The translations under genes were made by a program, and so were the position numbers. This document shows positions 1 through 64,000 of a stretch of DNA of 64,000 nucleotides, in pieces. Below the pieces are notes generated by a model that had not been told where the DNA came from, made no database searches, and saw nothing but the letters and a program-made list of their open reading frames with translations. The DNA lies in IMG/VR virus record IMGVR_UViG_3300035180_001778, positions 248,001 through 312,000 of that record; one strand, given 5' to 3'. Numbering within the stretch: position 1 is the stretch's first letter; the number at the start of each line of letters is the position of its first letter.

Positions 1-80
1 CCGACCGCTCGCGCTTCAGGTAGAATGCGTTGACGATCTTTCGGCACAAAGCCATGTATTCCATGGCTAGCCATACACCA

Positions 81-168
81 GCGGAAGAAGGAGGAGTCGA
101 ACCCCGGGCAGGTTTCCCCACCCACTTCGCTTTCCAAGCGAGCCCCGCTCCGAGCAGGAACATCTTCC
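81..168 (-). tRNA. tRNA-Ser(GGA)
   Basis: Cloverleaf, loop TT-GGA-AA, long variable arm, GGTTCGACTCC T arm. Confidence 0.85.
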
Positions 169-243
169 AAGTCTGCAACTACTGAATCCGTAACTGAAAT
201 TCCCTACTGAGGCTCTTTCTATCCCCACTTTCAAGTGGGGGGT

Positions 244-504
244 ATGACCATGAAACGCAGCAAGTCTCAAGACCGTCTACGCCTTCGAGCGACTCTCCCC
301 CGAGAGCGCCAGGAGACCCTTCTTCCTTGCCCCGCGTGCGCTGGCAACAAGCTCCTCTTGAAAGAGACTCCCGACGGTCTCTACAAGATGAAGCCGTGCC
401 GTTGGTGCGACGGTACAGGAGCGGTTGATCGCATCATTCAGCGCATGTGGGCCCGCTGGACCAAGATGCTCGCGTACAACCGCAACAAGGGTCACTGCGG
501 CTAG
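244..504 (+). CDS. small Cys-rich zinc-finger protein
   Basis: CPACAG and CRWCDGTG (DnaJ-like CxxCxG) motifs. Confidence 0.6.
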   Translation: MTMKRSKSQDRLRLRATLPRERQETLLPCPACAGNKLLLKETPDGLYKMKPCRWCDGTGAVDRIIQRMWARWTKMLAYNRNKGHCG

Positions 505-920
505 TCGTCGTCAGCCAGGAGGTGCTCTTGCCAGGGACGACCCTCTACACGAGGAACATGCGGCCAGAGAAGAGCGAAGACACTCGGGCTGCACGTTGCC
601 TTGCCGATGTCCCCGGTTGTGGCTGCCAACAAGTTCTTCTTCACCACGGCATCCCCATCCGAGTACACCTCTTCGATGTAGTACGCATGGTACAGCATGA
701 CCTTGGGCAAGTTGACTCCAGGTCGCCTCCAGATTTGAAGACGACACAGATCGGGGTGTACACCCCAGTACACCCCCGAAAACATCTTGTTGAGCTTCTC
801 GACTGCCTCAACTCGAAGGGGGGAGTCATAGGGAGTCTGCTCTTCTGGTCTTGAAAGAATGCTCAGAAGCACCCCCGCGCGCTTCGCTTTCTCTGCGTAC
901 TGGACAGGATCTTCGGACAT
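501..920 (-). CDS. hypothetical protein with C-terminal WQEHLLADDD tag
   Basis: ORF; GGTGTA element 10 nt upstream of ATG 920. Confidence 0.6.
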   Translation of the reverse strand: MSEDPVQYAEKAKRAGVLLSILSRPEEQTPYDSPLRVEAVEKLNKMFSGVYWGVHPDLCRLQIWRRPGVNLPKVMLYHAYYIEEVYSDGDAVVKKNLLAATTGDIGKATCSPSVFALLWPHVPRVEGRPWQEHLLADDD

Positions 921-964
921 GAAAAAGGGGTACACCGACCCGAGAGTCAGCGTACCCCTTTCAG

Positions 965-1525
965 TCAGCCCGAGGCCTGGTTCTGCTGGAACCCCACGAG
1001 GAAGGGTTCCCAGAGGTCCGACTTGACGTCATGCCGGATCTGGGGAGCCCCCAACGGCAGAGTCTTCGGAGCGTGCGGATGCGCGATGCCCTTCCACGTT
1101 GCCGGGGGCTTGAGCCTCATGCCCGCTTCTGCCGGCGTGCGACCAGCCTTGCGGCCGTTGCACGGGTAGCAGCTCGTCACGATGTTCTCCCACACCGTCT
1201 TCCCACCCTGGCGCCTCGGAACCACATGGTCGTAGTTCAGGTCCTTCCGCGACTTGGTGGTGCCGCAGTAGCAGCACATGAAGTTGTCGCGAGCGAAGAC
1301 GTTCTCCCGTGAGAACTTGACGCCCCGCTTGCGATACGGGACGACCTTCTTGAGCATGGCGACCGCGGGCATCTTGACGACCTGCCCATCACGCTCGCAG
1401 AGGACCTCGTCGTACTCTTCCAGGATTTGGATTTTGCCGTTGCAGAAGTCGACCATTGCGACCTGCCACGGCACGACTCTGTGTGGGGCCATCCACGAGT
1501 TCAAGATCAGCGTATGCGAGTTCAT
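965..1525 (-). CDS. HNH endonuclease (McrA-like)
   Basis: FSRENVFARDNFMCCYCG, DHVVPRRQGG, WENIVTSCYPCN. Confidence 0.9.
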   Translation of the reverse strand: MNSHTLILNSWMAPHRVVPWQVAMVDFCNGKIQILEEYDEVLCERDGQVVKMPAVAMLKKVVPYRKRGVKFSRENVFARDNFMCCYCGTTKSRKDLNYDHVVPRRQGGKTVWENIVTSCYPCNGRKAGRTPAEAGMRLKPPATWKGIAHPHAPKTLPLGAPQIRHDVKSDLWEPFLVGFQQNQASG

Positions 1526-1577
1526 GGGACACCTTCGTGATGCGCCCCAACTTGGAGCGGCTACCGTTTCAATTGCA

Positions 1578-1654
1578 TGGTGCCCGCCGGGGGATTCGAA
1601 CCCCCAACCTTCCGTTTTTGAGGCGGACGCCGCTGCCAGTTGGGCTAGACGGGC
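1578..1654 (-). tRNA. tRNA-Leu(CAA), short variable loop
   Basis: Loop CT-CAA-AA, encoded CCA. Confidence 0.85.
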
Positions 1655-1708
1655 ATAATACAGGAAGGCCCTGGTTGCGATCAACCAAGGCCTTCCAATT
1701 CGAGAATT

Positions 1709-2060
1709 TGGAGCTGCCGGGAATCGAACCCGGGTCCGCAAAGCTTCCGTTCCGCTTTCGTTTACGTGCGTAGCCGCCATATCCCTGGCGGCTGGGTTCG
1801 CGGATTTGGCCGCGAACTATCTCGTCTGCTTGTCTCGAAGGGGTAGCCGCCGAGCACGCTTCCCCTTCCAGCCCTGTGGGTTGACACCGGAAATCCAGCT
1901 ACTAGGACGATCTTGCTGGCCGATGGTCACTACGCAGCCATCTGCATGGGGACGAGAGCGTTGTCGTTCGCAGGTATACGTCTCGATTGATTACGGCGGG
2001 TCGAGAGCCGCCTACACGCAAGCTGGAACTTCCAATCCACGTCGAAACCAAGTCAGCCCC
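1709..2060 (-). ncRNA. ssrA: tmRNA
   Basis: 5' GGGGCTGACTTGGTTTCGAC, G3.U70 acceptor, 3' T arm, tag ANDNALVPMQMAA then TAG TGA. Confidence 0.95.
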
Positions 2061-2134
2061 GAGTTGTGCTACCGATGAATTGAATCACCTTCGCCCACTA
2101 CTTGGGTGGGTCAAGCGATGGTAGCTCGCTTTCG

Positions 2135-2219
2135 TGCCGTCGACAGGAGTCGAACCTGCCCTCCCTTTCGGGAACATGCACCTCAAGCATGCGCGTCTGC
2201 CAAGATCCGCCACGACGGC
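2135..2219 (-). tRNA. tRNA-Leu(GAG), long variable arm
   Basis: Loop TT-GAG-GT, class II cloverleaf. Confidence 0.9.
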
Positions 2220-2240
2220 CTATCGTACCCAAACCGAGAG

Positions 2241-2323
2241 TGTGTCACCCCGGGATCGAACCGGGCTACCAACGAAGGTCCTGCTTATCAGGCAGGTGTG
2301 GTCAACCAGCTCCCTCGTGACAC
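2241..2323 (-). tRNA. tRNA with GAT (Ile) anticodon and atypical long variable arm
   Basis: CCTGC-CTGATAA-GCAGG; about 14-nt variable region. Confidence 0.7.
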
Positions 2324-2326
2324 ATG

Positions 2327-2473
2327 TGAGGAAAGAGAGAAGGAAAAAGGATGAAACAGAAGCAGGGCGTTTCCGGGCTTCACACCAATTCCGAGGTTCC
2401 TCGGGGTTAAGCGCTTAGAAGGAGGCAGCCACGCTGGGGTTTTACCGTTTGGGGGGTTAGTTCTCTTTCCTCA
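2327..2473 (-). ncRNA. candidate structured RNA
   Basis: Ends pair (TGAGGAAAGAGA / TCTCTTTCCTCA); internal hairpins. Confidence 0.35.
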
Positions 2474-2501
2474 GCCCGGCTTTCACCGGGCCCGGGACCC
2501 G

Positions 2502-3011
2502 CTACTCGAAGAGCGCGGGGTCCAAGTTTTCGATTTCGATCGAAGTGGAGTTCGCCATTCCGATCACGGCCTGGAGGCCGCTGTGCTTCCTTCCAGCCTG
2601 GAGGGCCCGTCCCATCGCCGCCTTGGGCTCGATGGTGGCCACCATGTACTCCGTCCCATCCCCGATGGTGCGGGAATCGGGCATGTAGGAAGTGTCCTTC
2701 TCCTTGATGGCGGACTTCCACATCTTCTGGAGACGACCCATCCCACCAACCCGCTTGATGGCCTCAGCGAGGCTCATGGGCTTCCCGTCGACCGTGACGG
2801 GGACCGCCAGGTTGTACCGCATCTGGGCGGTCTGGAGGACCGCCAGAGCGTCCTCTGCGGTCGAGTACTCCTCGGCGAGGTTGGCGGGCGAGACCGGATC
2901 CTTCTCGGAGGGGTAGGCCTTCAGGGAACCCGAGAACTGCTTCTCGGGCAGCTCCCGGCGAAGCTCCCACATCTTGATCGCATCCCGAAGCTCGAATACA
3001 GTGACCTTCAT
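2502..3011 (-). CDS. helical protein, DIP1984/DUF6847-like
   Basis: LQTAQMRYNL...MSLAEAIK...LQAVIGMANST pattern; family from memory. Confidence 0.55.
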   Translation of the reverse strand: MKVTVFELRDAIKMWELRRELPEKQFSGSLKAYPSEKDPVSPANLAEEYSTAEDALAVLQTAQMRYNLAVPVTVDGKPMSLAEAIKRVGGMGRLQKMWKSAIKEKDTSYMPDSRTIGDGTEYMVATIEPKAAMGRALQAGRKHSGLQAVIGMANSTSIEIENLDPALFE

Positions 3012-3216
3012 TACCATCCTCATCTTCTCGAAGATTTCGTCGAGAAGATGAGGCCAGCTCTCCAGTCTCCCACTCGGTCCCACAGTGATTGCAGGTAGGA
3101 ATGGGAAGATCGTCAGGAACCGGGTAGACCCCTCGACGATACCCGGCTGTGCGACCGGGCCCTGTTGTAGGGGTGACGACCCCAACGCCGCATTCGGCAC
3201 ACTTGAAACTCAACAT
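3008..3216 (-). CDS. YgiT/MqsA-type zinc-finger protein (3' end uncertain, probable frameshift)
   Basis: CAECG...PTCNHCGTEW. Confidence 0.5.
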
Positions 3217-3290
3217 GGTGCGGGGTAGGGGAATCGGACCCCTCTGATCTAGCTTGTCGAGCTAGTGCTCTCCCAGAGAACGAACCCCGC
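3216..3290 (-). tRNA. tRNA-Val(GAC)
   Basis: CTAGC-TCGACAA-GCTAG, CCA; T loop GTCCGA. Confidence 0.8.
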
Positions 3291-3291
3291 A

Positions 3292-3366
3292 TGGTGAGGC
3301 GATTGGGAGTTGAACCCAAGACAGGTTCCTTATCAGAGAACCCAGGTGACCGTACCGTCCCGCCTC
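3292..3366 (-). tRNA. tRNA-Ile(GAT)
   Basis: Loop CT-GAT-AA, CCA. Confidence 0.75.
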
Positions 3367-3622
3367 ATGTTTCTCTTACACCAACTTGGGGGTGAACCTC
3401 AAGTTTTCTTCGTAGTCCGAGGAGGAATTGAACCCCTACACAGCCACCTATAATGAGGCCGACGCCGACCGTACGTCTTAGGGCTCGGCCCAGAAATGCG
3501 TCTCCGGACCCTTGTCGGTGCCGAAGTCGACTTCCCCTGTGGTCGCCTCCAGGTGTTACCTGGCTTCCGCTCAAGGGCTGCAAAGGATCTCACCGGAGTG
3601 ACCCGGGCTCAATCCAGTGCAT

Positions 3623-3697
3623 TGGTACCACGAACGGGAGTCGAACCCGTACCTCTTGCATCTCAGGCAAGTGCCTCTGCCGTTGGGCTACCGTGGC
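3623..3697 (-). tRNA. tRNA-Leu(GAG), short variable loop
   Basis: CTTGC-CTGAGAT-GCAAG, CCA. Confidence 0.85.
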
Positions 3698-3784
3698 ATT
3701 GTATCCGGACCCCATGCAACTGGGGCAACTCACAGGAGGTTGCACTCCAATGAGTCGAGAGTCCCGGATGGCCTCTCGTTTTTC

Positions 3785-3862
3785 TGGTGCTGACGAAGGG
3801 AGTCGAACCCTCACATTGTCTTCCTTCTGAGGGAAGCGCCTCGCCATTTGGGCTACGTCAGC
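3785..3862 (-). tRNA. tRNA-Leu(CAG), short variable loop
   Basis: CTTCC-CTCAGAA-GGAAG, CCA. Confidence 0.85.
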
Positions 3863-4017
3863 GTATTCTCGATCTCTTTCAACTTCATCAAGACCTTGTG
3901 CTTCAAGTTCTGGAGTTCGACCCTCAGAGCGTAGGCCTGAAGCATTTGAGGTCCCTGGAGCTTGTTGATACGCTTCCAGAACTTTTTGGACTTCGGTCCG
4001 CTGTATCGTCTTTTCAT
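3853..4017 (-). CDS. small basic hypothetical protein
   Basis: ORF MKRRYSGPKSKKFW fills a tRNA spacer. Confidence 0.45.
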   Translation of the reverse strand: MKRRYSGPKSKKFWKRINKLQGPQMLQAYALRVELQNLKHKVLMKLKEIENTLT

Positions 4018-4023
4018 CTTGAG

Positions 4024-4097
4024 TGACCACGAAGGGAGTCGAACCCTCAACATTTCGCTTCTAAGGCGAACGCCTCTGCCAGTTGGGCTACGTGGCC
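4024..4097 (-). tRNA. tRNA-Leu(TAG), short variable loop
   Basis: TTCGC-CTTAGAA-GCGAA. Confidence 0.85.
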
Positions 4098-4098
4098 A

Positions 4099-4175
4099 TG
4101 GTACGGGACTAGGGGATCGGACCCTACATTTTCTGCCTTGTGAGAGCAGCGCGTTCACCAGCTCGCTCGTCCCGC
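4099..4175 (-). tRNA. tRNA-Val(CAC)
   Basis: Loop CT-CAC-AA, CCA. Confidence 0.8.
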
Positions 4176-4314
4176 GTTACTTGAATCTCGAACCCAGAAG
4201 AAGACCTCCGCTGCACAATAAATCCCACCCGCCTTGCTTGACGACCAGGTAGCCCCGAGAGAAGGGCATCTCTCGGCATTGCGTCCCTCAAGGGAGGCCT
4301 TCTTCTACGTTCGA

Positions 4315-4388
4315 GGTGACCTCGGAGGGACTCGAACCCTCACACAACCCGCTTTAAGGGGGTCCCTTTGCCTTTTTGGTACGAGGCC
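4315..4388 (-). tRNA. tRNA-Leu(TAA), atypical
   Basis: Loop CT-TAA-AG, weak anticodon stem. Confidence 0.6.
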
Positions 4389-4399
4389 GAAACACTGAA

Positions 4400-4476
4400 T
4401 AGAACCCCGGGTGGGACTTGAACCCACAACAGCCAGCTTCAAAGGATGGCGTCCCTGCCAGTAGGACCCCCGGGGC
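4400..4476 (-). tRNA. tRNA-Gln(TTG)
   Basis: Loop CT-TTG-AA. Confidence 0.7.
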
Positions 4477-4529
4477 AAAGTACCTCTGCTCAGCGTGCTC
4501 ATTCTCCATGAGCATCTCCGAACGAAAGG

Positions 4530-4605
4530 TGGTCGCAGTGAAGGGAGTCGAACCCGACTGATACTGCTTGGGAAGCAGTCGCCTCACCACGTCGGCCTCA
4601 TCCGC
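4530..4605 (-). tRNA. tRNA-Gly(CCC)
   Basis: ACTGC-TTCCCAA-GCAGT, CCA. Confidence 0.75.
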
Positions 4606-4707
4606 ATAGAGGCGGATTCACTGCGCGATACCCCCGGCCGAGGATACAGTTCAGTTTTGTGTGAAAGGAATGCACCCAACCTTGCACACTAGCCCCTTGT
4701 CAGAGGC

Positions 4708-4777
4708 GGAGCGGATAGGGGGAATCGAACCCCCTGCTCATGCTTGGCAAGCACGAACCCAACCATTGGGTACCCGC
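4708..4777 (-). tRNA. tRNA-Gly(GCC), short D region
   Basis: Loop TT-GCC-AA, GCGGGTA acceptor. Confidence 0.7.
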
Positions 4778-4865
4778 ATTGAGCGGTATATCAGGACACC
4801 TGTACCGCGTCGGTGCTATTGTTCCGGCACCCAGAGCAATTATGGGCTTGGTGCTTCACCGGACC

Positions 4866-4940
4866 TGGAGCGGGTAGCGGGAATCGAACCCGAATAGACA
4901 GCTTGGAAGGCTGTTGTCAGACCTCCTGACGACTACCCGC
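4866..4940 (-). tRNA. tRNA-Gly(TCC)
   Basis: Loop CT-TCC-AA, TCCA end. Confidence 0.85.
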
Positions 4941-5351
4941 AGACTTCATGCGCCGATGTGTTCGTTCGGCATGACAGTTCGAACAGACCAACTCACACTT
5001 AGCGAGTTCAGCTAAAACTCGCTCAACCGAATAACCAGCCCGGTCGATCCGAGCTATGGAAACCATCTTCAGCGTTCCTGGAAGATGGTCGTGTTGCAAG
5101 ACATAGTAAGGCCAAGGTTTTTGGCAATCTGCACACGTCTGGCCCGTCTTCAACTCTTGAATCATCTGGCGGAGCCGTTTTTGATGGTTCCGCGCCTGCG
5201 TGACGTACTTTCCCTTGTTCTTCTGGTAGTGTTCCTGATGGTACGTCTTTGCGCAGTCTTTGCAGCGATCCCTATACCCGTCACCATGACCGACCCTCTT
5301 GTGAAAGTCAACAACCGGCTTTGTTTGTTCACAGACACCGCACCGCTTCAT
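4917..5351 (-). CDS. HNH endonuclease with N-terminal zinc ribbon
   Basis: CGVC...CKDC, CADC...HDHL...KCELVCSNCH. Confidence 0.8.
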   Translation of the reverse strand: MKRCGVCEQTKPVVDFHKRVGHGDGYRDRCKDCAKTYHQEHYQKNKGKYVTQARNHQKRLRQMIQELKTGQTCADCQKPWPYYVLQHDHLPGTLKMVSIARIDRAGYSVERVLAELAKCELVCSNCHAERTHRRMKSAGSRQEV

Positions 5352-5555
5352 ATAAAAGCGGACGTATAAGGATTCCAACACAAACGCGGCTTGGAAGATT
5401 TCGAGGGCGGGCAGGTTGCAAACTGCTTCACCCTCTGAGCACCCACTTACGCCTGTCATTTGCGTTCGCCGTAAGACAGGAGACAGGAGACGTGTCGGAG
5501 CTTGCCATGGCACTCCGCACAGAGCTTTCACCCTGTGGGGATCTTGCGACCCCAG

Positions 5556-5629
5556 AGCTGGTTACGGGAGTTGAACCCGTCTCATTCCTCCATACCAGGG
5601 AGGCGTCTTCCCACGAGGACTAAACCAGC
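5556..5629 (-). tRNA. tRNA-Thr(GGT)
   Basis: CCTCC-CTGGTAT-GGAGG. Confidence 0.8.
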
Positions 5630-5743
5630 AAATTCGAGACGACAGACGAAGCCTTCACCTTTCAGTGACTACTCCAGGGTATAGACCACCTATCCCCATT
5701 TCCACGTATGGTCAAACGTGTAGCCTGCAACCTCTATTTTTGA

Positions 5744-5846
5744 AACTCGTCTCAGGACTCGACCCCTGAATCGGGCACGTCGGTTACGGGGTTCCCCCAT
5801 CCCTTTCGGGATCCTAAGCACTGCTCTACCCTTGAGCTAGACGAAT
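5744..5846 (-). ncRNA. tRNA-like RNA with anticodon arm replaced by a branched domain
   Basis: Acceptor ATTCGTC/GACGAGT, canonical D arm, two hairpins in place of an anticodon loop. Confidence 0.55.
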
Positions 5847-5849
5847 CTC

Positions 5850-5922
5850 GGTGGACCAGAAGGGAATCGAACCCTCATATACCGCTTGCAAGGCGGGCGC
5901 TCTTCCGTTGAGCTACAAGCCC
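5850..5922 (-). tRNA. tRNA-Ala(TGC)
   Basis: Loop CT-TGC-AA, G3.U70. Confidence 0.85.
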
Positions 5923-5930
5923 ATTTTTCG

Positions 5931-6004
5931 TAGTGGAGCCGAAGGGAATCGAACCCTCGTTTCAAGAATGCCATTCTTGCGTCCTCCCGCTGGACGACAG
6001 CCCC
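5931..6004 (-). tRNA. tRNA-Ala(GGC)
   Basis: CAAGA-ATGGCAT-TCTTG, G3.U70. Confidence 0.85.
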
Positions 6005-6054
6005 GTTTTCGTACCTTGTCAGAGACCGAGCCAGATTTCTCCGGCTCCCCTACC

Positions 6055-6548
6055 TTACACCAAGTCTCGGTCCTCGATCAACCGAATCGCTCTTTGTTGG
6101 AGAGAAAAGAGCAGAGCTGCTCGTTGCTGCTCCAAGGGGATGGGCCCCTTCTTCCTCGCCGAGAGGACCCCGAGGAGGCTGGAACGCTGCCATTCCAGCG
6201 TGTTCCTCAGAGCCTCCTCATCCCGCTGAAGCTCGATGCTGAGACCGTCGACCGCCGAGAGGACCTCCGCAAGGAAGCCATCCTTCTCGAAGGATACCGG
6301 GTCGATCCACTTGCGAGGACCGAACGGTATACAGCCCCGAGCTTGAAGGTACTGGTCGGAATCCCTGTCCCCTGTATTCGGAGGGCATACACATCGTACT
6401 CGACCCGGTCTTCCAGAGTGAGGGAAGACCTCTGAGGATCGAGCCAGCGAGGACCCCATGACTTCCACCCCCTTGCCAGGAGGTAGGCTCGCTCCCCCTC
6501 AGACAGGGGGCGAGGTTTCACCCGAGGAGAACTTGAGCTGTGAGCCAT
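6055..6548 (-). pseudogene. hypothetical protein split by a frameshift near 6360
   Basis: Internal repeat YLLARGW..WLDP / YLQARGC..WIDP lies in two frames. Confidence 0.5.
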
Positions 6549-6570
6549 GTTTCATCGTACACCAAAAGAG

Positions 6571-6644
6571 CGGACCCGGGGGGACTCGAACCCCCAACTA
6601 ACCGATTAAGAGTCGGCTACTGCTACCAGTTGAGTTACAGGTCC
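6571..6644 (-). tRNA. tRNA-Lys(CTT)
   Basis: Loop CT-CTT-AA. Confidence 0.85.
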
Positions 6645-6774
6645 AAAAATCACGACTGTCTGCCCAGACAGAACGAATGCCTCGCCGATTCGAACGGCTT
6701 GTTCCACCATTCTGGGAGGGATTTGAACCCCAGATCGGGAGCTACCCGAAGACCTACTCAGACATCCTCAGTCG

Positions 6775-6856
6775 TGGTGTATGATTCGGGAATCGAACCC
6801 GGTGTTTTTCGCGCCTGTACGGCTGCGTCGCGTTGTCCCTACGCGCAACATCACCC
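6775..6856 (-). ncRNA. atypical tRNA-like RNA, anticodon unclear
   Basis: T arm and ACCA end; irregular acceptor and anticodon arms. Confidence 0.45.
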
Positions 6857-6859
6857 ATG

Positions 6860-6933
6860 GGTGGACCCGAGGGGAATCGAACCCCTACAGCCGCAGTGCG
6901 AGTGCAGCGTGCTCCCATTATCACTACGGGCCC
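6860..6933 (-). tRNA. tRNA-Ala(CGC)
   Basis: Loop CT-CGC-AC, G3.U70. Confidence 0.85.
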
Positions 6934-7326
6934 AATTGTCAGTACGAGCACGGCTCTGACAGCCGGTTGACTTCTCGACGCTCGCTGTGAGTCAACAGAC
7001 CTTCTGTTGTTAGTGGCCAACACTCCAAAGAGTCCCCGTCTGTCGGCCGGGGGTACGCCGTTGCTGGTAAAGACGAGTCTTGCGACTCCGGAAGGAAGCT
7101 ACCAGCTACCCTTCTCCCTGGCGTTTCAGGCGAGGTCCTACCTCGCAGACCAAGCTACCCTCGCTTGTTGAGGTAGCTGCGACGCCAACAAGGCTGGCAC
7201 ATGTAGAACCGGCCCATGAGCGTTGCAGCGATGGTGCAGAATCGGCACCCCATAGAGCCCTCCTTTCTAAGAAAGAGGGCTCTATGGCGGCTTCACCTCA
7301 TGCATCGTCGTTGTCTCCTGTCGAGT

Positions 7327-7399
7327 TAGCGGGCTCGGAGGGAATCGGACCCCCGCGGCCAGGTTTGGACCCCAGCGCCGCCCATTCCGTGGCTCGCCC
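7327..7399 (-). tRNA. tRNA-Trp(CCA), degenerate
   Basis: Loop GT-CCA-AA; mismatched acceptor. Confidence 0.5.
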
Positions 7400-7419
7400 A
7401 AAATCTTCGTCCCATTTGC

Positions 7420-7491
7420 AGGCCGGGAGGGAATCGAACCCGTCTAGTCTTGATTGACAATCAAGTGTCGCCACCAGACGACTCACGAAGC
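7420..7491 (-). tRNA. tRNA-Asp(GTC)-like, acceptor unpaired
   Basis: Good D, anticodon and T arms only. Confidence 0.45.
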
Positions 7492-7540
7492 ATTGGGCCA
7501 TTTCTCGCAATGGCAGGCGACCCAAGATGACTTGGGTATG

Positions 7541-7615
7541 TAGCACCCCCGAGGGGAATCGAACCCCCCACACCGACGTGACAAGCCGGCCGCCTCACCA
7601 GATGCGTACGAGGGT
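7541..7615 (-). tRNA. tRNA-Asp(GTC)
   Basis: Loop TT-GTC-AC. Confidence 0.8.
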
Positions 7616-7620
7616 ATGCG

Positions 7621-8148
7621 CTACCAGGCCCAGACGGGCCCGATATTGGTAGTGAACATCGGACCCTTGTAAAGGGTGGCCGGGACCCACAACCCGTGAA
7701 CGTTTGCGGCGACCCCGAAGTCCTTGTCCTTGAGGAAGGTCAAGTAGATGTTGCCCCCAGGAGCGAAGCCCGTCTCCCGCCCGCAGCGGGGTTCATTCGA
7801 GCACAGCACCATCGTGAAGAAGTCCACGCTCGGACCAATGTCGAAGATGAAGTGCTCGGAAGGCGTCACCGTGAACATGAGAGCGTTCACGTCGAGCAAC
7901 CCCATGTTGGCCACGCTCTTGAAGGTCGTCAAGTTCGCTGAGTTCTCATAGGCAATGCCGATGGTCTCGTTGAACTTGACCCCAAGAAGAACGCTTCCCG
8001 TGAATGCGAAGCCTCCCGTCGAGTACTTGTCCCCCGCGATGAGCATCCCGAACCCCGGGTTGAGGCTCAGACGGCCCTGAGTCTCCGCGTGAAGGAGTCC
8101 AGGACTGCACAGAAGCGCGAAGGCCGCAGCCGCCAGGAGGTTCTTCAC
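7621..8148 (-). CDS. secreted protein, probable small outer-membrane beta-barrel
   Basis: Signal peptide, amphipathic strands, terminal W-A-W. Confidence 0.6.
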   Translation of the reverse strand: MKNLLAAAAFALLCSPGLLHAETQGRLSLNPGFGMLIAGDKYSTGGFAFTGSVLLGVKFNETIGIAYENSANLTTFKSVANMGLLDVNALMFTVTPSEHFIFDIGPSVDFFTMVLCSNEPRCGRETGFAPGGNIYLTFLKDKDFGVAANVHGLWVPATLYKGPMFTTNIGPVWAW

Positions 8149-8151
8149 GAG

Positions 8152-8688
8152 CTACTCCTGGTCCGGCGAGTCACCCGAGCCAGGGCCGGGACCGGGATCG
8201 ACCGGCGGAGGGAGCATATCCCCACTGGTGCCTCCCTTGTCGGAGTCGTTCTGGCTCACCGGGCACTTGGGGGTCGGGGGTTCGAGCTTGAACTTCTCCT
8301 CGCAGATGACGGACTGAACGTCCTTGATCAGAGGGTTCTGGCTCTTCAGCATCTCGATGAACTTCTTCTTGGCGATCTGGAGCGCCAAGCCCCGGGCAGC
8401 CTCGAAGTTGGTCGGCGAGAAGAACCCGCTGTAGACGTCCTTCATGACGAGGTCGATGAACCCGCTCTTGACGGGAATGGACCCATCGGGGTTCTTGAGC
8501 GACATCACGTCACCTTCGCACTTGAAGGTGTAAGCGTGAGCCTCTCCATCGGTGTTCTTGACCCAGTCCTGATAGTTCTTCGAGACGACGTCGGCGTCTC
8601 CAACGCTGCATCCCTCTCCAACGACGCAGCCCTCCAGGGAGAAGGACGACGAGAGGAGGGCGATGAGGGCGATGATTTTACGGAGCAT
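8152..8688 (-). CDS. putative lipoprotein
   Basis: Hydrophobic N-terminus with LEGC lipobox-like motif; Pro/Gly tail. Confidence 0.55.
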   Translation of the reverse strand: MLRKIIALIALLSSSFSLEGCVVGEGCSVGDADVVSKNYQDWVKNTDGEAHAYTFKCEGDVMSLKNPDGSIPVKSGFIDLVMKDVYSGFFSPTNFEAARGLALQIAKKKFIEMLKSQNPLIKDVQSVICEEKFKLEPPTPKCPVSQNDSDKGGTSGDMLPPPVDPGPGPGSGDSPDQE

Positions 8689-8730
8689 ACGTGCTTTTCT
8701 ATTCCATTCTGGGAGCGCGATAAACGCTCC

Positions 8731-8804
8731 GGCATCCCCGGTAGGAGTCGAACCTACCTATCAGGTTTCGTAGACCTGTGCCTCATCCGCTAGGCTATGG
8801 GGAC
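8731..8804 (-). tRNA. tRNA-Arg(ACG)
   Basis: Loop CT-ACG-AA. Confidence 0.9.
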
Positions 8805-8836
8805 ATGTGCCCTCCGAGAAGGAGGGGTTTTCGACC

Positions 8837-9136
8837 CTACTTGGGGTCGAGGACGCTGTTCACGATGCGGAGCCGACCACTGGCCGATCCAACATTGTGA
8901 AGAAGCTCGGAGTTCTCAGGAGTTGTTGCCGGTCCCAAACGAATGGGCTGCAACGACTTCTTGATGTTCGTGAGCCGGATCTTCCAGCGCACATCGAAGT
9001 CTCGACCCTCGGCGAAGTAGCCGATGCTGAGCTTCACCGGGTCGTCATCCCCAAGAACAGGTTTCCCCGTCTCACGGACGTGAGACGGGGAAACCTGAAC
9101 CATCTGCAAGAAATCCTCATACTCATGGAGTGCCAT
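8837..9136 (-). CDS. hypothetical protein
   Basis: ORF in tRNA spacer. Confidence 0.4.
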   Translation of the reverse strand: MALHEYEDFLQMVQVSPSHVRETGKPVLGDDDPVKLSIGYFAEGRDFDVRWKIRLTNIKKSLQPIRLGPATTPENSELLHNVGSASGRLRIVNSVLDPK

Positions 9137-9252
9137 TCTCTAGGCACCCCACAAGAAGATTAAGACCTAGCTGGTAGGGAGGAAAGCCTCGACTCCTACC
9201 CTCTTCCTTCGCGCGTTGTAGAGGCACCGCGCGAAGCACCCAGCTCTGTCAG

Positions 9253-9325
9253 TGTGCCTGACGGGGATCGAACCCGCCTTAGTTGATTCACAGTCAACCA
9301 TCATCACCAGATGACAACAGGCACC
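9253..9325 (-). tRNA. tRNA-His(GTG)
   Basis: GTTGA-CTGTGAA-TCAAC, encoded G-1. Confidence 0.85.
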
Positions 9326-9429
9326 ACGATACTCGGACCAAAAGAGAAGTTCGTACCCTCCTACCCCCAGTCTTGTCGAGGGAACAAGGATAGGAGAGTA
9401 CGAACAGGACCACTGCCAGATGGTATCCT

Positions 9430-9568
9430 TAGAGGGGTATCTTGGAGTCGAACCAAGTACTTGTAAGAACCACTGTTTTGCCCCGTTTTTGACGGGGCGA
9501 GGTGTGGTACTGGGAGCTTTCGCTCCTGCGTGGAAGGCAGGTGAGGAACCGATCCTCTGTAATACCCC
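9430..9568 (-). ncRNA. Y-like RNA 5: tRNA body (TCC loop) with about 65-nt module in the variable arm
   Basis: Full cloverleaf plus ACCAC-ACCTC-stem-GTGGT-TCTTACA module. Confidence 0.75.
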
Positions 9569-9576
9569 GAGATTTA

Positions 9577-9696
9577 AGGCGTCCGAGGTGCGGCCCTGGG
9601 ACTGTGCAAGAGCGAGTTTCGAATTCGCCCCATCGGTGCTAAACCGATTGCCCACCAAGGACAATCTTGCGTGTAAGAGCCGCGAATTGAACGCCT
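9577..9696 (-). ncRNA. Y-like RNA 4: module forms the ends, tRNA domain joined via acceptor stem
   Basis: AGGCGTTC/GGACGCCT and GCGGCTC/GGGCCGC stems, ACCTC and CTTACA motifs, internal D/anticodon/T arms. Confidence 0.7.
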
Positions 9697-9829
9697 AGTG
9701 CCAAACCGTGGAGTCGAACCACGCTTGCTTGTATGAGCCTCAGTTTTCCTCCACATGGGAGGAGAGAAGAGACACAGGGGATTTTGGTTTCCTTATGTGG
9801 GAAGTGGCCGCCCCGCGGCCTTGTTTGGC
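9696..9829 (-). ncRNA. Y-like RNA 3: tRNA body (CAT loop) with module in the variable arm
   Basis: Acceptor GCCAAAC/GTTTGGC; GTCTC-TTCTCTC-stem-GAGGC-TCATACA. Confidence 0.7.
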
Positions 9830-9862
9830 GTTTGCCGGCCCATGCCGGTCTTGAAAGATTTC

Positions 9863-10003
9863 CCCGTTCCCGAGAGAAGAGACCTGGATTTCTGATCGTT
9901 TTTCGGACGATTGCCTTACCGATAGGCTACAGACCCAGTTGTTGGCGGGTTTGGCAAGAGTTGAACTTGCTTGCGTGTAAGGTCTCGTTCGAGAGGGAAC
10001 GAG
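9863..10003 (-). ncRNA. Y-like RNA 2: circularly permuted tRNA (YrlA-type order)
   Basis: Terminal stem, T arm, acceptor 3' strand with GCCA, loop, acceptor 5' strand, D arm, anticodon arm, terminal stem. Confidence 0.8.
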
Positions 10004-10141
10004 TAGTGGGCCACCCTGGAGTCGAACCAGTGACTTGTAAGAACAACTATTTGTCCAGTTCACACGGGACGAGGTGTTGTACTGAGGAGCTTGCGCTCCC
10101 GCTCCGATTGCGGGTGGGGGACCGACCCCCTGTGATGGCAC
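10004..10141 (-). ncRNA. Y-like RNA 1: tRNA body with module in the variable arm
   Basis: Paralog of 9430-9568 with compensatory change ACAAC/GTTGT vs ACCAC/GTGGT. Confidence 0.75.
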
Positions 10142-10226
10142 AGATGACCGTTTGAGACGGTCTCGTTTCGCTTCTATCTAGTACACCATCTCTCCGAGTT
10201 ACGAGATGGTTTTTTCAGATTTCTCT

Positions 10227-10805
10227 CTAGAGGTGCAATGTAGTGCCGTACGGCGCGACGTTGTACCCGATCTTGCGCCCCTTGAGGAAGAACTCCTGGA
10301 CGGCACGAGCGAGATAGGCTGAGGTGAGGGCGATAAACGGCAAGTGCTCGCCGTTTTCGCAGGTTGCTGCCCCAGCTCCGGGCTCATCGTCGATGGTGAA
10401 GTCGTGATCCCACCGAACGAGTCCGAAGGTGCCGTCTGCCGCCAGTCCCCCGTGGATGCAGGGAGTGTTGGTCCGACGAGCGAAAGCTTGCACAAGCCGG
10501 CGTGCTGCCCCGTTGTCGAGGCAGTCGACGATGAGGTCGGCTCCCGAGAGGAGCTGCTTCTCATTGTCGGACGTGAGCTTGTGCGGGATGGTCTCGATCT
10601 TCGTCCCGAAGAAGAAGTTCATCGCCTGCTTCAGCGACTCGACCTTGGCCTTGCCCACGGAAGGCTTCCCGTGGAACTGGCTGAGTACGTTCTTCTGCTC
10701 GACGCGGTCGAAGTCGATCACCTTGAGGTTCACCCCGGTGCTCCGGAGGAACTGTGCAACGTGGGAGCCGAGCGCGCCGACCCCCACAATGGTCACGGTC
10801 TTCAT
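10227..10805 (-). CDS. ThiF/E1-like adenylyltransferase
   Basis: GVGALGS, IDFDRVE, DCLDN..AR, candidate catalytic Cys in ATCE. Confidence 0.9.
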   Translation of the reverse strand: MKTVTIVGVGALGSHVAQFLRSTGVNLKVIDFDRVEQKNVLSQFHGKPSVGKAKVESLKQAMNFFFGTKIETIPHKLTSDNEKQLLSGADLIVDCLDNGAARRLVQAFARRTNTPCIHGGLAADGTFGLVRWDHDFTIDDEPGAGAATCENGEHLPFIALTSAYLARAVQEFFLKGRKIGYNVAPYGTTLHL

Positions 10806-11185
10806 AGTGTTGCTCCGAAGCCGATCCAGTCCCCAAACAACCCCTGCTCGCGGACTGTGCGGACGGTTTCTGCGAACTTGAGCCACGCCTCCCAGGGCAT
10901 GTCCCTCCGCATATAGTTACACCTGATGCAGGCCGGAACGACGTTCGCCTTCGTGTGACCAAGAGCGTTATCCACGCGATCCAGGGTCATCTTGAGCTTG
11001 GTCTCGCCGCAGTACTGGCACCCCAAAGCGAGGAGGTCTTGGACGAAAGAGAGATCGAGATCCGAGATGAACCCGTGCCTCTTGTCCCTCTTCTTGGAGT
11101 CCTCCAAGACCCAACGGGAGCGTGTTGTGGGGTCTCTCCGAAGAGCTTTCCGGCGATCTTCCCGGACGCGCCAGTTATCAGGCAT
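10802..11185 (-). CDS. HNH endonuclease inserted in the operon
   Basis: CQYCG, LDRVDNALGHTKANVVPACIRCN. Confidence 0.85.
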   Translation of the reverse strand: MPDNWRVREDRRKALRRDPTTRSRWVLEDSKKRDKRHGFISDLDLSFVQDLLALGCQYCGETKLKMTLDRVDNALGHTKANVVPACIRCNYMRRDMPWEAWLKFAETVRTVREQGLFGDWIGFGATL

Positions 11186-11224
11186 GATCCGTGGAGGTTA
11201 CCACAGATCCGCCCCTGCTGACAA

Positions 11225-11515
11225 TCACTTCGTCAGCGGTCGCTGAGACCAGATAACAACAACGGCAACCGTCTTCTGGAAGGGCTTGCCATCAGCATCG
11301 AGATCAGATTCCTGCCCCACATGCACGAGCTTTCCACTGTGCGTGGTCAGATAGTGGTTGACGTGATCCTGCCACTGATTTGGCCCGGTGAAGCGATAGT
11401 GGTTGACGTGATCCTGCCACTGATTTGGCCCGGTGAAGCTGAAGTCCCACCCACATGTACAGCTTCCGCCGAGCACGTCGCTGTCGATACGAACGACTTC
11501 CTGAATCTTACCCAT
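11225..11515 (-). CDS. hypothetical protein with in-frame 15-aa duplication
   Basis: ORF; FTGPNQWQDHVNHY occurs twice. Confidence 0.55.
   Translation of the reverse strand: MGKIQEVVRIDSDVLGGSCTCGWDFSFTGPNQWQDHVNHYRFTGPNQWQDHVNHYLTTHSGKLVHVGQESDLDADGKPFQKTVAVVVIWSQRPLTK
11350..11439. repeat. perfect 45-bp tandem duplication
   Basis: gatagtggttg...gtgaagc x2. Confidence 0.95.
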
Positions 11516-11522
11516 GGCTGCC

Positions 11523-11789
11523 TCAGTCGACGTCTCCGAAGGGGGTCTTCGGCCGGACGCTGATCCGGTTGTGGAGGTCCCCCGTGGCCGGGAAGCGGTC
11601 GATGACGAAGTCGGTGAAGTCGGCGTTCCCCATCGCGGGGATCCCGGGGACGCCGCCGTTGCGGATGGCCTCGGTCACCCAGGCGCGAATCTGGGTGTCG
11701 GTCGAGTCGTACAGGACCGTATCCGGGAGGTCCCCCTGGTTGCCGGAGTAGGTGATGTTGACTCGGGCCTCTTGTGCTGCGATGACCAT
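11523..11789 (-). CDS. ubiquitin-like protein (putative)
   Basis: 88 aa, beta-grasp-compatible pattern, ends RPKTPFG-DVD, between JAB and ThiF, AGGAG RBS. Confidence 0.65.
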   Translation of the reverse strand: MVIAAQEARVNITYSGNQGDLPDTVLYDSTDTQIRAWVTEAIRNGGVPGIPAMGNADFTDFVIDRFPATGDLHNRISVRPKTPFGDVD

Positions 11790-11836
11790 GGCTGGTCTCC
11801 TTTCATTCGATGTTGGGGGTCTAGTACACCGGACCC

Positions 11837-12244
11837 TCAAGACGGGGTTGGAAACCCGGAGCGAATCCTCAGCTCACGGACCCAAGGGATCAGAGGAACC
11901 TCTGAGAGCAGGTCCACACAGGCCAAGCTCACAGTGTATCTGGGGGCTTGGTGCTCCTTTTCCCGGAGACACAAGACCAGCGAATCCCCCGAAGAGATCC
12001 ACCATTCGAGATGCCGACCCAATCCACGTTCAATCGCGTCGAACGTGGTGATATCCTCACGGCTCGGACCCAGCTTCCCGTATCCGGGGTGGGTGTGAGC
12101 TATGCCCCGGAGCCGAGCGCGGTTCTCCCAGATCACATCCCAGAGGGGACGGCTATCCGGGATAGCTCCGCCAGAACGGTCGTTCGGCATGTGCCAGTAG
12201 AAGGGTTGACCGTCGAGGTCAAGGAGAACGGCTGCTTCCTTCAT
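11837..12244 (-). CDS. JAB/MPN metalloprotease
   Basis: N-terminal Glu and HTHP-x6-S-x2-D (HxH..S..D) motif. Confidence 0.9.
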   Translation of the reverse strand: MKEAAVLLDLDGQPFYWHMPNDRSGGAIPDSRPLWDVIWENRARLRGIAHTHPGYGKLGPSREDITTFDAIERGLGRHLEWWISSGDSLVLCLREKEHQAPRYTVSLACVDLLSEVPLIPWVRELRIRSGFPTPS

Positions 12245-12246
12245 GG

Positions 12247-12432
12247 TCAACCCTTGCAGGACTTCTTGTGCTTGTACCAGACGAAGGCCGCGTCGCCGAT
12301 CCCGGCTTGCGCTGCCCACTGCTTGAGCGACAGGCCTTGAGGGAGACCTTCAGCTCGCCAGCGACGCTTCAGATCGTTGCGCCACTTGCGACACACACCG
12401 TTCTCGTATCCCTCTTGGCTAGTCGTCGTCAT
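12247..12432 (-). CDS. small basic hypothetical protein
   Basis: Fills operon gap; start uncertain. Confidence 0.4.
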   Translation of the reverse strand: MTTTSQEGYENGVCRKWRNDLKRRWRAEGLPQGLSLKQWAAQAGIGDAAFVWYKHKKSCKG

Positions 12433-13390
12433 CATCGTCGTCCCTATCGTCCCCAACGTGTCGGAAGACCACGAGCTTCCGCTCACGGTCCGCTTGTCCG
12501 ATTACACCAGGCAGCGATTCGAGGGTGAAGTATGCATCGCCTTTCTCCCCCGTTGCATGGTCGTTGAGGCAAATCCCGGAATCGATGATCCGAAGCGTAC
12601 GGGCATCGCACGTACACTCGAACTGCCGGTGCATGAACCGGAAGGTGACGACCATTTCTCCGCGAGACGTGGATGTTCTGTGGTCGAGGTAGGTCGCACC
12701 ACCTACCGCCAGGGAGGCCCGAGCAGCCTCGCCGAAGTCCACCACAGCCATTGCCCGCCGACCGGCTGCATCTCCGAGCTGAGTACGAATCTGCTCTCGG
12801 CGTTCCTCAAGCTGACGTCGTTCTTCTTCCTCGCGGAGCTGCTTGGCGATCTCTTCGCGGCGCTTTTGGGCTTCGAGTGTCCGCCACATTTCCATGCGGA
12901 AGGCAGCATCGAGAGCCGGAGCCACACCCTTCACCGCATCGAGTGAAGGGGTGCGGTTGTAGTAAGCCTGGAGAACGTCTCCCTCGGGACCGAGGGGCAT
13001 CTCTTGTCCCCCGTAGATGAGGGGCCCATCTTCGTAGAAGGCTCCGACCTGGACACGGGCGAACCGATCCAGGCCGGGCTCCACAAGATGTACGGGCTTT
13101 GCGTAGTCGCAGATCCTCGCCGGGTCCGGGTCGACACGGACATTGTCCGGAACGATCCAGTCTCCGACGAGATACCCGCGAACCTGTTGTCGAAGGAGCC
13201 CAGCGGTGGCTTCCGCCGGGCCTTTGAGCTTGGCCTTCCGTCCAGTCAAACCGAACGTGTACCACCCATGCTCCCTCGGAAGAGGGCCATCGAGAGTCCA
13301 CGATCGTTCAGCTTGACGAAGGACCCTACCCCCGATCCAAGGAAGGACGATCGTCTCGTCCTTCCCCTGGAGAAGATCCTTCCAGCCCAT
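12419..13390 (-). CDS. coiled-coil protein with C-terminal E2-like domain (putative)
   Basis: IIDSGICL...TLESLPGVI resembles the UBC active-site region; operon context. Confidence 0.5.
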   Translation of the reverse strand: MGWKDLLQGKDETIVLPWIGGRVLRQAERSWTLDGPLPREHGWYTFGLTGRKAKLKGPAEATAGLLRQQVRGYLVGDWIVPDNVRVDPDPARICDYAKPVHLVEPGLDRFARVQVGAFYEDGPLIYGGQEMPLGPEGDVLQAYYNRTPSLDAVKGVAPALDAAFRMEMWRTLEAQKRREEIAKQLREEEERRQLEERREQIRTQLGDAAGRRAMAVVDFGEAARASLAVGGATYLDHRTSTSRGEMVVTFRFMHRQFECTCDARTLRIIDSGICLNDHATGEKGDAYFTLESLPGVIGQADRERKLVVFRHVGDDRDDDDDDD

Positions 13391-13395
13391 TCAGC

Positions 13396-15285
13396 TCACG
13401 CAGCCCATGCCGGCTTCACCAAGAGCGGGGTCTTGATGATGGTGTCGACGAGGGTCACACGAGGAGCAGCGTTCACGACACCCGCCGTCTTGCCGACCGG
13501 AGTCGACGCCACGAGGGCCGCGAGCATCCGAGGAATCGCGTAGGGATCCGCGAATACCTTCGGGTCGATATCGAAGCAGGGGATACCCAGCCGAACGGCC
13601 GTATCCCTGACGATGCTGCCGTTGTCCTTCACCTTGACGAGGCCGAATGCCGACGGGTTGCCGATGTAGCGAACCATCGGTTCGAAGGTGCCATGCTCCC
13701 CCTCGTCTCCGACGAAGATGAAGAGAGCATCCTCACCCGGCTTGGGCTTGTGAGCCGAGAGGCTCATGATGCCCGCCGAGTGAGAGGTTCCACCTCCCGC
13801 CATGATGCCGCGGAAGGCGTTCGTCACTCCAGCCGCCGAAGCGTGCTGGATCTTGATCTCGCGACCCGCGGTGTTGAAGACCGCGACGTGCAGGCGATCC
13901 AGGGGGAATGCCTGGAGGAACTTCGCGAGGAGGTCCTTGGCAGCCTCGATCGCGCCCTCCATCGAGCCCGAGATGTCCACGAAGACGTAGATGCGCTGGT
14001 CCTTGAGGGACACTTCCACCGCCTTCTGCAAGGCGACGTCAGCGACCTGAACCAGGGCTTCCTTGACCTCCCGGGACTTCACCCGGGTGGCGATGTTGGC
14101 GGCCCGCATGTCGAGAGCACCCTTGCCGGCCCGCTCCCACCGCTCGCGGATGTCCTGTACATTGAGAAGACCGAGGTCTTCCAGCGTCGGAGTCGCGATG
14201 ATGAGGTCCTTGTCGGACATGGCGCCCGCTTCGATGGCCGAAGCGACGATGGCCCTCGTGAGGCCGACCGAGCTGGGGACCATCCCGACGATGCGCTTCC
14301 AGTTCTGCTTCTCCTTCGAGATGCGCTGGCAGATGGTCGCCTCGTCGAGGCCCTCCCACGAATCCGCCGCCTTGACCTCCAGGCCGATGGCCACCGTGCG
14401 ACGGCCATCCTTTGCCTGAGCCTGCTTCCAGCGGAGGAGCTGGAAGAACTGGGGCGTCACCGGCTTGTAGCCGGTGAACTTGACGAGCTTCGCGACGGTC
14501 GTCTTGAAGCCGTTGGAGATGAGGCCCGCGAAGACCTTCGGGTTCTCCTCACGGTAGCGGAGCCACTTGGTGACCACCGACGTCCACCGACCGAGGAACG
14601 GCCGGCGAGCCGACTTGCCGAAGCCCAGCTCGCGGTTGATGTCCGCGATGCCCGGGACCGTCAGGAGCGTGTGTATACGGACGAGCTGCTTCGCATCGAG
14701 GTCAGGCTTGTCCTTCACACCCTTCACCGGCTTGGTCGAGATGAGCATCATCGCCTCGCCGATGTCCCTGAAGTCGTCGTCGAAGAAGGCGACCTTCCCC
14801 GCGTCGAGGACCGGGTCTCCCTTGCGGGACTGGACGAGCATGAAGGCCGCCATGACGACCTTGAAGTCACGGTGACCCTGCGTGAACGCGTAGGATGCCC
14901 AGTGGGCCGCGAACTCGTTGTCGAGCTTCCAGACCTCGGCGACCTGTCGGTACAGGTAGACCGCGACCTCGGGGAAGATCCCCGGTGCCCGATACTCGCC
15001 GACGATCCGGCCCGCTGCGTCCTTGACCTGGTTGGTATCGGTCATGACCCCGAGCAGGGTCCGCACGTTCTTGGTGCCGTTCTTGGAGAGCGCGTAGACG
15101 TTCTTGACCGTCTGATCGCTGTCCTTGACCTTCTCGACCTTGTGGGTGACGAAGACCCACTTGACGCCGAGCGGCGAGGAGGGGTCCTTCGAGACCATGC
15201 CAGGGCGACCGTGAAAGACGTGATCGACGAATGCGAGGCTGGCCGCGATGATTCGCTCTGCCGGGCCGAGGTTGCTTTGTTCCAC
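13396..15285 (-). CDS. TROVE/Ro60-like helical protein with C-terminal vWA domain
   Basis: MIDAS VDISGSM, GGGTS, VGDEGE; long helical N-terminus with LDNEFAAHWASYA; start uncertain (up to 15348). Confidence 0.7.
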   Translation of the reverse strand: MEQSNLGPAERIIAASLAFVDHVFHGRPGMVSKDPSSPLGVKWVFVTHKVEKVKDSDQTVKNVYALSKNGTKNVRTLLGVMTDTNQVKDAAGRIVGEYRAPGIFPEVAVYLYRQVAEVWKLDNEFAAHWASYAFTQGHRDFKVVMAAFMLVQSRKGDPVLDAGKVAFFDDDFRDIGEAMMLISTKPVKGVKDKPDLDAKQLVRIHTLLTVPGIADINRELGFGKSARRPFLGRWTSVVTKWLRYREENPKVFAGLISNGFKTTVAKLVKFTGYKPVTPQFFQLLRWKQAQAKDGRRTVAIGLEVKAADSWEGLDEATICQRISKEKQNWKRIVGMVPSSVGLTRAIVASAIEAGAMSDKDLIIATPTLEDLGLLNVQDIRERWERAGKGALDMRAANIATRVKSREVKEALVQVADVALQKAVEVSLKDQRIYVFVDISGSMEGAIEAAKDLLAKFLQAFPLDRLHVAVFNTAGREIKIQHASAAGVTNAFRGIMAGGGTSHSAGIMSLSAHKPKPGEDALFIFVGDEGEHGTFEPMVRYIGNPSAFGLVKVKDNGSIVRDTAVRLGIPCFDIDPKVFADPYAIPRMLAALVASTPVGKTAGVVNAAPRVTLVDTIIKTPLLVKPAWAA

Positions 15286-15417
15286 AGCGATTCCATCCCA
15301 GCTCTCGCAGAAGAGCTGCATTGTGCGTGTGCAGTGCCGAAGGAACACGAGGAGTCCCCGAGCTTCTGCGAGCTGGAGACTCCGTGTGCTGGAAGGGCGT
15401 GCCTTCCTTGTCCTTCT

Positions 15418-15494
15418 TGGTCGGGATGACAGGATTTGAACCTGTGACCGCGATCCTCCAAAGATCGTGCCTTACCTGACTAGACTACATCCCG
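15418..15494 (-). tRNA. tRNA-Pro(TGG)
   Basis: Loop TT-TGG-AG, CCA. Confidence 0.9.
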
Positions 15495-15507
15495 TGAAAC
15501 TTGTGAA

Positions 15508-15584
15508 TGGTCGGGGTGACTGGAGTTGAACCAGCGGTCTCATGCTCCCGAAGCACGCGCTTTACCAGGCTAAGCTACACCCCG
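15508..15584 (-). tRNA. tRNA-Pro(CGG)
   Basis: Loop TT-CGG-GA, CCA. Confidence 0.9.
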
Positions 15585-15605
15585 ATGAATCGTACCCAAA
15601 TTGGC

Positions 15606-15679
15606 GGATGATAGACCTGTCCTTTGGTCGAGAGTCTCCTTGCGAGAGACTGCTGAGAGTCGAACTCAGCACTACATCC
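15606..15679 (-). ncRNA. minimal circularly permuted tRNA-like RNA
   Basis: GGATG/CATCC closing stem, T arm, GCAA-capped acceptor-like stem, D-like arm. Confidence 0.6.
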
Positions 15680-15682
15680 TCG

Positions 15683-15755
15683 TGGGCCCTGTCGGGATCG
15701 AACCGACTTAGCCGGCTTTTCAGACCAGTGCAATCACCAGACTTGCTCAAGACCC
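15683..15755 (-). tRNA. tRNA-Phe(GAA)
   Basis: Loop CT-GAA-AA. Confidence 0.85.
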
Positions 15756-15821
15756 GTGGAACACAACTATGGGCAAGCTCCCAAACGGAGAGGGGAGCTT
15801 GTATTCCATCTCCGTTGTTGT

Positions 15822-15897
15822 GTAGTGCCGAAGGTCGGAATCGAACCGACTACGCTTGGTTTTTCAGGCCAACGCTCTACCATTGAGCTACTCCGGC
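15822..15897 (-). tRNA. tRNA-Phe(GAA)
   Basis: Loop CT-GAA-AA, canonical D arm. Confidence 0.9.
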
Positions 15898-16020
15898 ATG
15901 TTCGCCAAGTCCACTCATCTGTGTCGGGACACAGGGGGTGCTCGGCTGCAATCGAACCAAACTACGCAATCACATGGGAGCAACCCCAAGTGCCCGATGC
16001 GCAGCCCAATTCAACTGTTG

Positions 16021-16094
16021 TGCTCCCAGGGGGAATTGAACCCGTATCCCCAGATTGAAAGTCTAGAAATCCTGAACCATTAGACGAACGGGAC
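16021..16094 (-). tRNA. tRNA-Glu(TTC), imperfect stems
   Basis: Loop CT-TTC-AA. Confidence 0.65.
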
Positions 16095-16223
16095 GAAATT
16101 CGCCCTCCATATCCTTGCGTAGGGGCATGGGAGACTTCCTCCTACTACACGAGAGTAGTCAACTCTCCACTTGTATGAGGCACATCGCAGTCGAAAAGGA
16201 AACTACCCTAACCTCTGCGATAA

Positions 16224-16300
16224 TAGTCGGGATGGAGGGATTTGAACCCCCGATCTTCTGTCCCCCAGACAGACGCTCTACCAAGCTGAGCCACACCCCG
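16224..16300 (-). tRNA. tRNA-Pro(GGG)
   Basis: Loop CT-GGG-GG. Confidence 0.9.
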
Positions 16301-16461
16301 AGAACAATCGAGCGAGTATCTTTCGCTACAAGCTCGACGTCGCCCTCCGCTTTTACACGGAGCACTTCAGGTCCCTTCAAACTCCTTTCGAAGCCTTACA
16401 GGGGCCCACATTTAGGACGCGAACGCATACTTTTTCAACAGATTTCTGCGTACGTATCCCA

Positions 16462-16536
16462 GGAGCGGGAGCAGGATTTGAACCTGCGACCTAGAGGTTA
16501 TGAGCCTCCCGGGCTACCTGACTGCCCTATCCCGCA
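16462..16536 (-). tRNA. tRNA-Met(CAT), initiator-like
   Basis: Loop CT-CAT-AA, 1:72 mismatch, fMet-like D arm. Confidence 0.8.
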
Positions 16537-16537
16537 G

Positions 16538-16609
16538 AGCCCACAGCCGGAATCGAACCGACTTCTCCTCATTACGAAAGAGGCGCCTCACCATTTAGGC
16601 TTTGCGGGC
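16538..16609 (-). tRNA. tRNA-Thr(CGT)
   Basis: Loop TT-CGT-AA. Confidence 0.8.
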
Positions 16610-16637
16610 AATAACCACACGAAAGTTTCTCATGTAG

Positions 16638-16709
16638 TAGTGGGGAGCTAGGGACTCGAACCCTAGTCGATCGCGTTTACAGCGCGGCGTGCCACCTTGG
16701 CTACTCCCC
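16638..16709 (-). tRNA. tRNA-Tyr(GTA), no long variable arm
   Basis: CGCG-CTGTAAA-CGCG. Confidence 0.7.
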
Positions 16710-16711
16710 AT

Positions 16712-16792
16712 TGGACCAGATTTGCAGGATTCGAACCTGCTTGCATCGTACCCTGGACCAGAGGCGATGCAATCCCAAATCGGAATCCGGTC
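16712..16792 (-). ncRNA. tRNA-like RNA with extended anticodon arm
   Basis: 9-bp GACCGGATT/AATCTGGTC stem, canonical T arm, TTGCATCG/CGATGCAA arm. Confidence 0.5.
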
Positions 16793-16816
16793 ACAACCGG
16801 CTGTTACACCGGATGT

Positions 16817-16893
16817 TGGCGATGTGTGAGGGAATCGAACCCTCCATGTCCCGCTTAACAGGCGGTCGCATTCACCAGATTTGCTTACACACC
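16817..16893 (-). tRNA. tRNA-Asn(GTT)
   Basis: Loop CT-GTT-AA, GCCA. Confidence 0.85.
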
Positions 16894-17053
16894 ATTTGTG
16901 AGATTGGGCCGGAATCGAACCGGCACCTCTTCCCTCTTGCGAGGCGTAATAACGGGGACTCCCCGTATGTGCTCCCTCTGGGCTGTTAGACCCTTACACC
17001 ACCAACCTCGGGTTCTTGTACAGAAAGAGACCCGAAACGATCAACCAAAATCG

Positions 17054-17128
17054 TAGCTCCGGAGGCAGGAGTCGAACCTGCGATAGTCGAGTTAACAGCT
17101 CGGTGCCTTGCCTCTTGGCTACTCCGGA
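17054..17128 (-). tRNA. tRNA-Asn(GTT)
   Basis: Loop CT-GTT-AA. Confidence 0.9.
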
Positions 17129-17135
17129 ATGCGTG

Positions 17136-17185
17136 AGAAAAAACGGGGTGGGGCAAGAACCCTTGTGAGGCGCAAGCCCCACCCC
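17136..17185 (-). terminator. intrinsic terminator
   Basis: GGGGTGGGGC...GCCCCACCCC followed by a T run. Confidence 0.55.
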
Positions 17186-17341
17186 TACACGGACGTTAGG
17201 AGAGGAGGGCGACCGATGCCAGGCGCGTGCGAGAGACCCTTCCAGAGCATCATCACGCGGACATTCACCCCCACATCGCAGGGAGCACGGTGCCGTTCCA
17301 AGTCCTACTAGGTTGTCAGAGATCAATCCCCCGAAGAGGAT

Positions 17342-17412
17342 TAGCTGAGGCGGAAGGACTCGAACCTTCGTGAACGGTGTCAGAGACCGTCTGCCCGCCT
17401 TGGGGCGCCTCA
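17342..17412 (-). tRNA. tRNA-Gln(CTG)
   Basis: ACGGT-CTCTGAC-ACCGT, U1-A72. Confidence 0.8.
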
Positions 17413-17415
17413 ATG

Positions 17416-17490
17416 GGTGGGTCTAGAGAGAATCGAACTCTCGCTGTCGTAGGGTAAGAACCTACCGCTCTACCACTGAGCTACAAACCC
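17416..17490 (-). tRNA. tRNA-Lys(CTT)
   Basis: GTAGG-TTCTTAC-CCTAC. Confidence 0.85.
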
Positions 17491-17495
17491 ATTCG

Positions 17496-17567
17496 TGAAC
17501 CTGGAGGGAGTCGGACCCTCTACGCGCGGATTAAAAGGCCGCCGTTCTACCGTTGAACTACAGGTCA
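17496..17567 (-). tRNA. tRNA-Lys(TTT)
   Basis: Loop CT-TTT-AA. Confidence 0.8.
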
Positions 17568-17617
17568 ACGTCTGCTCCTTGTTTTGGACTCTGTTTCATC
17601 TGCTTCCTCTTTCTCAG

Positions 17618-17701
17618 TAGTGCCGCCGTGTGGAGTCGAACCACCTAGCCTAAGCCCGACGTTTACAGCGTCAGTCTCCTCCCGGGAAGAACCCCGTCGG
17701 C
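17618..17701 (-). tRNA. tRNA-Tyr(GTA)
   Basis: TGACG-CTGTAAA-CGTCG with variable arm. Confidence 0.7.
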
Positions 17702-18052
17702 ATGATTTTCGTACCCAAACGTTTGAAGGCCGCTCCCGGTTTCCCGAGGCGGCCTTCTTGTACCCGAGTGGGTGGTGTAGAAGGATCCGCCTCTAGGGCT
17801 TGAACTCCGGGTTCGCGAAGCGAACGATGGGGGCCAAACCGCAGGAATGATCGAGATACTGCTGTCCGAGCACAGACCAGATCGCCAGCGTTGCCGCCGT
17901 GCGTTCCGTTTCGGTCTGTTGATTCGTGGGTTTCATTGCTCGGTTCTTCGTGGTCGAGAGCACCGCTGCTCTCTGTCCCACATCTAGTACACCACCTTCG
18001 ACGGTCAAGCCAAGAAAAAAGCTCACGGGGTCATCTTTTTCTTGCGTGGGCT

Positions 18053-18290
18053 TCAGCCCTCGATGGCGTCGAGGATCTCGGCGAGAATCCGGGCCGCTCG
18101 GTCGTCACCACCAAAGGCAGCCCAGTTCGAGTGTACCGAGGTCCCAGCCTCCCTTCCCCTCTCCCAGCCGCCACGGACGAATCCGTTGGGAGTTGCGAGA
18201 ATACAGGTGGCCTTCGTGAGGGAGGGCCGGATCCGTGTAGGTGATCTCCAGGAGGTATTTGTCCCCGTCGATCTCGAACTTGGTTTCCAT
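18053..18290 (-). pseudogene. small hypothetical protein, probable frameshift
   Basis: Promoter motif upstream of ATG 18290; coding signal appears to continue in a second frame. Confidence 0.4.
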
Positions 18291-18355
18291 GCCGTCTCTA
18301 CATAGAGTCGAGCGAGACGATCAACCAGAAAGTTCCTTTCGGAAAGCCTAGCAAG

Positions 18356-18973
18356 ATGAATGAGATCCCGGAAAAGGTGAGAAGCTTCCTCAAGGGGGCC
18401 TCCGATGCGACGCAGCCTCAGCAGAGCCGGTTCCGCTGCCGCATCTTCGGGAGCGAGTGGAACGCGTTCGTCGAGGAATGGGCCACCAAGAGCTTCATCT
18501 TCGTGGGGCACGCGCTCGGGCCCTACGGGAGGCAGCCCTTGCCTGAGATCCTCCCCCTGCCTGACGGGATGCACTCCGCCGGGGCCACGGCGAGCTTCGA
18601 CATGAACAGCGGCCAGATGTGCCTCTCCTCCTCAGTAGAGGGGAAGGTGGGGCAGACGTTGGAGAAGCTGACGCACGAGCTGACGCACGCCTCCCTGGCT
18701 CAGTTCCCCGAAGGCGACCCCTTCTACGAGGAGAGCGTTGTGGATTACTCCGTGTGGGTCATGGCCCATGCCCCACTCTGGGGAGAGCATCGGGATCCCA
18801 TGATCGATGCAGCCAGCTTCAACATTCGAATGAGGCGGGACCGAGCCCTGCACACGCACACGGATTACGATGCGAAACGTTGGATGGGAGGCCTCTTCGC
18901 GTCGTTGACGTACGGCCCCTACATTATCTCCCGATTGAGGATGAAGAAGCAGTCGGGGGACTATTCCTGGTAG
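18356..18973 (+). CDS. zincin-like metallopeptidase
   Basis: HELTH plus downstream EE. Confidence 0.65.
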   Translation: MNEIPEKVRSFLKGASDATQPQQSRFRCRIFGSEWNAFVEEWATKSFIFVGHALGPYGRQPLPEILPLPDGMHSAGATASFDMNSGQMCLSSSVEGKVGQTLEKLTHELTHASLAQFPEGDPFYEESVVDYSVWVMAHAPLWGEHRDPMIDAASFNIRMRRDRALHTHTDYDAKRWMGGLFASLTYGPYIISRLRMKKQSGDYSW

Positions 18974-18974
18974 C

Positions 18975-19595
18975 TTATAGCAAGCCCTTCTTCTTCAGGT
19001 TCTCGTACCGCCTTCGGGTGTTCTCAACGAATTCCGCTTGTGTCTGAGCCCTCTTCTCCCTGTTACAAGACGTGCAACATGAGACACAGTTGTCTGACAC
19101 GTACCCCTTCAGGTTGTCCACCCGATCGATCCCATTGCGTTTCAACCCCAGCATTCCGATCCCTTGCGGAGTCTGATGGGGCGAACGTCCACAATAGAAG
19201 CATTCGGAGGTCACCAACTGAATGTACTCATCCAGGTTCAACCTCCAAATAAGGGAGGGGTGCTCAGAATGGGGCTTCCCTGGTGCTGCCTGAAATTGGT
19301 TGGAGCCCAGTTTCCCTGTGACCTTTCGATTTGTGCGGTATCCCAGTTTACGTACGTAAAAAGACATATCCGCAAGCCAAGGTTCCCGTTCGGTTTTGAG
19401 GGCCCTGTTAGAAGCTGCAAGCTTCTCCTTGTGCAGACATCCACACGAGGTCGTGTTTTCAGTGCGTAAGTTTGTGCCCGAGTAGAACCTAACCGTCCCA
19501 CATGTACACAAGCACTCCCACATACACGGCTTCGTTGCCTTGCGAAGCACCTGCAAACGACCGAAAGTCTGGCCCGTGATGTCAATCAACTTCAT
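18975..19595 (-). CDS. HNH homing endonuclease
   Basis: DITGQTFGRL, CFYCG, GIDRVDNLKGYVSDNCVSCCTSCN. Confidence 0.85.
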   Translation of the reverse strand: MKLIDITGQTFGRLQVLRKATKPCMWECLCTCGTVRFYSGTNLRTENTTSCGCLHKEKLAASNRALKTEREPWLADMSFYVRKLGYRTNRKVTGKLGSNQFQAAPGKPHSEHPSLIWRLNLDEYIQLVTSECFYCGRSPHQTPQGIGMLGLKRNGIDRVDNLKGYVSDNCVSCCTSCNREKRAQTQAEFVENTRRRYENLKKKGLL

Positions 19596-19714
19596 AACTT
19601 GTACGACATATAAGGCGAATAATACCGTACAAGCGATGCTATCCAGGGGACCCTTCCTGATCCCGGGCCTCCGGCAGAAGAAGATCGAGCAGAACTTCAC
19701 CTGGTGACCCTCGC

Positions 19715-20068
19715 ATGCTGAAACTCTTCCACGAGACACCCTCTTCCAACGTTTCTCAGATGAGAGCCGACGGATTCTTCAAATCCAACATCTATTCCGC
19801 CAGATGGTACACATTTACCGAAAGCTTCGAGGGGGCCCTTCGCTACACAGGGGGGGACCACGATCGGGTAGTCCTGGAATTCCAGTTGCCTCCCGCTGCG
19901 GTGAAAGAGTTTCTGTGGAAGTACCCCGGCACCACAGACTTCTACGGTCGCGCCTGGGCTCTACGGAAGCCCCTGCCCATCGAATACCTCAAGAAGGTGC
20001 ATCCGGTCCCGAAGGACTTCGAGATGCCCGACCATGGGGAGCCACTACTTTCCTACGATCGACGTTGA
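19715..20068 (+). CDS. ADP-ribosyltransferase-fold protein (Tpt1/DUF952-like, putative)
   Basis: LFHET...GF...YTFT...ALRY...VVLEF...LPIEYL pattern. Confidence 0.5.
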   Translation: MLKLFHETPSSNVSQMRADGFFKSNIYSARWYTFTESFEGALRYTGGDHDRVVLEFQLPPAAVKEFLWKYPGTTDFYGRAWALRKPLPIEYLKKVHPVPKDFEMPDHGEPLLSYDRR

Positions 20069-20101
20069 TCCGAACCTCGCACAGCCTGTAGAAAGACTCC
20101 C

Positions 20102-20722
20102 ATGGCATACTCCTACGATTGCAGGGCTACCCAAATCTCACCGGAACTCCCCGACCCGGAGCTGTTTAGGCGTATGGCCATCACCGCTATCAAGCGAGTT
20201 GGTGCTGGTCTTCGCCCGTTGGGGTTCGACCGGATTACAAAGTACAACTCCCAAACGCGAATCGATAAGGATTCCCACGGCATACACGGGACTTTCTTCC
20301 TCCAATTTGCAGACGCCAAAATTAATTCGGCATACCACCCAGGAATCAACTTCTACTGGGACTTGTCGAAGGAACTGGGAACAGTCAGCACCTCCAATTT
20401 GGTCTGGCCGAGCAAGCGTTATGAGCATCTCCCGCTGGCCAAGATGGCGGACGCGATGCTCGACGCCGCAGACGATATTGTCAAAGACCTCAAACGACAG
20501 CTCAACAAATCGGAATCCGAAGAAGCCTGGTCCGTCGTTACTTTGGGCAATAGCCACGGATACGCGACCGAAGTTCAGACTTTCGCCTCCAAGGCGAAGG
20601 CTGAACTTGAGGCTCAAAACCTTGGCAACTGCTACCTTGTGAAGGGGACTCAGATGTGGAACGAACCCCTGGGGCAGGTCGAGGAGCATGACCGACCTGC
20701 CCCCTCCAAGTTCTTCCCCTAG
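20102..20722 (+). CDS. hypothetical protein
   Basis: Promoter motif 20064-20091 upstream. Confidence 0.6.
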   Translation: MAYSYDCRATQISPELPDPELFRRMAITAIKRVGAGLRPLGFDRITKYNSQTRIDKDSHGIHGTFFLQFADAKINSAYHPGINFYWDLSKELGTVSTSNLVWPSKRYEHLPLAKMADAMLDAADDIVKDLKRQLNKSESEEAWSVVTLGNSHGYATEVQTFASKAKAELEAQNLGNCYLVKGTQMWNEPLGQVEEHDRPAPSKFFP

Positions 20723-20793
20723 ATATACAGAGAGGCCACTACTTTCCTACGATCGACGTTGATCCGGACCGCCCCCGAGTTGTAGGACACTCC

Positions 20794-21012
20794 ATGCGTA
20801 TCAAGTGGAAGTTGTCCCGCAAGCCGACGAACCCGGCGATGCTCAAGCTGGGTCGCGTAGCGATGCTCTACGTGGACGGCGTGTTGAAGGGCCGGGTCTT
20901 CCAAACCAAGGATGGCCGTTGGGGCTCCGCCCTCTACTCGGAGGGCATGAAGACGACGGAATCCCGTCATCGAGTCGATGCCAAGATGAACCTCGAACTC
21001 AAAGTAGCATGA
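20794..21012 (+). CDS. hypothetical protein
   Basis: Promoter motif 20758-20785 upstream. Confidence 0.55.
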   Translation: MRIKWKLSRKPTNPAMLKLGRVAMLYVDGVLKGRVFQTKDGRWGSALYSEGMKTTESRHRVDAKMNLELKVA

Positions 21013-21191
21013 CGAACATCGAAACCCCCTCCTTCTCAGTCGAAGACTACGAGCACATCGCAGGGTCGAGCATGCCTCCGGAGCGGCTCGCCGAAATCTA
21101 CGGCGTCACCCACCAGACGGTGAACAAGATCCAGATGGGCAAGATGACCTACTTCGAGGTGCTCAACAGCCTCAAGAAGCCGGCCACCTGA
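21009..21191 (+). CDS. small HTH protein
   Basis: LAEIYGVTHQTVNKI. Confidence 0.55.
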   Translation: MTNIETPSFSVEDYEHIAGSSMPPERLAEIYGVTHQTVNKIQMGKMTYFEVLNSLKKPAT

Positions 21192-21193
21192 CC

Positions 21194-21610
21194 ATGGCTC
21201 GCAGCGTCCTACCCTGGTTCGTCTACCTCATTCACAGCGAGTCGACAGGTCACCTCTACGTTGGGGTGACCACCGATCCCACTCGCCGCCTGGCAGAGCA
21301 CAACGGGAAGGGGAAGCGAGGGGCAAGGTACACCCGCAAGGGCCGCCCCTGGATTCGCCTCTACCTGGAATCTGCGATCGACCGCGTAGCCGCCATGAAG
21401 CGAGAATACGCGATCAAGAGGTTCCACCGGCCCAAGAAGTTCGCCCTGGTCGACAGCCCGACGAACATCAACGAGGCCTTCCTCAAAAGTCGTCTCCCAG
21501 CTTCCCCCACGCCGGAGAACGAACCACCGGAGCCTTCGCCTCCTCGTGATCATCCTCCAGCCGGTGAAGCAGCTCCAGGAACAGCGTCGTCGACTTCTGC
21601 TCCGCCGTGA
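21194..21610 (+). CDS. GIY-YIG endonuclease
   Basis: VYLI..LYVGVT..RRLAEHN..GARYTR..EYAIK. Confidence 0.9.
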   Translation: MARSVLPWFVYLIHSESTGHLYVGVTTDPTRRLAEHNGKGKRGARYTRKGRPWIRLYLESAIDRVAAMKREYAIKRFHRPKKFALVDSPTNINEAFLKSRLPASPTPENEPPEPSPPRDHPPAGEAAPGTASSTSAPP

Positions 21611-21735
21611 CTTCCGTGCGTCGTGAAGGAAACGGAGGACCCTCTTCCGATCGCTCCGCTCCAAGCTCTGAAACCATTCAGTCGTTTGCATGGGATGTCT
21701 TACACCATCCCACATGTAGGTGCTAACGATTTCGG

Positions 21736-23556
21736 CTAGAATTCCTGATCCAGCTCTGCCAGGAGGTTGAAGGTCTCCCTATCCCTCCGCTGGGCCAGCT
21801 CTTCCGCAGCAACGAACCGTACGCGCTCCGAAGAGATCCGGGTGTACTCAGCCTCCCGCTCGATGCCAACGAAGCTCATCCCCTCCTGAAGAGCCGCCAC
21901 GAGCGTGGAGCCGGAGCCGGAGAATGGATCCAGGACGATGCCTCCCTTCGGGGTGACGAGCCGGATCAGGTAGCGCATGAGCTTGAGGCTCTTGACAGTT
22001 GGATGCGTGTTTTTGCTCAGGGATCCGGCCGTCTCTTCCCACTCGGGGTTGGCGCACACGCAGTGAGGCTGCCCGAACTTCACCCGATGGCAGAGGGTAC
22101 AACGCCGGTTGCTCTGGGTGCTGATCTTCGAGTCCTCGATGGAGTGCATCGCACGAGCTTCCGACGTGAGCCCCGCCTCCCTCTCGCTCCGAGCTGCTTT
22201 CGCCACGTAGAAGAACGGGGGGTCGTGCTCGAACGTCTTGAAGAACCTGGAGACGCCGCCCGAATCCCCGTGCTGGTTCGAGGGACCAGATCGTCCCCGA
22301 AGGAATACAGTGGCCGAGTCTCCGTCGTAGGCCTCGACTTCCACCTTCATTGCCCCTGAAGTGGTCGTCCCGTTCTGCTCGTCGAGCATCCTCACGGGGC
22401 ACTCGGGCGAGCACTCCCAGTTCGCCACCGTCTCGTTGCCGTTTGCGTCAGCGAGTCGAGCTTGCGTCGGAACAGCCTCGTCGAGCTTGTCGTCTCGGTA
22501 ATGAGACCAGAGGCGTCCGGCCCCTTCCTTGTTCGCGGGCACATCTCGGGTTCCAGCTCGGACGCATCCAGGCGCGTGGCTGAGGACGAGGTTCGAGGGC
22601 CAGCGTCCCGAGGGATGACATGGGACGCCATTGCCAACCGGAAGCCACGTCTTGACTTCCGCATCTTGGGCGGCATGTCCGCTCCTCTTCCAGGACTCGG
22701 GCCGATCGGGCTCATTCCAATCGGTATAGACCCGGCACCCGTCGATGTTCATCGCTCCGGTCCCGGTCTTCTTGACCTGGTTCGCGACGGTCGACTCTTC
22801 GAGAGGCTTCCGGCAGATCCACCAGACTTCCACGGCCGGCTTCAGAGCTGTCCCCCATCCTTCCCAGAGCTTGGCCTCCTCGGTTGAAGGCGCCGTGACT
22901 TGATTCGCTTCCTGCCAGTTATTTCCTTCGACAGCAAGCTGAGAGCTTCGAGACCGTGCCATACTAGGCCCCAAAACCGTATTGGACGTCCCCACCACCT
23001 CACGAACGGCTCCAGCCATCTTGTCGAGAGCCTTCCCGACGGAGAGAGACTTCGGGAACCCGCTGCCGAAGAGGTGAAGGAGGAACTCATCTGTGGGCGA
23101 GCATCGCTGGAGAAGCTCGTTCTGCTCCGGAGATAGGCTCGCAAGGAACGCCTCGATCTCCAGGCTTCGGGGCTTCACATGGTAGATGCAGTCGCGGATC
23201 TCGAAGCCCGCGTTCTCCAGGGCCATCGCCGTCCAGTGTGACGTTCGAGGAAGAGCCCAGACGACCGCGTGTCCTCCTGGCTTGAGAACTCGGAAGCTCT
23301 CCCGTAGGACCTTCTCCATGAAGGAGATGAATCCCGTTCGCTGTTGCAGCCGGCGACTCGTCTCTTTGGTGTCAGTGTCCCCTCCAAGGATGGTCGCGTT
23401 GTCCCAGTCCTTCCCCATGAAGTCGATCCCAGCAGGTTATGGGGGGTCCGTGACCACAGAGTCGACGGACCCCGCGGGGAGAATACGTAGAACCTCCCGG
23501 CTATCCCCCTGGTACAACTGGCCCCATTCCTCATCGATGATGTGTTCGTGTCCCAT
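21736..23556 (-). CDS. N4/N6 DNA methyltransferase with in-frame TAA in the DPP motif
   Basis: GDSREVL..VVTDPP*PAGIDFMG; HPTVK, LDPFSGSGST. Confidence 0.85.
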
Positions 23557-23581
23557 GATTACCTTATGAATCCCTCTAGGC

Positions 23582-24316
23582 ATGCAGAAAGCTTGCCCTG
23601 TTTGCTCCTCGATCTACGAAGCTGACCCGAAGAGACTGCTTCACGGGAGACAGACGACATGTAGCAGGTCATGCTCATACAAGTATCGACAACCCTCACA
23701 GGCCATCGAAAAAACTTGTACGTCATGTGGGCGCATCTACACCAGAAGTCCGAGTCACGTGAAGGCAAAACACGGAGCCGAATACTGTTCACGTCCTTGT
23801 CATTTCAAGGGAAGAACCATGGGGTTGACACCCAGAGAAGTAACTCACCCATACGAGTACACACCAGAGTCAAAAGCGAAACAGATTGCTTCAGCGCGAA
23901 CTCCTCAGGGTAAGCGAGTCTTCCACCCTCTAACGTGCCTCAACTGCAAGTCCCTATTCGAGGATCCCAATTGGGGCAGGCACCGCAAGAGCGGTATGAT
24001 CTTCTGTTCTCTCCTATGCTGCAACAACTATCGCAAGGGTGAGAAGAACCCTGCTTGGCGAGGAGGGCACCCAAGTTATTACGGCCCCGATTGGAGTAGA
24101 ATGAGACGCGAGACTCTGCAACGCGATAACCACACATGCCAGCGTTGCAAAGCTACCCCAAAAGGGAGACGACATGACGTCCATCATATCAAGCCTGTGG
24201 TTACATTTGAGAACCCAAACGATGCACACACGATAGAGAATCTTATCACCCTGTGCCGTCCGTGTCACATGCGGGTAGAATGGCACGGAGTAGATTGGGA
24301 TCTACCCCAGCTCTAA
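23582..24316 (+). CDS. HNH endonuclease with repeated zinc ribbons
   Basis: CxxC/CSxxC repeats; RDNHTCQRC, VHHIKP, NLITLCRPCH. Confidence 0.85.
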   Translation: MQKACPVCSSIYEADPKRLLHGRQTTCSRSCSYKYRQPSQAIEKTCTSCGRIYTRSPSHVKAKHGAEYCSRPCHFKGRTMGLTPREVTHPYEYTPESKAKQIASARTPQGKRVFHPLTCLNCKSLFEDPNWGRHRKSGMIFCSLLCCNNYRKGEKNPAWRGGHPSYYGPDWSRMRRETLQRDNHTCQRCKATPKGRRHDVHHIKPVVTFENPNDAHTIENLITLCRPCHMRVEWHGVDWDLPQL

Positions 24317-24881
24317 CCAGGGCATTATGCAGGACAAGTTTTTGTCTATCAGTAACGAAAAGAGCACCCTCAGACCCGTACGCTTCGTCCCCTGCTTCTT
24401 TTTGACCCAAAACAAAATTGTCAACGCCCCGTATGAGGACGTAAATGGAAGCGATGCTGGCCAGAGTCATCTGTATTCCAACATGCATTGTCGAAGCATA
24501 AAGGACGCCCGAGAGCCCCACAATTAGTTCGATAATTGCGTACCATGTTCTACGGAAAGTACGAAGTGCGTACAAGAGGATACTCCCCATCACGAGGATC
24601 AAAGTAACTACTGCTCTTACTGCAAAAGGCTGCGTTGAAGGGCCCAAGACCCAACGCGCACAAATACAAGCAACCCCCAGCATGAGTCCGAGCGTGAGTC
24701 CGACCCAAACAAGAAGAGCGAGACGGGTTTGGCGTACTATTACTACAAGACTTTCGCGCACTTCACGCAAAGCAGTCGGTAGCCCAAGAACAAATCTCTC
24801 TGTTTCGACTGTGTGGTTCCACAGGGACAAGAATTTGTGGGCGGGCACGTAAGATTTAAAAAACAGGCTCAGTTTTTTCAT
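24246..24881 (-). CDS. membrane protein
   Basis: About 4 hydrophobic segments; lower GC. Confidence 0.5.
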   Translation of the reverse strand: MKKLSLFFKSYVPAHKFLSLWNHTVETERFVLGLPTALREVRESLVVIVRQTRLALLVWVGLTLGLMLGVACICARWVLGPSTQPFAVRAVVTLILVMGSILLYALRTFRRTWYAIIELIVGLSGVLYASTMHVGIQMTLASIASIYVLIRGVDNFVLGQKEAGDEAYGSEGALFVTDRQKLVLHNALVRAGVDPNLLRAILPACDTDGTG

Positions 24882-24885
24882 AGGG

Positions 24886-27800
24886 TCACCCGAGAGACAT
24901 CGCGAACTCGAAGAGGTCCGCTTCCGTGACAATGGGAGGAGGAAGGTGCTTCACCACCGGGATGAAAGCTTTTTTGGCCTTGGGGATCATGGGGAGATCG
25001 CGCCCCGACACGATCATCTCGTAAATCTGACGACCGACCGAGAAGGCTGAGAAGCCGTCATCGTTTCCGATACCCGCCGCCAGAAGAGCAGCTTCCGCGT
25101 CGAGCCCATCCGTCGACATCGAGACAGCCACCTTGTGCATGAGGAGCGAGTGCGTGTGTTGCTGCGTCGTCCCACCATAGACAGGGAAGCGAACCCGCGT
25201 GGGCTTGTCCTGCCCAACGCGATCGATACGGCCGTCCGCCTGACGCTTCGTCACCGGGTTACACGCCGGGTTCTGCATCCAAATGGACGTAGAGAAGTAG
25301 ATCAGGTTGTTGAGCCCTGTCTGCACACAGACAGGGTTGACGACCAGGACCCGAGCCTTCTTGGCCACGACCTCACGGTTGATCCAGCTCTGCCGCTTGC
25401 CCGTCGAGACCTTGTCCGGGTTCAAGATCGGAACGACACCCCCAATACGCTCCTGAATGATCCGAGCGAGCCGGGGAAGAAGAACCGTGTGCCAGCCGAA
25501 GACCATCACGTTCCGGCCTTCCTTCAGCTCTTCCTCGATGGTGTCGAGCATCCATGCCTCTTTCGGCAAGATGGTTGACGCAGGGAACGATGCGACGCTC
25601 GCAACCAGGCCCCCACCACACGATTCAGGGTAACGGATTGCGTAGGAACCATCTTCCTGGTTCCCAGTGTCCGCCGTCGCCAGGTCAAGGTAGCTCGGAA
25701 GCTCCGAGAGGGCGCCCATAAGCTTCCCCGCCTTGCCTTCCTTGCTGTAGCGGTCCGCCTTGATCTGAGCGATCAGAACATCTTGCAGATGCTTGTACCG
25801 CTTCATCAACTCCGAATCCGCCTCGACGGATTCAACCATCTCGGAGCACGTCGGGATGTTGATCCCAAGGTCAGACTTGTGGAGCGTGACGGCAATCGGG
25901 AGAAGATGCTTCAGGACAAGGAGCGGGAGGACCCCAGGCGCGTTGCCGATGATCCGCTCTTTCCGATCGACACGATCGGTGACACTTCCGAACTCGACGA
26001 CCTTTTTATCCTCGCCTCGATCCTCGACGATCCGCTTCCGGTAGCCGTAGCGCCCCACAAACTTCGTGAGTTCGTCGCGAGAGAACTCTGCCCGGAAAGC
26101 CGGAGAGAGCGCCCACAGGTTCGTGAAGAGACTCGCGGCGTACCCATTCATCACGGTGCCCGTCAGGAGCATCGTAGGGATACCCAGGCCCGTCAGCCGA
26201 TGAGCGGCCCGTTCCTGTGCGGATCCATCCGTCGCGTACTCATGCCCTTCATCGAGGGCGAGAACATCGAACAGCCAAGGGAACTTCTTCGAGATGTAGA
26301 GCGCCAGGGGATAGCGCATGGGAGTAGGCCGTGCCTCGAAGAGCTGCTCCCCACACTCATCAGGCTCTTCGCCCTTCATTCGCTTCTTGAAGGGCTTGTC
26401 TTCCATCAAGGCAGCGACCGCAGAGACCACCGCTTCCGGGATCGTCGGGATCTTCCGCCACAGGAGGGAACCCTCCGTCGTCATGGTGATATCGGGCCAT
26501 GAATCGTAGAAGGTAGCAGTCTCCTCCTTGTACAGAGAACTGTACTTGGCTTCCACCCGCGTCCCGTAATCTCGCGGACCCGAGTAGTACGACACGTGGG
26601 CAGAGTCTTTCCCAGGGTACAACCCCCAAAGAACCGCCGTCAACTTCTTGCGATCCTCCTCGTCATCGATCAAGAGGGCAAGGCTCACGAGCCGTTCACG
26701 AACATTGGCCCACACCCCCCAAGTCTCCTTGTCCTCAGCGAGGGTGGCCACGTACATACGCTCAGCCACCGTTGCGATGAGCTGCGGGTCAGGGTTCGCG
26801 ATCAGGAGGTACTCAATTGCCGCCACGACATTGAGGCTGGGGAGGAACGGAATGAGCCGGTTGATGATACCGGGGAGAGCAGGGGCCGCCTTCTCCCAAG
26901 CGTCAGCCGGCTTCTCACGACGCCGAAGCATTGTCGTCCACTTCCGAAGGGGACGGCTCCAGAGCAATTGCCGAAGCCGAGCGGCATCGGGGAAAGCAGG
27001 GACCATTGCAATCGCGAGGTCCTGGAGAATCTTCCCGAGATCACTCACGATGATCGGGACGACCTTGCATCGAGCCCGTTGCTTGGCGAGGTCCTCACCA
27101 ACAGGAACTTCCCCACCACATTTGGGGCAGAAGTTCTCGACCGACCCCCAAGTGTGCCCGAGCTTCGCCGTCTCACGCGAGAGAATCGAGATCACCACGT
27201 CATCGCTCTTGTCCCGAGCGAGGGCCTGGACATCCGACACACTCGTCAGAACAACGATCCGGGCATGAGGTGCGACCGCTTGGATCTGCTCTTTCCACCC
27301 ATCGAGGAGGTGAGGCGGGCACATCACGAGCATCCGCTTGGCCCCGATAGACAGCGCCACGTAGATCGCCAGCGTCGTCTTCCCGGATCCGATCTCCCCG
27401 AGAACGAAGACAGTCTTCCCCCGACGGTGCTCCTTCTTGGCATGGACACCCCCAAGAAGCTTCACGGCAGCTTGCGCAGCTTGATGCTGCGCATAGAACA
27501 TCTCCCGGTTGAGCTGCGGCAAGGCGATCTGATCCTCGGCAAGACCAGGGTTGTGCAACACCGGGCATTGCTTGAGCATGACCTCCATGAGGCCCCGCCC
27601 GTAGTATTCGAGGAGGTCCGCCATGGTCATCTCAGCGACCTTGCGGGTATTCGTCTTGTCCGCCGACGCCTTGATCGTGACGTACTGGTACGTCGAGAGA
27701 TCAAGAACGGTCGTGACGAGCTTGGGTTGCTGGACTTGAATCTCAGCGACCTTCTCTCCATCCGAGTTGTGCTTCTCGTCAACCGTCCGGTACTCCCGGT

Positions 27801-28878
27801 CAAAGACCCCCTTCACGAGAAGGGAAGGGAGACCCATTTTGGGGTCGTCAGGGTGAACAACAAAGCCGTTGAAGATCCCAGCGGCAAGACCACTGGCGAT
27901 ATGTGCCGACCGCGGGGGCATCGCGAGAGGGTATCGCCGGATCAGCAAGTCTTCTGCGGGGACATCCGGGAGAACGCCGGGCGTGGGGAGAAGCCGGCCA
28001 GCTCGATTGGTCGTGTGCCACGGGCGAGCCTTCATGAGAATCCCGTAGTAGTCCACGGGTGTCATCAGCCAAGACGAGAACCCCACAGCGTGAGACTTCT
28101 CGTTGGAGAGAGCAATCACATGGCGAGCCTCGGGATCAGCCACGAGCGCTTCAACAGGATTGGCCATCCCCAGGTGAGACCCCGGAAGAATCGGAAGAGC
28201 CTCCGGATGCGCAGCCCACGCCTCGATGCGAGCCTGGAGATCCAAGTCCGGCTCCAGGAGCGATGTAGACTTTTTCGCAAGGATGACGATCTGCTTGTAG
28301 GCCTCATAGTCCGGCGAGGGGAACCGGAAGCAGTGCAGATTCGTGTACTCTTGAGCGAGAGTCACCGCCGACTTCTGAAGAGCCGTCACGGGGATGATGT
28401 AGACCAGGACTCCCCCGGGCATCAACGTCGAGCTGAAGCGTTGGAGGAAGGCTTCCTCCTGACGCCCGACATCCCGGTTGATATCGTAGGGAGGATTCAA
28501 CCAGAGGAGGCTCGCACCCTTGTGATAGTAGGCGTTGTAGTTGTTGTCCCAAACAACTCGAAAAGCGTCCCCCTGGACAATGCCCTTGGACCAGGAGCCA
28601 TAGTCCATCTCCTTCTGGCAACGGGCCTTCAGCTCCTCGAATCGAGTAGCCTCCATCTCCGATGCGTAGAGGTCGAAGTTGACGCTCCTATCCCTGAGAT
28701 CCCCCAAGAGCCACCGAGCACATGCGATGACCGCTTCCCCGTCGCCAGCGCAGGGGTCAACGAACGCATACCCCGAGTCATGCACGTACGGAACATCGAT
28801 GAGCCCTGCGATATAGGGGATCAGATGTTTGGGGGTCTTATAATACCCCGCGATTGCAACAGACTCAAGCCTTGCCAT
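24886..28878 (-). CDS. adenine methyltransferase-SF2 helicase fusion
   Basis: DPCAGDG, NPPY, GEIGSGKT, DEGH, LTGT, QADGRIDRVGQ. Confidence 0.9.
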   Translation of the reverse strand: MARLESVAIAGYYKTPKHLIPYIAGLIDVPYVHDSGYAFVDPCAGDGEAVIACARWLLGDLRDRSVNFDLYASEMEATRFEELKARCQKEMDYGSWSKGIVQGDAFRVVWDNNYNAYYHKGASLLWLNPPYDINRDVGRQEEAFLQRFSSTLMPGGVLVYIIPVTALQKSAVTLAQEYTNLHCFRFPSPDYEAYKQIVILAKKSTSLLEPDLDLQARIEAWAAHPEALPILPGSHLGMANPVEALVADPEARHVIALSNEKSHAVGFSSWLMTPVDYYGILMKARPWHTTNRAGRLLPTPGVLPDVPAEDLLIRRYPLAMPPRSAHIASGLAAGIFNGFVVHPDDPKMGLPSLLVKGVFDREYRTVDEKHNSDGEKVAEIQVQQPKLVTTVLDLSTYQYVTIKASADKTNTRKVAEMTMADLLEYYGRGLMEVMLKQCPVLHNPGLAEDQIALPQLNREMFYAQHQAAQAAVKLLGGVHAKKEHRRGKTVFVLGEIGSGKTTLAIYVALSIGAKRMLVMCPPHLLDGWKEQIQAVAPHARIVVLTSVSDVQALARDKSDDVVISILSRETAKLGHTWGSVENFCPKCGGEVPVGEDLAKQRARCKVVPIIVSDLGKILQDLAIAMVPAFPDAARLRQLLWSRPLRKWTTMLRRREKPADAWEKAAPALPGIINRLIPFLPSLNVVAAIEYLLIANPDPQLIATVAERMYVATLAEDKETWGVWANVRERLVSLALLIDDEEDRKKLTAVLWGLYPGKDSAHVSYYSGPRDYGTRVEAKYSSLYKEETATFYDSWPDITMTTEGSLLWRKIPTIPEAVVSAVAALMEDKPFKKRMKGEEPDECGEQLFEARPTPMRYPLALYISKKFPWLFDVLALDEGHEYATDGSAQERAAHRLTGLGIPTMLLTGTVMNGYAASLFTNLWALSPAFRAEFSRDELTKFVGRYGYRKRIVEDRGEDKKVVEFGSVTDRVDRKERIIGNAPGVLPLLVLKHLLPIAVTLHKSDLGINIPTCSEMVESVEADSELMKRYKHLQDVLIAQIKADRYSKEGKAGKLMGALSELPSYLDLATADTGNQEDGSYAIRYPESCGGGLVASVASFPASTILPKEAWMLDTIEEELKEGRNVMVFGWHTVLLPRLARIIQERIGGVVPILNPDKVSTGKRQSWINREVVAKKARVLVVNPVCVQTGLNNLIYFSTSIWMQNPACNPVTKRQADGRIDRVGQDKPTRVRFPVYGGTTQQHTHSLLMHKVAVSMSTDGLDAEAALLAAGIGNDDGFSAFSVGRQIYEMIVSGRDLPMIPKAKKAFIPVVKHLPPPIVTEADLFEFAMSLG

Positions 28879-29686
28879 TCGTGACCTCGAAGTAAATACG
28901 AACCTGCTCGGCGAGGAAAGCCTCCAGAGCTTCGTGGGAGCACATGCACGAGACCCCAACGAAAAGTCTCACGTCGTCAATCCCCACTTCGTTCATGTGA
29001 TAATAGGAATGGCACCCCCACCGATTCAGGGTGTTCTCCCGCGTCCAGGCTGCGATCCCTTGAGCCAGGGCTGCGCAGAACATCTGGAGATAGAACCGCA
29101 CATCCGAGATGAGCGGGCAGCGACTCCGACGATCCAGAAACGACGCGAACAGGACTGCCACCGGGACCAGCTCAGCAAGAGCTTCATCGGTGAGAGGAAC
29201 CCCCACCTTTCCGTAGGTGGCACGTACATGGGCCACTGCGGGCCCGGGATCGATTGTTGACGAAGCCACCCATTCGCAGGTAGGCAGCAAGCAGAATCGA
29301 ACCCCGGCAAGGTCGACCATGCCAAGGTCCATTCGGAAGAGATCGGGCAGGTACGCCGTGACGATCGACGTCACATCTGGCTTCCCATCGGGGCGCTTCT
29401 CGACAACCCGTTGCCAGTCGAAGCGGTACTTCGACGACTTCATCAGCTCGATGACCGTGTCTTTGCGCCCCTTACCGAGGATGGCCTTGCGCCCCAGCAT
29501 CAGGTTCGCGACGAACGGCCGCATCTCAGCTTCCGTGCCCCCAACCTGCAACCATACCGGCCGGATGGAGTCCTTGGATGTCTGGCCCCCAGGCCAGAGG
29601 CTATCCGCCTCCAGGTGAGCAAGATGCACCGCAGAGAAAGATCGGCCCTTCCCCTCTTTCTGGGGGGCGATGATAAGCTCGCGCAT
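28865..29686 (-). CDS. hypothetical protein coupled to the methylase-helicase
   Basis: Overlaps helicase start; GGTGTA element upstream. Confidence 0.7.
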   Translation of the reverse strand: MRELIIAPQKEGKGRSFSAVHLAHLEADSLWPGGQTSKDSIRPVWLQVGGTEAEMRPFVANLMLGRKAILGKGRKDTVIELMKSSKYRFDWQRVVEKRPDGKPDVTSIVTAYLPDLFRMDLGMVDLAGVRFCLLPTCEWVASSTIDPGPAVAHVRATYGKVGVPLTDEALAELVPVAVLFASFLDRRSRCPLISDVRFYLQMFCAALAQGIAAWTRENTLNRWGCHSYYHMNEVGIDDVRLFVGVSCMCSHEALEAFLAEQVRIYFEVTNGKA

Positions 29687-29719
29687 CCGTCTAGATTACA
29701 CCATAGGGTGTCCTAGACG

Positions 29720-30166
29720 TCAGAAATCGTCGTCCCAGATCACCTCAAACGAGGTCCGGCGGAGGACAGGTACGCGAGAGAATTTGAGAGCTTCTGCCCA
29801 CACCTCTCTCAACCTCTGTGCTGCCTTGGGGTACAGCTCTTCAGCATGATGATCAATGCCCAACCAACTCGAAGATGGGGCTACTCGCCGTAGCAGATCC
29901 AAGTTGGTGCCAATTCGGCACATATACACATTTCCCCATGGCTTCTTCGCAGCCTTGCTTTCAATACGGCGAAGATACATCCCTGTCGTGCCACCGAGTA
30001 TCTTTGCATATTGTGCAGAATGCCCGAAAAGCTGCACGGATACACCCTGTGTCACCATAGACACGGCTTCCACAAGCATGCGCGTCGTACGCCCTGAACC
30101 AGGTCGCGTTTGAACCTCGGGCCAAGGGCGGATCCCCAGAGCAATGCGGACTTCTTCAGGAGTCAC
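29720..30166 (-). CDS. hypothetical protein with C-terminal tag
   Basis: P-loop-like GSGRTT; ends RRTSFEVIWDDDF. Confidence 0.55.
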   Translation of the reverse strand: MTPEEVRIALGIRPWPEVQTRPGSGRTTRMLVEAVSMVTQGVSVQLFGHSAQYAKILGGTTGMYLRRIESKAAKKPWGNVYMCRIGTNLDLLRRVAPSSSWLGIDHHAEELYPKAAQRLREVWAEALKFSRVPVLRRTSFEVIWDDDF

Positions 30167-31326
30167 GACCCGTCGAACTCCGCCATCAACTGCTCCATGT
30201 AGTCGAAGTCGTCCTCGAAGTTGGACCTCTCGGAAGCATCTTCGAGAGGCCCACGGAGCCGGGCCTCGATGAGGGCCTTGTACTTGGGGTTCAGCTCGAT
30301 CCCGAGGTAGCTTCGACCCAGCTCCACAGCCACCGCCAGCGTCGTCCCAGAGCCCGAGAACGGGTCCAAAACAACACAGGGGACAATGCCTGCGTCACAC
30401 GTACATGTCGGCTGCCAACCCGTGGTGACCGGCGGATTCTCATCGCGAATCCGCTGTTGCTCCCAGCCGAATCGCTGATGAGGCGTGTTGTCGGGCACCA
30501 CGTTGGACTCGAACCGAGGGGCGTCAGGGATGACCCGTTCGAGGATGCGAACCCAGGGAGCACCACAGGATGAACACGCTCCATGCTCGCTCGTCCCGAG
30601 CTTGATGCAGCGCTCCGGCAGCTTTGGGGGGAAGACCGCGAAGTGTGCACCCTTGTACGGCTGGGGGTTGATCTTCCACACGGTACGCAGGTTCCGTCCC
30701 GCGGGATTACCCACAGGGACCCCGTCATAGCGAAGGATCATGTTGGGGTCACGATCGGATCGGTATGTCTTGCTCTCCCCCGAAACGAAAGTATGGCGTC
30801 GTTGCACATACTCCAATTTGTGGGGCTCTCGCTCCGCATCCTGGTCGTAGAAGTAGTGCGGGCTCTTCGAGAAGAGAAAGACCTGCTCGTGAGAACGCGT
30901 CGGACGATCACGGACGCTCTCAGGCATGACGACGGCCTTCTCCCAAATCTGCTCTCCCCGCAGATACCAGCCCTCAGCTCGAAGGGCAAAAGCCAGCGCC
31001 CAAGGGATGCCGATGAGGTCTTTCTCCTTGATCCCTCCGACGGTCCCACGCGAGTAACTGTCCCCGATGTTGAGCCAGAGGACGCCGTCCTCCCGTAGAA
31101 CCCGGCGAGCTTCAGAGAAGACTTTCGTCAGGCGCTCGATGTACAACTCGTGGGTCGCTTCCAACCCGAGCTGGCCCTCAACACCATAATCACGAAGCGC
31201 GTAATAGGGCGGCGACGTGACGATGCAGTGGGCGAAGTTGTCGGGGAGTTTTTTGAGGAGATCGAGAGCATCACCAATGACGACTTGATTTGCGATGAGG
31301 GAAATCAAGTCCCTGTAGAGCGCCAT
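30163..31326 (-). CDS. N4/N6 DNA methyltransferase
   Basis: TSPPY, HFAVFP, LDPFSGSGTT. Confidence 0.92.
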   Translation of the reverse strand: MALYRDLISLIANQVVIGDALDLLKKLPDNFAHCIVTSPPYYALRDYGVEGQLGLEATHELYIERLTKVFSEARRVLREDGVLWLNIGDSYSRGTVGGIKEKDLIGIPWALAFALRAEGWYLRGEQIWEKAVVMPESVRDRPTRSHEQVFLFSKSPHYFYDQDAEREPHKLEYVQRRHTFVSGESKTYRSDRDPNMILRYDGVPVGNPAGRNLRTVWKINPQPYKGAHFAVFPPKLPERCIKLGTSEHGACSSCGAPWVRILERVIPDAPRFESNVVPDNTPHQRFGWEQQRIRDENPPVTTGWQPTCTCDAGIVPCVVLDPFSGSGTTLAVAVELGRSYLGIELNPKYKALIEARLRGPLEDASERSNFEDDFDYMEQLMAEFDGS

Positions 31327-31336
31327 GCCGGCGATT

Positions 31337-32134
31337 CTACACCGCGTCGAGCTGACGCTTGAAGAAGTCGAGGATCTTCGGCTTGACCTTCTGGTTCCAG
31401 TTCTGGGGCGAGCTGCTGTAGTTCGGGAGCTTGCCCTGGAGACCATGCGCAGGGTCACCCACGATCTCCTTCTCGTTGTACCCCTCGGTCAGGTACTTCA
31501 CGTAGAGACCCGCATCCGGGTGAACCTTCTGGGACAGCTCCCTGAGAAGGGACTTGAGCTGATGCTCAGGAATCAGCTCAGCGATATCCTCGAAGGCGTG
31601 GGGGTCCGAGATATCGAGGTTCGTCTCTTCGCCATCCGCGTCCTCTTGGGTGATCGACTTCTCCCGGTGACGCTGCTTCGTCTTGTCGTTGACGACGTTG
31701 ATCCCCTGGCGAACGACGCCGGTCATCACGTAGCCCTGCGCTTCCTTGAGCGGGCACTTGTCACGCAGACCCTTCGATCCCCCCTGAAGGGTGAACCGGA
31801 TCATGAACTCGACCATGGCGTTCTCCGCCAGCTCGGGATCTCGGAACTTGCCAATCAGCGTCTTGTAGACGCGGCTGGCGAAGTCCTGACCGTAGCCGCG
31901 GGGCAACGTGTCGGCCGGTTTTGAACTCTTGGGGTTCCAGCGTGGTCCCGGGTCGGGCATCTCCGTCACCCCGCGGAGTAGGAACTCCGCGAAGATCATC
32001 CGGCCGAAGGCTTCGGTCGAATCCGCGGCGAGCCGCAGAAAGAGATCCGCAACTCGAAGACCCCACGGAAGGGAGGCGTAGAGCCTTCGAGCGAGATTTT
32101 GGCTGGCGAGGATGAGGGTGGCAATACGATCCAT
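31337..32134 (-). CDS. sigma-70/ECF-like factor (divergent)
   Basis: Region 2-like (RDPELAENAMVE...GYV...RQGIN) and region 4-like (EGYNEKEI). Confidence 0.55.
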   Translation of the reverse strand: MDRIATLILASQNLARRLYASLPWGLRVADLFLRLAADSTEAFGRMIFAEFLLRGVTEMPDPGPRWNPKSSKPADTLPRGYGQDFASRVYKTLIGKFRDPELAENAMVEFMIRFTLQGGSKGLRDKCPLKEAQGYVMTGVVRQGINVVNDKTKQRHREKSITQEDADGEETNLDISDPHAFEDIAELIPEHQLKSLLRELSQKVHPDAGLYVKYLTEGYNEKEIVGDPAHGLQGKLPNYSSSPQNWNQKVKPKILDFFKRQLDAV

Positions 32135-32162
32135 CAATCCCGTGAAGGGATAGAAGGATCCT

Positions 32163-33071
32163 CTACCCCAGGGTTCGAAGGGCTCGCTGAACACTCCGCC
32201 GTGTCTCGGCGGACAGGTCGAGCTTCTTGACCGCTTCGATGAGCGTGTAGCCGTCTCCGAGGAGATCCGTCAGCTCTTCCTTGTGGGCAAGCAGCTCGTC
32301 GGCGTTGATCGAACCCATCACAGAGCTGATATCCGCCGAAGCTTCCATCTGCCCGTGCGCGTTCGGATCTGCAACCAGCTCTTCCCACGCGAAGGGAACG
32401 ACACCCTCCGGACCCGCGAAGGTCGCTCCGAACGCATCCGCCGGGCGTTCCTTCTCACGCCGCTTCCGGGTCCGAACCCAGTTCGCGAAGTGATTCTTCA
32501 CCGCTTGCCTCAAGTAGTTCTTGAAGTGAGTGGGCGAGGCGACCGGCGTCGGAAGGCTCACGAACACATTCGAGAACACACCCATCTCAGCGAGCTTCAG
32601 GACTTCCTTGGTCTTGAACTTCGCCTTGGTCGACGCGGGGCCTCCCTCTTCAGGGTTGATGGGCGAGGGCATCCATGCAACCCAGCGCTCCCCCTTGGGA
32701 GAACGAAGCCGAGTGACTCCCCGCTGCTTCCCTTCAGGAGCATGGCCGCCCATGACGTCCAGGAAAATCTTGGAGTAGGACCAGTGGGCCGACCGCCACA
32801 CCTGGTACGTCACCCCCAAGAGGGCGCACGCCTCCAGCATGGTGACATGGTCCGGAACCGTGTGATTGCTCTGGAGCGAAGCAACGTACTTCTCCAGCAC
32901 CTCGGAGCTGATGATCTTCAGCCAGATGTGCTGAAGAAGGTCCTGTGGTGTTTGATCCACACGGCCGAAACGCTGGACGGCGTAGGCGATGAACGTCCCG
33001 TACTCCTTCTGGAGTGCGGTGTAATCGCGCGGGATTTCCGCGGGCCATGTCGAAATCGAAGTCCGTTCCAT
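32163..33071 (-). CDS. ECF-type sigma factor with large insertion
   Basis: QDLLQHIWLKI, FKNYLRQAVKNHFANWVR, GYTLIEAVKKLDLS. Confidence 0.7.
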   Translation of the reverse strand: MERTSISTWPAEIPRDYTALQKEYGTFIAYAVQRFGRVDQTPQDLLQHIWLKIISSEVLEKYVASLQSNHTVPDHVTMLEACALLGVTYQVWRSAHWSYSKIFLDVMGGHAPEGKQRGVTRLRSPKGERWVAWMPSPINPEEGGPASTKAKFKTKEVLKLAEMGVFSNVFVSLPTPVASPTHFKNYLRQAVKNHFANWVRTRKRREKERPADAFGATFAGPEGVVPFAWEELVADPNAHGQMEASADISSVMGSINADELLAHKEELTDLLGDGYTLIEAVKKLDLSAETRRSVQRALRTLG

Positions 33072-33265
33072 ATTCCACCTACAATCGCGCGCGCCTCGCG
33101 ATCAACTACTTCATACACCAACCCCAAAATCTGTCCCGCACACGTCCCGAAGGCTTTCGCCCTTCAGGGGTGAGGGTTCTCCCGGCAGCCCATCGTGGGG
33201 CCCGCCACGGAATTCGCGTGTATTCTCGCATTGATCCGAACGAATCCGCGGTGTACTACCTGAAG

Positions 33266-33871
33266 ATGCACGCGAATCCTGTTGCCGGAGCTTGTGTCCT
33301 TCAGATGGTGCGCCGCGGGTACGGCCCGCGGTTCTCCGAGGGAACCCCCATCGTGCGAGAGCTGCACGCCCTTCAGGACGCCCTTCGTGTGGTCGACGGC
33401 GGAGAGGACCCGGGGAAAGCCAGGGCAGCGGCGAAGAGGGCTCTGGCTTCCCGGCCTCGCCACAGCCCGCCCCTCATCGACCAGGTCATCCGCTGCTCGA
33501 TCGCCAAGATCGCAGGGGAGCCCATCCCCGCCCGCCCGCTCGGCAAGCCCACCCAGTCCTCCTCCGAAAACCACCTCGTCGAAACCGCCTCGCTCGCATG
33601 GACCGCATGGGTCACGGCGAGCGAGCCCGGACGTGCGGCGAGCGAGTGCCTCCGGATCCAATCCGAGAGCCCGACATGGCTCGGACAACCTGGAGCACTG
33701 CATCGCACCACCACCACCTTCTGGCTCTCCGCCATCGAACGTCTGGAAGCTCAGGATGTCCCCGAAGCCCGTCGCTTGTGGCAACGAGCCATCGAGATCG
33801 GAGCGAGCCTCGGAATCGAGAGCCACCCCGCCATCCTCTGGAGCTACGCAGCTAGCTTCTTCCCTATCTGA
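33266..33871 (+). CDS. hypothetical helical protein
   Basis: ORF with promoter-like element upstream. Confidence 0.55.
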   Translation: MHANPVAGACVLQMVRRGYGPRFSEGTPIVRELHALQDALRVVDGGEDPGKARAAAKRALASRPRHSPPLIDQVIRCSIAKIAGEPIPARPLGKPTQSSSENHLVETASLAWTAWVTASEPGRAASECLRIQSESPTWLGQPGALHRTTTTFWLSAIERLEAQDVPEARRLWQRAIEIGASLGIESHPAILWSYAASFFPI

Positions 33872-34307
33872 AACTGACGCGAGGCGTCGAGGGGATCTCT
33901 TCCACGAGGTTCCCAATGAGCGTCCGCTCTGAAGCCGAGAGCCCAGAGAGCTTCTCAGCGAAGTCCGGAGCGAAGCCGACGACGATCTTCTCCGTGAAGA
34001 GGGACGTCCAGACAGCGGGAGGAATCGCTTGCTTGAAAGCCAAGAGATTCACACCCTTACGCTCTTTCACCGAGGACTTCGGGAAGCTCACCTGAGCTGA
34101 TCCGTGAAGCCCTTCTAGATCCACATTCGAGGAGCCCGTCCCTCCAGCAAAGAGGATGAGCTGCTCCTTCGCAGCCTGACGGAGGAACGGCTTGACCGCC
34201 TCCAACTGGCGCGAAGCGCCTTCCATCTCGCGGTGAGCCTCGATCGCATAGTCCACGACTTGCTGAACCGAGCCCGAGGCGAGAACCTCAGAAGCTTCCT
34301 TCTTCAC
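33864..34307 (-). CDS. hypothetical protein
   Basis: ORF with protein-like composition. Confidence 0.6.
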   Translation of the reverse strand: MKKEASEVLASGSVQQVVDYAIEAHREMEGASRQLEAVKPFLRQAAKEQLILFAGGTGSSNVDLEGLHGSAQVSFPKSSVKERKGVNLLAFKQAIPPAVWTSLFTEKIVVGFAPDFAEKLSGLSASERTLIGNLVEEIPSTPRVSFR

Positions 34308-34946
34308 TCAGAACTCCGACCTTGAGATGACCTTCTCGAACTTCGAGGTGAGGCGATCCACAGGCGAACAACCCACTTTTACCTGAAGCGAACCAGCGGG
34401 TTCAACTGAAATCGTACCGGACGAACTACCTGGAGCTGTTGCTCTACTACCTGCTGAAGCTGCACTCGTACTTGCTGCTCTACCTGAACCTGAACTCGAA
34501 GAAGCTGAAGCGAGAGAAGAGATTGACGAAGCTGAAAGACCAGAACGAGAAGAATCTGAAAAGAGAGCTTTTTGTTGGTTGATGATCTACTCAGGCTTCC
34601 GCCGGACGGAGGATCTAGGATCCTCTGTGAAGGTCTTGATTCGTCGGGAGGACGACCTTCTCTTGGCGTACTTCAGGGTAGCCTCGGAGATCCCGCTCTC
34701 TTGGCTACCTCTTCGGTGAAGCTCCGACAGGAACGGCTCCTGGAGGACTTCTACCTACCCTCGGAACCCAGAAGGCTCCGACCTGAGAATCGAACGAGCT
34801 TCCTCTCGTCGCTGATCGTTCCGGACGACCTCGAAGAGAAAGCGGGTCGAGCATATACCAGGCGCAGATCACGAAGCAAGCACGAATTTCGACCTCGACG
34901 TTTCTTCGTGATTACCCGTAGAAACCCGTGTTTTGAGAAAGATTCG

Positions 34947-35291
34947 ATGGAAATGCAGACAGGGATGCTCCCTGCTTCCATCCTCGAACTCGCGGACGTC
35001 TCTGGGCAGCCGAAGGTCAAGCTGGTCCTTCCAGCTCCTCTTCGACTTGGAGACGTGCTCAACCTCAACTTCCGCCTTCGTCGTCAGACTGGAGGGCGCA
35101 CGGAGGCCCTCGAAGTCAACGGGAGGTTCAAGGTCACCTCTGTTGGCTTCGATGCTACTCAAGGGCTACCCAGGCAGCTCCTCGTGGTTGAAGCCACAGG
35201 GGTGACGCCGATCTGGCGAGCCATCAAGAACACCCCGCCCTTCGTGCGGCAGCTTTCCCCCACGCATTACCCGAGAACCACCGTGGCATGA
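34947..35291 (+). CDS. hypothetical beta-rich protein
   Basis: ORF. Confidence 0.55.
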   Translation: MEMQTGMLPASILELADVSGQPKVKLVLPAPLRLGDVLNLNFRLRRQTGGRTEALEVNGRFKVTSVGFDATQGLPRQLLVVEATGVTPIWRAIKNTPPFVRQLSPTHYPRTTVA

Positions 35292-35649
35292 GCATGACCC
35301 CCATCACCTTCTCCGCCGAAGCGTTGGAAGACCTTCCCGATGCCATCTGGATCCCCTCGCCGGTTCCAGTGTTCTACCGCGGCGCTCCACCGGAGATGAT
35401 CCAGGCGATGGTCTCGGGCAAAAGACGCCGGAAGCCTCTCCGCCAGAACGTGAAGTTCCTGCTCGAAGAAGCGGGAGATCCTTCTGGGCCTACCGGGCAA
35501 CGTCGATGATGACGCCCTCGCGGCCATGTTCATCTTCGCCCTCCTCGATGTCGGCGTCGCCAAGGTCGTCCCCATGGCCTAGAACGACGAGAGGCGGGTC
35601 GGACGGCTCATCGCCTGTCCCCCGCCTCTTCGCCTCGCCTTGAGGCCTT

Positions 35650-35922
35650 CTAGCCCCTCAGCATCCCTGCCTGATCCGACCGGAGCTTCCTCGCTCCGAA
35701 GCCGATAGCCAGCGTTCCGACGATGTAGCCGTGGCTCTCATCGGTGCAACAGCGGCCGTCATGGATCTCGACGACGCCTCCCGCCGATTCCACCAGCTCG
35801 CGGACCTGCGAGATTTCTCCCACCAGGCTGAGAAGGTGAACGGGAGCCGGACCAGCTTCCGGCTTGCCTGACTTCTCGACGATCATTCGAGCCGTTTTCT
35901 TGCGAAGCTTCTTGCGGGTCAT
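35650..35922 (-). CDS. hypothetical protein
   Basis: Promoter motif 35931-35957. Confidence 0.55.
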   Translation of the reverse strand: MTRKKLRKKTARMIVEKSGKPEAGPAPVHLLSLVGEISQVRELVESAGGVVEIHDGRCCTDESHGYIVGTLAIGFGARKLRSDQAGMLRG

Positions 35923-35983
35923 GCCCCGTCTACATTTTGACGGGGCTCAGGATCAACTATTTTCCGATAAGCGGGCGAAAGGT

Positions 35984-36559
35984 ATGGACCTTCGGCACAT
36001 CGTCGCACGCTTCAACCAACGTCGAGTCGCCCAGCGCATCCTGAATGCGTTCGGCGTGAACGACATGAAGAAGCTCTTCCGGCTTGGTAATCAGTTCGGC
36101 GTGCTCTCGGGGTATCGCGCGGAGCTGCACAAGCACGAGAACCAGGACCGCCACGGGGACATCATGGGGGACCTCCAGAGCATGGGGTACAGCCGGCTGA
36201 TCCCGCTGAAGTCTGCCTGGGAAGACATGGCCACGAACGTGGTCCACCGCGAGAAGTCGATCCTCGTTCCCGGGATGCACTTCGCGGATTGCGTCAGCCT
36301 CATGGCCCGCTACAAGCAGGACGCCATCATCTACAAGGACCCCACGGGGACCATCGGGATCTACTTCGGCAATGGCGAGGCGATCATGGCCTACGACGCC
36401 ACCGAGAAGGACTTGGCGGTCCTCACGCACCACGGGTACAACGAGTACTCGAAGGGGCGGAACTTCTCGTTTGGGCTCCAGCTTGTCGACGACAAGAAGT
36501 TCCACTGGTCGGGGAAGCCTCTCGACAAGGCCAGCTTGCTCGCGCAGCTCGTCGCCTAG
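35984..36559 (+). CDS. phage protein, DUF3293-like
   Basis: FGVLSGYR..EN..EKSILV..YKQDAII pattern; family from memory. Confidence 0.55.
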   Translation: MDLRHIVARFNQRRVAQRILNAFGVNDMKKLFRLGNQFGVLSGYRAELHKHENQDRHGDIMGDLQSMGYSRLIPLKSAWEDMATNVVHREKSILVPGMHFADCVSLMARYKQDAIIYKDPTGTIGIYFGNGEAIMAYDATEKDLAVLTHHGYNEYSKGRNFSFGLQLVDDKKFHWSGKPLDKASLLAQLVA

Positions 36560-36803
36560 TTCCGGGGCTTGTCCTTCGCGTCTTTCGCGAGAGCTTCCGC
36601 CGTCGCTTGTTCCAGCTCTTCAGGTGAAGAGGCTTCTACTTTGGGGCCGATCGCGGCCACCTTCAGCAGGTCTTGTCCTCGGTGGACGAAGAAGGCTCCG
36701 TACCGTCCAAGCGGACTGCGTACGGGCACGCACTTGTTGGGTTTTCCGCCTGAGCCCATGGGTAGTTCCTCATGTGTGTTCTACAGGGGAACCATGTGGG
36801 TGA

Positions 36804-37163
36804 TCAACCCTTTTTCTTGAGACCTTCGAGGAAGGCCATCTCGTAGATCATCGCCGAGAACGTATCCGTGTTCCCCTCCCATGTGCCTTCTCCCCGATGC
36901 CGGCCCTGGGTGTACGTGTGGTACTCGTCGCCCACGACGCGGACGATTCGGACCTCGCAGTCTTCGAGGATCCCCGTGAAGAGGACCTCGCCGAGCGGAG
37001 GCTGAGCGCCGGGTCCGATGAACGTGCAGCAGGGACAGTACTTGCAACCGGGGGCGTTGTTTTCGCTCCAGTCGAAGTGCCGCTCATACGTGTGCCCGCA
37101 CCCCTCTTGGATGCACTTGGCGTTCTGATCATGCTTGGGGTCGAACTCGTGCGGATTCTTCAT
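36804..37163 (-). CDS. hypothetical Cys/His-rich protein
   Basis: CGHTYERHFD..GCKYC. Confidence 0.55.
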   Translation of the reverse strand: MKNPHEFDPKHDQNAKCIQEGCGHTYERHFDWSENNAPGCKYCPCCTFIGPGAQPPLGEVLFTGILEDCEVRIVRVVGDEYHTYTQGRHRGEGTWEGNTDTFSAMIYEMAFLEGLKKKG

Positions 37164-37164
37164 A

Positions 37165-37347
37165 CTACTTCTTCTTGGGGGTGACGGAGATGCGGGACAT
37201 GGAAACCGCCATGTTCTTGTCCCCGTCGATCACGTCCACCTTGTAGTGGGGGAACAGGTACGACGAGGATCCCTCGGGGAAGCATTGCTTCACGGTTGCG
37301 AGGACCTCGCCGTCAATCAAGACCTTGGCACCGTGAGGGAAGTACAT
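37165..37347 (-). CDS. small hypothetical protein
   Basis: Promoter motif 37356-37382. Confidence 0.55.
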   Translation of the reverse strand: MYFPHGAKVLIDGEVLATVKQCFPEGSSSYLFPHYKVDVIDGDKNMAVSMSRISVTPKKK

Positions 37348-37354
37348 ACGAGGT

Positions 37355-37714
37355 CTACAGGGTCAAGGAGCGCAGGATCAACCCCAACCCGTGGGACGCG
37401 CCAACAGCCCGCTCGAACGTGGACTTGATCACGCGGTAGAGATCGGCCGGGGCCCACCCCTTCCGGGCCGTACCCGTCGCGTGGAACTCCTCCGCCTTCA
37501 TGTGGCAGGACGCACAGAGCGCGATGCCGTTTTCCTTCACGTAGCCCCCATGCGGCATGAGGGTCCTATCCGTGATGTGGTGCGCGTCCCGCTCGTGTTC
37601 CGCGTCCTTCTCGGTCGACACGAAGAGGCACCCGGGCCCATGGCAGCGGTACTTCGCCCGCTTGAACACAGCCTTGCGGAAATCAGCCCGCATCGTCTTC
37701 TTCGTTGTACTCAT
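37355..37714 (-). CDS. HNH endonuclease-like protein
   Basis: DAHHITDR..NGIALCASCH. Confidence 0.75.
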   Translation of the reverse strand: MSTTKKTMRADFRKAVFKRAKYRCHGPGCLFVSTEKDAEHERDAHHITDRTLMPHGGYVKENGIALCASCHMKAEEFHATGTARKGWAPADLYRVIKSTFERAVGASHGLGLILRSLTL

Positions 37715-38237
37715 CGTTGTCTTCCCCCGATCGTCGTAAGCCCCATACCTCGTTTCTTGGAATCGAGTCAGGGCCTCCCGATATAGCTTCATGCGCCACA
37801 ACGACAGAGGGATCTTCCCTTGCCGAAGGAGCGCACCTTTTTCTTTTTGAAGGACAGCCAGGTCTTTGGACGTCGATTTGAAGAGCACCAGACGTGCCTT
37901 CAAGGACATCCATTCACCCGCGCTCAAGTCATCGACACGTTGGAGGAAGTACCTCGTCTCCTGTCGCATGAACTCCGAGATATTTCCCGCTTCACGGAAC
38001 CCGTGCCTTCCGCGTCCCCGCAGAGGCGAGAGGGTAGCCCACATCGAGGGCAAAATCCAAGGGCCGACAGCTCAACCCGCGCAGGTTCCGGGAGGTATCC
38101 CCACTCTTTGGGAGTCTCTCGTACCGCCCGTAGCCGGGGTCGGAGAACCTCCCAGTAGGATTCCAGCTCGTCCGAGTCGTTCATCCCTCCGTAGTACACC
38201 GACTTGGGGGACGACTGAATCCCTGGAGCCTCTACAG

Positions 38238-39327
38238 TCAGAGGGCTCCAGGGATCAACCAGCGGGAATCATTTCCAGGTGAAAGGGACCTCGCCTTCTT
38301 TGGGGAGGGGGGACGGCTCCAGTCGGCGATGAGCTTCGTGAGGGTCTCGATGTCCTTCTTGAGGCTCCGGAGCGTGCTCTTCGTCTGGGAAATCTCGCTG
38401 TCCAGGCGCATCTTCCAGCCCGCCGAAGCAGACGTCATGGGTTCACGGTTCGTCATGCGAGAAGAGAGCGTCGTGATTTCGCCCGCTTCGAGCTTGCGCA
38501 GGTACTCCGTCTCGGACACAACGCGCTCTTCCAGGAAGACTTTGAGGGCCTTCGTGCCCTCGCAGCTCAGCTCGAAGGGCGGGTACTTCAGGCCGAAGCA
38601 CTGGCCGACCACGTAGCCCCAACCGGGGCGCTGGTAGCCGTGAAGCATCATCTGGGGCACCGTCTTGCCCGCGAGAAGCCGAAGCTTGTGGTTCGCGAAG
38701 CAGCACGAGCATGTGCCCGTGTTATCGCGCGTTCGGGGCTTCTTGTCCGCCTTCTCTTCGTCCGGGGTCTTCGTCCGGGGTCTTCATCCCGAGGGCGTCA
38801 CTGACCTGCTTGATGAGGTCCGTGTTGGCGACGAGCCAGGGCATGACCTCGTAGATCCGGAGGTACTTGAGGGCGAAGACACCGTTGTTGCCGTAGCGGC
38901 TCTGCAACAGCTCGAACACTTTGCCGTTGGGCGCCGTGAAGCGGTAGGCTTCCGCCGCCTGCCACACTTTGTATTCCGTCCCGAAGAGCGGGGTCGTCGA
39001 GAAACCCGGCGTCCACGAGCGGAAGTCCTCGACTTCCATGAAGTACTTGGTGCCAGCCACCGGCTCCGCGGGAAGCTCCGAGAGTTCTTCCCTCTTGAGG
39101 GTCTCGTACATCGAGCGAGCGACGCTCTCATCGCGTTCGCCGAGGATTTCCTTGGCCTCGGGCGAGCTGAGGTGGCCGTACATCTTGATCAGGCCGACGA
39201 ACTTCTCGGCCTTCCAGCCACCCAGGAACTCCAGGGCGCTGATGAGCTGCTTGATCGAGACCGAAGCAGTCGCACCCTTGCGGATTTTCTCCAGGAGGGC
39301 GGTCATCTTGGGGGTTAGCGTTTTCAT
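38238..39327 (-). pseudogene. single hypothetical gene broken by a 13-bp tandem duplication (38755-38780)
   Basis: Removing one tcttcgtccgggg unit joins KTPDE to EKADKKPRTRDNTGTCSCC..LHGYQRPG. Confidence 0.65.
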
Positions 39328-39369
39328 GAGGGTCCTACAGATGTCGCCCGGTCCCGATCAACCTGATTC

Positions 39370-39870
39370 TCAGATGTTGACCTTGTAGATGGCCAGAGCT
39401 TCAGCCAGCGGGAGAAGATTGAGGATCTTCAGCGCCTTGAGGGTCTGCGCGAGGGTGGGGTAGGCGAGCATATCTTTCAGCTCCTCGGCCTTGTAGGTCT
39501 TGGTCTGGAAGATGCCCGCCTTGCCTTCCTTGGTGAAGAGGATGCGCTTGCTCGGGGCCTTCTTGAAGTCCCGCTCCACGATGCTCTCCGTCACGAGGGA
39601 GCCCACGAAAGTCTCACCCGTCGGCTGGAAGGTGAAGAAGCCCCCGGGTTCTGACCCGTCCTTGATGTTGGAGACGAGCTTGGGGAGGGTCGCCGCGTGG
39701 GCATTGAGCTGCTCACGGCACTCCCGGGGCTCGATGTGCGTGGCCCCGCCGTGCCCGTCGTTGTGGGCCGTGCCGAGCTTCTTGCCGTCGAGGTAGATGG
39801 CCCCCTCGAAGCAAGTGGTCTCTTTCGAGGCGAACGCGGAAACCTTCAGATTGCGGATCTCGAACTTCAT
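39370..39870 (-). CDS. hypothetical protein
   Basis: ETTCFEG..NDGHGG motif. Confidence 0.65.
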   Translation of the reverse strand: MKFEIRNLKVSAFASKETTCFEGAIYLDGKKLGTAHNDGHGGATHIEPRECREQLNAHAATLPKLVSNIKDGSEPGGFFTFQPTGETFVGSLVTESIVERDFKKAPSKRILFTKEGKAGIFQTKTYKAEELKDMLAYPTLAQTLKALKILNLLPLAEALAIYKVNI

Positions 39871-40020
39871 GGGGGGTCCTTGGTTTTCGTGATTTCCAGA
39901 TCAACCGAGAACGTCGTCAGACTTCTCGGACGTCGGAATCGCCTTGAGAGCAATGTCCGCCCCAAAGAGGGCCGACACCAAAAGGACGGTCAGAACAATG
40001 GGAAGGGTGAACATGGCGGT

Positions 40021-40100
40021 CCTACAAATTGGAGACCCGAGCGATCAACCGAACACAACCAACAAAATCTGGTTGATCCAGGGGACCCCCAAAATGTAGA
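40021..40100. promoter_or_regulatory. divergent pair of GTTGATC-N16-TGTA promoters (example of more than 20 copies)
   Basis: Minus copy 40023-40049, plus copy 40072-40098. Confidence 0.75.
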
Positions 40101-40108
40101 TGACCCCC

Positions 40109-40993
40109 ATGATGAAGACCAGCACGATTGACCCCCGCGTCGAAGAGGCTCAGAAGGTTCTCCAGGACGGAATCGCCGCGCTAGTCGCTGGTGCCGACTG
40201 GAAGAAGTACCTGGAATTTCAAGCGAAATTCCACAACTACTCGCTCTGCAACACCTTCTGGCTGATGGCTCAGGCCATGCGCCGAGGGATCGAGATCAGC
40301 CAGTTCGCCGGGTTCAACACTTGGCGTGACGCGAAGCGCCAGGTCCGCAAGGGCGAGAAGGCGTTCCAGGTGCTCGCCCCCCTTCGCTACAAGCGCGAGG
40401 TCGTGAAGGACGGCACCAAGGAAAACGTATTCGGAATCCGTGGGTTCCGCGTCGCATCAACCTTCGACATCTCGCAGACGGACGGCCCGGCCCTCCCCGA
40501 GATCGTGTCGCAGCTCCAGGGAACGAGCGAGGAGATCGAGGCGGTCTACGCCTCTCTCGTCAAGTTCTCCACGGAGATCAACAAGGTGCCCGTCCGTCGG
40601 GAAGTGCTCCCGGCCGGCACCAACGGGTACTACAGCCGCGAGGGCTTCATCGTGGTGTCGAGCACCATCAGTGGGCTCCAGGCGCTCAAGACGCTGGCTC
40701 ACGAGATCGCCCACTCGATCCTGCACGAGAAGCTGGCCGACTGCCATGACCAGGTGTACCGCGAAGTCGAGGCCGAATCCACGGCCTTCGTGGTGCTCCA
40801 CTCCCTCGGGTTCAGCGCGGAGTCCTACTCCTTCGGGTACGTGGCCGGCTGGTCCAAGGGTGACGCCAAGATCGTCAAGGAGGTCGCCGAGCGTGTCCAG
40901 CGGGCTGCGAAGACCATCCTCGGCTCCCTCGTGAAGCCGAAGACCTGGCAAGAGCACCTCGACGACGACATCCTCGAAGACAAGGCGGCGTGA
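40109..40993 (+). CDS. ArdC-like ssDNA-binding domain plus zincin metallopeptidase
   Basis: FHNYSLCN, GFNTW, RQVRKGEKA, FDISQT, HEIAH, EVEAES. Confidence 0.85.
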   Translation: MMKTSTIDPRVEEAQKVLQDGIAALVAGADWKKYLEFQAKFHNYSLCNTFWLMAQAMRRGIEISQFAGFNTWRDAKRQVRKGEKAFQVLAPLRYKREVVKDGTKENVFGIRGFRVASTFDISQTDGPALPEIVSQLQGTSEEIEAVYASLVKFSTEINKVPVRREVLPAGTNGYYSREGFIVVSSTISGLQALKTLAHEIAHSILHEKLADCHDQVYREVEAESTAFVVLHSLGFSAESYSFGYVAGWSKGDAKIVKEVAERVQRAAKTILGSLVKPKTWQEHLDDDILEDKAA

Positions 40994-41070
40994 AAGAAGG
41001 GAGTCTGAGAAATCAGGCTCCCTTCTTCATTTCCGGTTGATCGACAGCTACCCCAGTCTGTAGTCTCCTT

Positions 41071-41222
41071 GCTGAGACGGCGGAGGTAGCTGGAACGCCC
41101 TGGAGCCTGCGACTTTCCTCGGAAGACTTTGGAGTTGCCCGCGTCGGTGACGAGATTGTCTGACCTCGGAGGGGGACAGAGGACAGGCCAGCTACGAGGG
41201 TTCGATTCCCTCTCTCAGTGCC
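41071..41222 (+). ncRNA. tRNA-like RNA with about 85-nt structured insert replacing the anticodon loop
   Basis: Acceptor GCTGAGA/TCTCAGT, T arm GAGGG-TTCGATT-CCCTC, own promoter 41036-41063. Confidence 0.65.
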
Positions 41223-41306
41223 TTTTTCGGGATGCCTCGATCACCAACCCCTCGGTGAAGCCATCCTTCTGATTCTGATTCCCACCCATGCCACTCGGAG
41301 ATCGAT

Positions 41307-41519
41307 ATGGACCAGCCTTGTACGATTATCATCCCCTGGGAGCCCGACGTCTGCATCCGCACCGTCTGGCATCCCAAGGCACCCACGGGCACCTTCAGCA
41401 CCCTCAGCCGAGGGCACTTCGACACCAAGGCGGAAGCCCAGACTTGGGCGGATAGGCACCTCGGCCCCAAGGCGACCTACACGATCGTGAACATCGCCGA
41501 CCTGCCCGGAACTCGCTGA
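41307..41519 (+). CDS. hypothetical protein
   Basis: GGAG RBS, ORF. Confidence 0.55.
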   Translation: MDQPCTIIIPWEPDVCIRTVWHPKAPTGTFSTLSRGHFDTKAEAQTWADRHLGPKATYTIVNIADLPGTR

Positions 41520-41772
41520 GGATGCCGTGAGCAAAGCGAACGGCGGTACGAAGAAGAGACGGTGGGCGAACATGAAGCACGCCCACGAGATGCGTTGGGC
41601 ATGTCCAGGGTGTGGGGGGAGCGTACACACTCCCCGCCAGCCCGTGTATGGCCCCTACTCCAGGAAGCTTGTGGAAGCTGAAATCCCATACCTTCCCTGG
41701 GGAAGCCCCTGCGCTGCTTGTATTCGAGCGTGGGGTGGACGACACCGCCGCCGCCGCCGCCCCACGCGCTGA

Positions 41773-42396
41773 TCACTTCTCGAACTGACGCCAAGCCTGG
41801 CTGGCAACAGCCCCCTTGGCGTTTTCGTTCGTGTAGTGTCCGACCTTGTCGTAGGTCTTCCCGACGTGCCCCGAGATCGTGTGGAACCGGATCTGACAGA
41901 TCCTCATGCCCGGGTAGACCTGGACCGGATGCACGCAGGTGACCTCCAGGGTGTATTGGCCGTTGAAGCCAGGATCCCCGTAGCCCGCCGTCTCGTGGAC
42001 CTTGATGAAGAGGCGTCCAATCGAGGACTTCCCGTCGAGGACCGGAACGAAGTTGTTGGTATGCACCCGCTCCCGGGTGTGCATCAGATAGCCGATACCC
42101 GGCTTGAGGACCCAGCCCGCGATAGGGTCCATCTTGTACTTCGCGACCTCTTGAGGTGTCTTCGCGTCGAGAATCCCGGTTCTCCCTCCGTAGATGAAGC
42201 ATCGCCCATCCTCAGTGGAATACGGCGACACTTCATTGTGGTAGACCACCGACGTGTAGACGGCGACTTCGTCCCCCAGGGTGAGGTCATAGCTCGCCGG
42301 GTTGAGCTGGTCCTTGTTGTAGGGGTCGATCTGAATACCCCCCTCCTCGACTTCCCCGCTGATTGCGTCCCCGGATAGAATCCCTGAGTTCATCAT
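41773..42396 (-). CDS. dcd: dCTP deaminase
   Basis: QLNPASYDLTLG, GKSSIGRL, DPGFNGQYTLE, YPGMRICQ. Confidence 0.95.
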   Translation of the reverse strand: MMNSGILSGDAISGEVEEGGIQIDPYNKDQLNPASYDLTLGDEVAVYTSVVYHNEVSPYSTEDGRCFIYGGRTGILDAKTPQEVAKYKMDPIAGWVLKPGIGYLMHTRERVHTNNFVPVLDGKSSIGRLFIKVHETAGYGDPGFNGQYTLEVTCVHPVQVYPGMRICQIRFHTISGHVGKTYDKVGHYTNENAKGAVASQAWRQFEK

Positions 42397-42417
42397 CCGG
42401 GGCCACTACACCAGAAA

Positions 42418-42903
42418 CTACCAGGTGAGCACGATGCTGTAGTCTCTGCCCTGGTAGTCTTGGGCGTTCCTGGCGATCTTCACAGAGAGCCCGGACTCCT
42501 TGAGTTTGTCGAAGACCGCCCGGCCGATACCCGTGAGAGTGGTGGGATCCAGCATGGTCCAAGGGGAACCCGAGACCTTGGTTGGCCACGCCTTGAAGTC
42601 GTCCCCGTAGACGAGGTGCATGACCAGGGATTGCTTCTCTCCCTTCGCAGCCTTCTTCCGTGCGGTCTCGGCGGACTTGGCGATGATCGTGTCGACACGC
42701 TTGAGTGCCGCAGCCCGCTTCTTGTCAGCCTGTGCCTGCTCTTTGAGCTTCTGCGCCACGGCCGCCGCTTGGGTCAGGGCTTGAAGCTCCTGAGTCGTGA
42801 GGGGGACTCTACCCGTTTGCTGGGGCGTAGTCGTGGCTTTGGGGGCCGGCTTCTGAGGCTTGTCCCAAAATTCCTCCAGGGGGTCATCGTCCAGATTGGG
42901 CAT
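42418..42903 (-). CDS. hypothetical protein
   Basis: GGTGTA element 10 nt upstream. Confidence 0.6.
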   Translation of the reverse strand: MPNLDDDPLEEFWDKPQKPAPKATTTPQQTGRVPLTTQELQALTQAAAVAQKLKEQAQADKKRAAALKRVDTIIAKSAETARKKAAKGEKQSLVMHLVYGDDFKAWPTKVSGSPWTMLDPTTLTGIGRAVFDKLKESGLSVKIARNAQDYQGRDYSIVLTW

Positions 42904-42923
42904 GACCCCCTAATACACCGGAA

Positions 42924-43244
42924 TCAGCCTCGTTGCCCCGCGAATCCGCTGATCTGCTCGTGTCCCGAGCCGCCGTGGCACTTGCTCGAACCCGGGCCGA
43001 AGTAGCGGTCGTTCGAGCTGGTCCGGACACCGCGAACCTTCCGCGGGGGCAAGCGCTCGATCATGTTGAGCCCGAGCTTCTTGAGGCCCTGGATCACAGG
43101 GGTCGCGATCGAGTAACCCAGCTCGAAGGCCAAAGCCTCCGCCTCCGCGAAGCGGAAACTGGTACGGTCGTCTTCGAGCAGCTCATCGCAGAACGTGCCA
43201 AGCGCAGCGGAAACAACCTCGGCTTTGGGGGCAACGTCATTCAT
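42924..43244 (-). CDS. hypothetical protein
   Basis: Promoter motif 43253-43279. Confidence 0.55.
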   Translation of the reverse strand: MNDVAPKAEVVSAALGTFCDELLEDDRTSFRFAEAEALAFELGYSIATPVIQGLKKLGLNMIERLPPRKVRGVRTSSNDRYFGPGSSKCHGGSGHEQISGFAGQRG

Positions 43245-43326
43245 GCCCGAGGTACAAGACCCCAAGGGTCAGGATCAACCTGATTTTTCTTGTTGATCCT
43301 GACCCTTCATTCTCTGTAGGACCCCC

Positions 43327-43899
43327 ATGGACAGCATCGACCACAGCGAAGAAGGTTTCAACGTCGGCACCACGTTCGCGAACGATACGTACCGGATTCA
43401 CCGTTTCTACGGGTCCATCAAGATCACGCACCTCGTCAACGCCGGGAAGCGTGGCAAGAAGTGCCTCGAAATCTCGGTCTCGGGTCGTCGTGACGAGGTG
43501 GGTATGGAGTCGCTCGCGCTGGAGTTCAAGCTCCACGCGCTCCGAAACTGCCCGCTGGAGCGCATGCTCCAGGCTGTCCAGGAGGCCGTGGAAATCGGCT
43601 GCCAGACGTACCAAGAGGAGCTGCGCGGCATCGACGTGATCCCCGGCAACCTCAAGAGCTTCGAGATCATCGGCGAGCACGTCTACATGAAAGCCAACGG
43701 TCTGGACTTCCTGGTTCGTAACCGGGACGACCAGAACAACGACCCGACCTCGATCCCCACCAACAAGAAGGCGGCCCCGCTTTTCTATGCCTGGGTCGTC
43801 AAGAACGAGGCGGCGATCCCCACGATGTCCTACCATGACGTACTGAAGGCGATGGACGCCCTCACTGTCGGATATCGTTCTTACTGCGCCGTGTATTGA
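43327..43899 (+). CDS. hypothetical protein
   Basis: Promoter motif 43292-43319. Confidence 0.65.
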   Translation: MDSIDHSEEGFNVGTTFANDTYRIHRFYGSIKITHLVNAGKRGKKCLEISVSGRRDEVGMESLALEFKLHALRNCPLERMLQAVQEAVEIGCQTYQEELRGIDVIPGNLKSFEIIGEHVYMKANGLDFLVRNRDDQNNDPTSIPTNKKAAPLFYAWVVKNEAAIPTMSYHDVLKAMDALTVGYRSYCAVY

Positions 43900-43900
43900 G

Positions 43901-44188
43901 ATGTACTCCTACAACCGCACATCCTCCGACACCGGACGCGTCTCGAAGGCTCTCTCAGAAGTCCTTCGAGCGCTTCCGCAATTTCACGACATGGCGACCA
44001 AGCTCCGCCAAGACGCCAAGACCTACCTGGACGCGGCGGAAAGCTTCTCCTCGCACGACCAAGAGGCCATGAAAGGCCTCGCTGATGAGGTCGTCATCGG
44101 CCGGGTTGGCGAGATGGTGAAGCACCTCGCGGCTCTCGAAAAAGAGCTGGAAGTTCTCCAGCGGATCAATCCGCACGAAGATCGCTGA
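43901..44188 (+). CDS. hypothetical helical protein
   Basis: ORF starting MYSYNR. Confidence 0.55.
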   Translation: MYSYNRTSSDTGRVSKALSEVLRALPQFHDMATKLRQDAKTYLDAAESFSSHDQEAMKGLADEVVIGRVGEMVKHLAALEKELEVLQRINPHEDR

Positions 44189-44230
44189 TCTGGTTGATCG
44201 GGGGCCGACCCCCCGTGTATTACCCTCACT

Positions 44231-44383
44231 ATGAAGGCTCCCAAGAATCGCACCCAGAAGGGTGCCCGGTCGCTCATCGTCCTCGGCATGATCCTCACCC
44301 GCAAGGGCGGCACGATGAAGCACAAGAACGCCCCCCGGGGCGGTGCCAAGAACAAGCAGGCCAAGTACCTGTCGGAGGCGTGA
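44231..44383 (+). CDS. small basic protein (not in ORF track)
   Basis: MKAPKNRTQKG...KYLSEA after promoter 44193-44220. Confidence 0.5.
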   Translation: MKAPKNRTQKGARSLIVLGMILTRKGGTMKHKNAPRGGAKNKQAKYLSEA

Positions 44384-44602
44384 AGAAAATGGCAACGGAA
44401 CACACGAACATTCTAGGCGGCTCGCGGGTTCTCCCCGTCAAAATCGCGACGGTGCTGAAGGCTCTGCTCCCATCCGAGCTTCAGCAGTTGAAAGACTACG
44501 TCGACTTCGTGGCCCAAGAGGCACACGAAGAAGGCTACGAAGAGGGAGTCAAGGCTGCCGAAGATCGGTCTTCGCGACCCTTGGTTGGCGAAGGGGACTG
44601 AC

Positions 44603-45373
44603 ATGAAACGAACCCTGGTAATCGGAGACGTCCACGGGTGTCTCCACGAGCTGCAAGACCTCCTCCTCAAATTGGGGTACACCCAAGGGGAGGATCGTCT
44701 CGTTTTCCTCGGCGACTTGATCGACAAGGGGCCGGATCCCGTTGGCGTGGTCAAGCTCGCTCGCCTGCTCAAGGCGGAGTGTATCCTCGGCAACCACGAG
44801 GAGTCAGCACTCCGGTGGCGTCGTCATGAGGCTCGCTGCCTCAAGGACCCGAAGTACAAGAACCCGATGAGAGAAATCTCGGATGAACTGCGAGAGCAGT
44901 GGTCCGGCCTCTCAGAGGAAGATGACGCCTGGCTGCGAAGTCTGCCGCTCACCCTGGATCTCGGGAACGATATCGTCGCGGTTCACGCGGGCTTTCTTCC
45001 TGGTCTGTCGATCGTCGAGCAGCCGGCAGACAAGATCCTGCGTCTTCGCTGGGTCGATGCCGCCGGGAAGATGGTCCCGCTCCAGGAAGACACCATGGCG
45101 GCTCCCGAAGGAGCCCGCGAATGGATGGGCGCCTGGGATGGGAACCACCACGTCATCTATGGGCACGCAGTACACAGCCTGGAGGTGCCGAAGCTCGTCA
45201 CAACCGCACATGGGTACGAGACGATCGGAATCGATACGGGCTGTGTTTTTGGGGGGCACCTGACCGCTGCGGTTGTCGACAAACCCAAAGGGGAATCGGC
45301 GCGAATCACCCTCGTCCAGGTGAAAGCCCGGCGAGCGTACCGTGAAGTCCCCCCCGGGACCTTCAACCCGTAG
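44603..45373 (+). CDS. metallophosphoesterase (ApaH/PrpE-like)
   Basis: GDVHG, GDLIDKG, GNHE, HAG, GH, IDTGCVFGG. Confidence 0.92.
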   Translation: MKRTLVIGDVHGCLHELQDLLLKLGYTQGEDRLVFLGDLIDKGPDPVGVVKLARLLKAECILGNHEESALRWRRHEARCLKDPKYKNPMREISDELREQWSGLSEEDDAWLRSLPLTLDLGNDIVAVHAGFLPGLSIVEQPADKILRLRWVDAAGKMVPLQEDTMAAPEGAREWMGAWDGNHHVIYGHAVHSLEVPKLVTTAHGYETIGIDTGCVFGGHLTAAVVDKPKGESARITLVQVKARRAYREVPPGTFNP

Positions 45374-45575
45374 CAGCCAACTTCCGAGGCTGGAACTGGA
45401 CTTGAGGCTGAGGCTTGGGTTCCGGAGGTGTTGAAGACCTCCGGATGACCTCCGTGTAGAGGGCCTCCGTCAGCATCTTGGTTGCAGCGGTCGTTGCAGC
45501 CAAAGCCTCCATCGAGTCTTGTTCTTCACGGCTAATGCACATGGGTTTACTCACAGTCTCGCCTGTTGTAAGGGT

Positions 45576-46103
45576 TTACGGACGCGGCGGAAGTCGAGGC
45601 TGAGGGATATCCAGGGCAGCCATCACGCCCCGGAGCATTGCGTTGACGGCAATGATCTCCTCTCGGAGCCGGATGATTTCCTTGGCGCGCTCTTTCATGT
45701 CCGTATCGTAGTCCGCACGAGACACGTAGTCATCGTCGAGGCCATCCTCAACGCGCTTCGTCCTCTCGGCCACGGTCCGGATCTTGTTCTCCAGCTCCTC
45801 GACGACTTCGAGGTTCAAGCCAGATTGCGTACGGCTCCGAGTCAGGAGCTTGGAGACCCACGTCGGAGGGGCATCCTCGAAGGCGTCAAAGTCCTTCCGG
45901 AGACGTCGGACCAGCTCTTCCACCGTGTAGAGGGCAAGAGACATCCCCGTCCGAGGGTCGGTTTCAACCCCAAGACGTTTCTCCATGTCCGAGACCCTCT
46001 TCTTGAGGTCCGCCTGAGTCCCAAAAAACGTCGTGCCCGCGGCCGTGCCTCCAGCCAACAGGCCGGTCACAATGCTTTTGACGAGTTCTACCGTGTCCGA
46101 CAT
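45576..46103 (-). CDS. coiled-coil protein with N-terminal hydrophobic segment
   Basis: ORF. Confidence 0.55.
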   Translation of the reverse strand: MSDTVELVKSIVTGLLAGGTAAGTTFFGTQADLKKRVSDMEKRLGVETDPRTGMSLALYTVEELVRRLRKDFDAFEDAPPTWVSKLLTRSRTQSGLNLEVVEELENKIRTVAERTKRVEDGLDDDYVSRADYDTDMKERAKEIIRLREEIIAVNAMLRGVMAALDIPQPRLPPRP

Positions 46104-46108
46104 AGCCG

Positions 46109-46645
46109 TTACCCACCCGGTTGGAAGCAGCGGAGACATCGAGGCTCGTACGCCTCAGCACCACCGACGAGGACCGTTGCCTCACTCTGGATGAGGCGAT
46201 AAGAGCGACATGCGGAATTTCCGCAGACCGCACAGCGGGATCGCAACTTTCGAACCTCATCCGCGTGAGCCATGAATGTAGGGAGATGTCCGAAAGGCAC
46301 CCCCTTCCAGGTCAGGTCGAGCCCTGCAAGGACTACGGAAACCCCTGATAGGATCACATTCAGGACAGCCGGGACTGCTTCGGCAGAGAGAAACTGGGCT
46401 TCGTCGATAGCTATGATGTCGGCACTTGTGGGTAGAGGGAAGGCATCAGGGGAGAGCCAATTCGCGTGGCACCGGATCCCCTCGTGCGAAATCACCTCGG
46501 CCTCAGCATGCCGGGTATCTGTGATCGGCTTGTAGACTTCGACGCTCTTGCCCAGTTTTTCCATCTGGTGAACCACAGCAAGAAGCGCCGTGGTCTTCCC
46601 AGCGAACATGGGGCCCGCGATTACAGTAAGTCGGCCGATTCTCAT
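46109..46645 (-). CDS. tdk: thymidine kinase
   Basis: GPMFAGKTT, IDEAQF, AGLD, CAVC, YEPRCLRC. Confidence 0.95.
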   Translation of the reverse strand: MRIGRLTVIAGPMFAGKTTALLAVVHQMEKLGKSVEVYKPITDTRHAEAEVISHEGIRCHANWLSPDAFPLPTSADIIAIDEAQFLSAEAVPAVLNVILSGVSVVLAGLDLTWKGVPFGHLPTFMAHADEVRKLRSRCAVCGNSACRSYRLIQSEATVLVGGAEAYEPRCLRCFQPGG

Positions 46646-46682
46646 CTGCCGAAGACGGGTCACAAAAGGAAACCACGGAAAT

Positions 46683-46895
46683 CTACTCAAGATCGTCGAG
46701 GAGATGCTCCCAGCCGGTCGGTCTCTTGTCCGCCAGCTCTTGGAGCATCCCGATCTGGAATTCTTTCGCTTCTTCCTTCGTGATGTTTCCACTGGCGTAC
46801 TCGTACTCGACGCAGGGACACGAGCGGAACATGATCCGCCCGTTGCAAACGGGGCAGCGGACGGGAGGGCAATTCTTCCGTCCGTCTCGCATCAT
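46683..46895 (-). CDS. small zinc-binding protein with C-terminal tag
   Basis: CPVC..CPC; ends PTGWEHLLDDLE. Confidence 0.55.
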   Translation of the reverse strand: MMRDGRKNCPPVRCPVCNGRIMFRSCPCVEYEYASGNITKEEAKEFQIGMLQELADKRPTGWEHLLDDLE

Positions 46896-48046
46896 AGCTG
46901 CTCCCACACCGTGAGGGCGGGCCGCGGAGCTGCCGCCCACGAAGGGGCCATGGACTCCTCGATGAGCTGCACACAGACCTCTTCCAGGCCCGCACGGTCC
47001 GGTTGCTGCGGGAGGAGGCTGGTCCTCATCAGCTCCGACAGCTCCGCATCCTGAGCCACAGCCCACGACACGAGTTCGTCGTAGGTCCACATCCCAGCTC
47101 GGATCTCCAGAAGCTCAGCAGCATCCGGCTTACGAACGAGTACGCCTTTTCCTGACAGGATTTCACGGCACATCCGGAGAAGCCTGACCAAGTGCATGGC
47201 GTGTTTGGTGTCGTACCCAAACTTCTCTTCCAGAGCGGCCCTTGCCGGGTTCCGGTTCTTCTTCCACTCCTGGTACTGAGACCAGGTCCGATGGGCCGCC
47301 GTGTACCTCCGCTCCTTGTCGAGCAGCTCGATGAAGTTCGTGTCGTACCCGACACTTCGAGCAGCCGCTTGCCAGGTGTTCACTTCGACGTCATCCCAGG
47401 ACCACTTGGTGACCTCCAAGAGACGCTCGGTGAACAGCTCCCGCATGCGGATCCGGGCCGGCTCGTCGAACTCCTCCATGTCCCGCCACCGCCAAGAATC
47501 GAGGACCTTGGTGATGGCAGAGGTTGCCGCTGCGAGCTGGTCGGCGGGGATGACCGTTCGCTCGGGAAGCCCGAACTCGGATCGCAAGGGCTGAGCCTTC
47601 GGGGGATCCTTGAGCCACTTGTAGTGTATGTTGATCCTCTTGAGCTGAGCGGTCGCGTACCCTGAGAACGTGTGTTTGGCCTTCCGCGAGAGGAAGCTGT
47701 CACGCTTCTCCCGGATGCGCTCCCACTCGGGGCTCAGGACCAGGTGATCGCTCGGGTCCGTGTAGAGCAGCTCCAAAACGTTGGGGTTGCAGTCGCACGC
47801 GAGGAGGAAGAACTTCCGGATGTCGAAGATCGTGAAATCCGGCTCGTGTTGCTCCGCTTGCTCGAAACGGTTGTGGGGCTGGAAGCCGAGGTAGTTCACC
47901 TTCGGGGCAATGCAGACCCCACGCAAGTCCAGGTCACTCGTCGGCAAGTTGGTGCCGTAGGCCTGGCTCCCGTGCCGAGTGATGAACAGGGTCCGCTGAG
48001 GAAGCCAGCCGAGGTTGCCCTTGTAGATGTTCCAGTCGAAGCTCAT
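46892..48046 (-). CDS. Pol-beta superfamily nucleotidyltransferase (RlaP/YcgL-like)
   Basis: GSQAYG..SDLDLRG, NPNVLE, YDTKHAMHLVRLL. Confidence 0.88.
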   Translation of the reverse strand: MSFDWNIYKGNLGWLPQRTLFITRHGSQAYGTNLPTSDLDLRGVCIAPKVNYLGFQPHNRFEQAEQHEPDFTIFDIRKFFLLACDCNPNVLELLYTDPSDHLVLSPEWERIREKRDSFLSRKAKHTFSGYATAQLKRINIHYKWLKDPPKAQPLRSEFGLPERTVIPADQLAAATSAITKVLDSWRWRDMEEFDEPARIRMRELFTERLLEVTKWSWDDVEVNTWQAAARSVGYDTNFIELLDKERRYTAAHRTWSQYQEWKKNRNPARAALEEKFGYDTKHAMHLVRLLRMCREILSGKGVLVRKPDAAELLEIRAGMWTYDELVSWAVAQDAELSELMRTSLLPQQPDRAGLEEVCVQLIEESMAPSWAAAPRPALTVWEQL

Positions 48047-48065
48047 CCCCCATTTACACCAAGAG

Positions 48066-48764
48066 CTAGAAGCTCTCGTCGAGGTATTCCCACCACGACT
48101 TACGAGGAAGCTGGGGGCCCGAACAAGGGATCCACTTCTCATGGAGATCGCGGCCTTGAATGGTGATCCCTCGTCTGCTCGTGACCCACATGTTCCAATG
48201 TCGAACGATGGCCCGAGTCCCCTCCCAAACGGAAGCTACTTGAGCGTAGATCCGCTCCCTGTTCTTGTCCCGGCGGAAAGCCCACACCCCAGGCTTGCAC
48301 CACTCGGGGATAGGGAGAGGCGGCTTCGGGACATGAATGAGAGGATGCCCACCCTCACGAACGAAGGAGATGTCGCGGAAGTTGATCTCGTCGTCGTAGT
48401 AGACCGCGTGCTCGGTTCGGCCTCGAATACGCAGTTCGGATCCCACACTTGTAGCAAGCTCACGGGAAAAGATCGGGAGCGCCCCATTGGGCAACTGCTC
48501 AACCTGGAAGATGCGTCGAGCAATCCCCTGATAGTCACGCGCTCGGAAGATGGGCGCGGCCATCGATCTGGCTAGGCTACTTCGCCCCTCTGCCGAGTTC
48601 ATGAAGTTGGAGATGATGCTCTCTCGAAGGGACTGATGTAGTTGGGTTCCCACCGCAACAGCGCTGTCCGAGAGCATCCGGAATGGGACTGTGCATCCCA
48701 TCGAGAGACTTCGAGCCGCTGTCTCGAAGTCCATAGCTATCAGCGACACAATTCCCGGAGGCAT
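48066..48764 (-). CDS. hypothetical protein with capsid-like segment and C-terminal tag
   Basis: GRSSLARSM..RDYQGIARRIFQVEQLPNGALP; start uncertain. Confidence 0.5.
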   Translation of the reverse strand: MPPGIVSLIAMDFETAARSLSMGCTVPFRMLSDSAVAVGTQLHQSLRESIISNFMNSAEGRSSLARSMAAPIFRARDYQGIARRIFQVEQLPNGALPIFSRELATSVGSELRIRGRTEHAVYYDDEINFRDISFVREGGHPLIHVPKPPLPIPEWCKPGVWAFRRDKNRERIYAQVASVWEGTRAIVRHWNMWVTSRRGITIQGRDLHEKWIPCSGPQLPRKSWWEYLDESF

Positions 48765-49050
48765 ATCGGGAACACGGATCGGAGCTGGGGGATTCCCTCG
48801 GCGGTAGGCCCCGTTGTTCGTTCCGGGCCCGAATTCTTCGAGGGTGCTGAGAAGGTTCCGGTCTTTGGGCCCCGCTTCACTCCAGAAGTAGACCTTGGCA
48901 CGGAAGAGGTTCGCCGAAGGCTTCAGGTTGTCGACTCGCCGGGTGTTTGGATCCAGGCGGAGAGAAGCGACCCCGTCTTGAAATGGAACGCGACTTCCGG
49001 GGGCAGCTCAGATCCCACACCAAAGGCATGGGCGGAGCTACACCAGAAAT

Positions 49051-49419
49051 CTAGCCGAGGGCCTCTTCGCTCTGTTGCCCGCGCTGCTTCTTGGCCACGA
49101 CGTGGAACCCGAGCTTGACCTTCCCGCTCGTGAGGAGCGCGGTCATTCTCTCTTGCTTCCCCTCGCGGGAGATGTAGGGGGAGAGCCGGACAGCCTCGAA
49201 CATCGTCGCTGCTTGCAGCTCGGTGAGCTTCGCGATGTTGGCGGTGAACTCGGCGGTCATGTAGTCGCCTGCCACCTCGACGGGGGCATAGAGCCCAGCC
49301 CCATCGACCACGTAGGCCTTCCCATCGCGGCGCTCGACCCGATCGATCCCAAAACGGAAATCGAGGATCCCCTGGGGAGTAAGGTGTTTCTTTCCGGTAG
49401 TTTGGCGTTGTTTCGTCAC
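49051..49419 (-). CDS. hypothetical protein
   Basis: Promoter motif 49429-49455. Confidence 0.55.
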   Translation of the reverse strand: MTKQRQTTGKKHLTPQGILDFRFGIDRVERRDGKAYVVDGAGLYAPVEVAGDYMTAEFTANIAKLTELQAATMFEAVRLSPYISREGKQERMTALLTSGKVKLGFHVVAKKQRGQQSEEALG

Positions 49420-49492
49420 GGAGCATTCTACACCGGGACGCCTTCCACGATCAACCAGTTGATCCCCTGCTCGATCTATTTGTAGTGAGGGG

Positions 49493-49708
49493 ATGACCTT
49501 TCAACAGATCACCGCCCGGGCAAAAACCCAGAATTTCAAGGTAGAGAAGACATCTGGGGGACACTGGAAATTCACACCCCCAACGAAGGGGGCCGAGATC
49601 GTGATCACGTCGGGAACCCCGAGCGATCATCGATCCATAGACAATTTCCTGGCACGCATGCGTCGGAGCGGGTTCAACGACGGCCGACGTCGTCAGCATC
49701 ACGGCTGA
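49493..49708 (+). CDS. HicA-like small protein
   Basis: GGHWKF..VITSGTPSD. Confidence 0.6.
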   Translation: MTFQQITARAKTQNFKVEKTSGGHWKFTPPTKGAEIVITSGTPSDHRSIDNFLARMRRSGFNDGRRRQHHG

Positions 49709-49738
49709 GTCTTGGGGGATCGGTGTAAGATCCCCAAG

Positions 49739-50002
49739 ATGGACAAGATGCGCGTCGTGCCATGGCAATCCGTCCGAGACGGATCGGTGTCCTGGAAGGC
49801 GGTCAAGTGTAGAAGGTGTCACGTCTGGGACGGAACCTCCTACGCGGGCCAGCCCGAAGGGCCTGAGCTAGCCATCATCAAGCTCGAAGATCACTTCCTG
49901 GAGATGCAGTGCCGGGCCACGCTCTTCGATGGCAAGTGGGAGTTCCTGTGGAACTTGCATCTGTTCCTGTGGGCCCCGAAGACGGCTTGGGAACAGCTCT
50001 AA
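49739..50002 (+). CDS. hypothetical protein with C-terminal tag
   Basis: Ends PKTAWEQL. Confidence 0.55.
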   Translation: MDKMRVVPWQSVRDGSVSWKAVKCRRCHVWDGTSYAGQPEGPELAIIKLEDHFLEMQCRATLFDGKWEFLWNLHLFLWAPKTAWEQL

Positions 50003-50011
50003 GGAGTATGT

Positions 50012-50419
50012 GTGTTTGGTACCCTCGTAGCGAAGTCTGGGAGTTTCAAGATCGGTTCAGGTGAATTCGAGTTCACTCGTGTGGAGACCCCCACCCGCAA
50101 GGGAGTAATACACTGGGATCGTGTTTCGTGCGAAGTGCTTACTTTTACTGCGGCGGGGGAATACTTCTTCCTTGGGGGAAAGGAGGTTTCAGCTTCTCTC
50201 GACGAGTTCTCCGCCGTCGCGAATGAAGAAGACGAGTTTTACGAGGGCCCGTTTCTGCTTCTTCGAGGAGAACAACCTGAAGTCAGGGAGGGGGCAACAC
50301 AGATTCTTCATCTGGTGCTTGCGCGTGTTCTTACGTACCCGTCGGAAATGTCCCAGACGGAGTTGTTTGACGCTGTACGATCGGTTGATCGGAATCCCTC
50401 TCGATCTGTAGGAGACTGA
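50012..50419 (+). CDS. hypothetical protein
   Basis: ORF. Confidence 0.5.
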   Translation: MFGTLVAKSGSFKIGSGEFEFTRVETPTRKGVIHWDRVSCEVLTFTAAGEYFFLGGKEVSASLDEFSAVANEEDEFYEGPFLLLRGEQPEVREGATQILHLVLARVLTYPSEMSQTELFDAVRSVDRNPSRSVGD

Positions 50420-50421
50420 CC

Positions 50422-50718
50422 ATGTACGACATTGTCAAAGGCACCCGCATTCGGGCCGAAGTCTTCAGAGCAAAGGAGCTGGGCACGTACTCCATCGCTG
50501 GAGCCCAACCCAAGGTGATTGGCGACTTCATCACCGTCGTGGGCAAGGTGACGCACATCTACGGCGACCACCCCACGGCTCCGACCAAGTACGAGATCCA
50601 CGTCCAGCCGGATGACGGTGGGCCTGAAGTCGTCATCGGCGAGAGCTGCATCCGCGCGATTCAGCCCGCGCGCGATTCAGCCCGCGGTCGGTTGATCCGA
50701 AACCTCCTACTCCTGTAG
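50422..50718 (+). CDS. hypothetical protein (16-bp duplication near 3' end)
   Basis: Promoter motif and AGGAG RBS. Confidence 0.55.
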   Translation: MYDIVKGTRIRAEVFRAKELGTYSIAGAQPKVIGDFITVVGKVTHIYGDHPTAPTKYEIHVQPDDGGPEVVIGESCIRAIQPARDSARGRLIRNLLLL

Positions 50719-50726
50719 AGACGAAC

Positions 50727-52055
50727 ATGCGATTCCCCCTCTCCCTCGACTGTACCAACCTTCCCAACTGGGGTGCCCGTGAGGGTATCCGCAAGCTTCT
50801 CCAGAACGGGGTCGACGCCGAAACGGAGTTCTCCGCTCCCCTCAACGTGAGCTACCGCAAGGAAACGGCCAAGCTCGTCATCAAGAACGACGGGACCGTG
50901 ATCCCGCTCAAGGCTCTTCTCACGGGCTTCACCACGAAGCGTGGCAAGAAGGGTCTTCGCGGCCAGTACGGCGAGGGTCTCCCCCAAGGCGTGCTCTCGC
51001 TCCTCCGAGCGGGGCATTCGGTGAAGATCCGCTCGGGGTCCGAAGTCTGGGTCCCCAGCATCGAAGCTCACGAGCAAGCGGGAGCGGACGTTCTGGTCTT
51101 CAACATCTCGAAGGGGCACAAGGACGAGAACCGGGTTGCCATCGAGATCGGCAACATCTCGGAAGAGACCTACAAGGCCCTTCCGGAGCACTTCCTGTTC
51201 TTGTCGAAGGAGACGACCAGCGACCGCGTGAAGACGTCCATGGGTACGCTCCTGCTCGACAAGCGCTATGCTGGCAACATCTACGCGCAGGGCATCTGGG
51301 TCTGCAACGACCCCAAGCTCACCATGGGCTACGACTTCTCGGACATCGAGACGGATCGTGATCGGAAGATGGTCGCCAGCTACGACCTCCAGCTCCACTG
51401 CCGTCGCGTCTGGCAAGAGGCTCTGGCCACGCGGCCGGACCTCGTGAAGAAGTTCATCGTGCTCCTCAACGAGCAAGCTCCGGACGTCGAGGGTATCGAC
51501 GCCTACAGCACCTACGCCTTCTCGGATGAAGTGAAGACTGCCGTGGCGGCCGACTTCACGGAGAAGCACGGCAAGGACGCCGTCCCGGTTCGGTCGCTTC
51601 TGGAGAGCGCCGAAGTCGAGCACCTCGGCCGCACGGGTCGCATCGTCCCCATGCCCCTCAAGGCGATCCTGGAGTCCGTGCTCGGGACGGTCGAGCAAGT
51701 CAAAGAGCGGTTCCGCTCGGAGGCGCAGCGGCTCTACGGCTGGTCGGAGCTGGGTGTGGTCGAGAAGACGCACCTGGAGCAGGCCATCGCCCTCGTGACC
51801 AAGGAAGAGGAGGTCACTCTCGGGGACATCGACATCACGGACTTCCGCGATCCGGGTCTCCGCGGCCTCTACCGCGACGGGAAGATCCTGCTCTCGAAGA
51901 GCATCCTGGCGGATCGGGATCTGACGCTTCGGGTTCTCGTTCACGAAGTCGCGCACCGTTCGGGAGGCGACGGCGAGAAGGGTCACGTCTCCGAGATCGA
52001 GCGCATCTGGGCCGGGATCACTGGCCAGCTCCGCAACCTGGTGGGTAACGTCTGA
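50727..52055 (+). CDS. GHKL ATPase-like domain plus HExxH metallopeptidase
   Basis: LLQNGVD, NDG, GQYGEGL, HEVAH. Confidence 0.75.
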   Translation: MRFPLSLDCTNLPNWGAREGIRKLLQNGVDAETEFSAPLNVSYRKETAKLVIKNDGTVIPLKALLTGFTTKRGKKGLRGQYGEGLPQGVLSLLRAGHSVKIRSGSEVWVPSIEAHEQAGADVLVFNISKGHKDENRVAIEIGNISEETYKALPEHFLFLSKETTSDRVKTSMGTLLLDKRYAGNIYAQGIWVCNDPKLTMGYDFSDIETDRDRKMVASYDLQLHCRRVWQEALATRPDLVKKFIVLLNEQAPDVEGIDAYSTYAFSDEVKTAVAADFTEKHGKDAVPVRSLLESAEVEHLGRTGRIVPMPLKAILESVLGTVEQVKERFRSEAQRLYGWSELGVVEKTHLEQAIALVTKEEEVTLGDIDITDFRDPGLRGLYRDGKILLSKSILADRDLTLRVLVHEVAHRSGGDGEKGHVSEIERIWAGITGQLRNLVGNV

Positions 52056-52191
52056 TGCTGATGTACGTTCTTTCGGGTGTGATCGGAGGGGTCATCGGAT
52101 CCCTCCTCACGGGGGCGGTTGCCTACTACCTCATCAACAAAGTCCTCGCAGGGGTCTTGAAGGCCTTCGGGGACATCAAGACGAGCGCGAA

Positions 52192-52562
52192 ATGAAACCC
52201 GATAAAACGTGCAACGACCCTCCCGAGGTACCGACGGAGCCCGTGTTTCAGACGGTGCTCTACCAGAGCTGGGAGGAGAGCGAGCGTGGCTGGGGGAGGC
52301 GGCCTGATGGGTTCTCCCTGCATCTCCCTGCATCTCCCTGCATCTCACCGCAGCCCATCGGAAAGAGTATCTCGCGGCACTCAACAAGAACAAGCTGTCC
52401 TACGTGCCGGATGAGTACGAAACTCCGGCCGGCGAGCCGATCGAAGTCGAGGTCCCTGTCGAGGTCGTGCGCTACCTCCGCGAAAAAGGCGGGAATATCC
52501 GCAGCTACGAGAAGGTGGCGATCGTCACCCGCCGGATGTTGACGGGCTTCAAGATCGGCTGA
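52192..52562 (+). pseudogene. hypothetical protein frameshifted by a 10-bp triplication
   Basis: WEESERGWG.RPDGFSLH followed by tctccctgca x3. Confidence 0.55.
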
Positions 52563-52615
52563 CGAAATTCTCAGAGCGAGGTTGATCGGTGGCAGCCTCG
52601 CTCTGTAGAGAACCC

Positions 52616-52912
52616 ATGAGCCGCAACCTACATGTCGAGACCACCATCCTCGTTGACCGTGATGGTGAAGAAGTGGAAGTCACGCTGAAGGGCGAGGTTT
52701 CCCCCGGGGTTGCAGGCCGTTACACGGGCGCCCCCGAGAACTGCTACCCCTCCGAGGACCCGGAAGTCCAGGACTACTCGGCGACCGTTGATGGCCAGCC
52801 CTTCGAGCTGGACGCGGACGAGAAGAAGGACGCCGAAGAGGCCCTGATCGATAGGGCCAGCGAAGACGACCTCTGCGGTCCGGACGGCGATTCGGACGAC
52901 GCCGACTACTGA
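52616..52912 (+). CDS. acidic hypothetical protein
   Basis: Promoter motif; GAPENCYPSE. Confidence 0.6.
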   Translation: MSRNLHVETTILVDRDGEEVEVTLKGEVSPGVAGRYTGAPENCYPSEDPEVQDYSATVDGQPFELDADEKKDAEEALIDRASEDDLCGPDGDSDDADY

Positions 52913-53166
52913 AAGAAAGAGGACGCGAATGCTCGCTCTACTACAGTTTGCCCCGCGCTGAAAACGGGGCTGAAAGGGCTGACAACCCCGGAACCTACGT
53001 GCGGCGCACATGTAGGCCCGACGATGAAGAAAGCCGGGAGATCGTGGGATCTCCCGGCTTTCTTCATTTCCAAGGGTCCGCCGCAGACTTTCGAAAAGTA
53101 TCGCGAGTGAGTTGATCGGGACGACCCACAAAGTGTACAGGAGACAAGAAAGACGAGGATACGAAA

Positions 53167-54102
53167 ATGACGAAGCCGACCACGAAGAAGACCAAGACCT
53201 CCGGCCGCTCCGCGACGCAGCGGATGACCGACAGCAAGATCGACGCGACGGCGGGTTCGATCGTGAACGTCCCGGTGAACGACATAACGTTCGCCCCCAA
53301 GGGTTCGGCTCTGGCCCACCCCCGCGAGCACTACCCGATCAACGAGGCCCTTCGCGACGACATCGTCAAGAACGGCGTGCAGAAGCCGATCAAGGTTCGC
53401 GACGACGGGAACGACTCGAACGGCAAGCGGATCCTGACCTTGGTTGACGGCGCTCAGCGGACCATCAACGGCAAGGCGGCTCAGGCCATCCTTGTGGAGC
53501 GCGGGCTCCTCGCGAAGGCTGGCAACGTCCTCCGCGTCAAGGTGGTGTTCGTCACGGGGAGCGATGCGGAGTGCCTCCTGGAGCGTCTCCGGAGCAACAC
53601 CGACCCGCTGAAGGTGGCCGACAGCCTCAGCGTGCTCTCCGCCACCTTCATTCAGCTCGACCTGCTGGGTGTGTCCGTTTCGGAGATGGTCGCGGTCGCC
53701 CCCAAGGGCATCGGGCCCCGGGAGATCGACGCTCTCCTCCGCTTCGGCAACCTCCTCCCGGAGGTTCAGATCCGGTTCGACAACGGCTCGGCTCCGGTCG
53801 GGCTCCTCTCCGCGGTGCTCGATGCCTCGCGGAACGAGCAGGGGAAGAAGCTCGACGAGCTGCTCTCCGCTGGGGTGAAGACCGGGAAGGGCGCCACGCG
53901 GGCCCAGAACAAGGCGGATGGCAAGACGGAGCGCCCGCATCCCGCCAAGGTCCGGAAGCTCATCGCGGCTCTGGAGGCTCTCCCGGGTAGCACGCAAGTC
54001 GAGGGGATCATCCTCGGCCTCAAGCTCTCGCTCGGAGAGAACTTCCCCCTTCACCTCCCCAAGGACGTGAAGGACGCTCTCTCGGGAGTTCTGAGCAAGT
54101 GA
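53167..54102 (+). CDS. ParB-like protein
   Basis: HPR..LRDDIVKNGVQKPI..LVDGAQR, then HTH-like region. Confidence 0.75.
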   Translation: MTKPTTKKTKTSGRSATQRMTDSKIDATAGSIVNVPVNDITFAPKGSALAHPREHYPINEALRDDIVKNGVQKPIKVRDDGNDSNGKRILTLVDGAQRTINGKAAQAILVERGLLAKAGNVLRVKVVFVTGSDAECLLERLRSNTDPLKVADSLSVLSATFIQLDLLGVSVSEMVAVAPKGIGPREIDALLRFGNLLPEVQIRFDNGSAPVGLLSAVLDASRNEQGKKLDELLSAGVKTGKGATRAQNKADGKTERPHPAKVRKLIAALEALPGSTQVEGIILGLKLSLGENFPLHLPKDVKDALSGVLSK

Positions 54103-54160
54103 ACGGAAGAGGGGTGCGGAGGTTGATCCTCCCACCCCTCTTGGTGTACGTAGAAGTAAC

Positions 54161-54233
54161 GCTCCCGTAGCTCAATTGGCTGAGCAGCGGATTTCAAATC
54201 TGTTGTATAGGGGTTCGAGTCCCCTCGGGAGCA
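54161..54233 (+). tRNA. opal suppressor tRNA (anticodon TCA)
   Basis: GCGGA-TTTCAAA-TCTGT, 7-bp acceptor, short variable loop, own promoter 54122-54149. Confidence 0.85.
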
Positions 54234-54246
54234 TTCGGAGAAGACA

Positions 54247-54534
54247 ATGAGCGCAACGACGGACGACGAAGATCGAAAAAAGGCACCTCTCCGAAAGGTC
54301 TTCTCGATCTACTGGTACGTGAAGGCCGAGGGGGTGGTGTTCGGCCCTAACTGGGGGGACTACACGGATATCAATCCTGCGGTACACGACCATGGCTCTG
54401 ATCCCATCGTTGAGAACAGACTCGGGATGTACCAACCCTCAGATATCCTCGAAGCCAAGGAGATCCTGCGATCCAAAGGCTTCAAGAACGTTCGCGCCGT
54501 GAAGGTCACGGTCTATCGGAAGCAGCGGGGCTAG
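54247..54534 (+). CDS. hypothetical protein
   Basis: GGAG RBS, ORF. Confidence 0.5.
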   Translation: MSATTDDEDRKKAPLRKVFSIYWYVKAEGVVFGPNWGDYTDINPAVHDHGSDPIVENRLGMYQPSDILEAKEILRSKGFKNVRAVKVTVYRKQRG

Positions 54535-54848
54535 ACCAGCGCGAGAGGAAGTCTCTGAAGGAGCTTCCTGCCATTCGGCTCGATGGCAATGGCCGTCATC
54601 TCATTCTGCCGATCGGGTTCATGGAAGACCGAGCACTTGATGTCTCGGTCTTCTGCCTTTTGTACCAGCTTCCTGAGCGCCATCTCATCCGGCACGGCCT
54701 TGAGGATGAGGTAGTTCGAGGTCTTGTACCACTCCCGATCGATCTCGGGATGTTGGTCGACGAACTCCCGGAAAGCGTGAGCCGCTTGAATGGCCTGTTG
54801 CCCGGCGGGAAGGTCGCTGCGTGTGACGAGGAAGAGCTTCTGATTCAC
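54531..54848 (-). CDS. peptidyl-tRNA hydrolase, Pth2-like
   Basis: RSDLPAGQQAIQAAHA, FHEPD, TAIAIEP, LPLAL. Confidence 0.85.
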   Translation of the reverse strand: MNQKLFLVTRSDLPAGQQAIQAAHAFREFVDQHPEIDREWYKTSNYLILKAVPDEMALRKLVQKAEDRDIKCSVFHEPDRQNEMTAIAIEPNGRKLLQRLPLALV

Positions 54849-55114
54849 CTGAACACCTGTAGGGAGGAAGAAGGCTTCCTCTTGGCGGCCCGCTGGAGAG
54901 CGCTATCCTCTGGACATGCCCTCAACGTGGACCGAATACGAAGTCGAAAACGAGACACCCAACCGCCGTGTTCGGCGAGCTATGCGCAAGCACAAGGCTC
55001 GCCCCGGAGTGACCGTGATCGTGTGCTCGCGACCCTCAGCTCCCCACGCACAACCTGACCACCCACCCTCAAGGCGGTTCGGCGATGAATGCTGCCGCTG
55101 GGAAGAAGCCATAG

Positions 55115-55396
55115 CTACGCAGCCGCCTCAGCAACCGAGTCCTCGGCACGGAGGAAGGCCTCTGCTTCCGTGATCAGCGCCTTGAGCTTGCAGTCTTCGG
55201 CGTGGCCGAACGTGAGCTTGCTGCGACGGCTCTCGTTCGTGGAACCAGGCTGAAGGCCGTCGCACGAGGAACACTGCACGATCGAATCGGAGCAGCACCC
55301 ACGCCCACAAGGAACCCGCACGTCGACCCACTCGTGCTCGACGGCGATTTCGAGGAGGTCCCGGATGATGTCCGCGGTCGTCCGGACTTCTTCCAT
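55115..55396 (-). CDS. Cys-rich hypothetical protein
   Basis: ORF MEEVRTT. Confidence 0.5.
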   Translation of the reverse strand: MEEVRTTADIIRDLLEIAVEHEWVDVRVPCGRGCCSDSIVQCSSCDGLQPGSTNESRRSKLTFGHAEDCKLKALITEAEAFLRAEDSVAEAAA

Positions 55397-55925
55397 CAGA
55401 CCCGAGCCTCCTCGATAGCCTGCGTCTCCGCCGCCTTCATCACGAGCCGGGCCAGATGCCAGGTCATGGGGGCGGGGCCGCCAGCAAGCCACGCGGTGAC
55501 CGCTGCCCGCGTCCAGGAGCCAGCCGCGAGGCTGGCATACTCCTCGATGGCCTGGAGGATGTTCGTGACCGAGGGGCCGTTCTCGGGGCCACACAGAGCG
55601 CCTCCATGCTCTGGTACGTCCGACCCCGAAGAGCCACGTACGCCAGCATGAGGTAACGAGCCGTGTCGCCTTCGAGCCGCTTGTTGTCCCAGAGCGCGTA
55701 CCGCGCCGGGCCCGTTTCCGGCCGGTGGAAGGGCTTCAGGTCCTTCTTACCGGGAGAAGGGTAGTTCGTCCCGCGGGTCAATTCCCGACCCTGACGGACC
55801 TTCGCCAGCTCCTCGATCCCGCCAGCCTTCCACTTGAGGCTGTTGATGTCGTTCCGGATGCCCCGGATGACTTCGTTCTGGTTCTTGATGTCCTGCTTCA
55901 ACGCCGCCGCATTCATGTTCTTCAT
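55396..55925 (-). CDS. hypothetical protein (frameshift near 55590)
   Basis: ARYLMLAYVALRGRTY motif; AGGAG RBS. Confidence 0.6.
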
Positions 55926-56023
55926 GATCTCTCTCCTGTAATTTGTTCGGAAGTGACCGGACACGAACCAGGAAAGGGCGGGGCGCGAGCGACTTGGTGT
56001 ATTCAGGCTTCGTAGAACTTCAT
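55922..56023 (-). promoter_or_regulatory. UGA-interrupted leader ORF with RAPP motif and RBS-sequestering hairpin
   Basis: MKFYEA*IHQVARAPPFPG...ERS*; final TGA overlaps the next ATG. Confidence 0.65.
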
Positions 56024-56056
56024 GGTGGACCTACCTTACGGAGTTTTTGGGGGCTG

Positions 56057-56311
56057 TCAAGAAAAGATATCGTCTTCGAGTAGGACTGTCCAAGCGGTCG
56101 GCCTGTGGGTTCTGTCCCACTCCCACAAAAGCTTGAGGTCGAGGTGAATGGGCTGGAAGCCCTGCTTGTCCCGCTGCTTGCTGACGAAGAAGCTCATCGT
56201 GCTGGAGGACGGCATGGGGGTGTCTCGATGTAGACGGACCACCATTGAGGTGTCGTACAAGATCGAGGCACCGCCCGGAATGCGGTCATTCTGGTTAGGC
56301 ACCGATCTCAT
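56057..56311 (-). CDS. hypothetical protein with C-terminal tag
   Basis: Ends PTAWTVLLEDDIFS. Confidence 0.55.
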   Translation of the reverse strand: MRSVPNQNDRIPGGASILYDTSMVVRLHRDTPMPSSSTMSFFVSKQRDKQGFQPIHLDLKLLWEWDRTHRPTAWTVLLEDDIFS

Positions 56312-56567
56312 CCTCTTTCAAGATTACAGCCCAAGCCGTCGTAGACTTCTTGAGTGGCTTCTTGGGCTTACCTCTTCTCGGGAGGAGGTAAACGAAACCC
56401 CCTCGGGGTCCACCTCCAGGAAGCCGTTGAAGCTCCTTGCTTTGGCAAAGGAGCCTGAGACATGAAGACACGGACGCGACGTTCCCGCCGATGTGCCTTG
56501 CGATCTCTGTGGCGGTCCAACCTTCATGGACTGCCACAGAAGCCAGGATGTCGGTCCGGATGCTCAC
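56295..56567 (-). CDS. winged-HTH protein with C-terminal tag
   Basis: TATEIARHIG..SVSSCLRLL; ends TTAWAVILKEDE. Confidence 0.6.
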   Translation of the reverse strand: MSIRTDILASVAVHEGWTATEIARHIGGNVASVSSCLRLLCQSKELQRLPGGGPRGGFVYLLPRRGKPKKPLKKSTTAWAVILKEDEIGA

Positions 56568-56875
56568 GCAGAACCGACGGTCTGGGACCCGCCGAAGATC
56601 CTGTCGTAGTTCTGCCGGTATGCCGGGGTGGCGACCTGCGCCGGGCCGTGACGGTACTCATCGACGACCTTGAAGCCGGGGCCGTTCTCGCGGGCCTCCA
56701 GGGTCATCATGGTGGCGCCTTCCGGGATGGGCTGTCCATCTTTGACGTCGACCACCGTCCCGAAGGACACCTCGCAGCCGGAGGTGTGCCGAATCGCAGG
56801 ACGCATGCCGTTCCCGAGATCCGGGCCGAGCATGACCACATCTTCCATCGGGCACTTTTTCTCGTCGTTGCTCAT
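56564..56875 (-). CDS. hypothetical protein
   Basis: GPAQVATPAYRQNYDRIFG; GGTGTA element upstream. Confidence 0.6.
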   Translation of the reverse strand: MSNDEKKCPMEDVVMLGPDLGNGMRPAIRHTSGCEVSFGTVVDVKDGQPIPEGATMMTLEARENGPGFKVVDEYRHGPAQVATPAYRQNYDRIFGGSQTVGSA

Positions 56876-56913
56876 GCTAGTAGAGTACACCAAAGCCCTT
56901 GGTGTAGAGGCGG

Positions 56914-58320
56914 TTGAACCACAAAACGACCACCCGAAAGATCACGATGCCCGAAGGTAACCCCCAACTCTGTGAGATTTGGGAGACATCCGATGCCCTG
57001 CGAGGATCGACAATCCGTTGTGTTGTCGGTGATGTAGCTCCGAACGCCATCACGTTCGTGAGCCTGGCAGGGAACCGTACGCGCATCCCGGCGATCCGCA
57101 TGGCCGGCTGGCATTTCGTGCAGAGCCCTCCCCCCAATCTGATGTCCTGCTCGCGTCGTGGGTGCCGCCTCCCGGGGCTTCTACGTTTCGAGCGAGGGAT
57201 AACCCCCGAATGGGTCTGCGCTCGGCACATGCCCGTTGGAACCCGAGCCACGCTCGACCTCGTGCCGCGTCCCAACCAAGACCCTCCCACTCTCGAAACC
57301 CCGATCATCATCTGCGCCGCCTGTGAGGGTGACAACCCCGTCCAGGATGCGAACGTTCTCATTGGTCGGGACGACATCGAGATGTGGTTCTGCCAGCGGT
57401 GCAACAACGTCTGGGGGATCGTTCTCGAAGAGAACACGCGCGACAGGGCTGTACCGCTTACATCGCGTGAACTCGCCACATGGTACAGCTCCCGAGTGCG
57501 GCTCCTCGTGGAAGCCATGGAACGGGGCGGCCGACACCCGACCCATGTCGAGGTGTCGGCGACTGTGTGGACTTTGCTGTATGATGCACACAACGAAGCC
57601 ACTTTCATGTTGTACGGGATTCCTGCCCGGCGAGTCCTGGACTTTCTATCTCCAGACACTCGGCGCGCAATGGTGACGTTGCAGACTCGGGACGCGATTC
57701 GCTCGGCGGCTCTTCCTGTGTCGCGGCTCGGCAGCGTCCCGAACCGCTCTCCAGAGATCACGGGCAATAACCCGCTCCTGACCTGGGTTCAGGAGCAACG
57801 CACCATTCGAGCCCTCCCTCAGCCGACCCCTATGCCCCCTCCCGAGAAGACAGTCAGGTTGGAAGAACAGATGGGGATCCCTACGATGGGGTCCACATGG
57901 GTCAACCGTGGGACTGGGGTGCTCATCGAGGTGACGGGCCTATCGTTTGCCGAAGGCACACAACAGATCATTCAGTTCAGAGCCGTTCTGGTGGCTGAAT
58001 CGAATATCCGAGAACCTCACTCGCGTCTTGGCTATGATGACTTCGTCACGCTGCATCGCGTCTGGCACAACGACGGAAAGACCGAGATGCCCTACTTGGA
58101 CCTCGGTCTACAGCTCGGCGACGAATGGATTCAGAACCATAATCGGGTCGTGGTCGAGATCCTGCACATCGACCACAAGAAGGAGACCGTCTCGGTCTAC
58201 GAGAAAGACACGAAACGTCGCTCCGCCCTGAAGATGCGAGAGTTCGCACCTGGCGGTAACTGGCGGAAGATCGTCCGTCGCACGGCCTTTGAAGCCCTGG
58301 AGGATGACGACTTCGGCTGA
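56914..58320 (+). CDS. multidomain hypothetical protein with zinc ribbons and C-terminal tag
   Basis: 468-aa ORF; ends RRTAFEALEDDDFG. Confidence 0.7.
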   Translation: MNHKTTTRKITMPEGNPQLCEIWETSDALRGSTIRCVVGDVAPNAITFVSLAGNRTRIPAIRMAGWHFVQSPPPNLMSCSRRGCRLPGLLRFERGITPEWVCARHMPVGTRATLDLVPRPNQDPPTLETPIIICAACEGDNPVQDANVLIGRDDIEMWFCQRCNNVWGIVLEENTRDRAVPLTSRELATWYSSRVRLLVEAMERGGRHPTHVEVSATVWTLLYDAHNEATFMLYGIPARRVLDFLSPDTRRAMVTLQTRDAIRSAALPVSRLGSVPNRSPEITGNNPLLTWVQEQRTIRALPQPTPMPPPEKTVRLEEQMGIPTMGSTWVNRGTGVLIEVTGLSFAEGTQQIIQFRAVLVAESNIREPHSRLGYDDFVTLHRVWHNDGKTEMPYLDLGLQLGDEWIQNHNRVVVEILHIDHKKETVSVYEKDTKRRSALKMREFAPGGNWRKIVRRTAFEALEDDDFG

Positions 58321-58321
58321 G

Positions 58322-58570
58322 CTACTCGAAGTCCACGTCGAGCTGGTCGAGCAGGGTCTTCCTCGGCGGCTTAGCAGTGGATCGCCAAGTGTCGGTTTGG
58401 GGGAGATCCGCTTCGAATACCGTACCCGCACCGAAGACTCGTTTGACCTTGCCTCCTTTGATCGTGCATTCCACGACCTGTGCCGAGGAGCCATTGACCG
58501 TCAGCACGTAATACAACTTGCCGTCGGGGCTCTTGTAGACAGTCTTGGGCTTGATCTCGTCTTTGGGCAT
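58322..58570 (-). CDS. hypothetical protein with C-terminal tag
   Basis: Ends RKTLLDQLDVDFE. Confidence 0.55.
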   Translation of the reverse strand: MPKDEIKPKTVYKSPDGKLYYVLTVNGSSAQVVECTIKGGKVKRVFGAGTVFEADLPQTDTWRSTAKPPRKTLLDQLDVDFE

Positions 58571-58577
58571 GGCAACC

Positions 58578-59006
58578 TCAAATCGGAATTGACTTCCTAC
58601 GTTCCTGTTCAGCAATGATGGCCTTCTTGGCTCGCTCCCAGTTGGTGACGTTCATCATCTTCATCGAGGTGAACATGGGGTAGCCGTTGACGCCCCGAGG
58701 GAGCGCCTGATCGTAGTTCTCGTAGAAGACACCGATGGTCTTGAGGCTCTCGATGTTGTACGAGTTCAGCGCACCGAAGACCAAGGGCAGGAAGATATGC
58801 CCGATCATGTTCGGATCCTGTACCTGAGCCGACGTGAAGGTCCGACCGTCGACCACTCCGTTGATGAAGCTCCGGAGGTCGTCGTCGCTCATCGGGGCCC
58901 ACTGTATGGCCGGCTTGTGATCGTCCCAGAACTCCGAGAGCTGCGCCGGATCTTCAGGGTCCTTCGGGTCGAGAAGAATGTCGTCTTCGTCCATCATTTC
59001 GGGCAC
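58578..59006 (-). CDS. hypothetical protein
   Basis: IFLPLVFG..ALPRGVNGYPMF. Confidence 0.65.
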   Translation of the reverse strand: MPEMMDEDDILLDPKDPEDPAQLSEFWDDHKPAIQWAPMSDDDLRSFINGVVDGRTFTSAQVQDPNMIGHIFLPLVFGALNSYNIESLKTIGVFYENYDQALPRGVNGYPMFTSMKMMNVTNWERAKKAIIAEQERRKSIPI

Positions 59007-59166
59007 TCGGCTGCGGGGTAGGAGTTGTGGTGGGTGACCGCGGTATTCAAGACGACGCGAGACTTCCCCGTGTAGCGCTCCTTGCCGTGCTCGTTCACCT
59101 CGACCTCATACTCGGCGTAGGAGTTGCTCGACACATGAGAGCGCTGGACGAACCAGTAGGTCTCTT

Positions 59167-59583
59167 TCACAGATCCTCCACAAGAAGGGCTTCCCAGGCT
59201 GTGGGTTGGATCTTCGTCCAAAGGCCCCTCTCGACCGAGCCTCGCCGCAGCCCAAACGTCTGCCCGGTTTTGAGATTGACCCCTTGGGCCAAGCCTCCGA
59301 AGGTCCCACCCTGGTATTCCTGCGTGATCCGGATCGGTCCCTTCACCCTCTCCTGCCACAGCTCCCCGATCTTCGGCTCATCGATGCCAGGGATGCCGGC
59401 GGAATTCCCCGCACACTTCGCACACCAGATGTTCTCGAAGTCTCGGATCCTGGGGTTCAAGCTGAAGGTGATCTCCTTCGGTGCCCCGCACGCATTGCAG
59501 TTGGGGGAGTGTCGAGGCAGCTCCGGGATCGAGTCGTGCTTCGGGGGGTATTCCCGGAAGGACTTTTTCACGTCGTTGACCAT
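59167..59583 (-). CDS. zinc-ribbon protein with C-terminal tag
   Basis: CNAC..CAKC; ends PTAWEALLVEDL. Confidence 0.55.
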   Translation of the reverse strand: MVNDVKKSFREYPPKHDSIPELPRHSPNCNACGAPKEITFSLNPRIRDFENIWCAKCAGNSAGIPGIDEPKIGELWQERVKGPIRITQEYQGGTFGGLAQGVNLKTGQTFGLRRGSVERGLWTKIQPTAWEALLVEDL

Positions 59584-59955
59584 GCCCTCTCCTCGAACAG
59601 CTTCCGGTTGTAGGTGCGGAACGTGCAGCACTTCTTCAGGAAGTTGCGACGGCTCTGCCAGGTGACCTTCCCGGCCTCCCGCTGCTCCGGAACGCCTTCG
59701 TACCTGTACACGAGGTACGAGATGACGTGGCAGCCCTTGACGTCGATACGGCGGAAGACCTCTTTGGCCTCCAGCACCTTGAGCCCAGTCTCTTCCTCGA
59801 CTTCCCGGACCATGGCGTCGTAGGGGCTCAGGTCTGTGGGCTCGACCGCGCCCCCCAGGCAAGCCGAGGTCCGTGGGGTCGGTCTTGCGGGATACGCTCA
59901 GGACGCGGTCTTGCGCGTCCAGGATCAGAGCGGTGACGGCGGATACAGGTCTCAC
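59568..59955 (-). pseudogene. Nudix hydrolase, frameshifted near 59850
   Basis: GLPGG and REVEEETGL lie in different frames. Confidence 0.75.
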
Positions 59956-60201
59956 GGGATACTCCTGAAGTTGCGGGATCGGACCCAGAGAGAGCGGCCC
60001 TCGAAGCGGACGACCATGTTGCAGTCGAAGAGCATCTGGACTTTCTCCACACACCCTTCCCGGCCCGCCAAGATCGGAACCCCGATGATCACGAGGGGAT
60101 TTGGGGTTCCAAGACAATCTTGGTGCGCGACGACACGATCGCCTACTTGAAACGGGCTGGCTTCTCTCATCCCAGGCTATACAGGCCGACCCCGAAGGCG
60201 A

Positions 60202-61842
60202 TCAACCTTCTGCGGGCTTCTTGGGCTTCTTGGGCTTCTTCTTCCCCAGCTTCTTGGCTTCCTTCTCTTTTTCCTTCCGATCCCATTCGCGGGACTCCGC
60301 CCGGTCCACCTTGTCCCGCTCCCGACGCTCCTTGACGGGCCCCATCGTCAGCTTGTAGAGCTTCCCCAAGAACTTCCGGTGCGCCTCCCACTCCCCACAC
60401 TGAGGCCCCTTGTAGGAGCTGGGATGCCAGATGTACCGCACCTCGGACAGGACACTCTGGATGAGTGCCAGCTCACCCATGGAGTTGAGGTAGTCGGTCA
60501 CCTCTTCCTCCGTGAGCGTCTGCTTGAGCATGAGCTGCCAGTGCGTGTTCAGCCCCGCGCAGGAAATCGAGGGGTTCTTGCTGATCATGTAGGAGATCGG
60601 GTTGAACTTGCACTCCAGAGCATCCTCCATGAAGATGCGGCTCGTCAGCCAGTACGCCGCACTCTCGCGCATGCCCTCCAGCTTCGACTTGTCGGCTTCA
60701 TCGCCCTTGGCCTCCAGCTCAGCGATCTCCGCCTGACGCCGGGCATTCGATTCGTCCGCTTCCGCTTGAGCCTTCTTGCAGAAGTCCCACGCCTCCCGAG
60801 CGGCATTGTGGTAGGCCTCGACGTCGGACATGACCCTCTTGTACCCCGGCCCGTAGGTCTCGACCTTCGTGCCGGTGAGAGCTTGCCAGACATCCTCCCG
60901 GATCATGGCCTGGAGGATCGGAAACGTCTTGGGGCGCTTGGACTCCGACATCAGGGAGAAGTCGTGCCCCTGTTGCGTCTTCGTTCCCATCTTCGGACGG
61001 ATGTTGAGTTCCCCGTCCACCATGGCACGATCCGTCCCACACGCGAGCATCACCGCGTATCGACGACGGAGCTTCTTCGCGAGGACCTGGAGCATCTTCT
61101 TCGTCTCCTCGCCTCGCATGTACCCGCCGCAGCGGACCCGGATCTCACCGTGGCGGATCTGGTCGACGATGAAGCCGTACTGCACGTTGCCGAGCTTCAG
61201 CGGGACAACTCCCGTGTCGCTCTCCATGGCAGCATCCGCAGCTTCATCTTCAGCGAAGTCCGCAGCTTCTTCCTCTTCGGTCCGATCCTTGGTATGCAGA
61301 CCGTTGCCCTGACGCTTCCGATTCCGAGCCTCGCGAAGATCCTCGTGTTTTTTCAGGAGGGTCGCATCGGCCATCGTGATCGTCAGCCCCGCCGTACGGA
61401 TGATGTTCTCCACACGTCGCAGCGTCGGGATGCCCTTGGGAATCACGCTCTTGGGCATGAAGCTGAACTTGGGGCGCTTCCGTTCGAGGTCTCGGACCTC
61501 GATGTGGCACTCTTGCGTTGCATCGAGCAGCTCGTCGAAGGCCATTCCCTTCCTGGCGGGGACATCGTGAACGGTGTTGTCCCCGAGGCCCTTCTCGACC
61601 AGGTCAAGCTTGAACGCATCGAGCCACAGCCGTTGGATCGAGGGGTCTTTACAGTCCTCGATCGAGCCGTAGTCGTTGTACTCCGCACGGATAGGCGGAG
61701 TACGGATGTACCACTCCTCCGCCCCATTGGCGTAGTCCCCTCTCTCGCTGAAGGGGCTCGCTTGGAGCAGGATATAGCGGACGGGGTCTCCGGCACCGAT
61801 CGGCAACCCCGAGACGCAGCATGTGTAGTCGAATGATCCCAT
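60202..61842 (-). CDS. hypothetical phage protein
   Basis: MGSFDYTCCVSGLPI..YNDYG..GPQ. Confidence 0.75.
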   Translation of the reverse strand: MGSFDYTCCVSGLPIGAGDPVRYILLQASPFSERGDYANGAEEWYIRTPPIRAEYNDYGSIEDCKDPSIQRLWLDAFKLDLVEKGLGDNTVHDVPARKGMAFDELLDATQECHIEVRDLERKRPKFSFMPKSVIPKGIPTLRRVENIIRTAGLTITMADATLLKKHEDLREARNRKRQGNGLHTKDRTEEEEAADFAEDEAADAAMESDTGVVPLKLGNVQYGFIVDQIRHGEIRVRCGGYMRGEETKKMLQVLAKKLRRRYAVMLACGTDRAMVDGELNIRPKMGTKTQQGHDFSLMSESKRPKTFPILQAMIREDVWQALTGTKVETYGPGYKRVMSDVEAYHNAAREAWDFCKKAQAEADESNARRQAEIAELEAKGDEADKSKLEGMRESAAYWLTSRIFMEDALECKFNPISYMISKNPSISCAGLNTHWQLMLKQTLTEEEVTDYLNSMGELALIQSVLSEVRYIWHPSSYKGPQCGEWEAHRKFLGKLYKLTMGPVKERRERDKVDRAESREWDRKEKEKEAKKLGKKKPKKPKKPAEG

Positions 61843-62776
61843 GACCATCTAGTACACCAGTGACCCCCAAATTGGGGGTCACTGGTGGATCTTATCGGTC
61901 GGGATGGCCCACACCGAAACACCGCGAAAACGAGCAATGAGACGCTCGTTCAACGTCGCCACTCCAAGAGACCCCAGGAACGAACTCTCATCCGTCGGGG
62001 TCTGGCCTAGAAAGACCAGGAAGCCGTTGGACGTGTCATCCGTGAATGCCGTGACGTCACCCTGCGTACGGAAGGTATTCAGCGTCAGGGTGATGGCTCG
62101 GAAGGACTCCCACTCGACGCGGCAATCATCGAGCATTTAGATATGGTCCTGGGAGAGGGTCGGGGTATCCATGCCCCTCCTACAACTCCAAGTATATCAG
62201 GACCAACCGTTCTCGGGAGGCAACCTCGCTTTTCTCCGAGCTTCCGCGCGTTCGTGTATGCGGGCTTCTCGTTCGTCGTTGATCTCGTTCAAGCACTTCC
62301 AGAGGAAGTGCTTGAACGAGATCCCGGCGAGCCACTCCAGGCCCGCGTAGCCGTAGTGATAGACGGCTACGACCAAGCCCACGGTGAAAACGAACAGGAG
62401 AATCAGGGGACGGTTCATCCCGCCAGTTTACACCGGGAGGTTCTCTTCCGTGTAGCGGAATTCCTCGCGCACCCTCATGGAAGAGGTGAACGCCGGCAAG
62501 ACGGCCATCACCCACATCATCTGGTGCATCCCGGCTTTCCCTTTGGCGCAGGACTTCTTGAAGATACAGGCAGACGCGCCCTTGCCGCGTTGCTCGATGA
62601 TACAGCCACAGGGGAACGTGTACTTTTTCATGGGGATTACCTGAACAAAATAGCGAAAGGACGATCCGTTGGGCGCTCAGATGGGGGGACATCGAGCTGC
62701 CGGGGGTCGTCCCTTCATCTATCTAGTACACCACGGACATCTGAACTTGAACAGAAATCGTCCGAGGCGATTCGAA

Positions 62777-63175
62777 TCACAGCTCGTCGTCGAGGCGGTC
62801 CCAGGCAGCTCGCGGGCCGTTGAGTTCCGCTTTGATCTTGTCCGTCCGCACCGCAATCTCATCGAGTCGGGCCTGAAGGTTCTCCGCTCTACGGTCAAAG
62901 TCCTCCAACCTCTCATCGAGAGGTTCTGTGGGAGTCTCCAGAACCGGCGGGGCAGGGATGGCGCAGTAGTGGGGCTGGACACGGGGCCACCACTTCACAT
63001 TCTCGTGTTTGGCGGCCAACCCGACAGTACATTCGTGGCACTGCCACCCATCTCTTCGAGTGTGCTTGTAGTATTCAGCACGCTGTTTCACCCGGGCGAT
63101 ATCCTCGTAGCGCCCGTATGCCCAGGTGCCAAACCATCCCAGAAGGAACACCCCCAACACAATGACGAGATACAT
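62777..63175 (-). CDS. membrane-anchored protein with C-terminal tag
   Basis: N-terminal TM; ends PRAAWDRLDDEL. Confidence 0.6.
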   Translation of the reverse strand: MYLVIVLGVFLLGWFGTWAYGRYEDIARVKQRAEYYKHTRRDGWQCHECTVGLAAKHENVKWWPRVQPHYCAIPAPPVLETPTEPLDERLEDFDRRAENLQARLDEIAVRTDKIKAELNGPRAAWDRLDDEL

Positions 63176-63304
63176 TCAAAGTCTCCTTGCCAGCTAGGCT
63201 CGCCAAGTGTAGAGCTTCCTCACTGTCCCCGGGCCACTCCTCTCCCAGGCACGCGCTGCTCTTTACAACGCGCTGCTTGGTGATGAACCCGGGGTTTTTT
63301 GCGT

Positions 63305-63661
63305 TCAGGTGACCCTGGAGAGGTCCTCGATCGAGATCGCCACGGTGGTTGCGTGCTTGGTCGCCGCCAGGAGTCTTTGGCAGAGAAGCTCCTGACCCAC
63401 GTAGTCCCGAATACACTCGGGTTCGAGACAGAAGACTTCGAGCGACGCCACGTACTCGATCTCCTTGTCTGACGGGAGAGTTGCCCCGAAGTACCGCCGC
63501 TTGAGCCGGAAGATGTAGTCCTCTTCGATCTTCTTCCTCTCGGCTGCGATGATGTCCTTCTTGGACTTGATGCGGGCTTCCTTGATGACCTCGATCATCT
63601 TCTCGCAGAGCTGAGCCAGCTCCGGAGAACCCATCGTGATATGTGAGCAACCTTGCGACAT
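63305..63661 (-). CDS. hypothetical protein
   Basis: ORF MSQGCSHI. Confidence 0.55.
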   Translation of the reverse strand: MSQGCSHITMGSPELAQLCEKMIEVIKEARIKSKKDIIAAERKKIEEDYIFRLKRRYFGATLPSDKEIEYVASLEVFCLEPECIRDYVGQELLCQRLLAATKHATTVAISIEDLSRVT

Positions 63662-63862
63662 GATTACCTTTTCCGCGGCGGGGGCATGACGTAGACTTCG
63701 ACACCCTGCTTCTTCGCGAGCTTGATCGCCCGGCTCAAGGCCGCGCAAAAACGGAGCCTCCCTCGCGGTTCCCGCAGACGAAGGAAGTAGGCGAACGCGA
63801 TGTCGTTCGTGTAGGAGATCGACTCGAATCGCTTGGCGTACCCAGCGACAGCATGAAGCGCG

Positions 63863-63904
63863 TCGAGCCAGGGCAAGCCCGTATCGAGCCAGGGCAAGCC
63901 CGTA
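63863..63904. repeat. perfect 21-bp tandem duplication (in frame)
   Basis: tcgagccagggcaagcccgta x2. Confidence 0.9.
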
Positions 63905-64000
63905 TCGGGCACGGGGCCTTCGTTCCACGACCGATTCAGGTATTGGCTGTGCCAGGTCCGAAAAGCGACGTAGTCCTGAACCACGTCGTCAGGGATGTTC

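What the first reader, a model, noticed from the sequence alone, without database searches (positions are those of the whole stretch)
9430..10141. Five tandem tRNA-mimic RNAs carry one conserved module in three topologies
All five share stem / pyrimidine-rich internal loop (ACCTC or TTCTCTC) / stem, followed by TTACA (CATACA in one). In three (9430-9568, 9696-9829, 10004-10141) the module sits in the variable arm of a normal tRNA. In 9863-10003 the RNA is opened in the module and the tRNA is circularly permuted with an internal GCCA (YrlA order). In 9577-9696 it is opened in the module and the tRNA hangs by its acceptor stem. Compensatory change ACCAC/GTGGT vs ACAAC/GTTGT supports the fold. 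The anticodon loops all differ, and the canonical Ro-binding bulged helix is not evident. These may be intermediates between tRNA and Y RNA.
Basis: partly seen in the sequence, partly recalled or inferred. Interest (0 to 1): 0.9.

Follow-up and report, generated by a model that had tools for sequence, protein, structure and literature searches.

The report
Phage tRNA-shaped RNAs with shared handle
Five neighbouring genes in a giant phage encode tRNA-shaped RNAs that all carry one conserved extra "handle", wired in three ways; the family recurs in many related phages beside a distant relative of the RNA-binding protein Ro60, so these are probably a new kind of Y-RNA-like tRNA mimic.

Summary
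On the minus strand of 9430-10141 lie five structured RNAs. Units A, C and E are cloverleaves with a ~65-nt insert at the variable-arm position. Unit D is a circularly permuted cloverleaf whose ends lie in the insert. Unit B is a tRNA body held by its acceptor end between the two halves of the insert.

All five share one module: C(C)AG, stem 1, NNCUC/A-rich internal loop, stem 2, tail YACAMGCAA. Covariance models found more than 50 further copies of the three forms in related jumbo-phage contigs. 94-96% of modelled pairs form, and compensatory changes occur in 29-35 of 34-37 pairs.

The RNAs sit directly downstream of a conserved cassette: a 650-aa divergent Ro60/TROVE+vWA-like protein (hhalign 92%, E 7.5e-7; best Foldseek hits are Ro60), an unknown 323-aa protein, a JAB-like protein, a small protein ending in Gly, and a ThiF/E1-like protein.

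The best reading is Y-RNA-like tRNA mimics, with the module as protein handle. They are not members of Rfam YrlA: the score is low, the 5' motif is absent, and an anticodon arm is present. Expression, RNA ends, protein binding and charging are untested. I rate this a new variant of a known kind.

The parts
10004..10141 (-). Unit E, closed form: cloverleaf with the module at the variable-arm position. Module 10043-10080, tail 10032-10042, trailer A-CUA 10004-10007. Anticodon loop AAUCGGA.
   Evidence: Fold; coordinates; R1 156.7 bits. Belongs to the 'NNU[UC]GGA loop, discriminator A' class seen in 7 phages.
9863..10003 (-). Unit D, permuted form. The 5' and 3' ends pair as stem 2 (9995-10003 with 9863-9871). 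Stem 1 is 9980-9986 with 9879-9885. The acceptor is closed by G-CCA-ACAACU (9937-9946).
   Evidence: Fold z = -4.6; Rfam tRNA 27.5 bits with the T arm missing, YrlA 19 bits; R2 homologues and covariation.
9696..9829 (-). Unit C, closed form. Module 9737-9773 (loop UUCUCU), tail UCAUACAAGCAAG 9724-9736, trailer A-CUA. Anticodon loop CACAUAA.
   Evidence: R1 57.1 bits, E 4e-13. The model was built from A and E only.
9577..9696 (-). Unit B, acceptor-clamped form. Terminal stem 2 is 9689-9696 with 9577-9584. Stem 1 is 9677-9683 with 9590-9596. Tail UUACAC runs into acceptor-like helix GCAAGA/UCUUGC enclosing D, anticodon (UUUAGCA) and T arms (9606-9670).
   Evidence: Fold z = -3.65; R3 homologues and covariation; coordinates.
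9430..9568 (-). Unit A, closed form. Module 9469-9508, tail 9458-9468, trailer U-CUA. Canonical-looking anticodon loop CUUCCAC (UCC) and discriminator U.
   Evidence: Fold z = -5.6; R1 168.8 bits. The UCC-loop class is conserved in 4 phages. Called tRNA-Gly once the insert is removed in silico.
13396..15348 (-). 650-aa divergent Ro60/TROVE-like protein: N-terminal beta domain, helical repeats, C-terminal vWA with DxSGSM MIDAS motif. First gene of the conserved cassette.
   Evidence: Pfam finds only weak vWA. AF2 model. The top 7 Foldseek PDB hits are all Ro60/TROVE, E 1e-7 to 3e-6. About 69 of 100 ESM neighbours are TROVE. hhalign A20 vs A19 gives Prob 91.8%, E 7.5e-7, 312 columns.
12419..13390 (-). 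Conserved 323-aa protein of unknown function, second cassette gene.
   Evidence: Present next to the Ro-like gene in 9 of 9 distinct loci. No Pfam, PHROG, NCBIfam, PADLOC, PDB or Atlas assignment.
11837..12319 (-). JAB/JAMM-like protein (weak), third cassette gene.
   Evidence: Pfam Prok-JAB E 0.0076; conserved in 9 of 9 loci.
11523..11840 (-). Small conserved protein (about 85-aa core) ending ...RPKTPFG plus 1-3 residues. Candidate ubiquitin-like protein.
   Evidence: Conserved in 9 of 9 loci; C-terminal comparison. The ubiquitin-like assignment is inference from the C-terminal Gly and the E1/JAB neighbours.
10227..10886 (-). ThiF/E1-like adenylyltransferase, last cassette gene. The RNA cluster starts 85 nt downstream.
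   Evidence: Pfam ThiF 6.7e-28; NCBIfam and PADLOC E1 models; conserved in 9 of 9 loci, with RNAs immediately downstream in most.
9253..9324 (-). Ordinary tRNA-His(GUG) following the cluster. It shows the cluster is embedded in the phage's tRNA array.
   Evidence: Rfam tRNA 50.8 bits.

Best explanation
The five units are members of a conserved, previously undescribed family of tRNA-derived non-coding RNAs. The family occurs in a clade of jumbo phages whose contigs are mostly binned with Myxococcota.

Each RNA combines an L-shaped tRNA body with one conserved 'handle'. The body has T loop GGUUCGAnUCC and D loop GG. The handle reads C(C)AG, stem 1, internal loop NNCUC opposite an A/C-rich strand, stem 2 closed by a G-C pair, and tail YACAMGCAA. 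Selection keeps body plus handle, whatever the strand connectivity: hairpin at the variable-arm position (A, C, E), terminal helix of a permuted body (D), or terminal helix clamping the acceptor end (B).

The RNAs lie just downstream of a cassette headed by a divergent Ro60/TROVE+vWA protein. I therefore propose they act like Y RNAs. The handle would dock the Ro-like protein, and the tRNA body would engage tRNA-binding factors or tRNA-directed enzymes and nucleases, as in YrlA-type Ro RNPs.

They are probably cut out of one transcript by the host tRNA-end processing enzymes, because most open-form units begin right after the trailer of a closed unit.

Shown here: the folds, their conservation, the shared module, the linkage to the cassette, and the Ro-like homology. 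Inferred: transcription, processing, which protein binds the handle, and the cellular role.
For: Structure:
- Closed form: 28 sequences, 94.2% of pair cells form, 34 of 36 pairs have two-sided changes, slid controls reach at most 52%.
- Permuted form: 16 sequences, 96.0% paired, 35 of 37 pairs.
- Clamped form: 12 sequences, 96.0% paired, 29 of 34 pairs.
- The same single-stranded motifs occur in all three forms.

Non-decoding features:
- The permuted form's acceptor is capped by UUCG or GAAA tetraloops in at least 4 of 16.
- The clamped form has an invariant GCAA/UUGC acceptor base with eight different anticodons.
- Many closed units lack U33 or have 6- or 8-nt anticodon loops, and one has no anticodon arm.

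Linkage:
- The cassette Ro-like / 323 aa / JAB / small protein / ThiF is present in 9 of 9 distinct loci, with the RNAs downstream.
- In an RNA-first scan, cassette genes occur in 16 of 22 RNA-positive loci against 2 of 58 RNA-negative loci.

Ro-likeness: Foldseek, ESM Atlas, hhalign Prob 91.8%, E 7.5e-7.

Precedent: YrlA RNAs are permuted tRNA mimics encoded within 4 kb of Ro60 on the same strand, including in phages with tRNA arrays (PMC4201824). A phage Ro60 binds phage-encoded stem/internal-loop/stem RNAs (PMC12135203).

Processing: 20 of 28 open units start 0-4 nt after a closed unit's trailer (coordinates).
Against: - There are no expression data. The only 'RNA' run is probably DNA.
- There is no binding evidence, and the handle could equally be read by the E1/JAB/small-protein/323-aa products.
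- The YrlA Ro-binding motif GNCGAAN0-1G is absent, and the Rfam YrlA score is 19 bits.
- The Ro-like assignment is remote. There is no Pfam TROVE hit. The helical domain alone gives no significant structural match. Full-length TM-scores are only 0.20-0.27.
- Anticodon loops are conserved within at least two orthologous classes. The UCC class keeps U73, C35 and C36 like tRNA-Gly, which a pure protein tether would not need.
- With the insert removed in silico, 20 of 28 closed units are called tRNAs.
Confidence: 0.5

Rival explanations
1. The closed and acceptor-clamped forms are working tRNAs that carry an expansion segment, or a leader-trailer clamp. They would be charged and used in translation, perhaps as versions that host anticodon or acceptor nucleases cannot recognise. 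The handle would be a stability, protection or delivery element.
For: - 20 of 28 closed units are called tRNAs once the insert is deleted in silico.
- The UCC class keeps loop YUUCCAC and discriminator U in four phages while its stems covary.
- ARAGORN calls a tRNA inside 5 of 6 B-type units, always with U33.
- The trailers (NCCA, NCUA, NCCG) look like ordinary phage tRNA gene ends.
Against: - The permuted form cannot be charged where a tetraloop caps the acceptor, yet it keeps the same handle.
- B-type acceptor bases are constant regardless of anticodon, for example A3-U70 with an Ala anticodon.
- Many loops lack U33 or have the wrong size.
- The anticodons in the window duplicate those of ordinary tRNAs in the same array: Gly-UCC, Leu-UAG, Met-CAU, Phe-GAA.
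Confidence: 0.2
2. The handle is a processing signal cut by a double-strand or structure-specific nuclease: RNase III-like as in T7 hairpin sites, or a splicing-type cut followed by ligation. The insert would then be removed from the closed forms, permuted forms would be circularised and reopened at the acceptor, and clamped forms would release a tRNA.
For: - The three contexts (inside a tRNA, at the ends of a permuted tRNA, in a leader-trailer helix) are those in which archaeal and algal splicing motifs occur (own knowledge).
- Some permuted units have a spacer with NCCA or a hairpin between the acceptor strands, like an intergenic tRNA junction.
- The window encodes an RlaP-type RNA-repair nucleotidyltransferase.
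Against: - The two loops face each other instead of forming a 3-nt/4-bp/3-nt bulge-helix-bulge.
- No intron family was found by Rfam.
- No splicing endonuclease or RtcB was found among the ORFs scanned.
- The conserved flanks (CAG, YACAMGCAA) and the extra hairpin lie outside what would be removed.
- Acceptor tetraloops would block maturation.
Confidence: 0.12
3. The RNAs work with the other cassette proteins rather than with the Ro-like protein. They could be substrates or scaffolds of the E1-like / Gly-ended small protein / JAB set, for example in thiolation-type chemistry on tRNA-like RNAs. Alternatively they are free decoys that soak up host tRNA-cleaving defence nucleases.
For: - The RNAs start directly after the ThiF-like gene in most loci.
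- E1/ubiquitin-like sulfur relays modify tRNA in other systems (own knowledge: Urm1/Uba4, TtuB/TtuC).
- Diverse, class-conserved anticodon loops fit decoys for anticodon nucleases.
Against: - No thiouridine synthetase-type (PP-loop) domain was found in the cassette.
- The small protein's ubiquitin-like fold is inferred only from its C-terminus.
- Nothing links the handle to these proteins specifically.
Confidence: 0.15

Closest known systems
YrlA / bacterial Y RNAs bound by Ro60 (Rsr); Rfam RF02553; Chen et al. 2014, PMC4201824
   Same: - tRNA-mimicking domain with T arm, closed acceptor-like stem and D arm in permuted order (unit D).
- The 5' and 3' ends pair in a stem / internal-loop / stem element.
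- Encoded a few kb from a Ro60-type gene, on the same strand and often in several copies.
- Also found in phages with tRNA arrays. Bxz1 is an example: Ro gp220 with a YrlA-like RNA 190 nt upstream.
   Different: - A full anticodon arm is retained.
- The terminal helix leaves from the variable-arm position, not as the anticodon stem.
- There is no GNCGAAN0-1G motif. A different conserved motif set is used: NNCUC, YACAMGCAA.
- Unpermuted (closed) and acceptor-clamped forms coexist with the permuted one.
- The partner protein is only remotely Ro-like and sits in a cassette with E1/JAB genes.
- The Rfam score is 19 bits, against 32.5 bits for the Bxz1 RNA.
Type II tRNAs (Leu, Ser, Tyr, Sec) with long variable arms
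   Same: An extra helix emerges between the anticodon and T arms of an otherwise standard cloverleaf (units A, C, E).
   Different: The insert is about 60-70 nt, against at most about 20 nt (own knowledge). It is bipartite, with a conserved internal loop and tail. It is not detected by ARAGORN or Rfam. The same element also occurs as a terminal helix.
Circularly permuted tRNA-like genes: two-piece tmRNA of some bacteria, and permuted tRNA genes of Cyanidioschyzon merolae / split tRNAs of Nanoarchaeum (own knowledge)
   Same: The 3' half is encoded before the 5' half, and a helix formed by the transcript ends holds the two halves together.
   Different: Those RNAs are matured by cleavage (tmRNA) or by bulge-helix-bulge splicing. 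Here no such motif is present. The acceptor is often capped by a tetraloop. Permuted and unpermuted versions with the same handle sit side by side.
Thermus phage phiLo Ro60 with Yrl1/Yrl2 (PMC12135203)
   Same: A phage-encoded Ro60 and phage-encoded small RNAs nearby, with a 5'-3' stem flanking an internal loop. Proposed hijacking of host RNA enzymes.
   Different: The phiLo RNAs were picked by a CGAA motif and have no complete tRNA body. Here the invariant core is CUCG, and CGAA occurs only in some open-form units.

Membership tests
YrlA (Rfam RF02553) | Score at or above the Rfam gathering score (69 bits) | tested here: not met
   Only unit D matches: 19 bits, E 0.6, model positions 31-81. 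Caveat: the YrlA-like RNA beside Bxz1 Ro also fails, with 32.5 bits and E 2.3e-4. The cut-off is strict.
YrlA / bacterial Y RNA | Encoded within about 4 kb of a Ro60/TROVE gene on the same strand (PMC4201824) | tested here: inconclusive
   The cluster lies 3.3-5.9 kb downstream of the 650-aa gene on the same strand, and this is conserved in 9 of 9 loci. The protein is only remotely Ro-like: hhalign Prob 91.8% and Foldseek, but no Pfam TROVE hit.
YrlA / bacterial Y RNA | GNCGAAN0-1G motif near the 5' end (putative Ro-binding site) | tested here: not met
   Found in 0 of 28 closed, 0 of 12 clamped, and 3 of 16 permuted units, in the last case at unrelated internal positions.
YrlA / bacterial Y RNA | tRNA-like domain in the order T arm, closed acceptor-like stem, D arm, with the terminal stem in place of the anticodon stem | tested here: not met
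   The order is met in the D type only. All forms keep a separate anticodon arm, and the terminal helix leaves at the variable-arm position.
YrlA / bacterial Y RNA | Physically bound by Ro60 | not testable with these tools
   Needs RIP or EMSA.
tRNA (RF00005) | Detected by tRNA models | tested here: not met
   ARAGORN and Rfam at gathering score call none of the five. Unit D scores 27.5 bits, below the 29-bit cut-off. After in silico removal of the insert, 20 of 28 closed units are called.
tRNA (RF00005) | 7-nt anticodon loop with U33 and purine 37 | tested here: inconclusive
   Met in A (CUUCCAC). B has U33 but C37. Not met in E (AAUCGGA), C (CACAUAA) or D (CCGAAAA). B-type homologues always have U33.
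tRNA (RF00005) | Free acceptor end that can carry CCA, and aminoacylation | not testable with these tools
   Closed forms end N-CUA, N-CCA or N-CCG. In the permuted form the acceptor is closed, by tetraloops in at least 4 of 16. Charging needs experiments.
Bulge-helix-bulge introns / permuted tRNA genes | Two 3-nt bulges on opposite strands separated by a 4-bp helix at the junctions | tested here: not met
   The two loops (5 nt and 4-8 nt) lie directly opposite each other, between stems of 5-9 bp.
Group I / group II introns in tRNA genes | Ribozyme core recognised by Rfam | tested here: not met
   No intron family matches, even at E up to 10, in 9100-10400. The insert is only about 65 nt.
Ro60 / TROVE proteins (the 650-aa neighbour) | TROVE helical-repeat domain followed by a vWA domain with MIDAS motif | tested here: inconclusive
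   For: the architecture; the top 7 PDB fold hits are Ro60; the ESM neighbours; hhalign 312 columns, E 7.5e-7. Against: no Pfam TROVE hit in this protein or in 20 distant relatives; the helical domain alone is not significant.

The most novel reading that the evidence does not exclude
The phage keeps a graded series of one RNA design: a chargeable-looking tRNA with a handle, a tRNA clamped by the handle, and a fully closed permuted mimic. All would serve one Ro-like ribonucleoprotein that is genetically coupled to a ubiquitin-like conjugation set (E1-like, JAB-like, Gly-ended small protein). If so, this would be a living tRNA-to-Y-RNA series. It would also be the first link between a Ro-type RNP, and possibly real 'armoured' tRNAs, and ubiquitin-like chemistry in a virus.
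Probability: 0.15. Interest if true: 0.9.

Novelty: new variant of a known kind. Interest (0 to 1): 0.7.

Why it matters
Y RNAs and their Ro partners are widespread, but their origin and their RNA-recognition rules are poorly understood. YrlA was proposed to derive from tRNA.

This family offers dozens of natural, covarying examples in which the same protein-sized handle is joined to a tRNA body in three connectivities, inside one genome. That makes two questions directly testable: what the handle binds, and whether tRNA shape, rather than chargeability, is what matters.

It also flags a large, unannotated RNA class in jumbo-phage tRNA arrays that standard tRNA and Rfam scans miss. One copy sits unannotated in GenBank record KX853510.1. 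In addition, it exposes a conserved cassette coupling a Ro-like protein with E1/JAB-type genes.

Tried and rejected
- blastn of 9200-10300 against 50,697 phage records: no match.
- PDB sequence searches with the 650-aa protein and its alignment: only weak vWA hits.
- Pfam, PHROG, NCBIfam and PADLOC on the cassette: only ThiF/E1, weak JAB, weak vWA.
- The 323-aa protein stayed unassigned.
- AF2 model of the helical domain alone against the PDB: no significant hit. Ro60 had the best TM-score at 0.28, with E 0.37.
- hhalign with narrow alignments was weak. Only the broadened alignment gave 92%.
- 20 distant relatives of the helical domain carry no Pfam TROVE hit.
- MAFFT alignment of permuted units was out of register. 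I therefore built single-sequence models and let Infernal align.
- Public runs: the only 'RNA' run is probably DNA and holds only fragments of relatives, so there is no information on transcripts or ends.
- Promoter and terminator scan of 8700-11000: nothing above shuffles.
- Comparison of mimic bodies with the phage's own tRNAs: no close parent.
- Reading TGA, TAG or TAA through to test recoding: uninformative at this G+C content. TGA is the commonest stop of long ORFs.
- R1 found no closed unit in 47 kb of Virus Rctr197k, but R3 found a clamped unit there.
Full report
**Context.** The window is part of a ~350-kb jumbo-phage contig. Loci L002 and L005 are identical to it (IMG/VR UViG 3300035180_001778), and the DNA occurs in sediment and microbial-mat metagenomes. 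It carries 37 tRNA genes and a tmRNA on the minus strand. The finding lies inside this array, so the RNAs must be read on the minus strand. ARAGORN and Rfam at gathering thresholds call nothing in 9430-10141. An ordinary tRNA-His follows at 9253-9324.

**The observation.**
- A (9568->9430), C (9829->9696) and E (10141->10004) have a 7-bp acceptor stem, D arm, anticodon arm, T arm (GGUUCGACUCC) and a ~65-nt insert between the anticodon and T arms.
- D (10003->9863) starts and ends inside the insert. Its order is T arm, acceptor 3' strand, G-CCA-ACAACU, acceptor 5' strand, D arm, anticodon arm.
- B (9696->9577) also starts and ends inside the insert. It encloses a tRNA-like body in normal order, attached through its acceptor helix.
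- Four of the five fold much better than shuffles (z -3.4 to -5.6). E gives z = -1.6.
- The shared element is C(C)AG, stem 1, NNCUC, stem 2, an A-rich 3' loop strand, stem 1', YACAMG.
- The A-versus-E compensatory change in stem 1 is real.

**Is it more than chance, and is it conserved?** The neighbouring 650-aa protein retrieved 13 jumbo-phage loci. A covariance model built only from A and E (R1) found unit C at E 4e-13. It also found 25 further full-length closed units in nine other phages, including one with 35% G+C.
- On this alignment 94.2% of pair cells form. 34 of 36 pairs show two-sided changes. The covariation score is 0.81 against 0.20 in shuffles. Sliding the partners by 1-3 columns drops pairing to 39-52%. 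Both insert stems covary.
- Single-sequence models of D (R2) and B (R3) found 16 permuted and 12 clamped units. These give 96.0% pairing each, with 35 of 37 and 29 of 34 pairs showing two-sided changes, including the terminal helices formed by the 5' and 3' ends.
- These alignments are fitted to the models, which favours the structure. The slid controls and the diversity of pair types still argue strongly for real folds.
- Extracting the module from all three alignments shows the same single-stranded motifs throughout.

**Features that bear on function.**
1. In the permuted form the acceptor is closed. UUCG or GAAA tetraloops cap it in at least 4 of 16. An internal NCCA occurs in about 4 of 16. 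A longer spacer with a hairpin occurs in 2 of 16. This looks like a fossil of the junction between two tandem closed units. It shows that a free CCA end is not required.
2. In the clamped form ARAGORN calls a canonical tRNA inside 5 of 6 first-found units (Leu-UAA twice, Val-UAC, Pro-UGG, Arg-UCG), and U33 is always present. Yet the first four acceptor pairs are an almost invariant GCAA/UUGC whatever the anticodon. GCAA is the end of the conserved tail motif, which is single-stranded in the other two forms.
3. Closed units have varied anticodon loops, many without U33 or with 6 or 8 nt, and one unit lacks the arm. Two orthologous classes nevertheless keep their loop while the stems covary. One class has YUUCCAC with discriminator U (window A plus three phages). 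The other has NNU[UC]GGA with discriminator A (window E plus six).
4. With the insert deleted in silico, ARAGORN of 28 closed units as tRNAs, against 0 of 28 with the insert.
5. 20 of 28 open-form units begin 0-4 nt after the N-C-N-N trailer of a closed unit (E->D and C->B in the window). This suggests that tRNA-end processing defines their 5' ends.
6. The bodies are no closer to the phage's own tRNAs than unrelated tRNAs are to each other.

**Neighbourhood.** All nine distinct loci share the gene order 650-aa protein, 323-aa protein, JAB-like, small protein, ThiF/E1-like. The RNA cluster usually lies directly downstream.
- The small protein ends in ...RPKTPFG followed by 1-3 residues. With the E1-like and JAB-like neighbours, this suggests a ubiquitin-like protein that is trimmed and adenylated (inference).
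- To avoid circularity I scanned IMG/VR with an RNA-only pattern. Of 80 loci returned, 22 contained true closed units. 16 of these 22 carried cassette genes within the few kb available, against 2 of 58 RNA-negative loci. Both exceptions look like family contigs.
- The GenBank record KX853510.1 (Virus Rctr197k) has the cassette and an unannotated clamped unit right after an annotated tRNA-Met.
- In the species-genome collection the protein occurs almost only on contigs of MAGs binned as Myxococcota. Closed units are present on five of these.

**Is the 650-aa protein Ro-like?**
- Pfam sees only a weak C-terminal vWA domain.
- The AF2 model (pLDDT 73) shows a beta domain, helical repeats and a vWA domain.
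- Its seven best PDB matches are all Ro60/TROVE structures, aligned over 534-607 columns at E 1e-7 to 3e-6. The TM-scores are only 0.20-0.27.
- About 69 of the 100 nearest ESM-Atlas clusters carry TROVE.
- The helical domain modelled alone gave no significant hit, and narrow profiles were weak.
- A broadened family alignment (A20, Neff 4.1) was compared with an alignment of 22 bona fide TROVE+vWA_Ro60 proteins seeded with Bxz1 gp220. It gave hhalign probability 91.8%, E 7.5e-7, over 312 collinear columns. These cover the second half of the TROVE helices plus the vWA domain.
- I take the protein as a divergent Ro60-type protein, with about 80-85% confidence.

**Comparison with known families.** YrlA RNAs are permuted tRNA mimics encoded within 4 kb of Ro60 on the same strand, including in mycobacteriophages (PMC4201824). 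A phage Ro60 binds nearby stem/internal-loop/stem RNAs (PMC12135203). Unit D shares the order T arm, closed acceptor, D arm, and the terminal helix.
- Membership fails on tested criteria. The Rfam YrlA score is 19 bits with E 0.6. As a control, the Bxz1 YrlA-like RNA scores 32.5 bits and also misses the cut-off.
- The GNCGAAN0-1G motif is absent.
- All forms keep an anticodon arm, and the terminal helix leaves at the variable-arm position.
- The internal loop is not a bulge-helix-bulge, and no intron family matches.

**Verdict.** The most likely explanation (about 0.5) is a new family of Y-RNA-like tRNA mimics, whose conserved handle docks the cassette's Ro-like protein and whose tRNA body engages tRNA-directed factors. 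Rivals are working tRNAs with an expansion segment (0.2), other cassette proteins or decoy roles (0.15), and a processing or splicing signal (0.12). No expression, end-mapping, binding or charging data could be obtained.

Noticed in passing
window 10227-13390 (-), with the 650-aa gene at 13396-15348: Conserved cassette of a ThiF/E1-like protein, a small protein ending ...PFG plus 1-3 residues, a JAB-like protein and an unknown 323-aa protein, always next to the Ro-like vWA gene. It looks like a ubiquitin-like activation and trimming set coupled to a Ro-type protein. I know of no description of this combination.
   Followed up: partly
window 54161-54233 (+): Lone 73-nt tRNA with anticodon UCA on the opposite strand from the array. 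ARAGORN labels it SeC and Rfam tRNA scores it 64.7 bits. It is too short for a real tRNA-Sec, so it may be an opal suppressor. A crude read-through test was uninformative, and TGA is the commonest stop of long ORFs.
   Followed up: partly
GenBank KX853510.1 175217-175341 (-) = L133 25217-25341: Unannotated clamped-form unit (R3 40.9 bits, E 4.5e-9) directly after annotated tRNA-Met Rctr197k_218. The Ro-like gene there is annotated only as a misc_feature, and the 323-aa gene is not annotated.
   Followed up: partly
loci L134-L149 (genome contigs): Relatives of the 650-aa protein in species genomes lie almost only on contigs of MAGs binned as Myxococcota (Kofleriaceae, Polyangiaceae, Sandaracinaceae). 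These include contigs of 276 kb, 544 kb and 1.03 Mb. This hints at the host clade, or at phage contigs mis-binned into those MAGs.
   Followed up: no
window 46892-48142 (-): Protein with an RlaP domain (RNA-repair-pathway Pol-beta-type nucleotidyltransferase, Pfam 2e-21), next to a thymidine kinase at 46109-46792. This points to an RNA-repair theme elsewhere in the genome.
   Followed up: no
window 965-1780, 10802-11185, 18975-19739 (-): HNH/EndoVII-type endonuclease genes are interspersed in the tRNA array. One lies between the ThiF-like gene and the rest of the cassette. They are not conserved in position between phages, so they are probably mobile.
   Followed up: no
L003 15822-15963, 16308-16433, 16941-17080: All three open-form units of this phage keep an A-A mismatch at the same place in the terminal stem (CGCGACC/GGACGCG). 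The two permuted units also keep a U-U mismatch in stem 1. These may be recognition features.
   Followed up: no
L150 (AY129337) 29979-30055: The YrlA-like RNA 190 nt upstream of Bxz1 Ro gp220 scores only 32.5 bits against Rfam YrlA (gathering score 69). Rfam's cut-off therefore misses documented phage Y RNAs.
   Followed up: yes
window 1708-2060 (-): Phage-encoded tmRNA (Rfam 121.6 bits) with tag peptide ANDNALVPMQMAA, inside the tRNA array.
   Followed up: no

What the first reader, a model, noticed from the sequence alone, without database searches (positions are those of the whole stretch)
10227..13390. Phage-encoded Ubl with single Gly and DVD tail, and a divergent E2 candidate
The small protein ends RPKTPFG-DVD, so JAB cleavage after Gly would be needed to expose an activatable C-terminus. 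E1 lacks the CxxC zinc motifs of MoeB but keeps a Cys in ATCE. The 323-aa protein has DSGICL like UBC GxICL but no HPN. No cofactor-biosynthesis genes are nearby, which favours protein conjugation over sulfur transfer. A GGTGTACTAGA element (11820-11830) may boost Ubl expression separately.
Basis: partly seen in the sequence, partly recalled or inferred. Interest (0 to 1): 0.78.

Follow-up and report, generated by a model that had tools for sequence, protein, structure and literature searches.

The report
Huge-phage ubiquitin-like conjugation cassette
A huge bacteriophage carries, inside its tRNA gene array, a conserved five-gene set with a ubiquitin-like protein, its activating enzyme and its trimming protease, plus two unknown partners; this looks like an undescribed virus-encoded protein-tagging system.

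Summary
On the minus strand lie a ThiF/MoeB-type E1 (10227-10805), an 88-aa beta-grasp protein ending RPKTPFG-DVD (11523-11789), a JAMM/JAB metalloprotease (11837-12244) and a 323-aa protein with DSGICL (12419-13390). A 641-650-aa vWA/MIDAS protein (13396-15348) belongs to the same unit.

This order, vWA-p323-JAB-Ubl-E1, is kept in about 90 related loci from 100-660 kb phage contigs and Myxococcota MAGs. It usually sits among tRNA genes.

- The Ubl family ends in an invariant RPKxPFG followed by unconserved tails of 0-61 residues.
- All 8 loci without JAB have a Ubl that stops exactly at the Gly. JAB loss happened several times. This supports JAB as the tail-trimming protease.
- The E1 keeps an invariant Cys at the crossover-loop position and has no CxxC.
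- Cys274 of p323 is invariant in 171 sequences and in a 27-31%-identical clade. The neighbouring Cys and His residues are not, so a zinc site is unlikely.
- An E2 (UBC) fold for p323 is not shown. Its N-terminus is a tandem OB fold.
- GGTGTACTAGA is a genome-wide intergenic motif with 6 copies.

Verdict: a real, apparently undescribed phage Ubl system. The E2 assignment is plausible but unproven.

The parts
13396..15348 (-). vWA650: a 641-650-aa protein. The ATG at 15321 is the likelier start. The C-terminal part is a vWA domain with a MIDAS motif (DxSxS...T...GDE). The N-terminal region of about 420 aa is conserved and possibly TROVE/Ro60-like. It is the first gene of the conserved cassette.
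   Evidence: Pfam VWA_2 and VWA_CoxE match just below their cut-offs. A profile of the family finds vWA domains in the PDB. The MIDAS residues are invariant in 43 homologues. Language-model features in the Atlas point to TROVE/vWA_Ro60 clusters. hhalign against Myxococcota TROVE proteins gives E 7e-5 over 319 colinear columns, but only 0.045 for the N-terminal part alone. The gene is colinear with the cassette in nearly all related loci.
12419..13390 (-). p323: the E2 candidate. It has a tandem OB-fold N-domain (about 11-135), a long helix (158-204), a C-terminal alpha/beta domain (208-310) with the invariant D-[SA]-G-[IV]-C274-L, and an acidic tail.
12247..12435 (-). sm62: a small 62-aa ORF that overlaps the end of p323. 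It is not a conserved member of the cassette.
   Evidence: It was detected in only about 5 of about 90 related loci. It has no family match.
11837..12244 (-). JAB: a 135-aa JAMM/MPN+ metalloprotease with E3, H50-x-H52, S61 and D64. It is predicted to remove the Ubl tail after Gly85 and may also deconjugate.
   Evidence: Pfam Prok-JAB gives E 0.0076, below its cut-off. The motif residues are invariant in 51 homologues. A profile's best PDB hits are all to the Rpn11 active site, but at E about 0.9. Where JAB is absent, the Ubl has no tail.
11820..11830 (-). GGTGTACTAGA motif in the 47-nt JAB-Ubl spacer, ending 30 nt upstream of the Ubl ATG.
   Evidence: The genome has 6 exact copies in 350 kb. 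All are on the coding strand and intergenic, and most follow a hairpin. The region has no sigma-70 consensus site.
11523..11789 (-). Ubl precursor of 88 aa. It has a beta-grasp core, the invariant C-terminal RPKTPFG (Gly85) and a 3-aa tail, DVD.
   Evidence: Alignments of 28 and 53 homologues show an invariant ...RPKxPFG followed by tails of 0-61 aa with no conservation. The AF2 model has pLDDT 89. Its structural neighbours are Ubl/beta-grasp domains.
11225..11515 (-). p96: a 96-aa ORF with a perfect internal 45-bp tandem duplication. It is a lineage-specific insert between Ubl and E1.
   Evidence: It is absent from all related loci except the window's own contig. The duplication is visible.
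10802..11185 (-). HNH endonuclease of 127 aa, a mobile insert between Ubl and E1.
   Evidence: PHROGs match endonuclease VII and HNH families at E 5e-12. It does not sit at this position in related loci.
10227..10805 (-). E1: a minimal ThiF/MoeB-type adenylating enzyme of 192 aa. It has GxGALGSH, K54, DCxDN and an invariant Cys149 (TCE) at the crossover-loop position. It has no CxxC zinc motifs and no rhodanese domain.
   Evidence: Pfam ThiF gives 6.7e-28. MoeB 1jw9 matches at 3.9e-13, followed by Uba4, ThiF, SAE2 and UBA5. PADLOC E1-E2 models match only over their E1 part. The conserved residues were read from 49 homologues.
10177..10187 (-). Second GGTGTACTAGA copy, 40 nt downstream of the E1 stop and just after a hairpin. 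It marks the end of the Ubl-to-E1 unit.

Best explanation
This is a phage-encoded ubiquitin-like protein conjugation system built as a conserved five-gene cassette: vWA650, p323, JAB, Ubl, E1.

Proposed steps, each marked by how well it is supported:
1. The 88-aa beta-grasp Ubl is made with a short tail (DVD). The JAMM/JAB metalloprotease cuts after Gly85 to expose ...RPKTPFG-COOH. This step has strong comparative support.
2. The minimal MoeB-like E1 adenylates Gly85 with ATP. Its invariant crossover-loop Cys149 then takes the Ubl as a thioester. This is inferred from family membership and conserved residues.
3. The Ubl passes to the single invariant Cys274 of p323, which would act as a non-canonical E2-like carrier lacking HPN. 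Its tandem OB folds and coiled coil would engage the target. This step is inferred and weakly supported.
4. The vWA/MIDAS protein serves as adaptor or receptor, possibly on an RNA-protein complex. The basis is its Ro60-like architecture and the cassette's constant position inside the tRNA/tmRNA array of these phages. This step is speculative.
5. JAB may also reverse conjugation.

The likely targets are host or phage proteins of the translation or RNA-repair sphere. No target has been shown.
For: Gene content and order:
- The gene order is kept in about 90 loci, from 58 IMG/VR contigs of 100-660 kb, GenBank virus Rctr197k and 28 MAG contigs.

Ubl and JAB:
- The Ubl has a beta-grasp model. Nearly all its structural neighbours are Ubl/beta-grasp domains.
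- The family keeps an invariant C-terminal RPKxPFG, followed by tails of 0-61 aa with no conservation.
- All 8 JAB-less loci have a Ubl ending at the Gly, whereas 63 of 75 loci with JAB carry tails (Fisher p = 3e-6).
- JAB loss needs about 6 independent events on the p323 tree, and at least 2 by well-supported branches alone.
- No JAB of this family occurs anywhere in two JAB-less assemblies of 10.4 and 12.3 Mb, while the control assembly gives a hit.
- The JAMM motif is invariant.

E1:
- It matches ThiF at 97.9 bits.
- The ATP and Mg residues and Cys149 are invariant. Cys149 lies 53 residues after the DN Asp, compared with 57 in MoeB.

p323:
- C274 is invariant in 171 of 171 sequences. It is the only Cys kept in a clade at 27-31% identity.

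Against sulfur transfer:
- The 350-kb phage record has no PP-loop ATPase, rhodanese or cysteine desulfurase.
- The C-terminus is Phe-Gly, not Gly-Gly.

Context:
- 47 of 53 related loci have co-oriented tRNA genes within 7 kb.
- RtcB, IF3, EF-Tu and RlaP genes lie nearby in relatives or in this window.
Against: - No conjugate, thioester or cleavage has been observed. Everything rests on sequence and models.
- The E1 + Ubl + p323 complex prediction scored 0.00, which is no answer.
- The best sequence relatives of the E1 are the sulfur-carrier activators ThiF and MoeB. It also lacks the Arg of the NLxRQ motif.
- The linkage to tRNA genes may be conserved synteny within one phage lineage rather than a functional link.
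- The TROVE assignment of vWA650 is weak.
Confidence: 0.55

Rival explanations
1. The cassette is a sulfur-carrier system. E1 adenylates the Ubl C-terminal Gly, which is converted to a thiocarboxylate. The sulfur is then delivered, for example for thiolation of the phage's many tRNAs. In this reading p323 Cys274 is a persulfide relay or part of the sulfur-insertion enzyme, and JAB only matures the carrier, as Mec+ does for CysO and QbsD for QbsE.
For: - The best matches of the E1 are ThiF and MoeB adenylyltransferases.
- The trio of Ubl, E1 and JAB is typical of prokaryotic sulfur-carrier operons (Iyer et al. 2006, PMC1779556).
- The cassette sits inside tRNA arrays in 47 of 53 related loci.
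- p323 has one invariant Cys and OB folds that could bind RNA.
Against: - Known sulfur carriers end in Gly-Gly (established knowledge of ThiS, MoaD, TtuB, Urm1 and SAMPs). Here the penultimate residue is an invariant Phe.
- The 350-kb record, estimated 73% complete, holds no rhodanese, cysteine desulfurase or PP-loop (TtuA/Ncs6-type) ATPase.
- The E1 has no rhodanese domain.
- Neither p323 nor vWA650 resembles any sulfur-insertion enzyme.
Confidence: 0.17
2. Conjugation occurs without an E2, as in archaeal SAMP/UbaA or Urm1/Uba4. The E1 hands the Ubl directly to targets. p323 and vWA650 are then the substrates, receptors or readers of the tag, not enzymes of the cascade. For example, p323 could be an Mpa-like receptor built from a coiled coil and a double OB fold, and the vWA MIDAS could bind the Ubl in the way MDN1-MIDAS binds the NLE1 and WDR12 UBL domains.
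For: - No E2 signature is detectable in p323.
- The best structural matches of the p323 N-domain are the Mpa inter domain.
- The two best structural neighbours of the Ubl, out of 48,161 chains, are the MIDAS-binding UBLs of NLE1 and WDR12.
- vWA650 has an intact, invariant MIDAS motif.
Against: - The one strictly invariant Cys of p323, in a G-[IV]-C-L context and kept at 27-31% identity while its neighbouring Cys and His residues drift, is more easily explained by catalysis than by binding.
Confidence: 0.2
3. No activation chemistry on proteins is involved. The ThiF-like enzyme modifies the C-terminus of the small protein itself, in the manner of MccB and RiPP pathways. Alternatively, the small protein is only a structural or assembly factor, like lambda TAPI with its JAB peptidase.
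For: - ThiF-like enzymes also act in RiPP pathways. MccB is among the PDB matches at E 1.5e-4.
- A pairing of Ubl and JAB without conjugation has been proposed for lambdoid tail assembly (PMC1779556).
Against: - The small protein is a well-folded 85-aa domain under strong conservation, not a short leader/core peptide.
- The cassette is not near structural genes. It lies among tRNA, tmRNA and nucleic-acid enzymes.
- The E1 Cys149 and the p323 Cys274 would be left unexplained.
Confidence: 0.05

Closest known systems
Archaeal SAMP / UbaA / HvJAMM1 system, and the Thermus TtuB/TtuC system with its JAMM protease
   Same: Both are minimal sets of a beta-grasp modifier, a single MoeB-like E1 and a JAMM protease, with no recognisable UBC-type E2. 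The E1 sequence matches are of this type: the SAMP-activating E1 model gives 3e-17 and MoeB/ThiF give 1e-20 to 1e-23, all below their family cut-offs.
   Different: - Those modifiers end in Gly-Gly and double as sulfur carriers. Here the end is an invariant Phe-Gly.
- UbaA and MoeB have CxxC zinc motifs, which are absent here.
- This system is virus-encoded.
- It always travels with two further conserved proteins, p323 and vWA650, that have no counterpart in those systems.
Bacterial antiphage Ubl systems: Bil (BilABCD), CBASS Cap2/Cap3 and Bub operons (PMC10557695, PMC10097602, PMC11601596)
   Same: Both follow the logic of Ubl, E1, E2 and a JAB-type or other peptidase. The peptidase matures the Ubl by removing a C-terminal extension.
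   Different: - Those are host defence operons with recognisable E2 domains. PADLOC E1-E2 models match this E1 only over their E1 half, and nothing matches p323.
- According to the abstract of PMC11601596, Bub enzymes use oxyester (Ser) intermediates and a serine protease. Here both candidate carriers keep a Cys and the protease is JAMM.
- This cassette sits in a phage, not in a defence island.
Eukaryotic UFM1/UBA5/UFC1 and ATG8/ATG12 pathways (from established knowledge; not tested for homology)
   Same: - The modifier is about 85 aa and ends in a single Gly exposed by removal of a short tail (UFM1 ...VG-SC; ATG8 ...FG-R).
- The E1 is small and MoeB-like. UBA5 is among the PDB hits at E 3e-5.
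- The E2 lacks the HPN motif (UFC1).
- The ribosome is a target, for UFM1.
   Different: No detectable sequence relation exists for the Ubl or for p323. The maturing proteases in those pathways are Cys proteases, not JAMM. The resemblance is functional and possibly convergent.
Lambdoid and T1 phage tail assembly protein I (Ubl) with the TAPK JAB peptidase (Iyer, Burroughs and Aravind 2006, PMC1779556)
   Same: Both are phage-encoded beta-grasp proteins with a conserved C-terminal Gly, paired with a JAB peptidase predicted to cut after that Gly.
   Different: Those clusters have no E1 and lie within tail-morphogenesis genes. Here an E1 is always present and the neighbours are tRNA/tmRNA and RNA-related genes.
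Ro60/Rsr (TROVE + vWA) for vWA650, and the Mpa/PAN N-terminal coiled coil plus OB domains for the p323 N-terminal half
   Same: - vWA650 has a C-terminal vWA domain preceded by a large helical region. Atlas features are nearest to TROVE/vWA_Ro60 clusters, and hhalign against TROVE proteins gives E 7e-5.
- The p323 N-domain superposes on the Mpa double-OB domain over about 100 residues.
   Different: - The Pfam TROVE model finds nothing in the phage, and the TROVE part alone aligns only at E 0.045.
- In p323 the OB pair precedes the coiled coil, which is the reverse of Mpa. There is no AAA+ module.

Membership tests
Ubiquitin-like beta-grasp modifiers (the Ubl) | Beta-grasp fold (bb-a-bb with a mixed sheet) | tested here: met
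   [not shown]
Ubiquitin-like beta-grasp modifiers (the Ubl) | Conserved C-terminal Gly, free or exposed by processing | tested here: met
   Gly85 is invariant in RPKxPFG. The tails after it run from 0 to 61 aa with no conservation. About 20 homologues end at the Gly.
Ubiquitin-like beta-grasp modifiers (the Ubl) | Covalent attachment to targets through the C-terminal carboxylate | not testable with these tools
   This needs biochemistry or mass spectrometry.
E1 / ThiF-MoeB adenylyltransferase superfamily | Rossmann-type ThiF domain with GxGxxG, the phosphate-binding Lys and the Mg-binding Asp of DxxDN | tested here: met
   Pfam ThiF gives 97.9 bits against a cut-off of 28.1. G8, G10, G13, K54, D94/D97 and N98 are invariant or nearly so in 49 homologues.
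E1 / ThiF-MoeB adenylyltransferase superfamily | Cys in the crossover loop (MoeB C187, ThiF C184; the catalytic Cys in conjugating E1s) | tested here: met
   T148-C149 is invariant. It lies 53 residues after the DN Asp, compared with 57 in MoeB. The equivalence is inferred from spacing, because the HMMER alignment ends before this region.
E1 / ThiF-MoeB adenylyltransferase superfamily | Two CxxC zinc motifs of MoeB/ThiF/UbaA, and the Arg of NLxRQ | tested here: not met
   There is no CxxC, only three isolated Cys. The motif reads KNvlSQFH, with Ser in place of Arg. The protein matches the superfamily but no equivalog: every NCBIfam hit is far below its cut-off.
JAMM/MPN+ (JAB) metalloproteases | E...HxH-x(7-10)-S-x-x-D metal and catalytic motif | tested here: met
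   E3, H50, H52, S61 and D64 are invariant or nearly so in 51 homologues. The motif aligns to the Rpn11 active site.
JAMM/MPN+ (JAB) metalloproteases | Significant match to a curated JAB model | tested here: inconclusive
   Pfam Prok-JAB gives 16.6 bits against a cut-off of 25, E 0.0076. Profile hits in the PDB are all Rpn11, but at E about 0.9.
E2 / UBC superfamily (p323 C-terminal domain) | Sequence match to UQ_con or any Prok-E2 family | tested here: not met
   No such hit was found for 26 members, even at E up to 10. None was found in PADLOC, NCBIfam or PHROGs. A profile search of 1.8 billion representatives finds only the family itself.
E2 / UBC superfamily (p323 C-terminal domain) | HPN motif upstream of the catalytic Cys | tested here: not met
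   It is absent from the sequence and from the family consensus. Some accepted E2s, such as UFC1, also lack it (established knowledge).
E2 / UBC superfamily (p323 C-terminal domain) | Invariant Cys in the segment after strand 4 of the sheet | tested here: met
   C274, in D-[SAP]-G-[IV]-C-L, directly follows strand 267-270 of the model. It is invariant in 171 of 171 sequences and in the clade at 27-31% identity.
E2 / UBC superfamily (p323 C-terminal domain) | UBC fold (helix, four-stranded antiparallel sheet, helices) | tested here: inconclusive
   [not shown]
E2 / UBC superfamily (p323 C-terminal domain) | Docking on the cognate E1 and Ubl | tested here: inconclusive
   Complex prediction scored 0.00. 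The tool's own verdict was no answer.
Sulfur-carrier (ThiS/MoaD/TtuB-type) systems | C-terminal Gly-Gly, with a partner sulfur-insertion enzyme or sulfurtransferase in the operon or genome | tested here: not met
   The end is Phe-Gly. The 350-kb record, estimated 73% complete, has no PP-loop ATPase, rhodanese or cysteine desulfurase. Host enzymes could still supply sulfur.
Ro60/Rsr (TROVE + vWA) for vWA650 | vWA domain with a MIDAS motif | tested here: met
   D449, S451, S453, T512 and D539 (A6 numbering) are invariant. vWA domains are hit in Pfam and the PDB.
Ro60/Rsr (TROVE + vWA) for vWA650 | TROVE domain | tested here: inconclusive
   The Pfam TROVE model finds nothing in the genome. Atlas features are nearest to TROVE clusters at 0.91-0.94. 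hhalign gives E 7e-5 for the whole protein but 0.045 for the N-terminal part alone, against 0.13-0.37 for controls.

The most novel reading that the evidence does not exclude
A lineage of huge phages, probably infecting Myxococcota, carries a complete and self-sufficient protein-tagging machine. Its carrier enzyme (p323) would be a new type of thioester-forming E2 with no detectable sequence relation to UBC enzymes. It would be fused to an Mpa-like OB/coiled-coil module. It would work with a Ro60-like vWA/MIDAS adaptor to tag ribosomal, translation-factor or RNA-repair proteins. That would make it a viral, bacterial-world analogue of UFMylation or ribosome ubiquitination, used to take over or protect translation.
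Probability: 0.2. Interest if true: 0.9.

Novelty: new variant of a known kind. Interest (0 to 1): 0.72.

Why it matters
Ubl-E1-JAB modules are known in cells: as sulfur carriers, in archaeal SAMPylation, and in the Bil, CBASS and Bub antiphage systems. A Ubl-JAB pair is also known in lambdoid tail assembly.

No paper in the searched library describes a phage-borne cassette with an E1, a processed single-Gly Ubl and two conserved unknown partners. Yet the family is large: 414 clusters at 50% identity for the p323 domain alone. It is also strongly conserved across 100-660 kb phage genomes.

If it conjugates proteins, it would show that viruses of bacteria, not only their hosts, use ubiquitin-like tagging. 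It would also offer a compact system of four or five proteins for study.

The finding yields clean predictions that can be tested directly:
- cleavage after Gly85;
- thioesters at Cys149 and Cys274;
- a TPFG remnant on target lysines.

The covariation between JAB presence and Ubl tails is already a natural experiment that supports the processing step.

Tried and rejected
1. Zinc site in p323. The pattern CxC...C...H (C259, C261, C274, H278) first looked like a zinc site. I rejected this. C261 is Val in 9 of 171 sequences and H278 is Glu in 11 of 171. In the divergent clade all of these except C274 are replaced.
2. Complex prediction. Complex prediction on E1 + Ubl(1-85) + p323 scored 0.00 and the controls were not run. 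It is neither evidence for nor against.
3. Pfam scan at E up to 10. Scanning 26 p323 members found no E2 family, only scattered chance hits.
4. PDB profile search with p323. It gave only cholera-toxin B-subunit matches at E 0.017-0.6 over 45-75 residues. I judged these spurious.
5. Representative search with the p323 C-domain profile. All of the best 150 hits share the same architecture of about 310 aa. The one 2168-aa hit (P0351) is a low-complexity repeat protein, so it is spurious.
6. Collecting Prok-E2_B sequences for a profile-profile test. None were found in 151 Myxococcota genomes, and the control genomes did not ring either, so the test could not be built.
7. Pfam TROVE in the phage genome: no hit.
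8. RNA evidence. No RNA run holds this phage. Only short contigs of relatives were laid. One 151-nt contig identical to 12970-13120 came from a soil metatranscriptome, which cannot show transcription or a start site.
9. Sigma-70 promoter scan of 10000-15600. It found 0 sites, so the GGTGTACTAGA element is not a standard -35/-10 promoter.
10. Flanks of the chromosomal copy L090. They were uninformative.

Full report
WHAT IS THERE

The window is part of a 350,469-bp virus record. CheckV estimates it at 73% complete, and its GC content is 59.7%. Positions 81-17701 hold a minus-strand array of 37 tRNA genes and a tmRNA. The finding lies inside this array.

Reading the minus strand gives these genes in order of transcription:
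- A 641-650-aa protein with a C-terminal vWA domain (13396-15348).
- The 323-aa protein, here called p323 (12419-13390).
- A 62-aa ORF (12247-12435).
- A 135-aa JAB protein (11837-12244).
- A 47-nt spacer that holds GGTGTACTAGA.
- The small protein (11523-11789). It is 88 aa from the ATG that follows AAAGGAG.
- A 96-aa ORF with a perfect 45-bp tandem duplication (11225-11515).
- An HNH endonuclease (10802-11185).
- A 192-aa ThiF-type E1 (10227-10805).

THE CASSETTE IS CONSERVED AND HAS FIVE MEMBERS

Database searches found more than 1344 homologues of p323 and more than 187 of the small protein. They are 57-73% identical to the window's copies, and many lie on contigs of 100-660 kb.

I fetched related loci from four sources:
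- 58 IMG/VR loci.
- Two metagenome places.
- The only GenBank phage record that carries the cassette, virus Rctr197k.
- 28 MAG contigs.

In essentially all of them the order is vWA protein, p323, JAB, Ubl, E1. The genes are colinear and on one strand. The HNH gene, the 96-aa ORF and the 62-aa ORF are not conserved, and other inserts take their place.

Most of the MAG contigs are labelled Myxococcota (Polyangiaceae, Sorangium, Sandaracinaceae). This suggests the host range, but it rests on binning. In a sample of 401 Myxococcota genomes, 9 had the p323 domain. A divergent copy, with p323 at 27-31% identity, lies on contigs of up to 3.65 Mb. A sporadic chromosomal or prophage version therefore exists.

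THE SMALL PROTEIN IS A UBL PRECURSOR

The stronger evidence is comparative. The family ends in an invariant R-P-K-x-P-F-G. After it come 0 to 61 residues with no conservation at all, and about one homologue in five stops at the Gly. The same holds in the divergent clade, where the end is YLRPKVPFG plus 0-5 residues.

Eight loci lack the JAB gene, so that p323 is followed directly by the Ubl. In all eight the Ubl stops exactly at the Gly. Where JAB is present, 63 of 75 Ubls carry a tail (Fisher p = 3e-6).

On a maximum-likelihood tree of p323, the JAB-less loci are scattered. The tree needs about 6 losses, and at least 2 are forced by well-supported branches.

In two JAB-less assemblies (10.4 and 12.3 Mb) no member of this JAB family occurs anywhere. 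A positive-control assembly gives its hit next to the Ubl.

This is what one expects if the essential job of JAB is to remove the tail and expose Gly85.

THE ENZYMES

JAB: the family keeps E3, H50-x-H52, S61 and D64, which is the JAMM motif. These residues are invariant or nearly so in 51 sequences. Matches to curated models are sub-threshold.

E1: it is a clear ThiF-superfamily member at 97.9 bits. Its closest solved relatives are MoeB, Uba4 and ThiF, followed by SAE2 and UBA5. It is minimal:
- It has no N-terminal helices, no CxxC zinc motifs and no rhodanese domain.
- It keeps the nucleotide and Mg residues.
- It keeps an invariant Thr-Cys149. This lies 53 residues after the DN aspartate, where MoeB and ThiF have their crossover-loop Cys at 57 residues.
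- The Arg of NLxRQ is replaced.

IS p323 AN E2?

Evidence in favour:
- Across 171 non-redundant sequences, G272, C274, L275, D285 and E291 are invariant.
- In the clade at 27-31% identity, D-[ASP]-G-[IV]-C-L is still intact. C259, C261 and H278 are replaced there. This removes my first idea of a zinc site and leaves one invariant Cys.
- In the model, the Cys directly follows the fourth strand of an alpha-beta4-alpha domain, which is the UBC order of elements.

Evidence against, or missing:
- No sequence method links p323 to any E2 family.
- The three-chain complex prediction gave no answer.

My reading is that p323 is the only candidate for a second thioester carrier in the cassette, and its invariant Cys calls for a chemical role. 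Membership in the E2 superfamily is not shown.

THE vWA PROTEIN

The MIDAS residues are invariant. The N-terminal 420 residues are strongly conserved and have no PDB or Pfam match.

Language-model features place the protein nearest to viral TROVE/vWA_Ro60 clusters. hhalign against 14 Myxococcota TROVE proteins gives E 7e-5 over 319 colinear columns. For the pre-vWA part alone it gives only 0.045, and Pfam TROVE finds nothing. A Ro60-like architecture is a lead, not a result.

CONTEXT

In 47 of 53 related loci, co-oriented tRNA genes lie within 7 kb. Often one sits a few hundred bases after the E1 gene, and four loci have a tmRNA. Relatives carry IF3, EF-Tu and RtcB genes close by. This window has an RlaP RNA-repair nucleotidyltransferase.

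The phage record has no PP-loop tRNA thiolase, rhodanese or cysteine desulfurase. Together with the Phe-Gly end, this argues against a sulfur-carrier role. Host enzymes cannot be excluded.

THE GGTGTACTAGA ELEMENT

The window has five exact copies against 0.17 expected by chance. The 350-kb genome has six. All are on the coding strand and in intergenic DNA, and most come just after a hairpin and before a gene. Even the 7-mer TACTAGA is rare, occurring 8 times.

One copy precedes the Ubl and the next follows the E1, so the Ubl-to-E1 stretch is bracketed by two copies. No standard sigma-70 site is present, and no transcript data exist for this phage.

MECHANISM AND CONFIDENCE

The proposed path has five steps:
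1. JAB trims the precursor after Gly85. Comparative support is strong.
2. E1 adenylates Gly85 and forms a thioester at Cys149. This is inferred from family membership and conserved residues.
3. The Ubl passes to p323 Cys274. This is inferred and weakly supported.
4. The tag is delivered to targets with help from the vWA/MIDAS protein, possibly on RNA-protein complexes. This is speculative.
5. JAB may also deconjugate.

My confidence estimates:
- Ubl conjugation with p323 as carrier, as described above: about 0.55.
- E2-independent conjugation, with p323 and vWA650 as receptors or targets: about 0.2.
- Sulfur carrier: about 0.17.
- Self-modification or a purely structural role: about 0.05.

COMPARISON AND NOVELTY

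The system works most like the minimal archaeal SAMP/UbaA/JAMM set. In its single-Gly modifier and HPN-less carrier it also resembles UFM1/UBA5/UFC1. It is not a member of the Bil, CBASS or Bub defence families. It is also distinct from the lambdoid TAPI/TAPK pair, which has no E1.

Four literature searches found no description of it. I rate it a new variant of a known kind. The kind is prokaryotic Ubl-E1-JAB modules. The variant is virus-borne, has a Phe-Gly end, and has two new obligatory partners.

Noticed in passing
window 54161-54233 (+): A 73-nt tRNA with anticodon TCA, which reads UGA, lies far from the main array and on the other strand. ARAGORN calls it tRNA-SeC, and Rfam scores it as a tRNA at 64.7 bits. 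At normal length it looks more like an opal suppressor. The cassette genes Ubl, JAB and vWA650 end in TGA. Stage-specific stop-codon recoding is worth a look.
   Followed up: no
window 81-17701 (-), 1708-2060 (-), 9253-9324 (-): A very large phage tRNA array (37 tRNAs) and a tmRNA with tag ANDNALVPMQMAA. Rfam finds one more tRNA at 9253-9324 that ARAGORN missed. HNH endonuclease genes (965-1780, 10802-11185) are scattered in the array.
   Followed up: partly
Ubl homologues P0208, P0211, P0230; loci L022, L044, L051: Some Ubl tails are 14-35 residues long with CxxC...CxxC spacing, like small zinc ribbons fused after the Gly. This recalls eukaryotic ubiquitin fused to zinc-ribbon ribosomal proteins. 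Other tails reach 45-61 residues and may be separate domains released by JAB.
   Followed up: no
[not shown]
   Followed up: no
window 11225-11515 (-): The 96-aa ORF between Ubl and E1 contains a perfect 45-bp tandem duplication, so the peptide FTGPNQWQDHVNHY occurs twice. The ORF is absent from all related loci.
   Followed up: partly
window 46892-48142 (-), 21736-23418 (-), 30163-31458 (-), 24886-28959 (-): An RlaP RNA-repair-pathway nucleotidyltransferase (E 2e-21), two N6/N4 DNA methylases, and a 1357-aa protein with methyltransferase-like and weak SNF2-like matches.
   Followed up: no
loci L088-L091, L099-L104 (Myxococcota MAG contigs up to 3.65 Mb): A deeply divergent copy of the whole cassette lies on large, apparently chromosomal contigs. 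Its p323 is 27-31% identical to the window's copy, while its E1 is still strongly conserved (hmmsearch E about 1e-65). In some the JAB domain appears at the end of a much longer open frame of 400-490 aa. It is open whether these are prophages or a cellular ancestor of the phage system.
   Followed up: partly
L001 (virus Rctr197k, KX853510) 7895-10812: In the GenBank record the p323 homologue is not annotated on its true strand. A 453-nt hypothetical gene is annotated on the opposite strand instead. The vWA homologue is only a misc_feature. Ubl, JAB and E1 there are spread over about 7 kb by inserted genes.
   Followed up: partly
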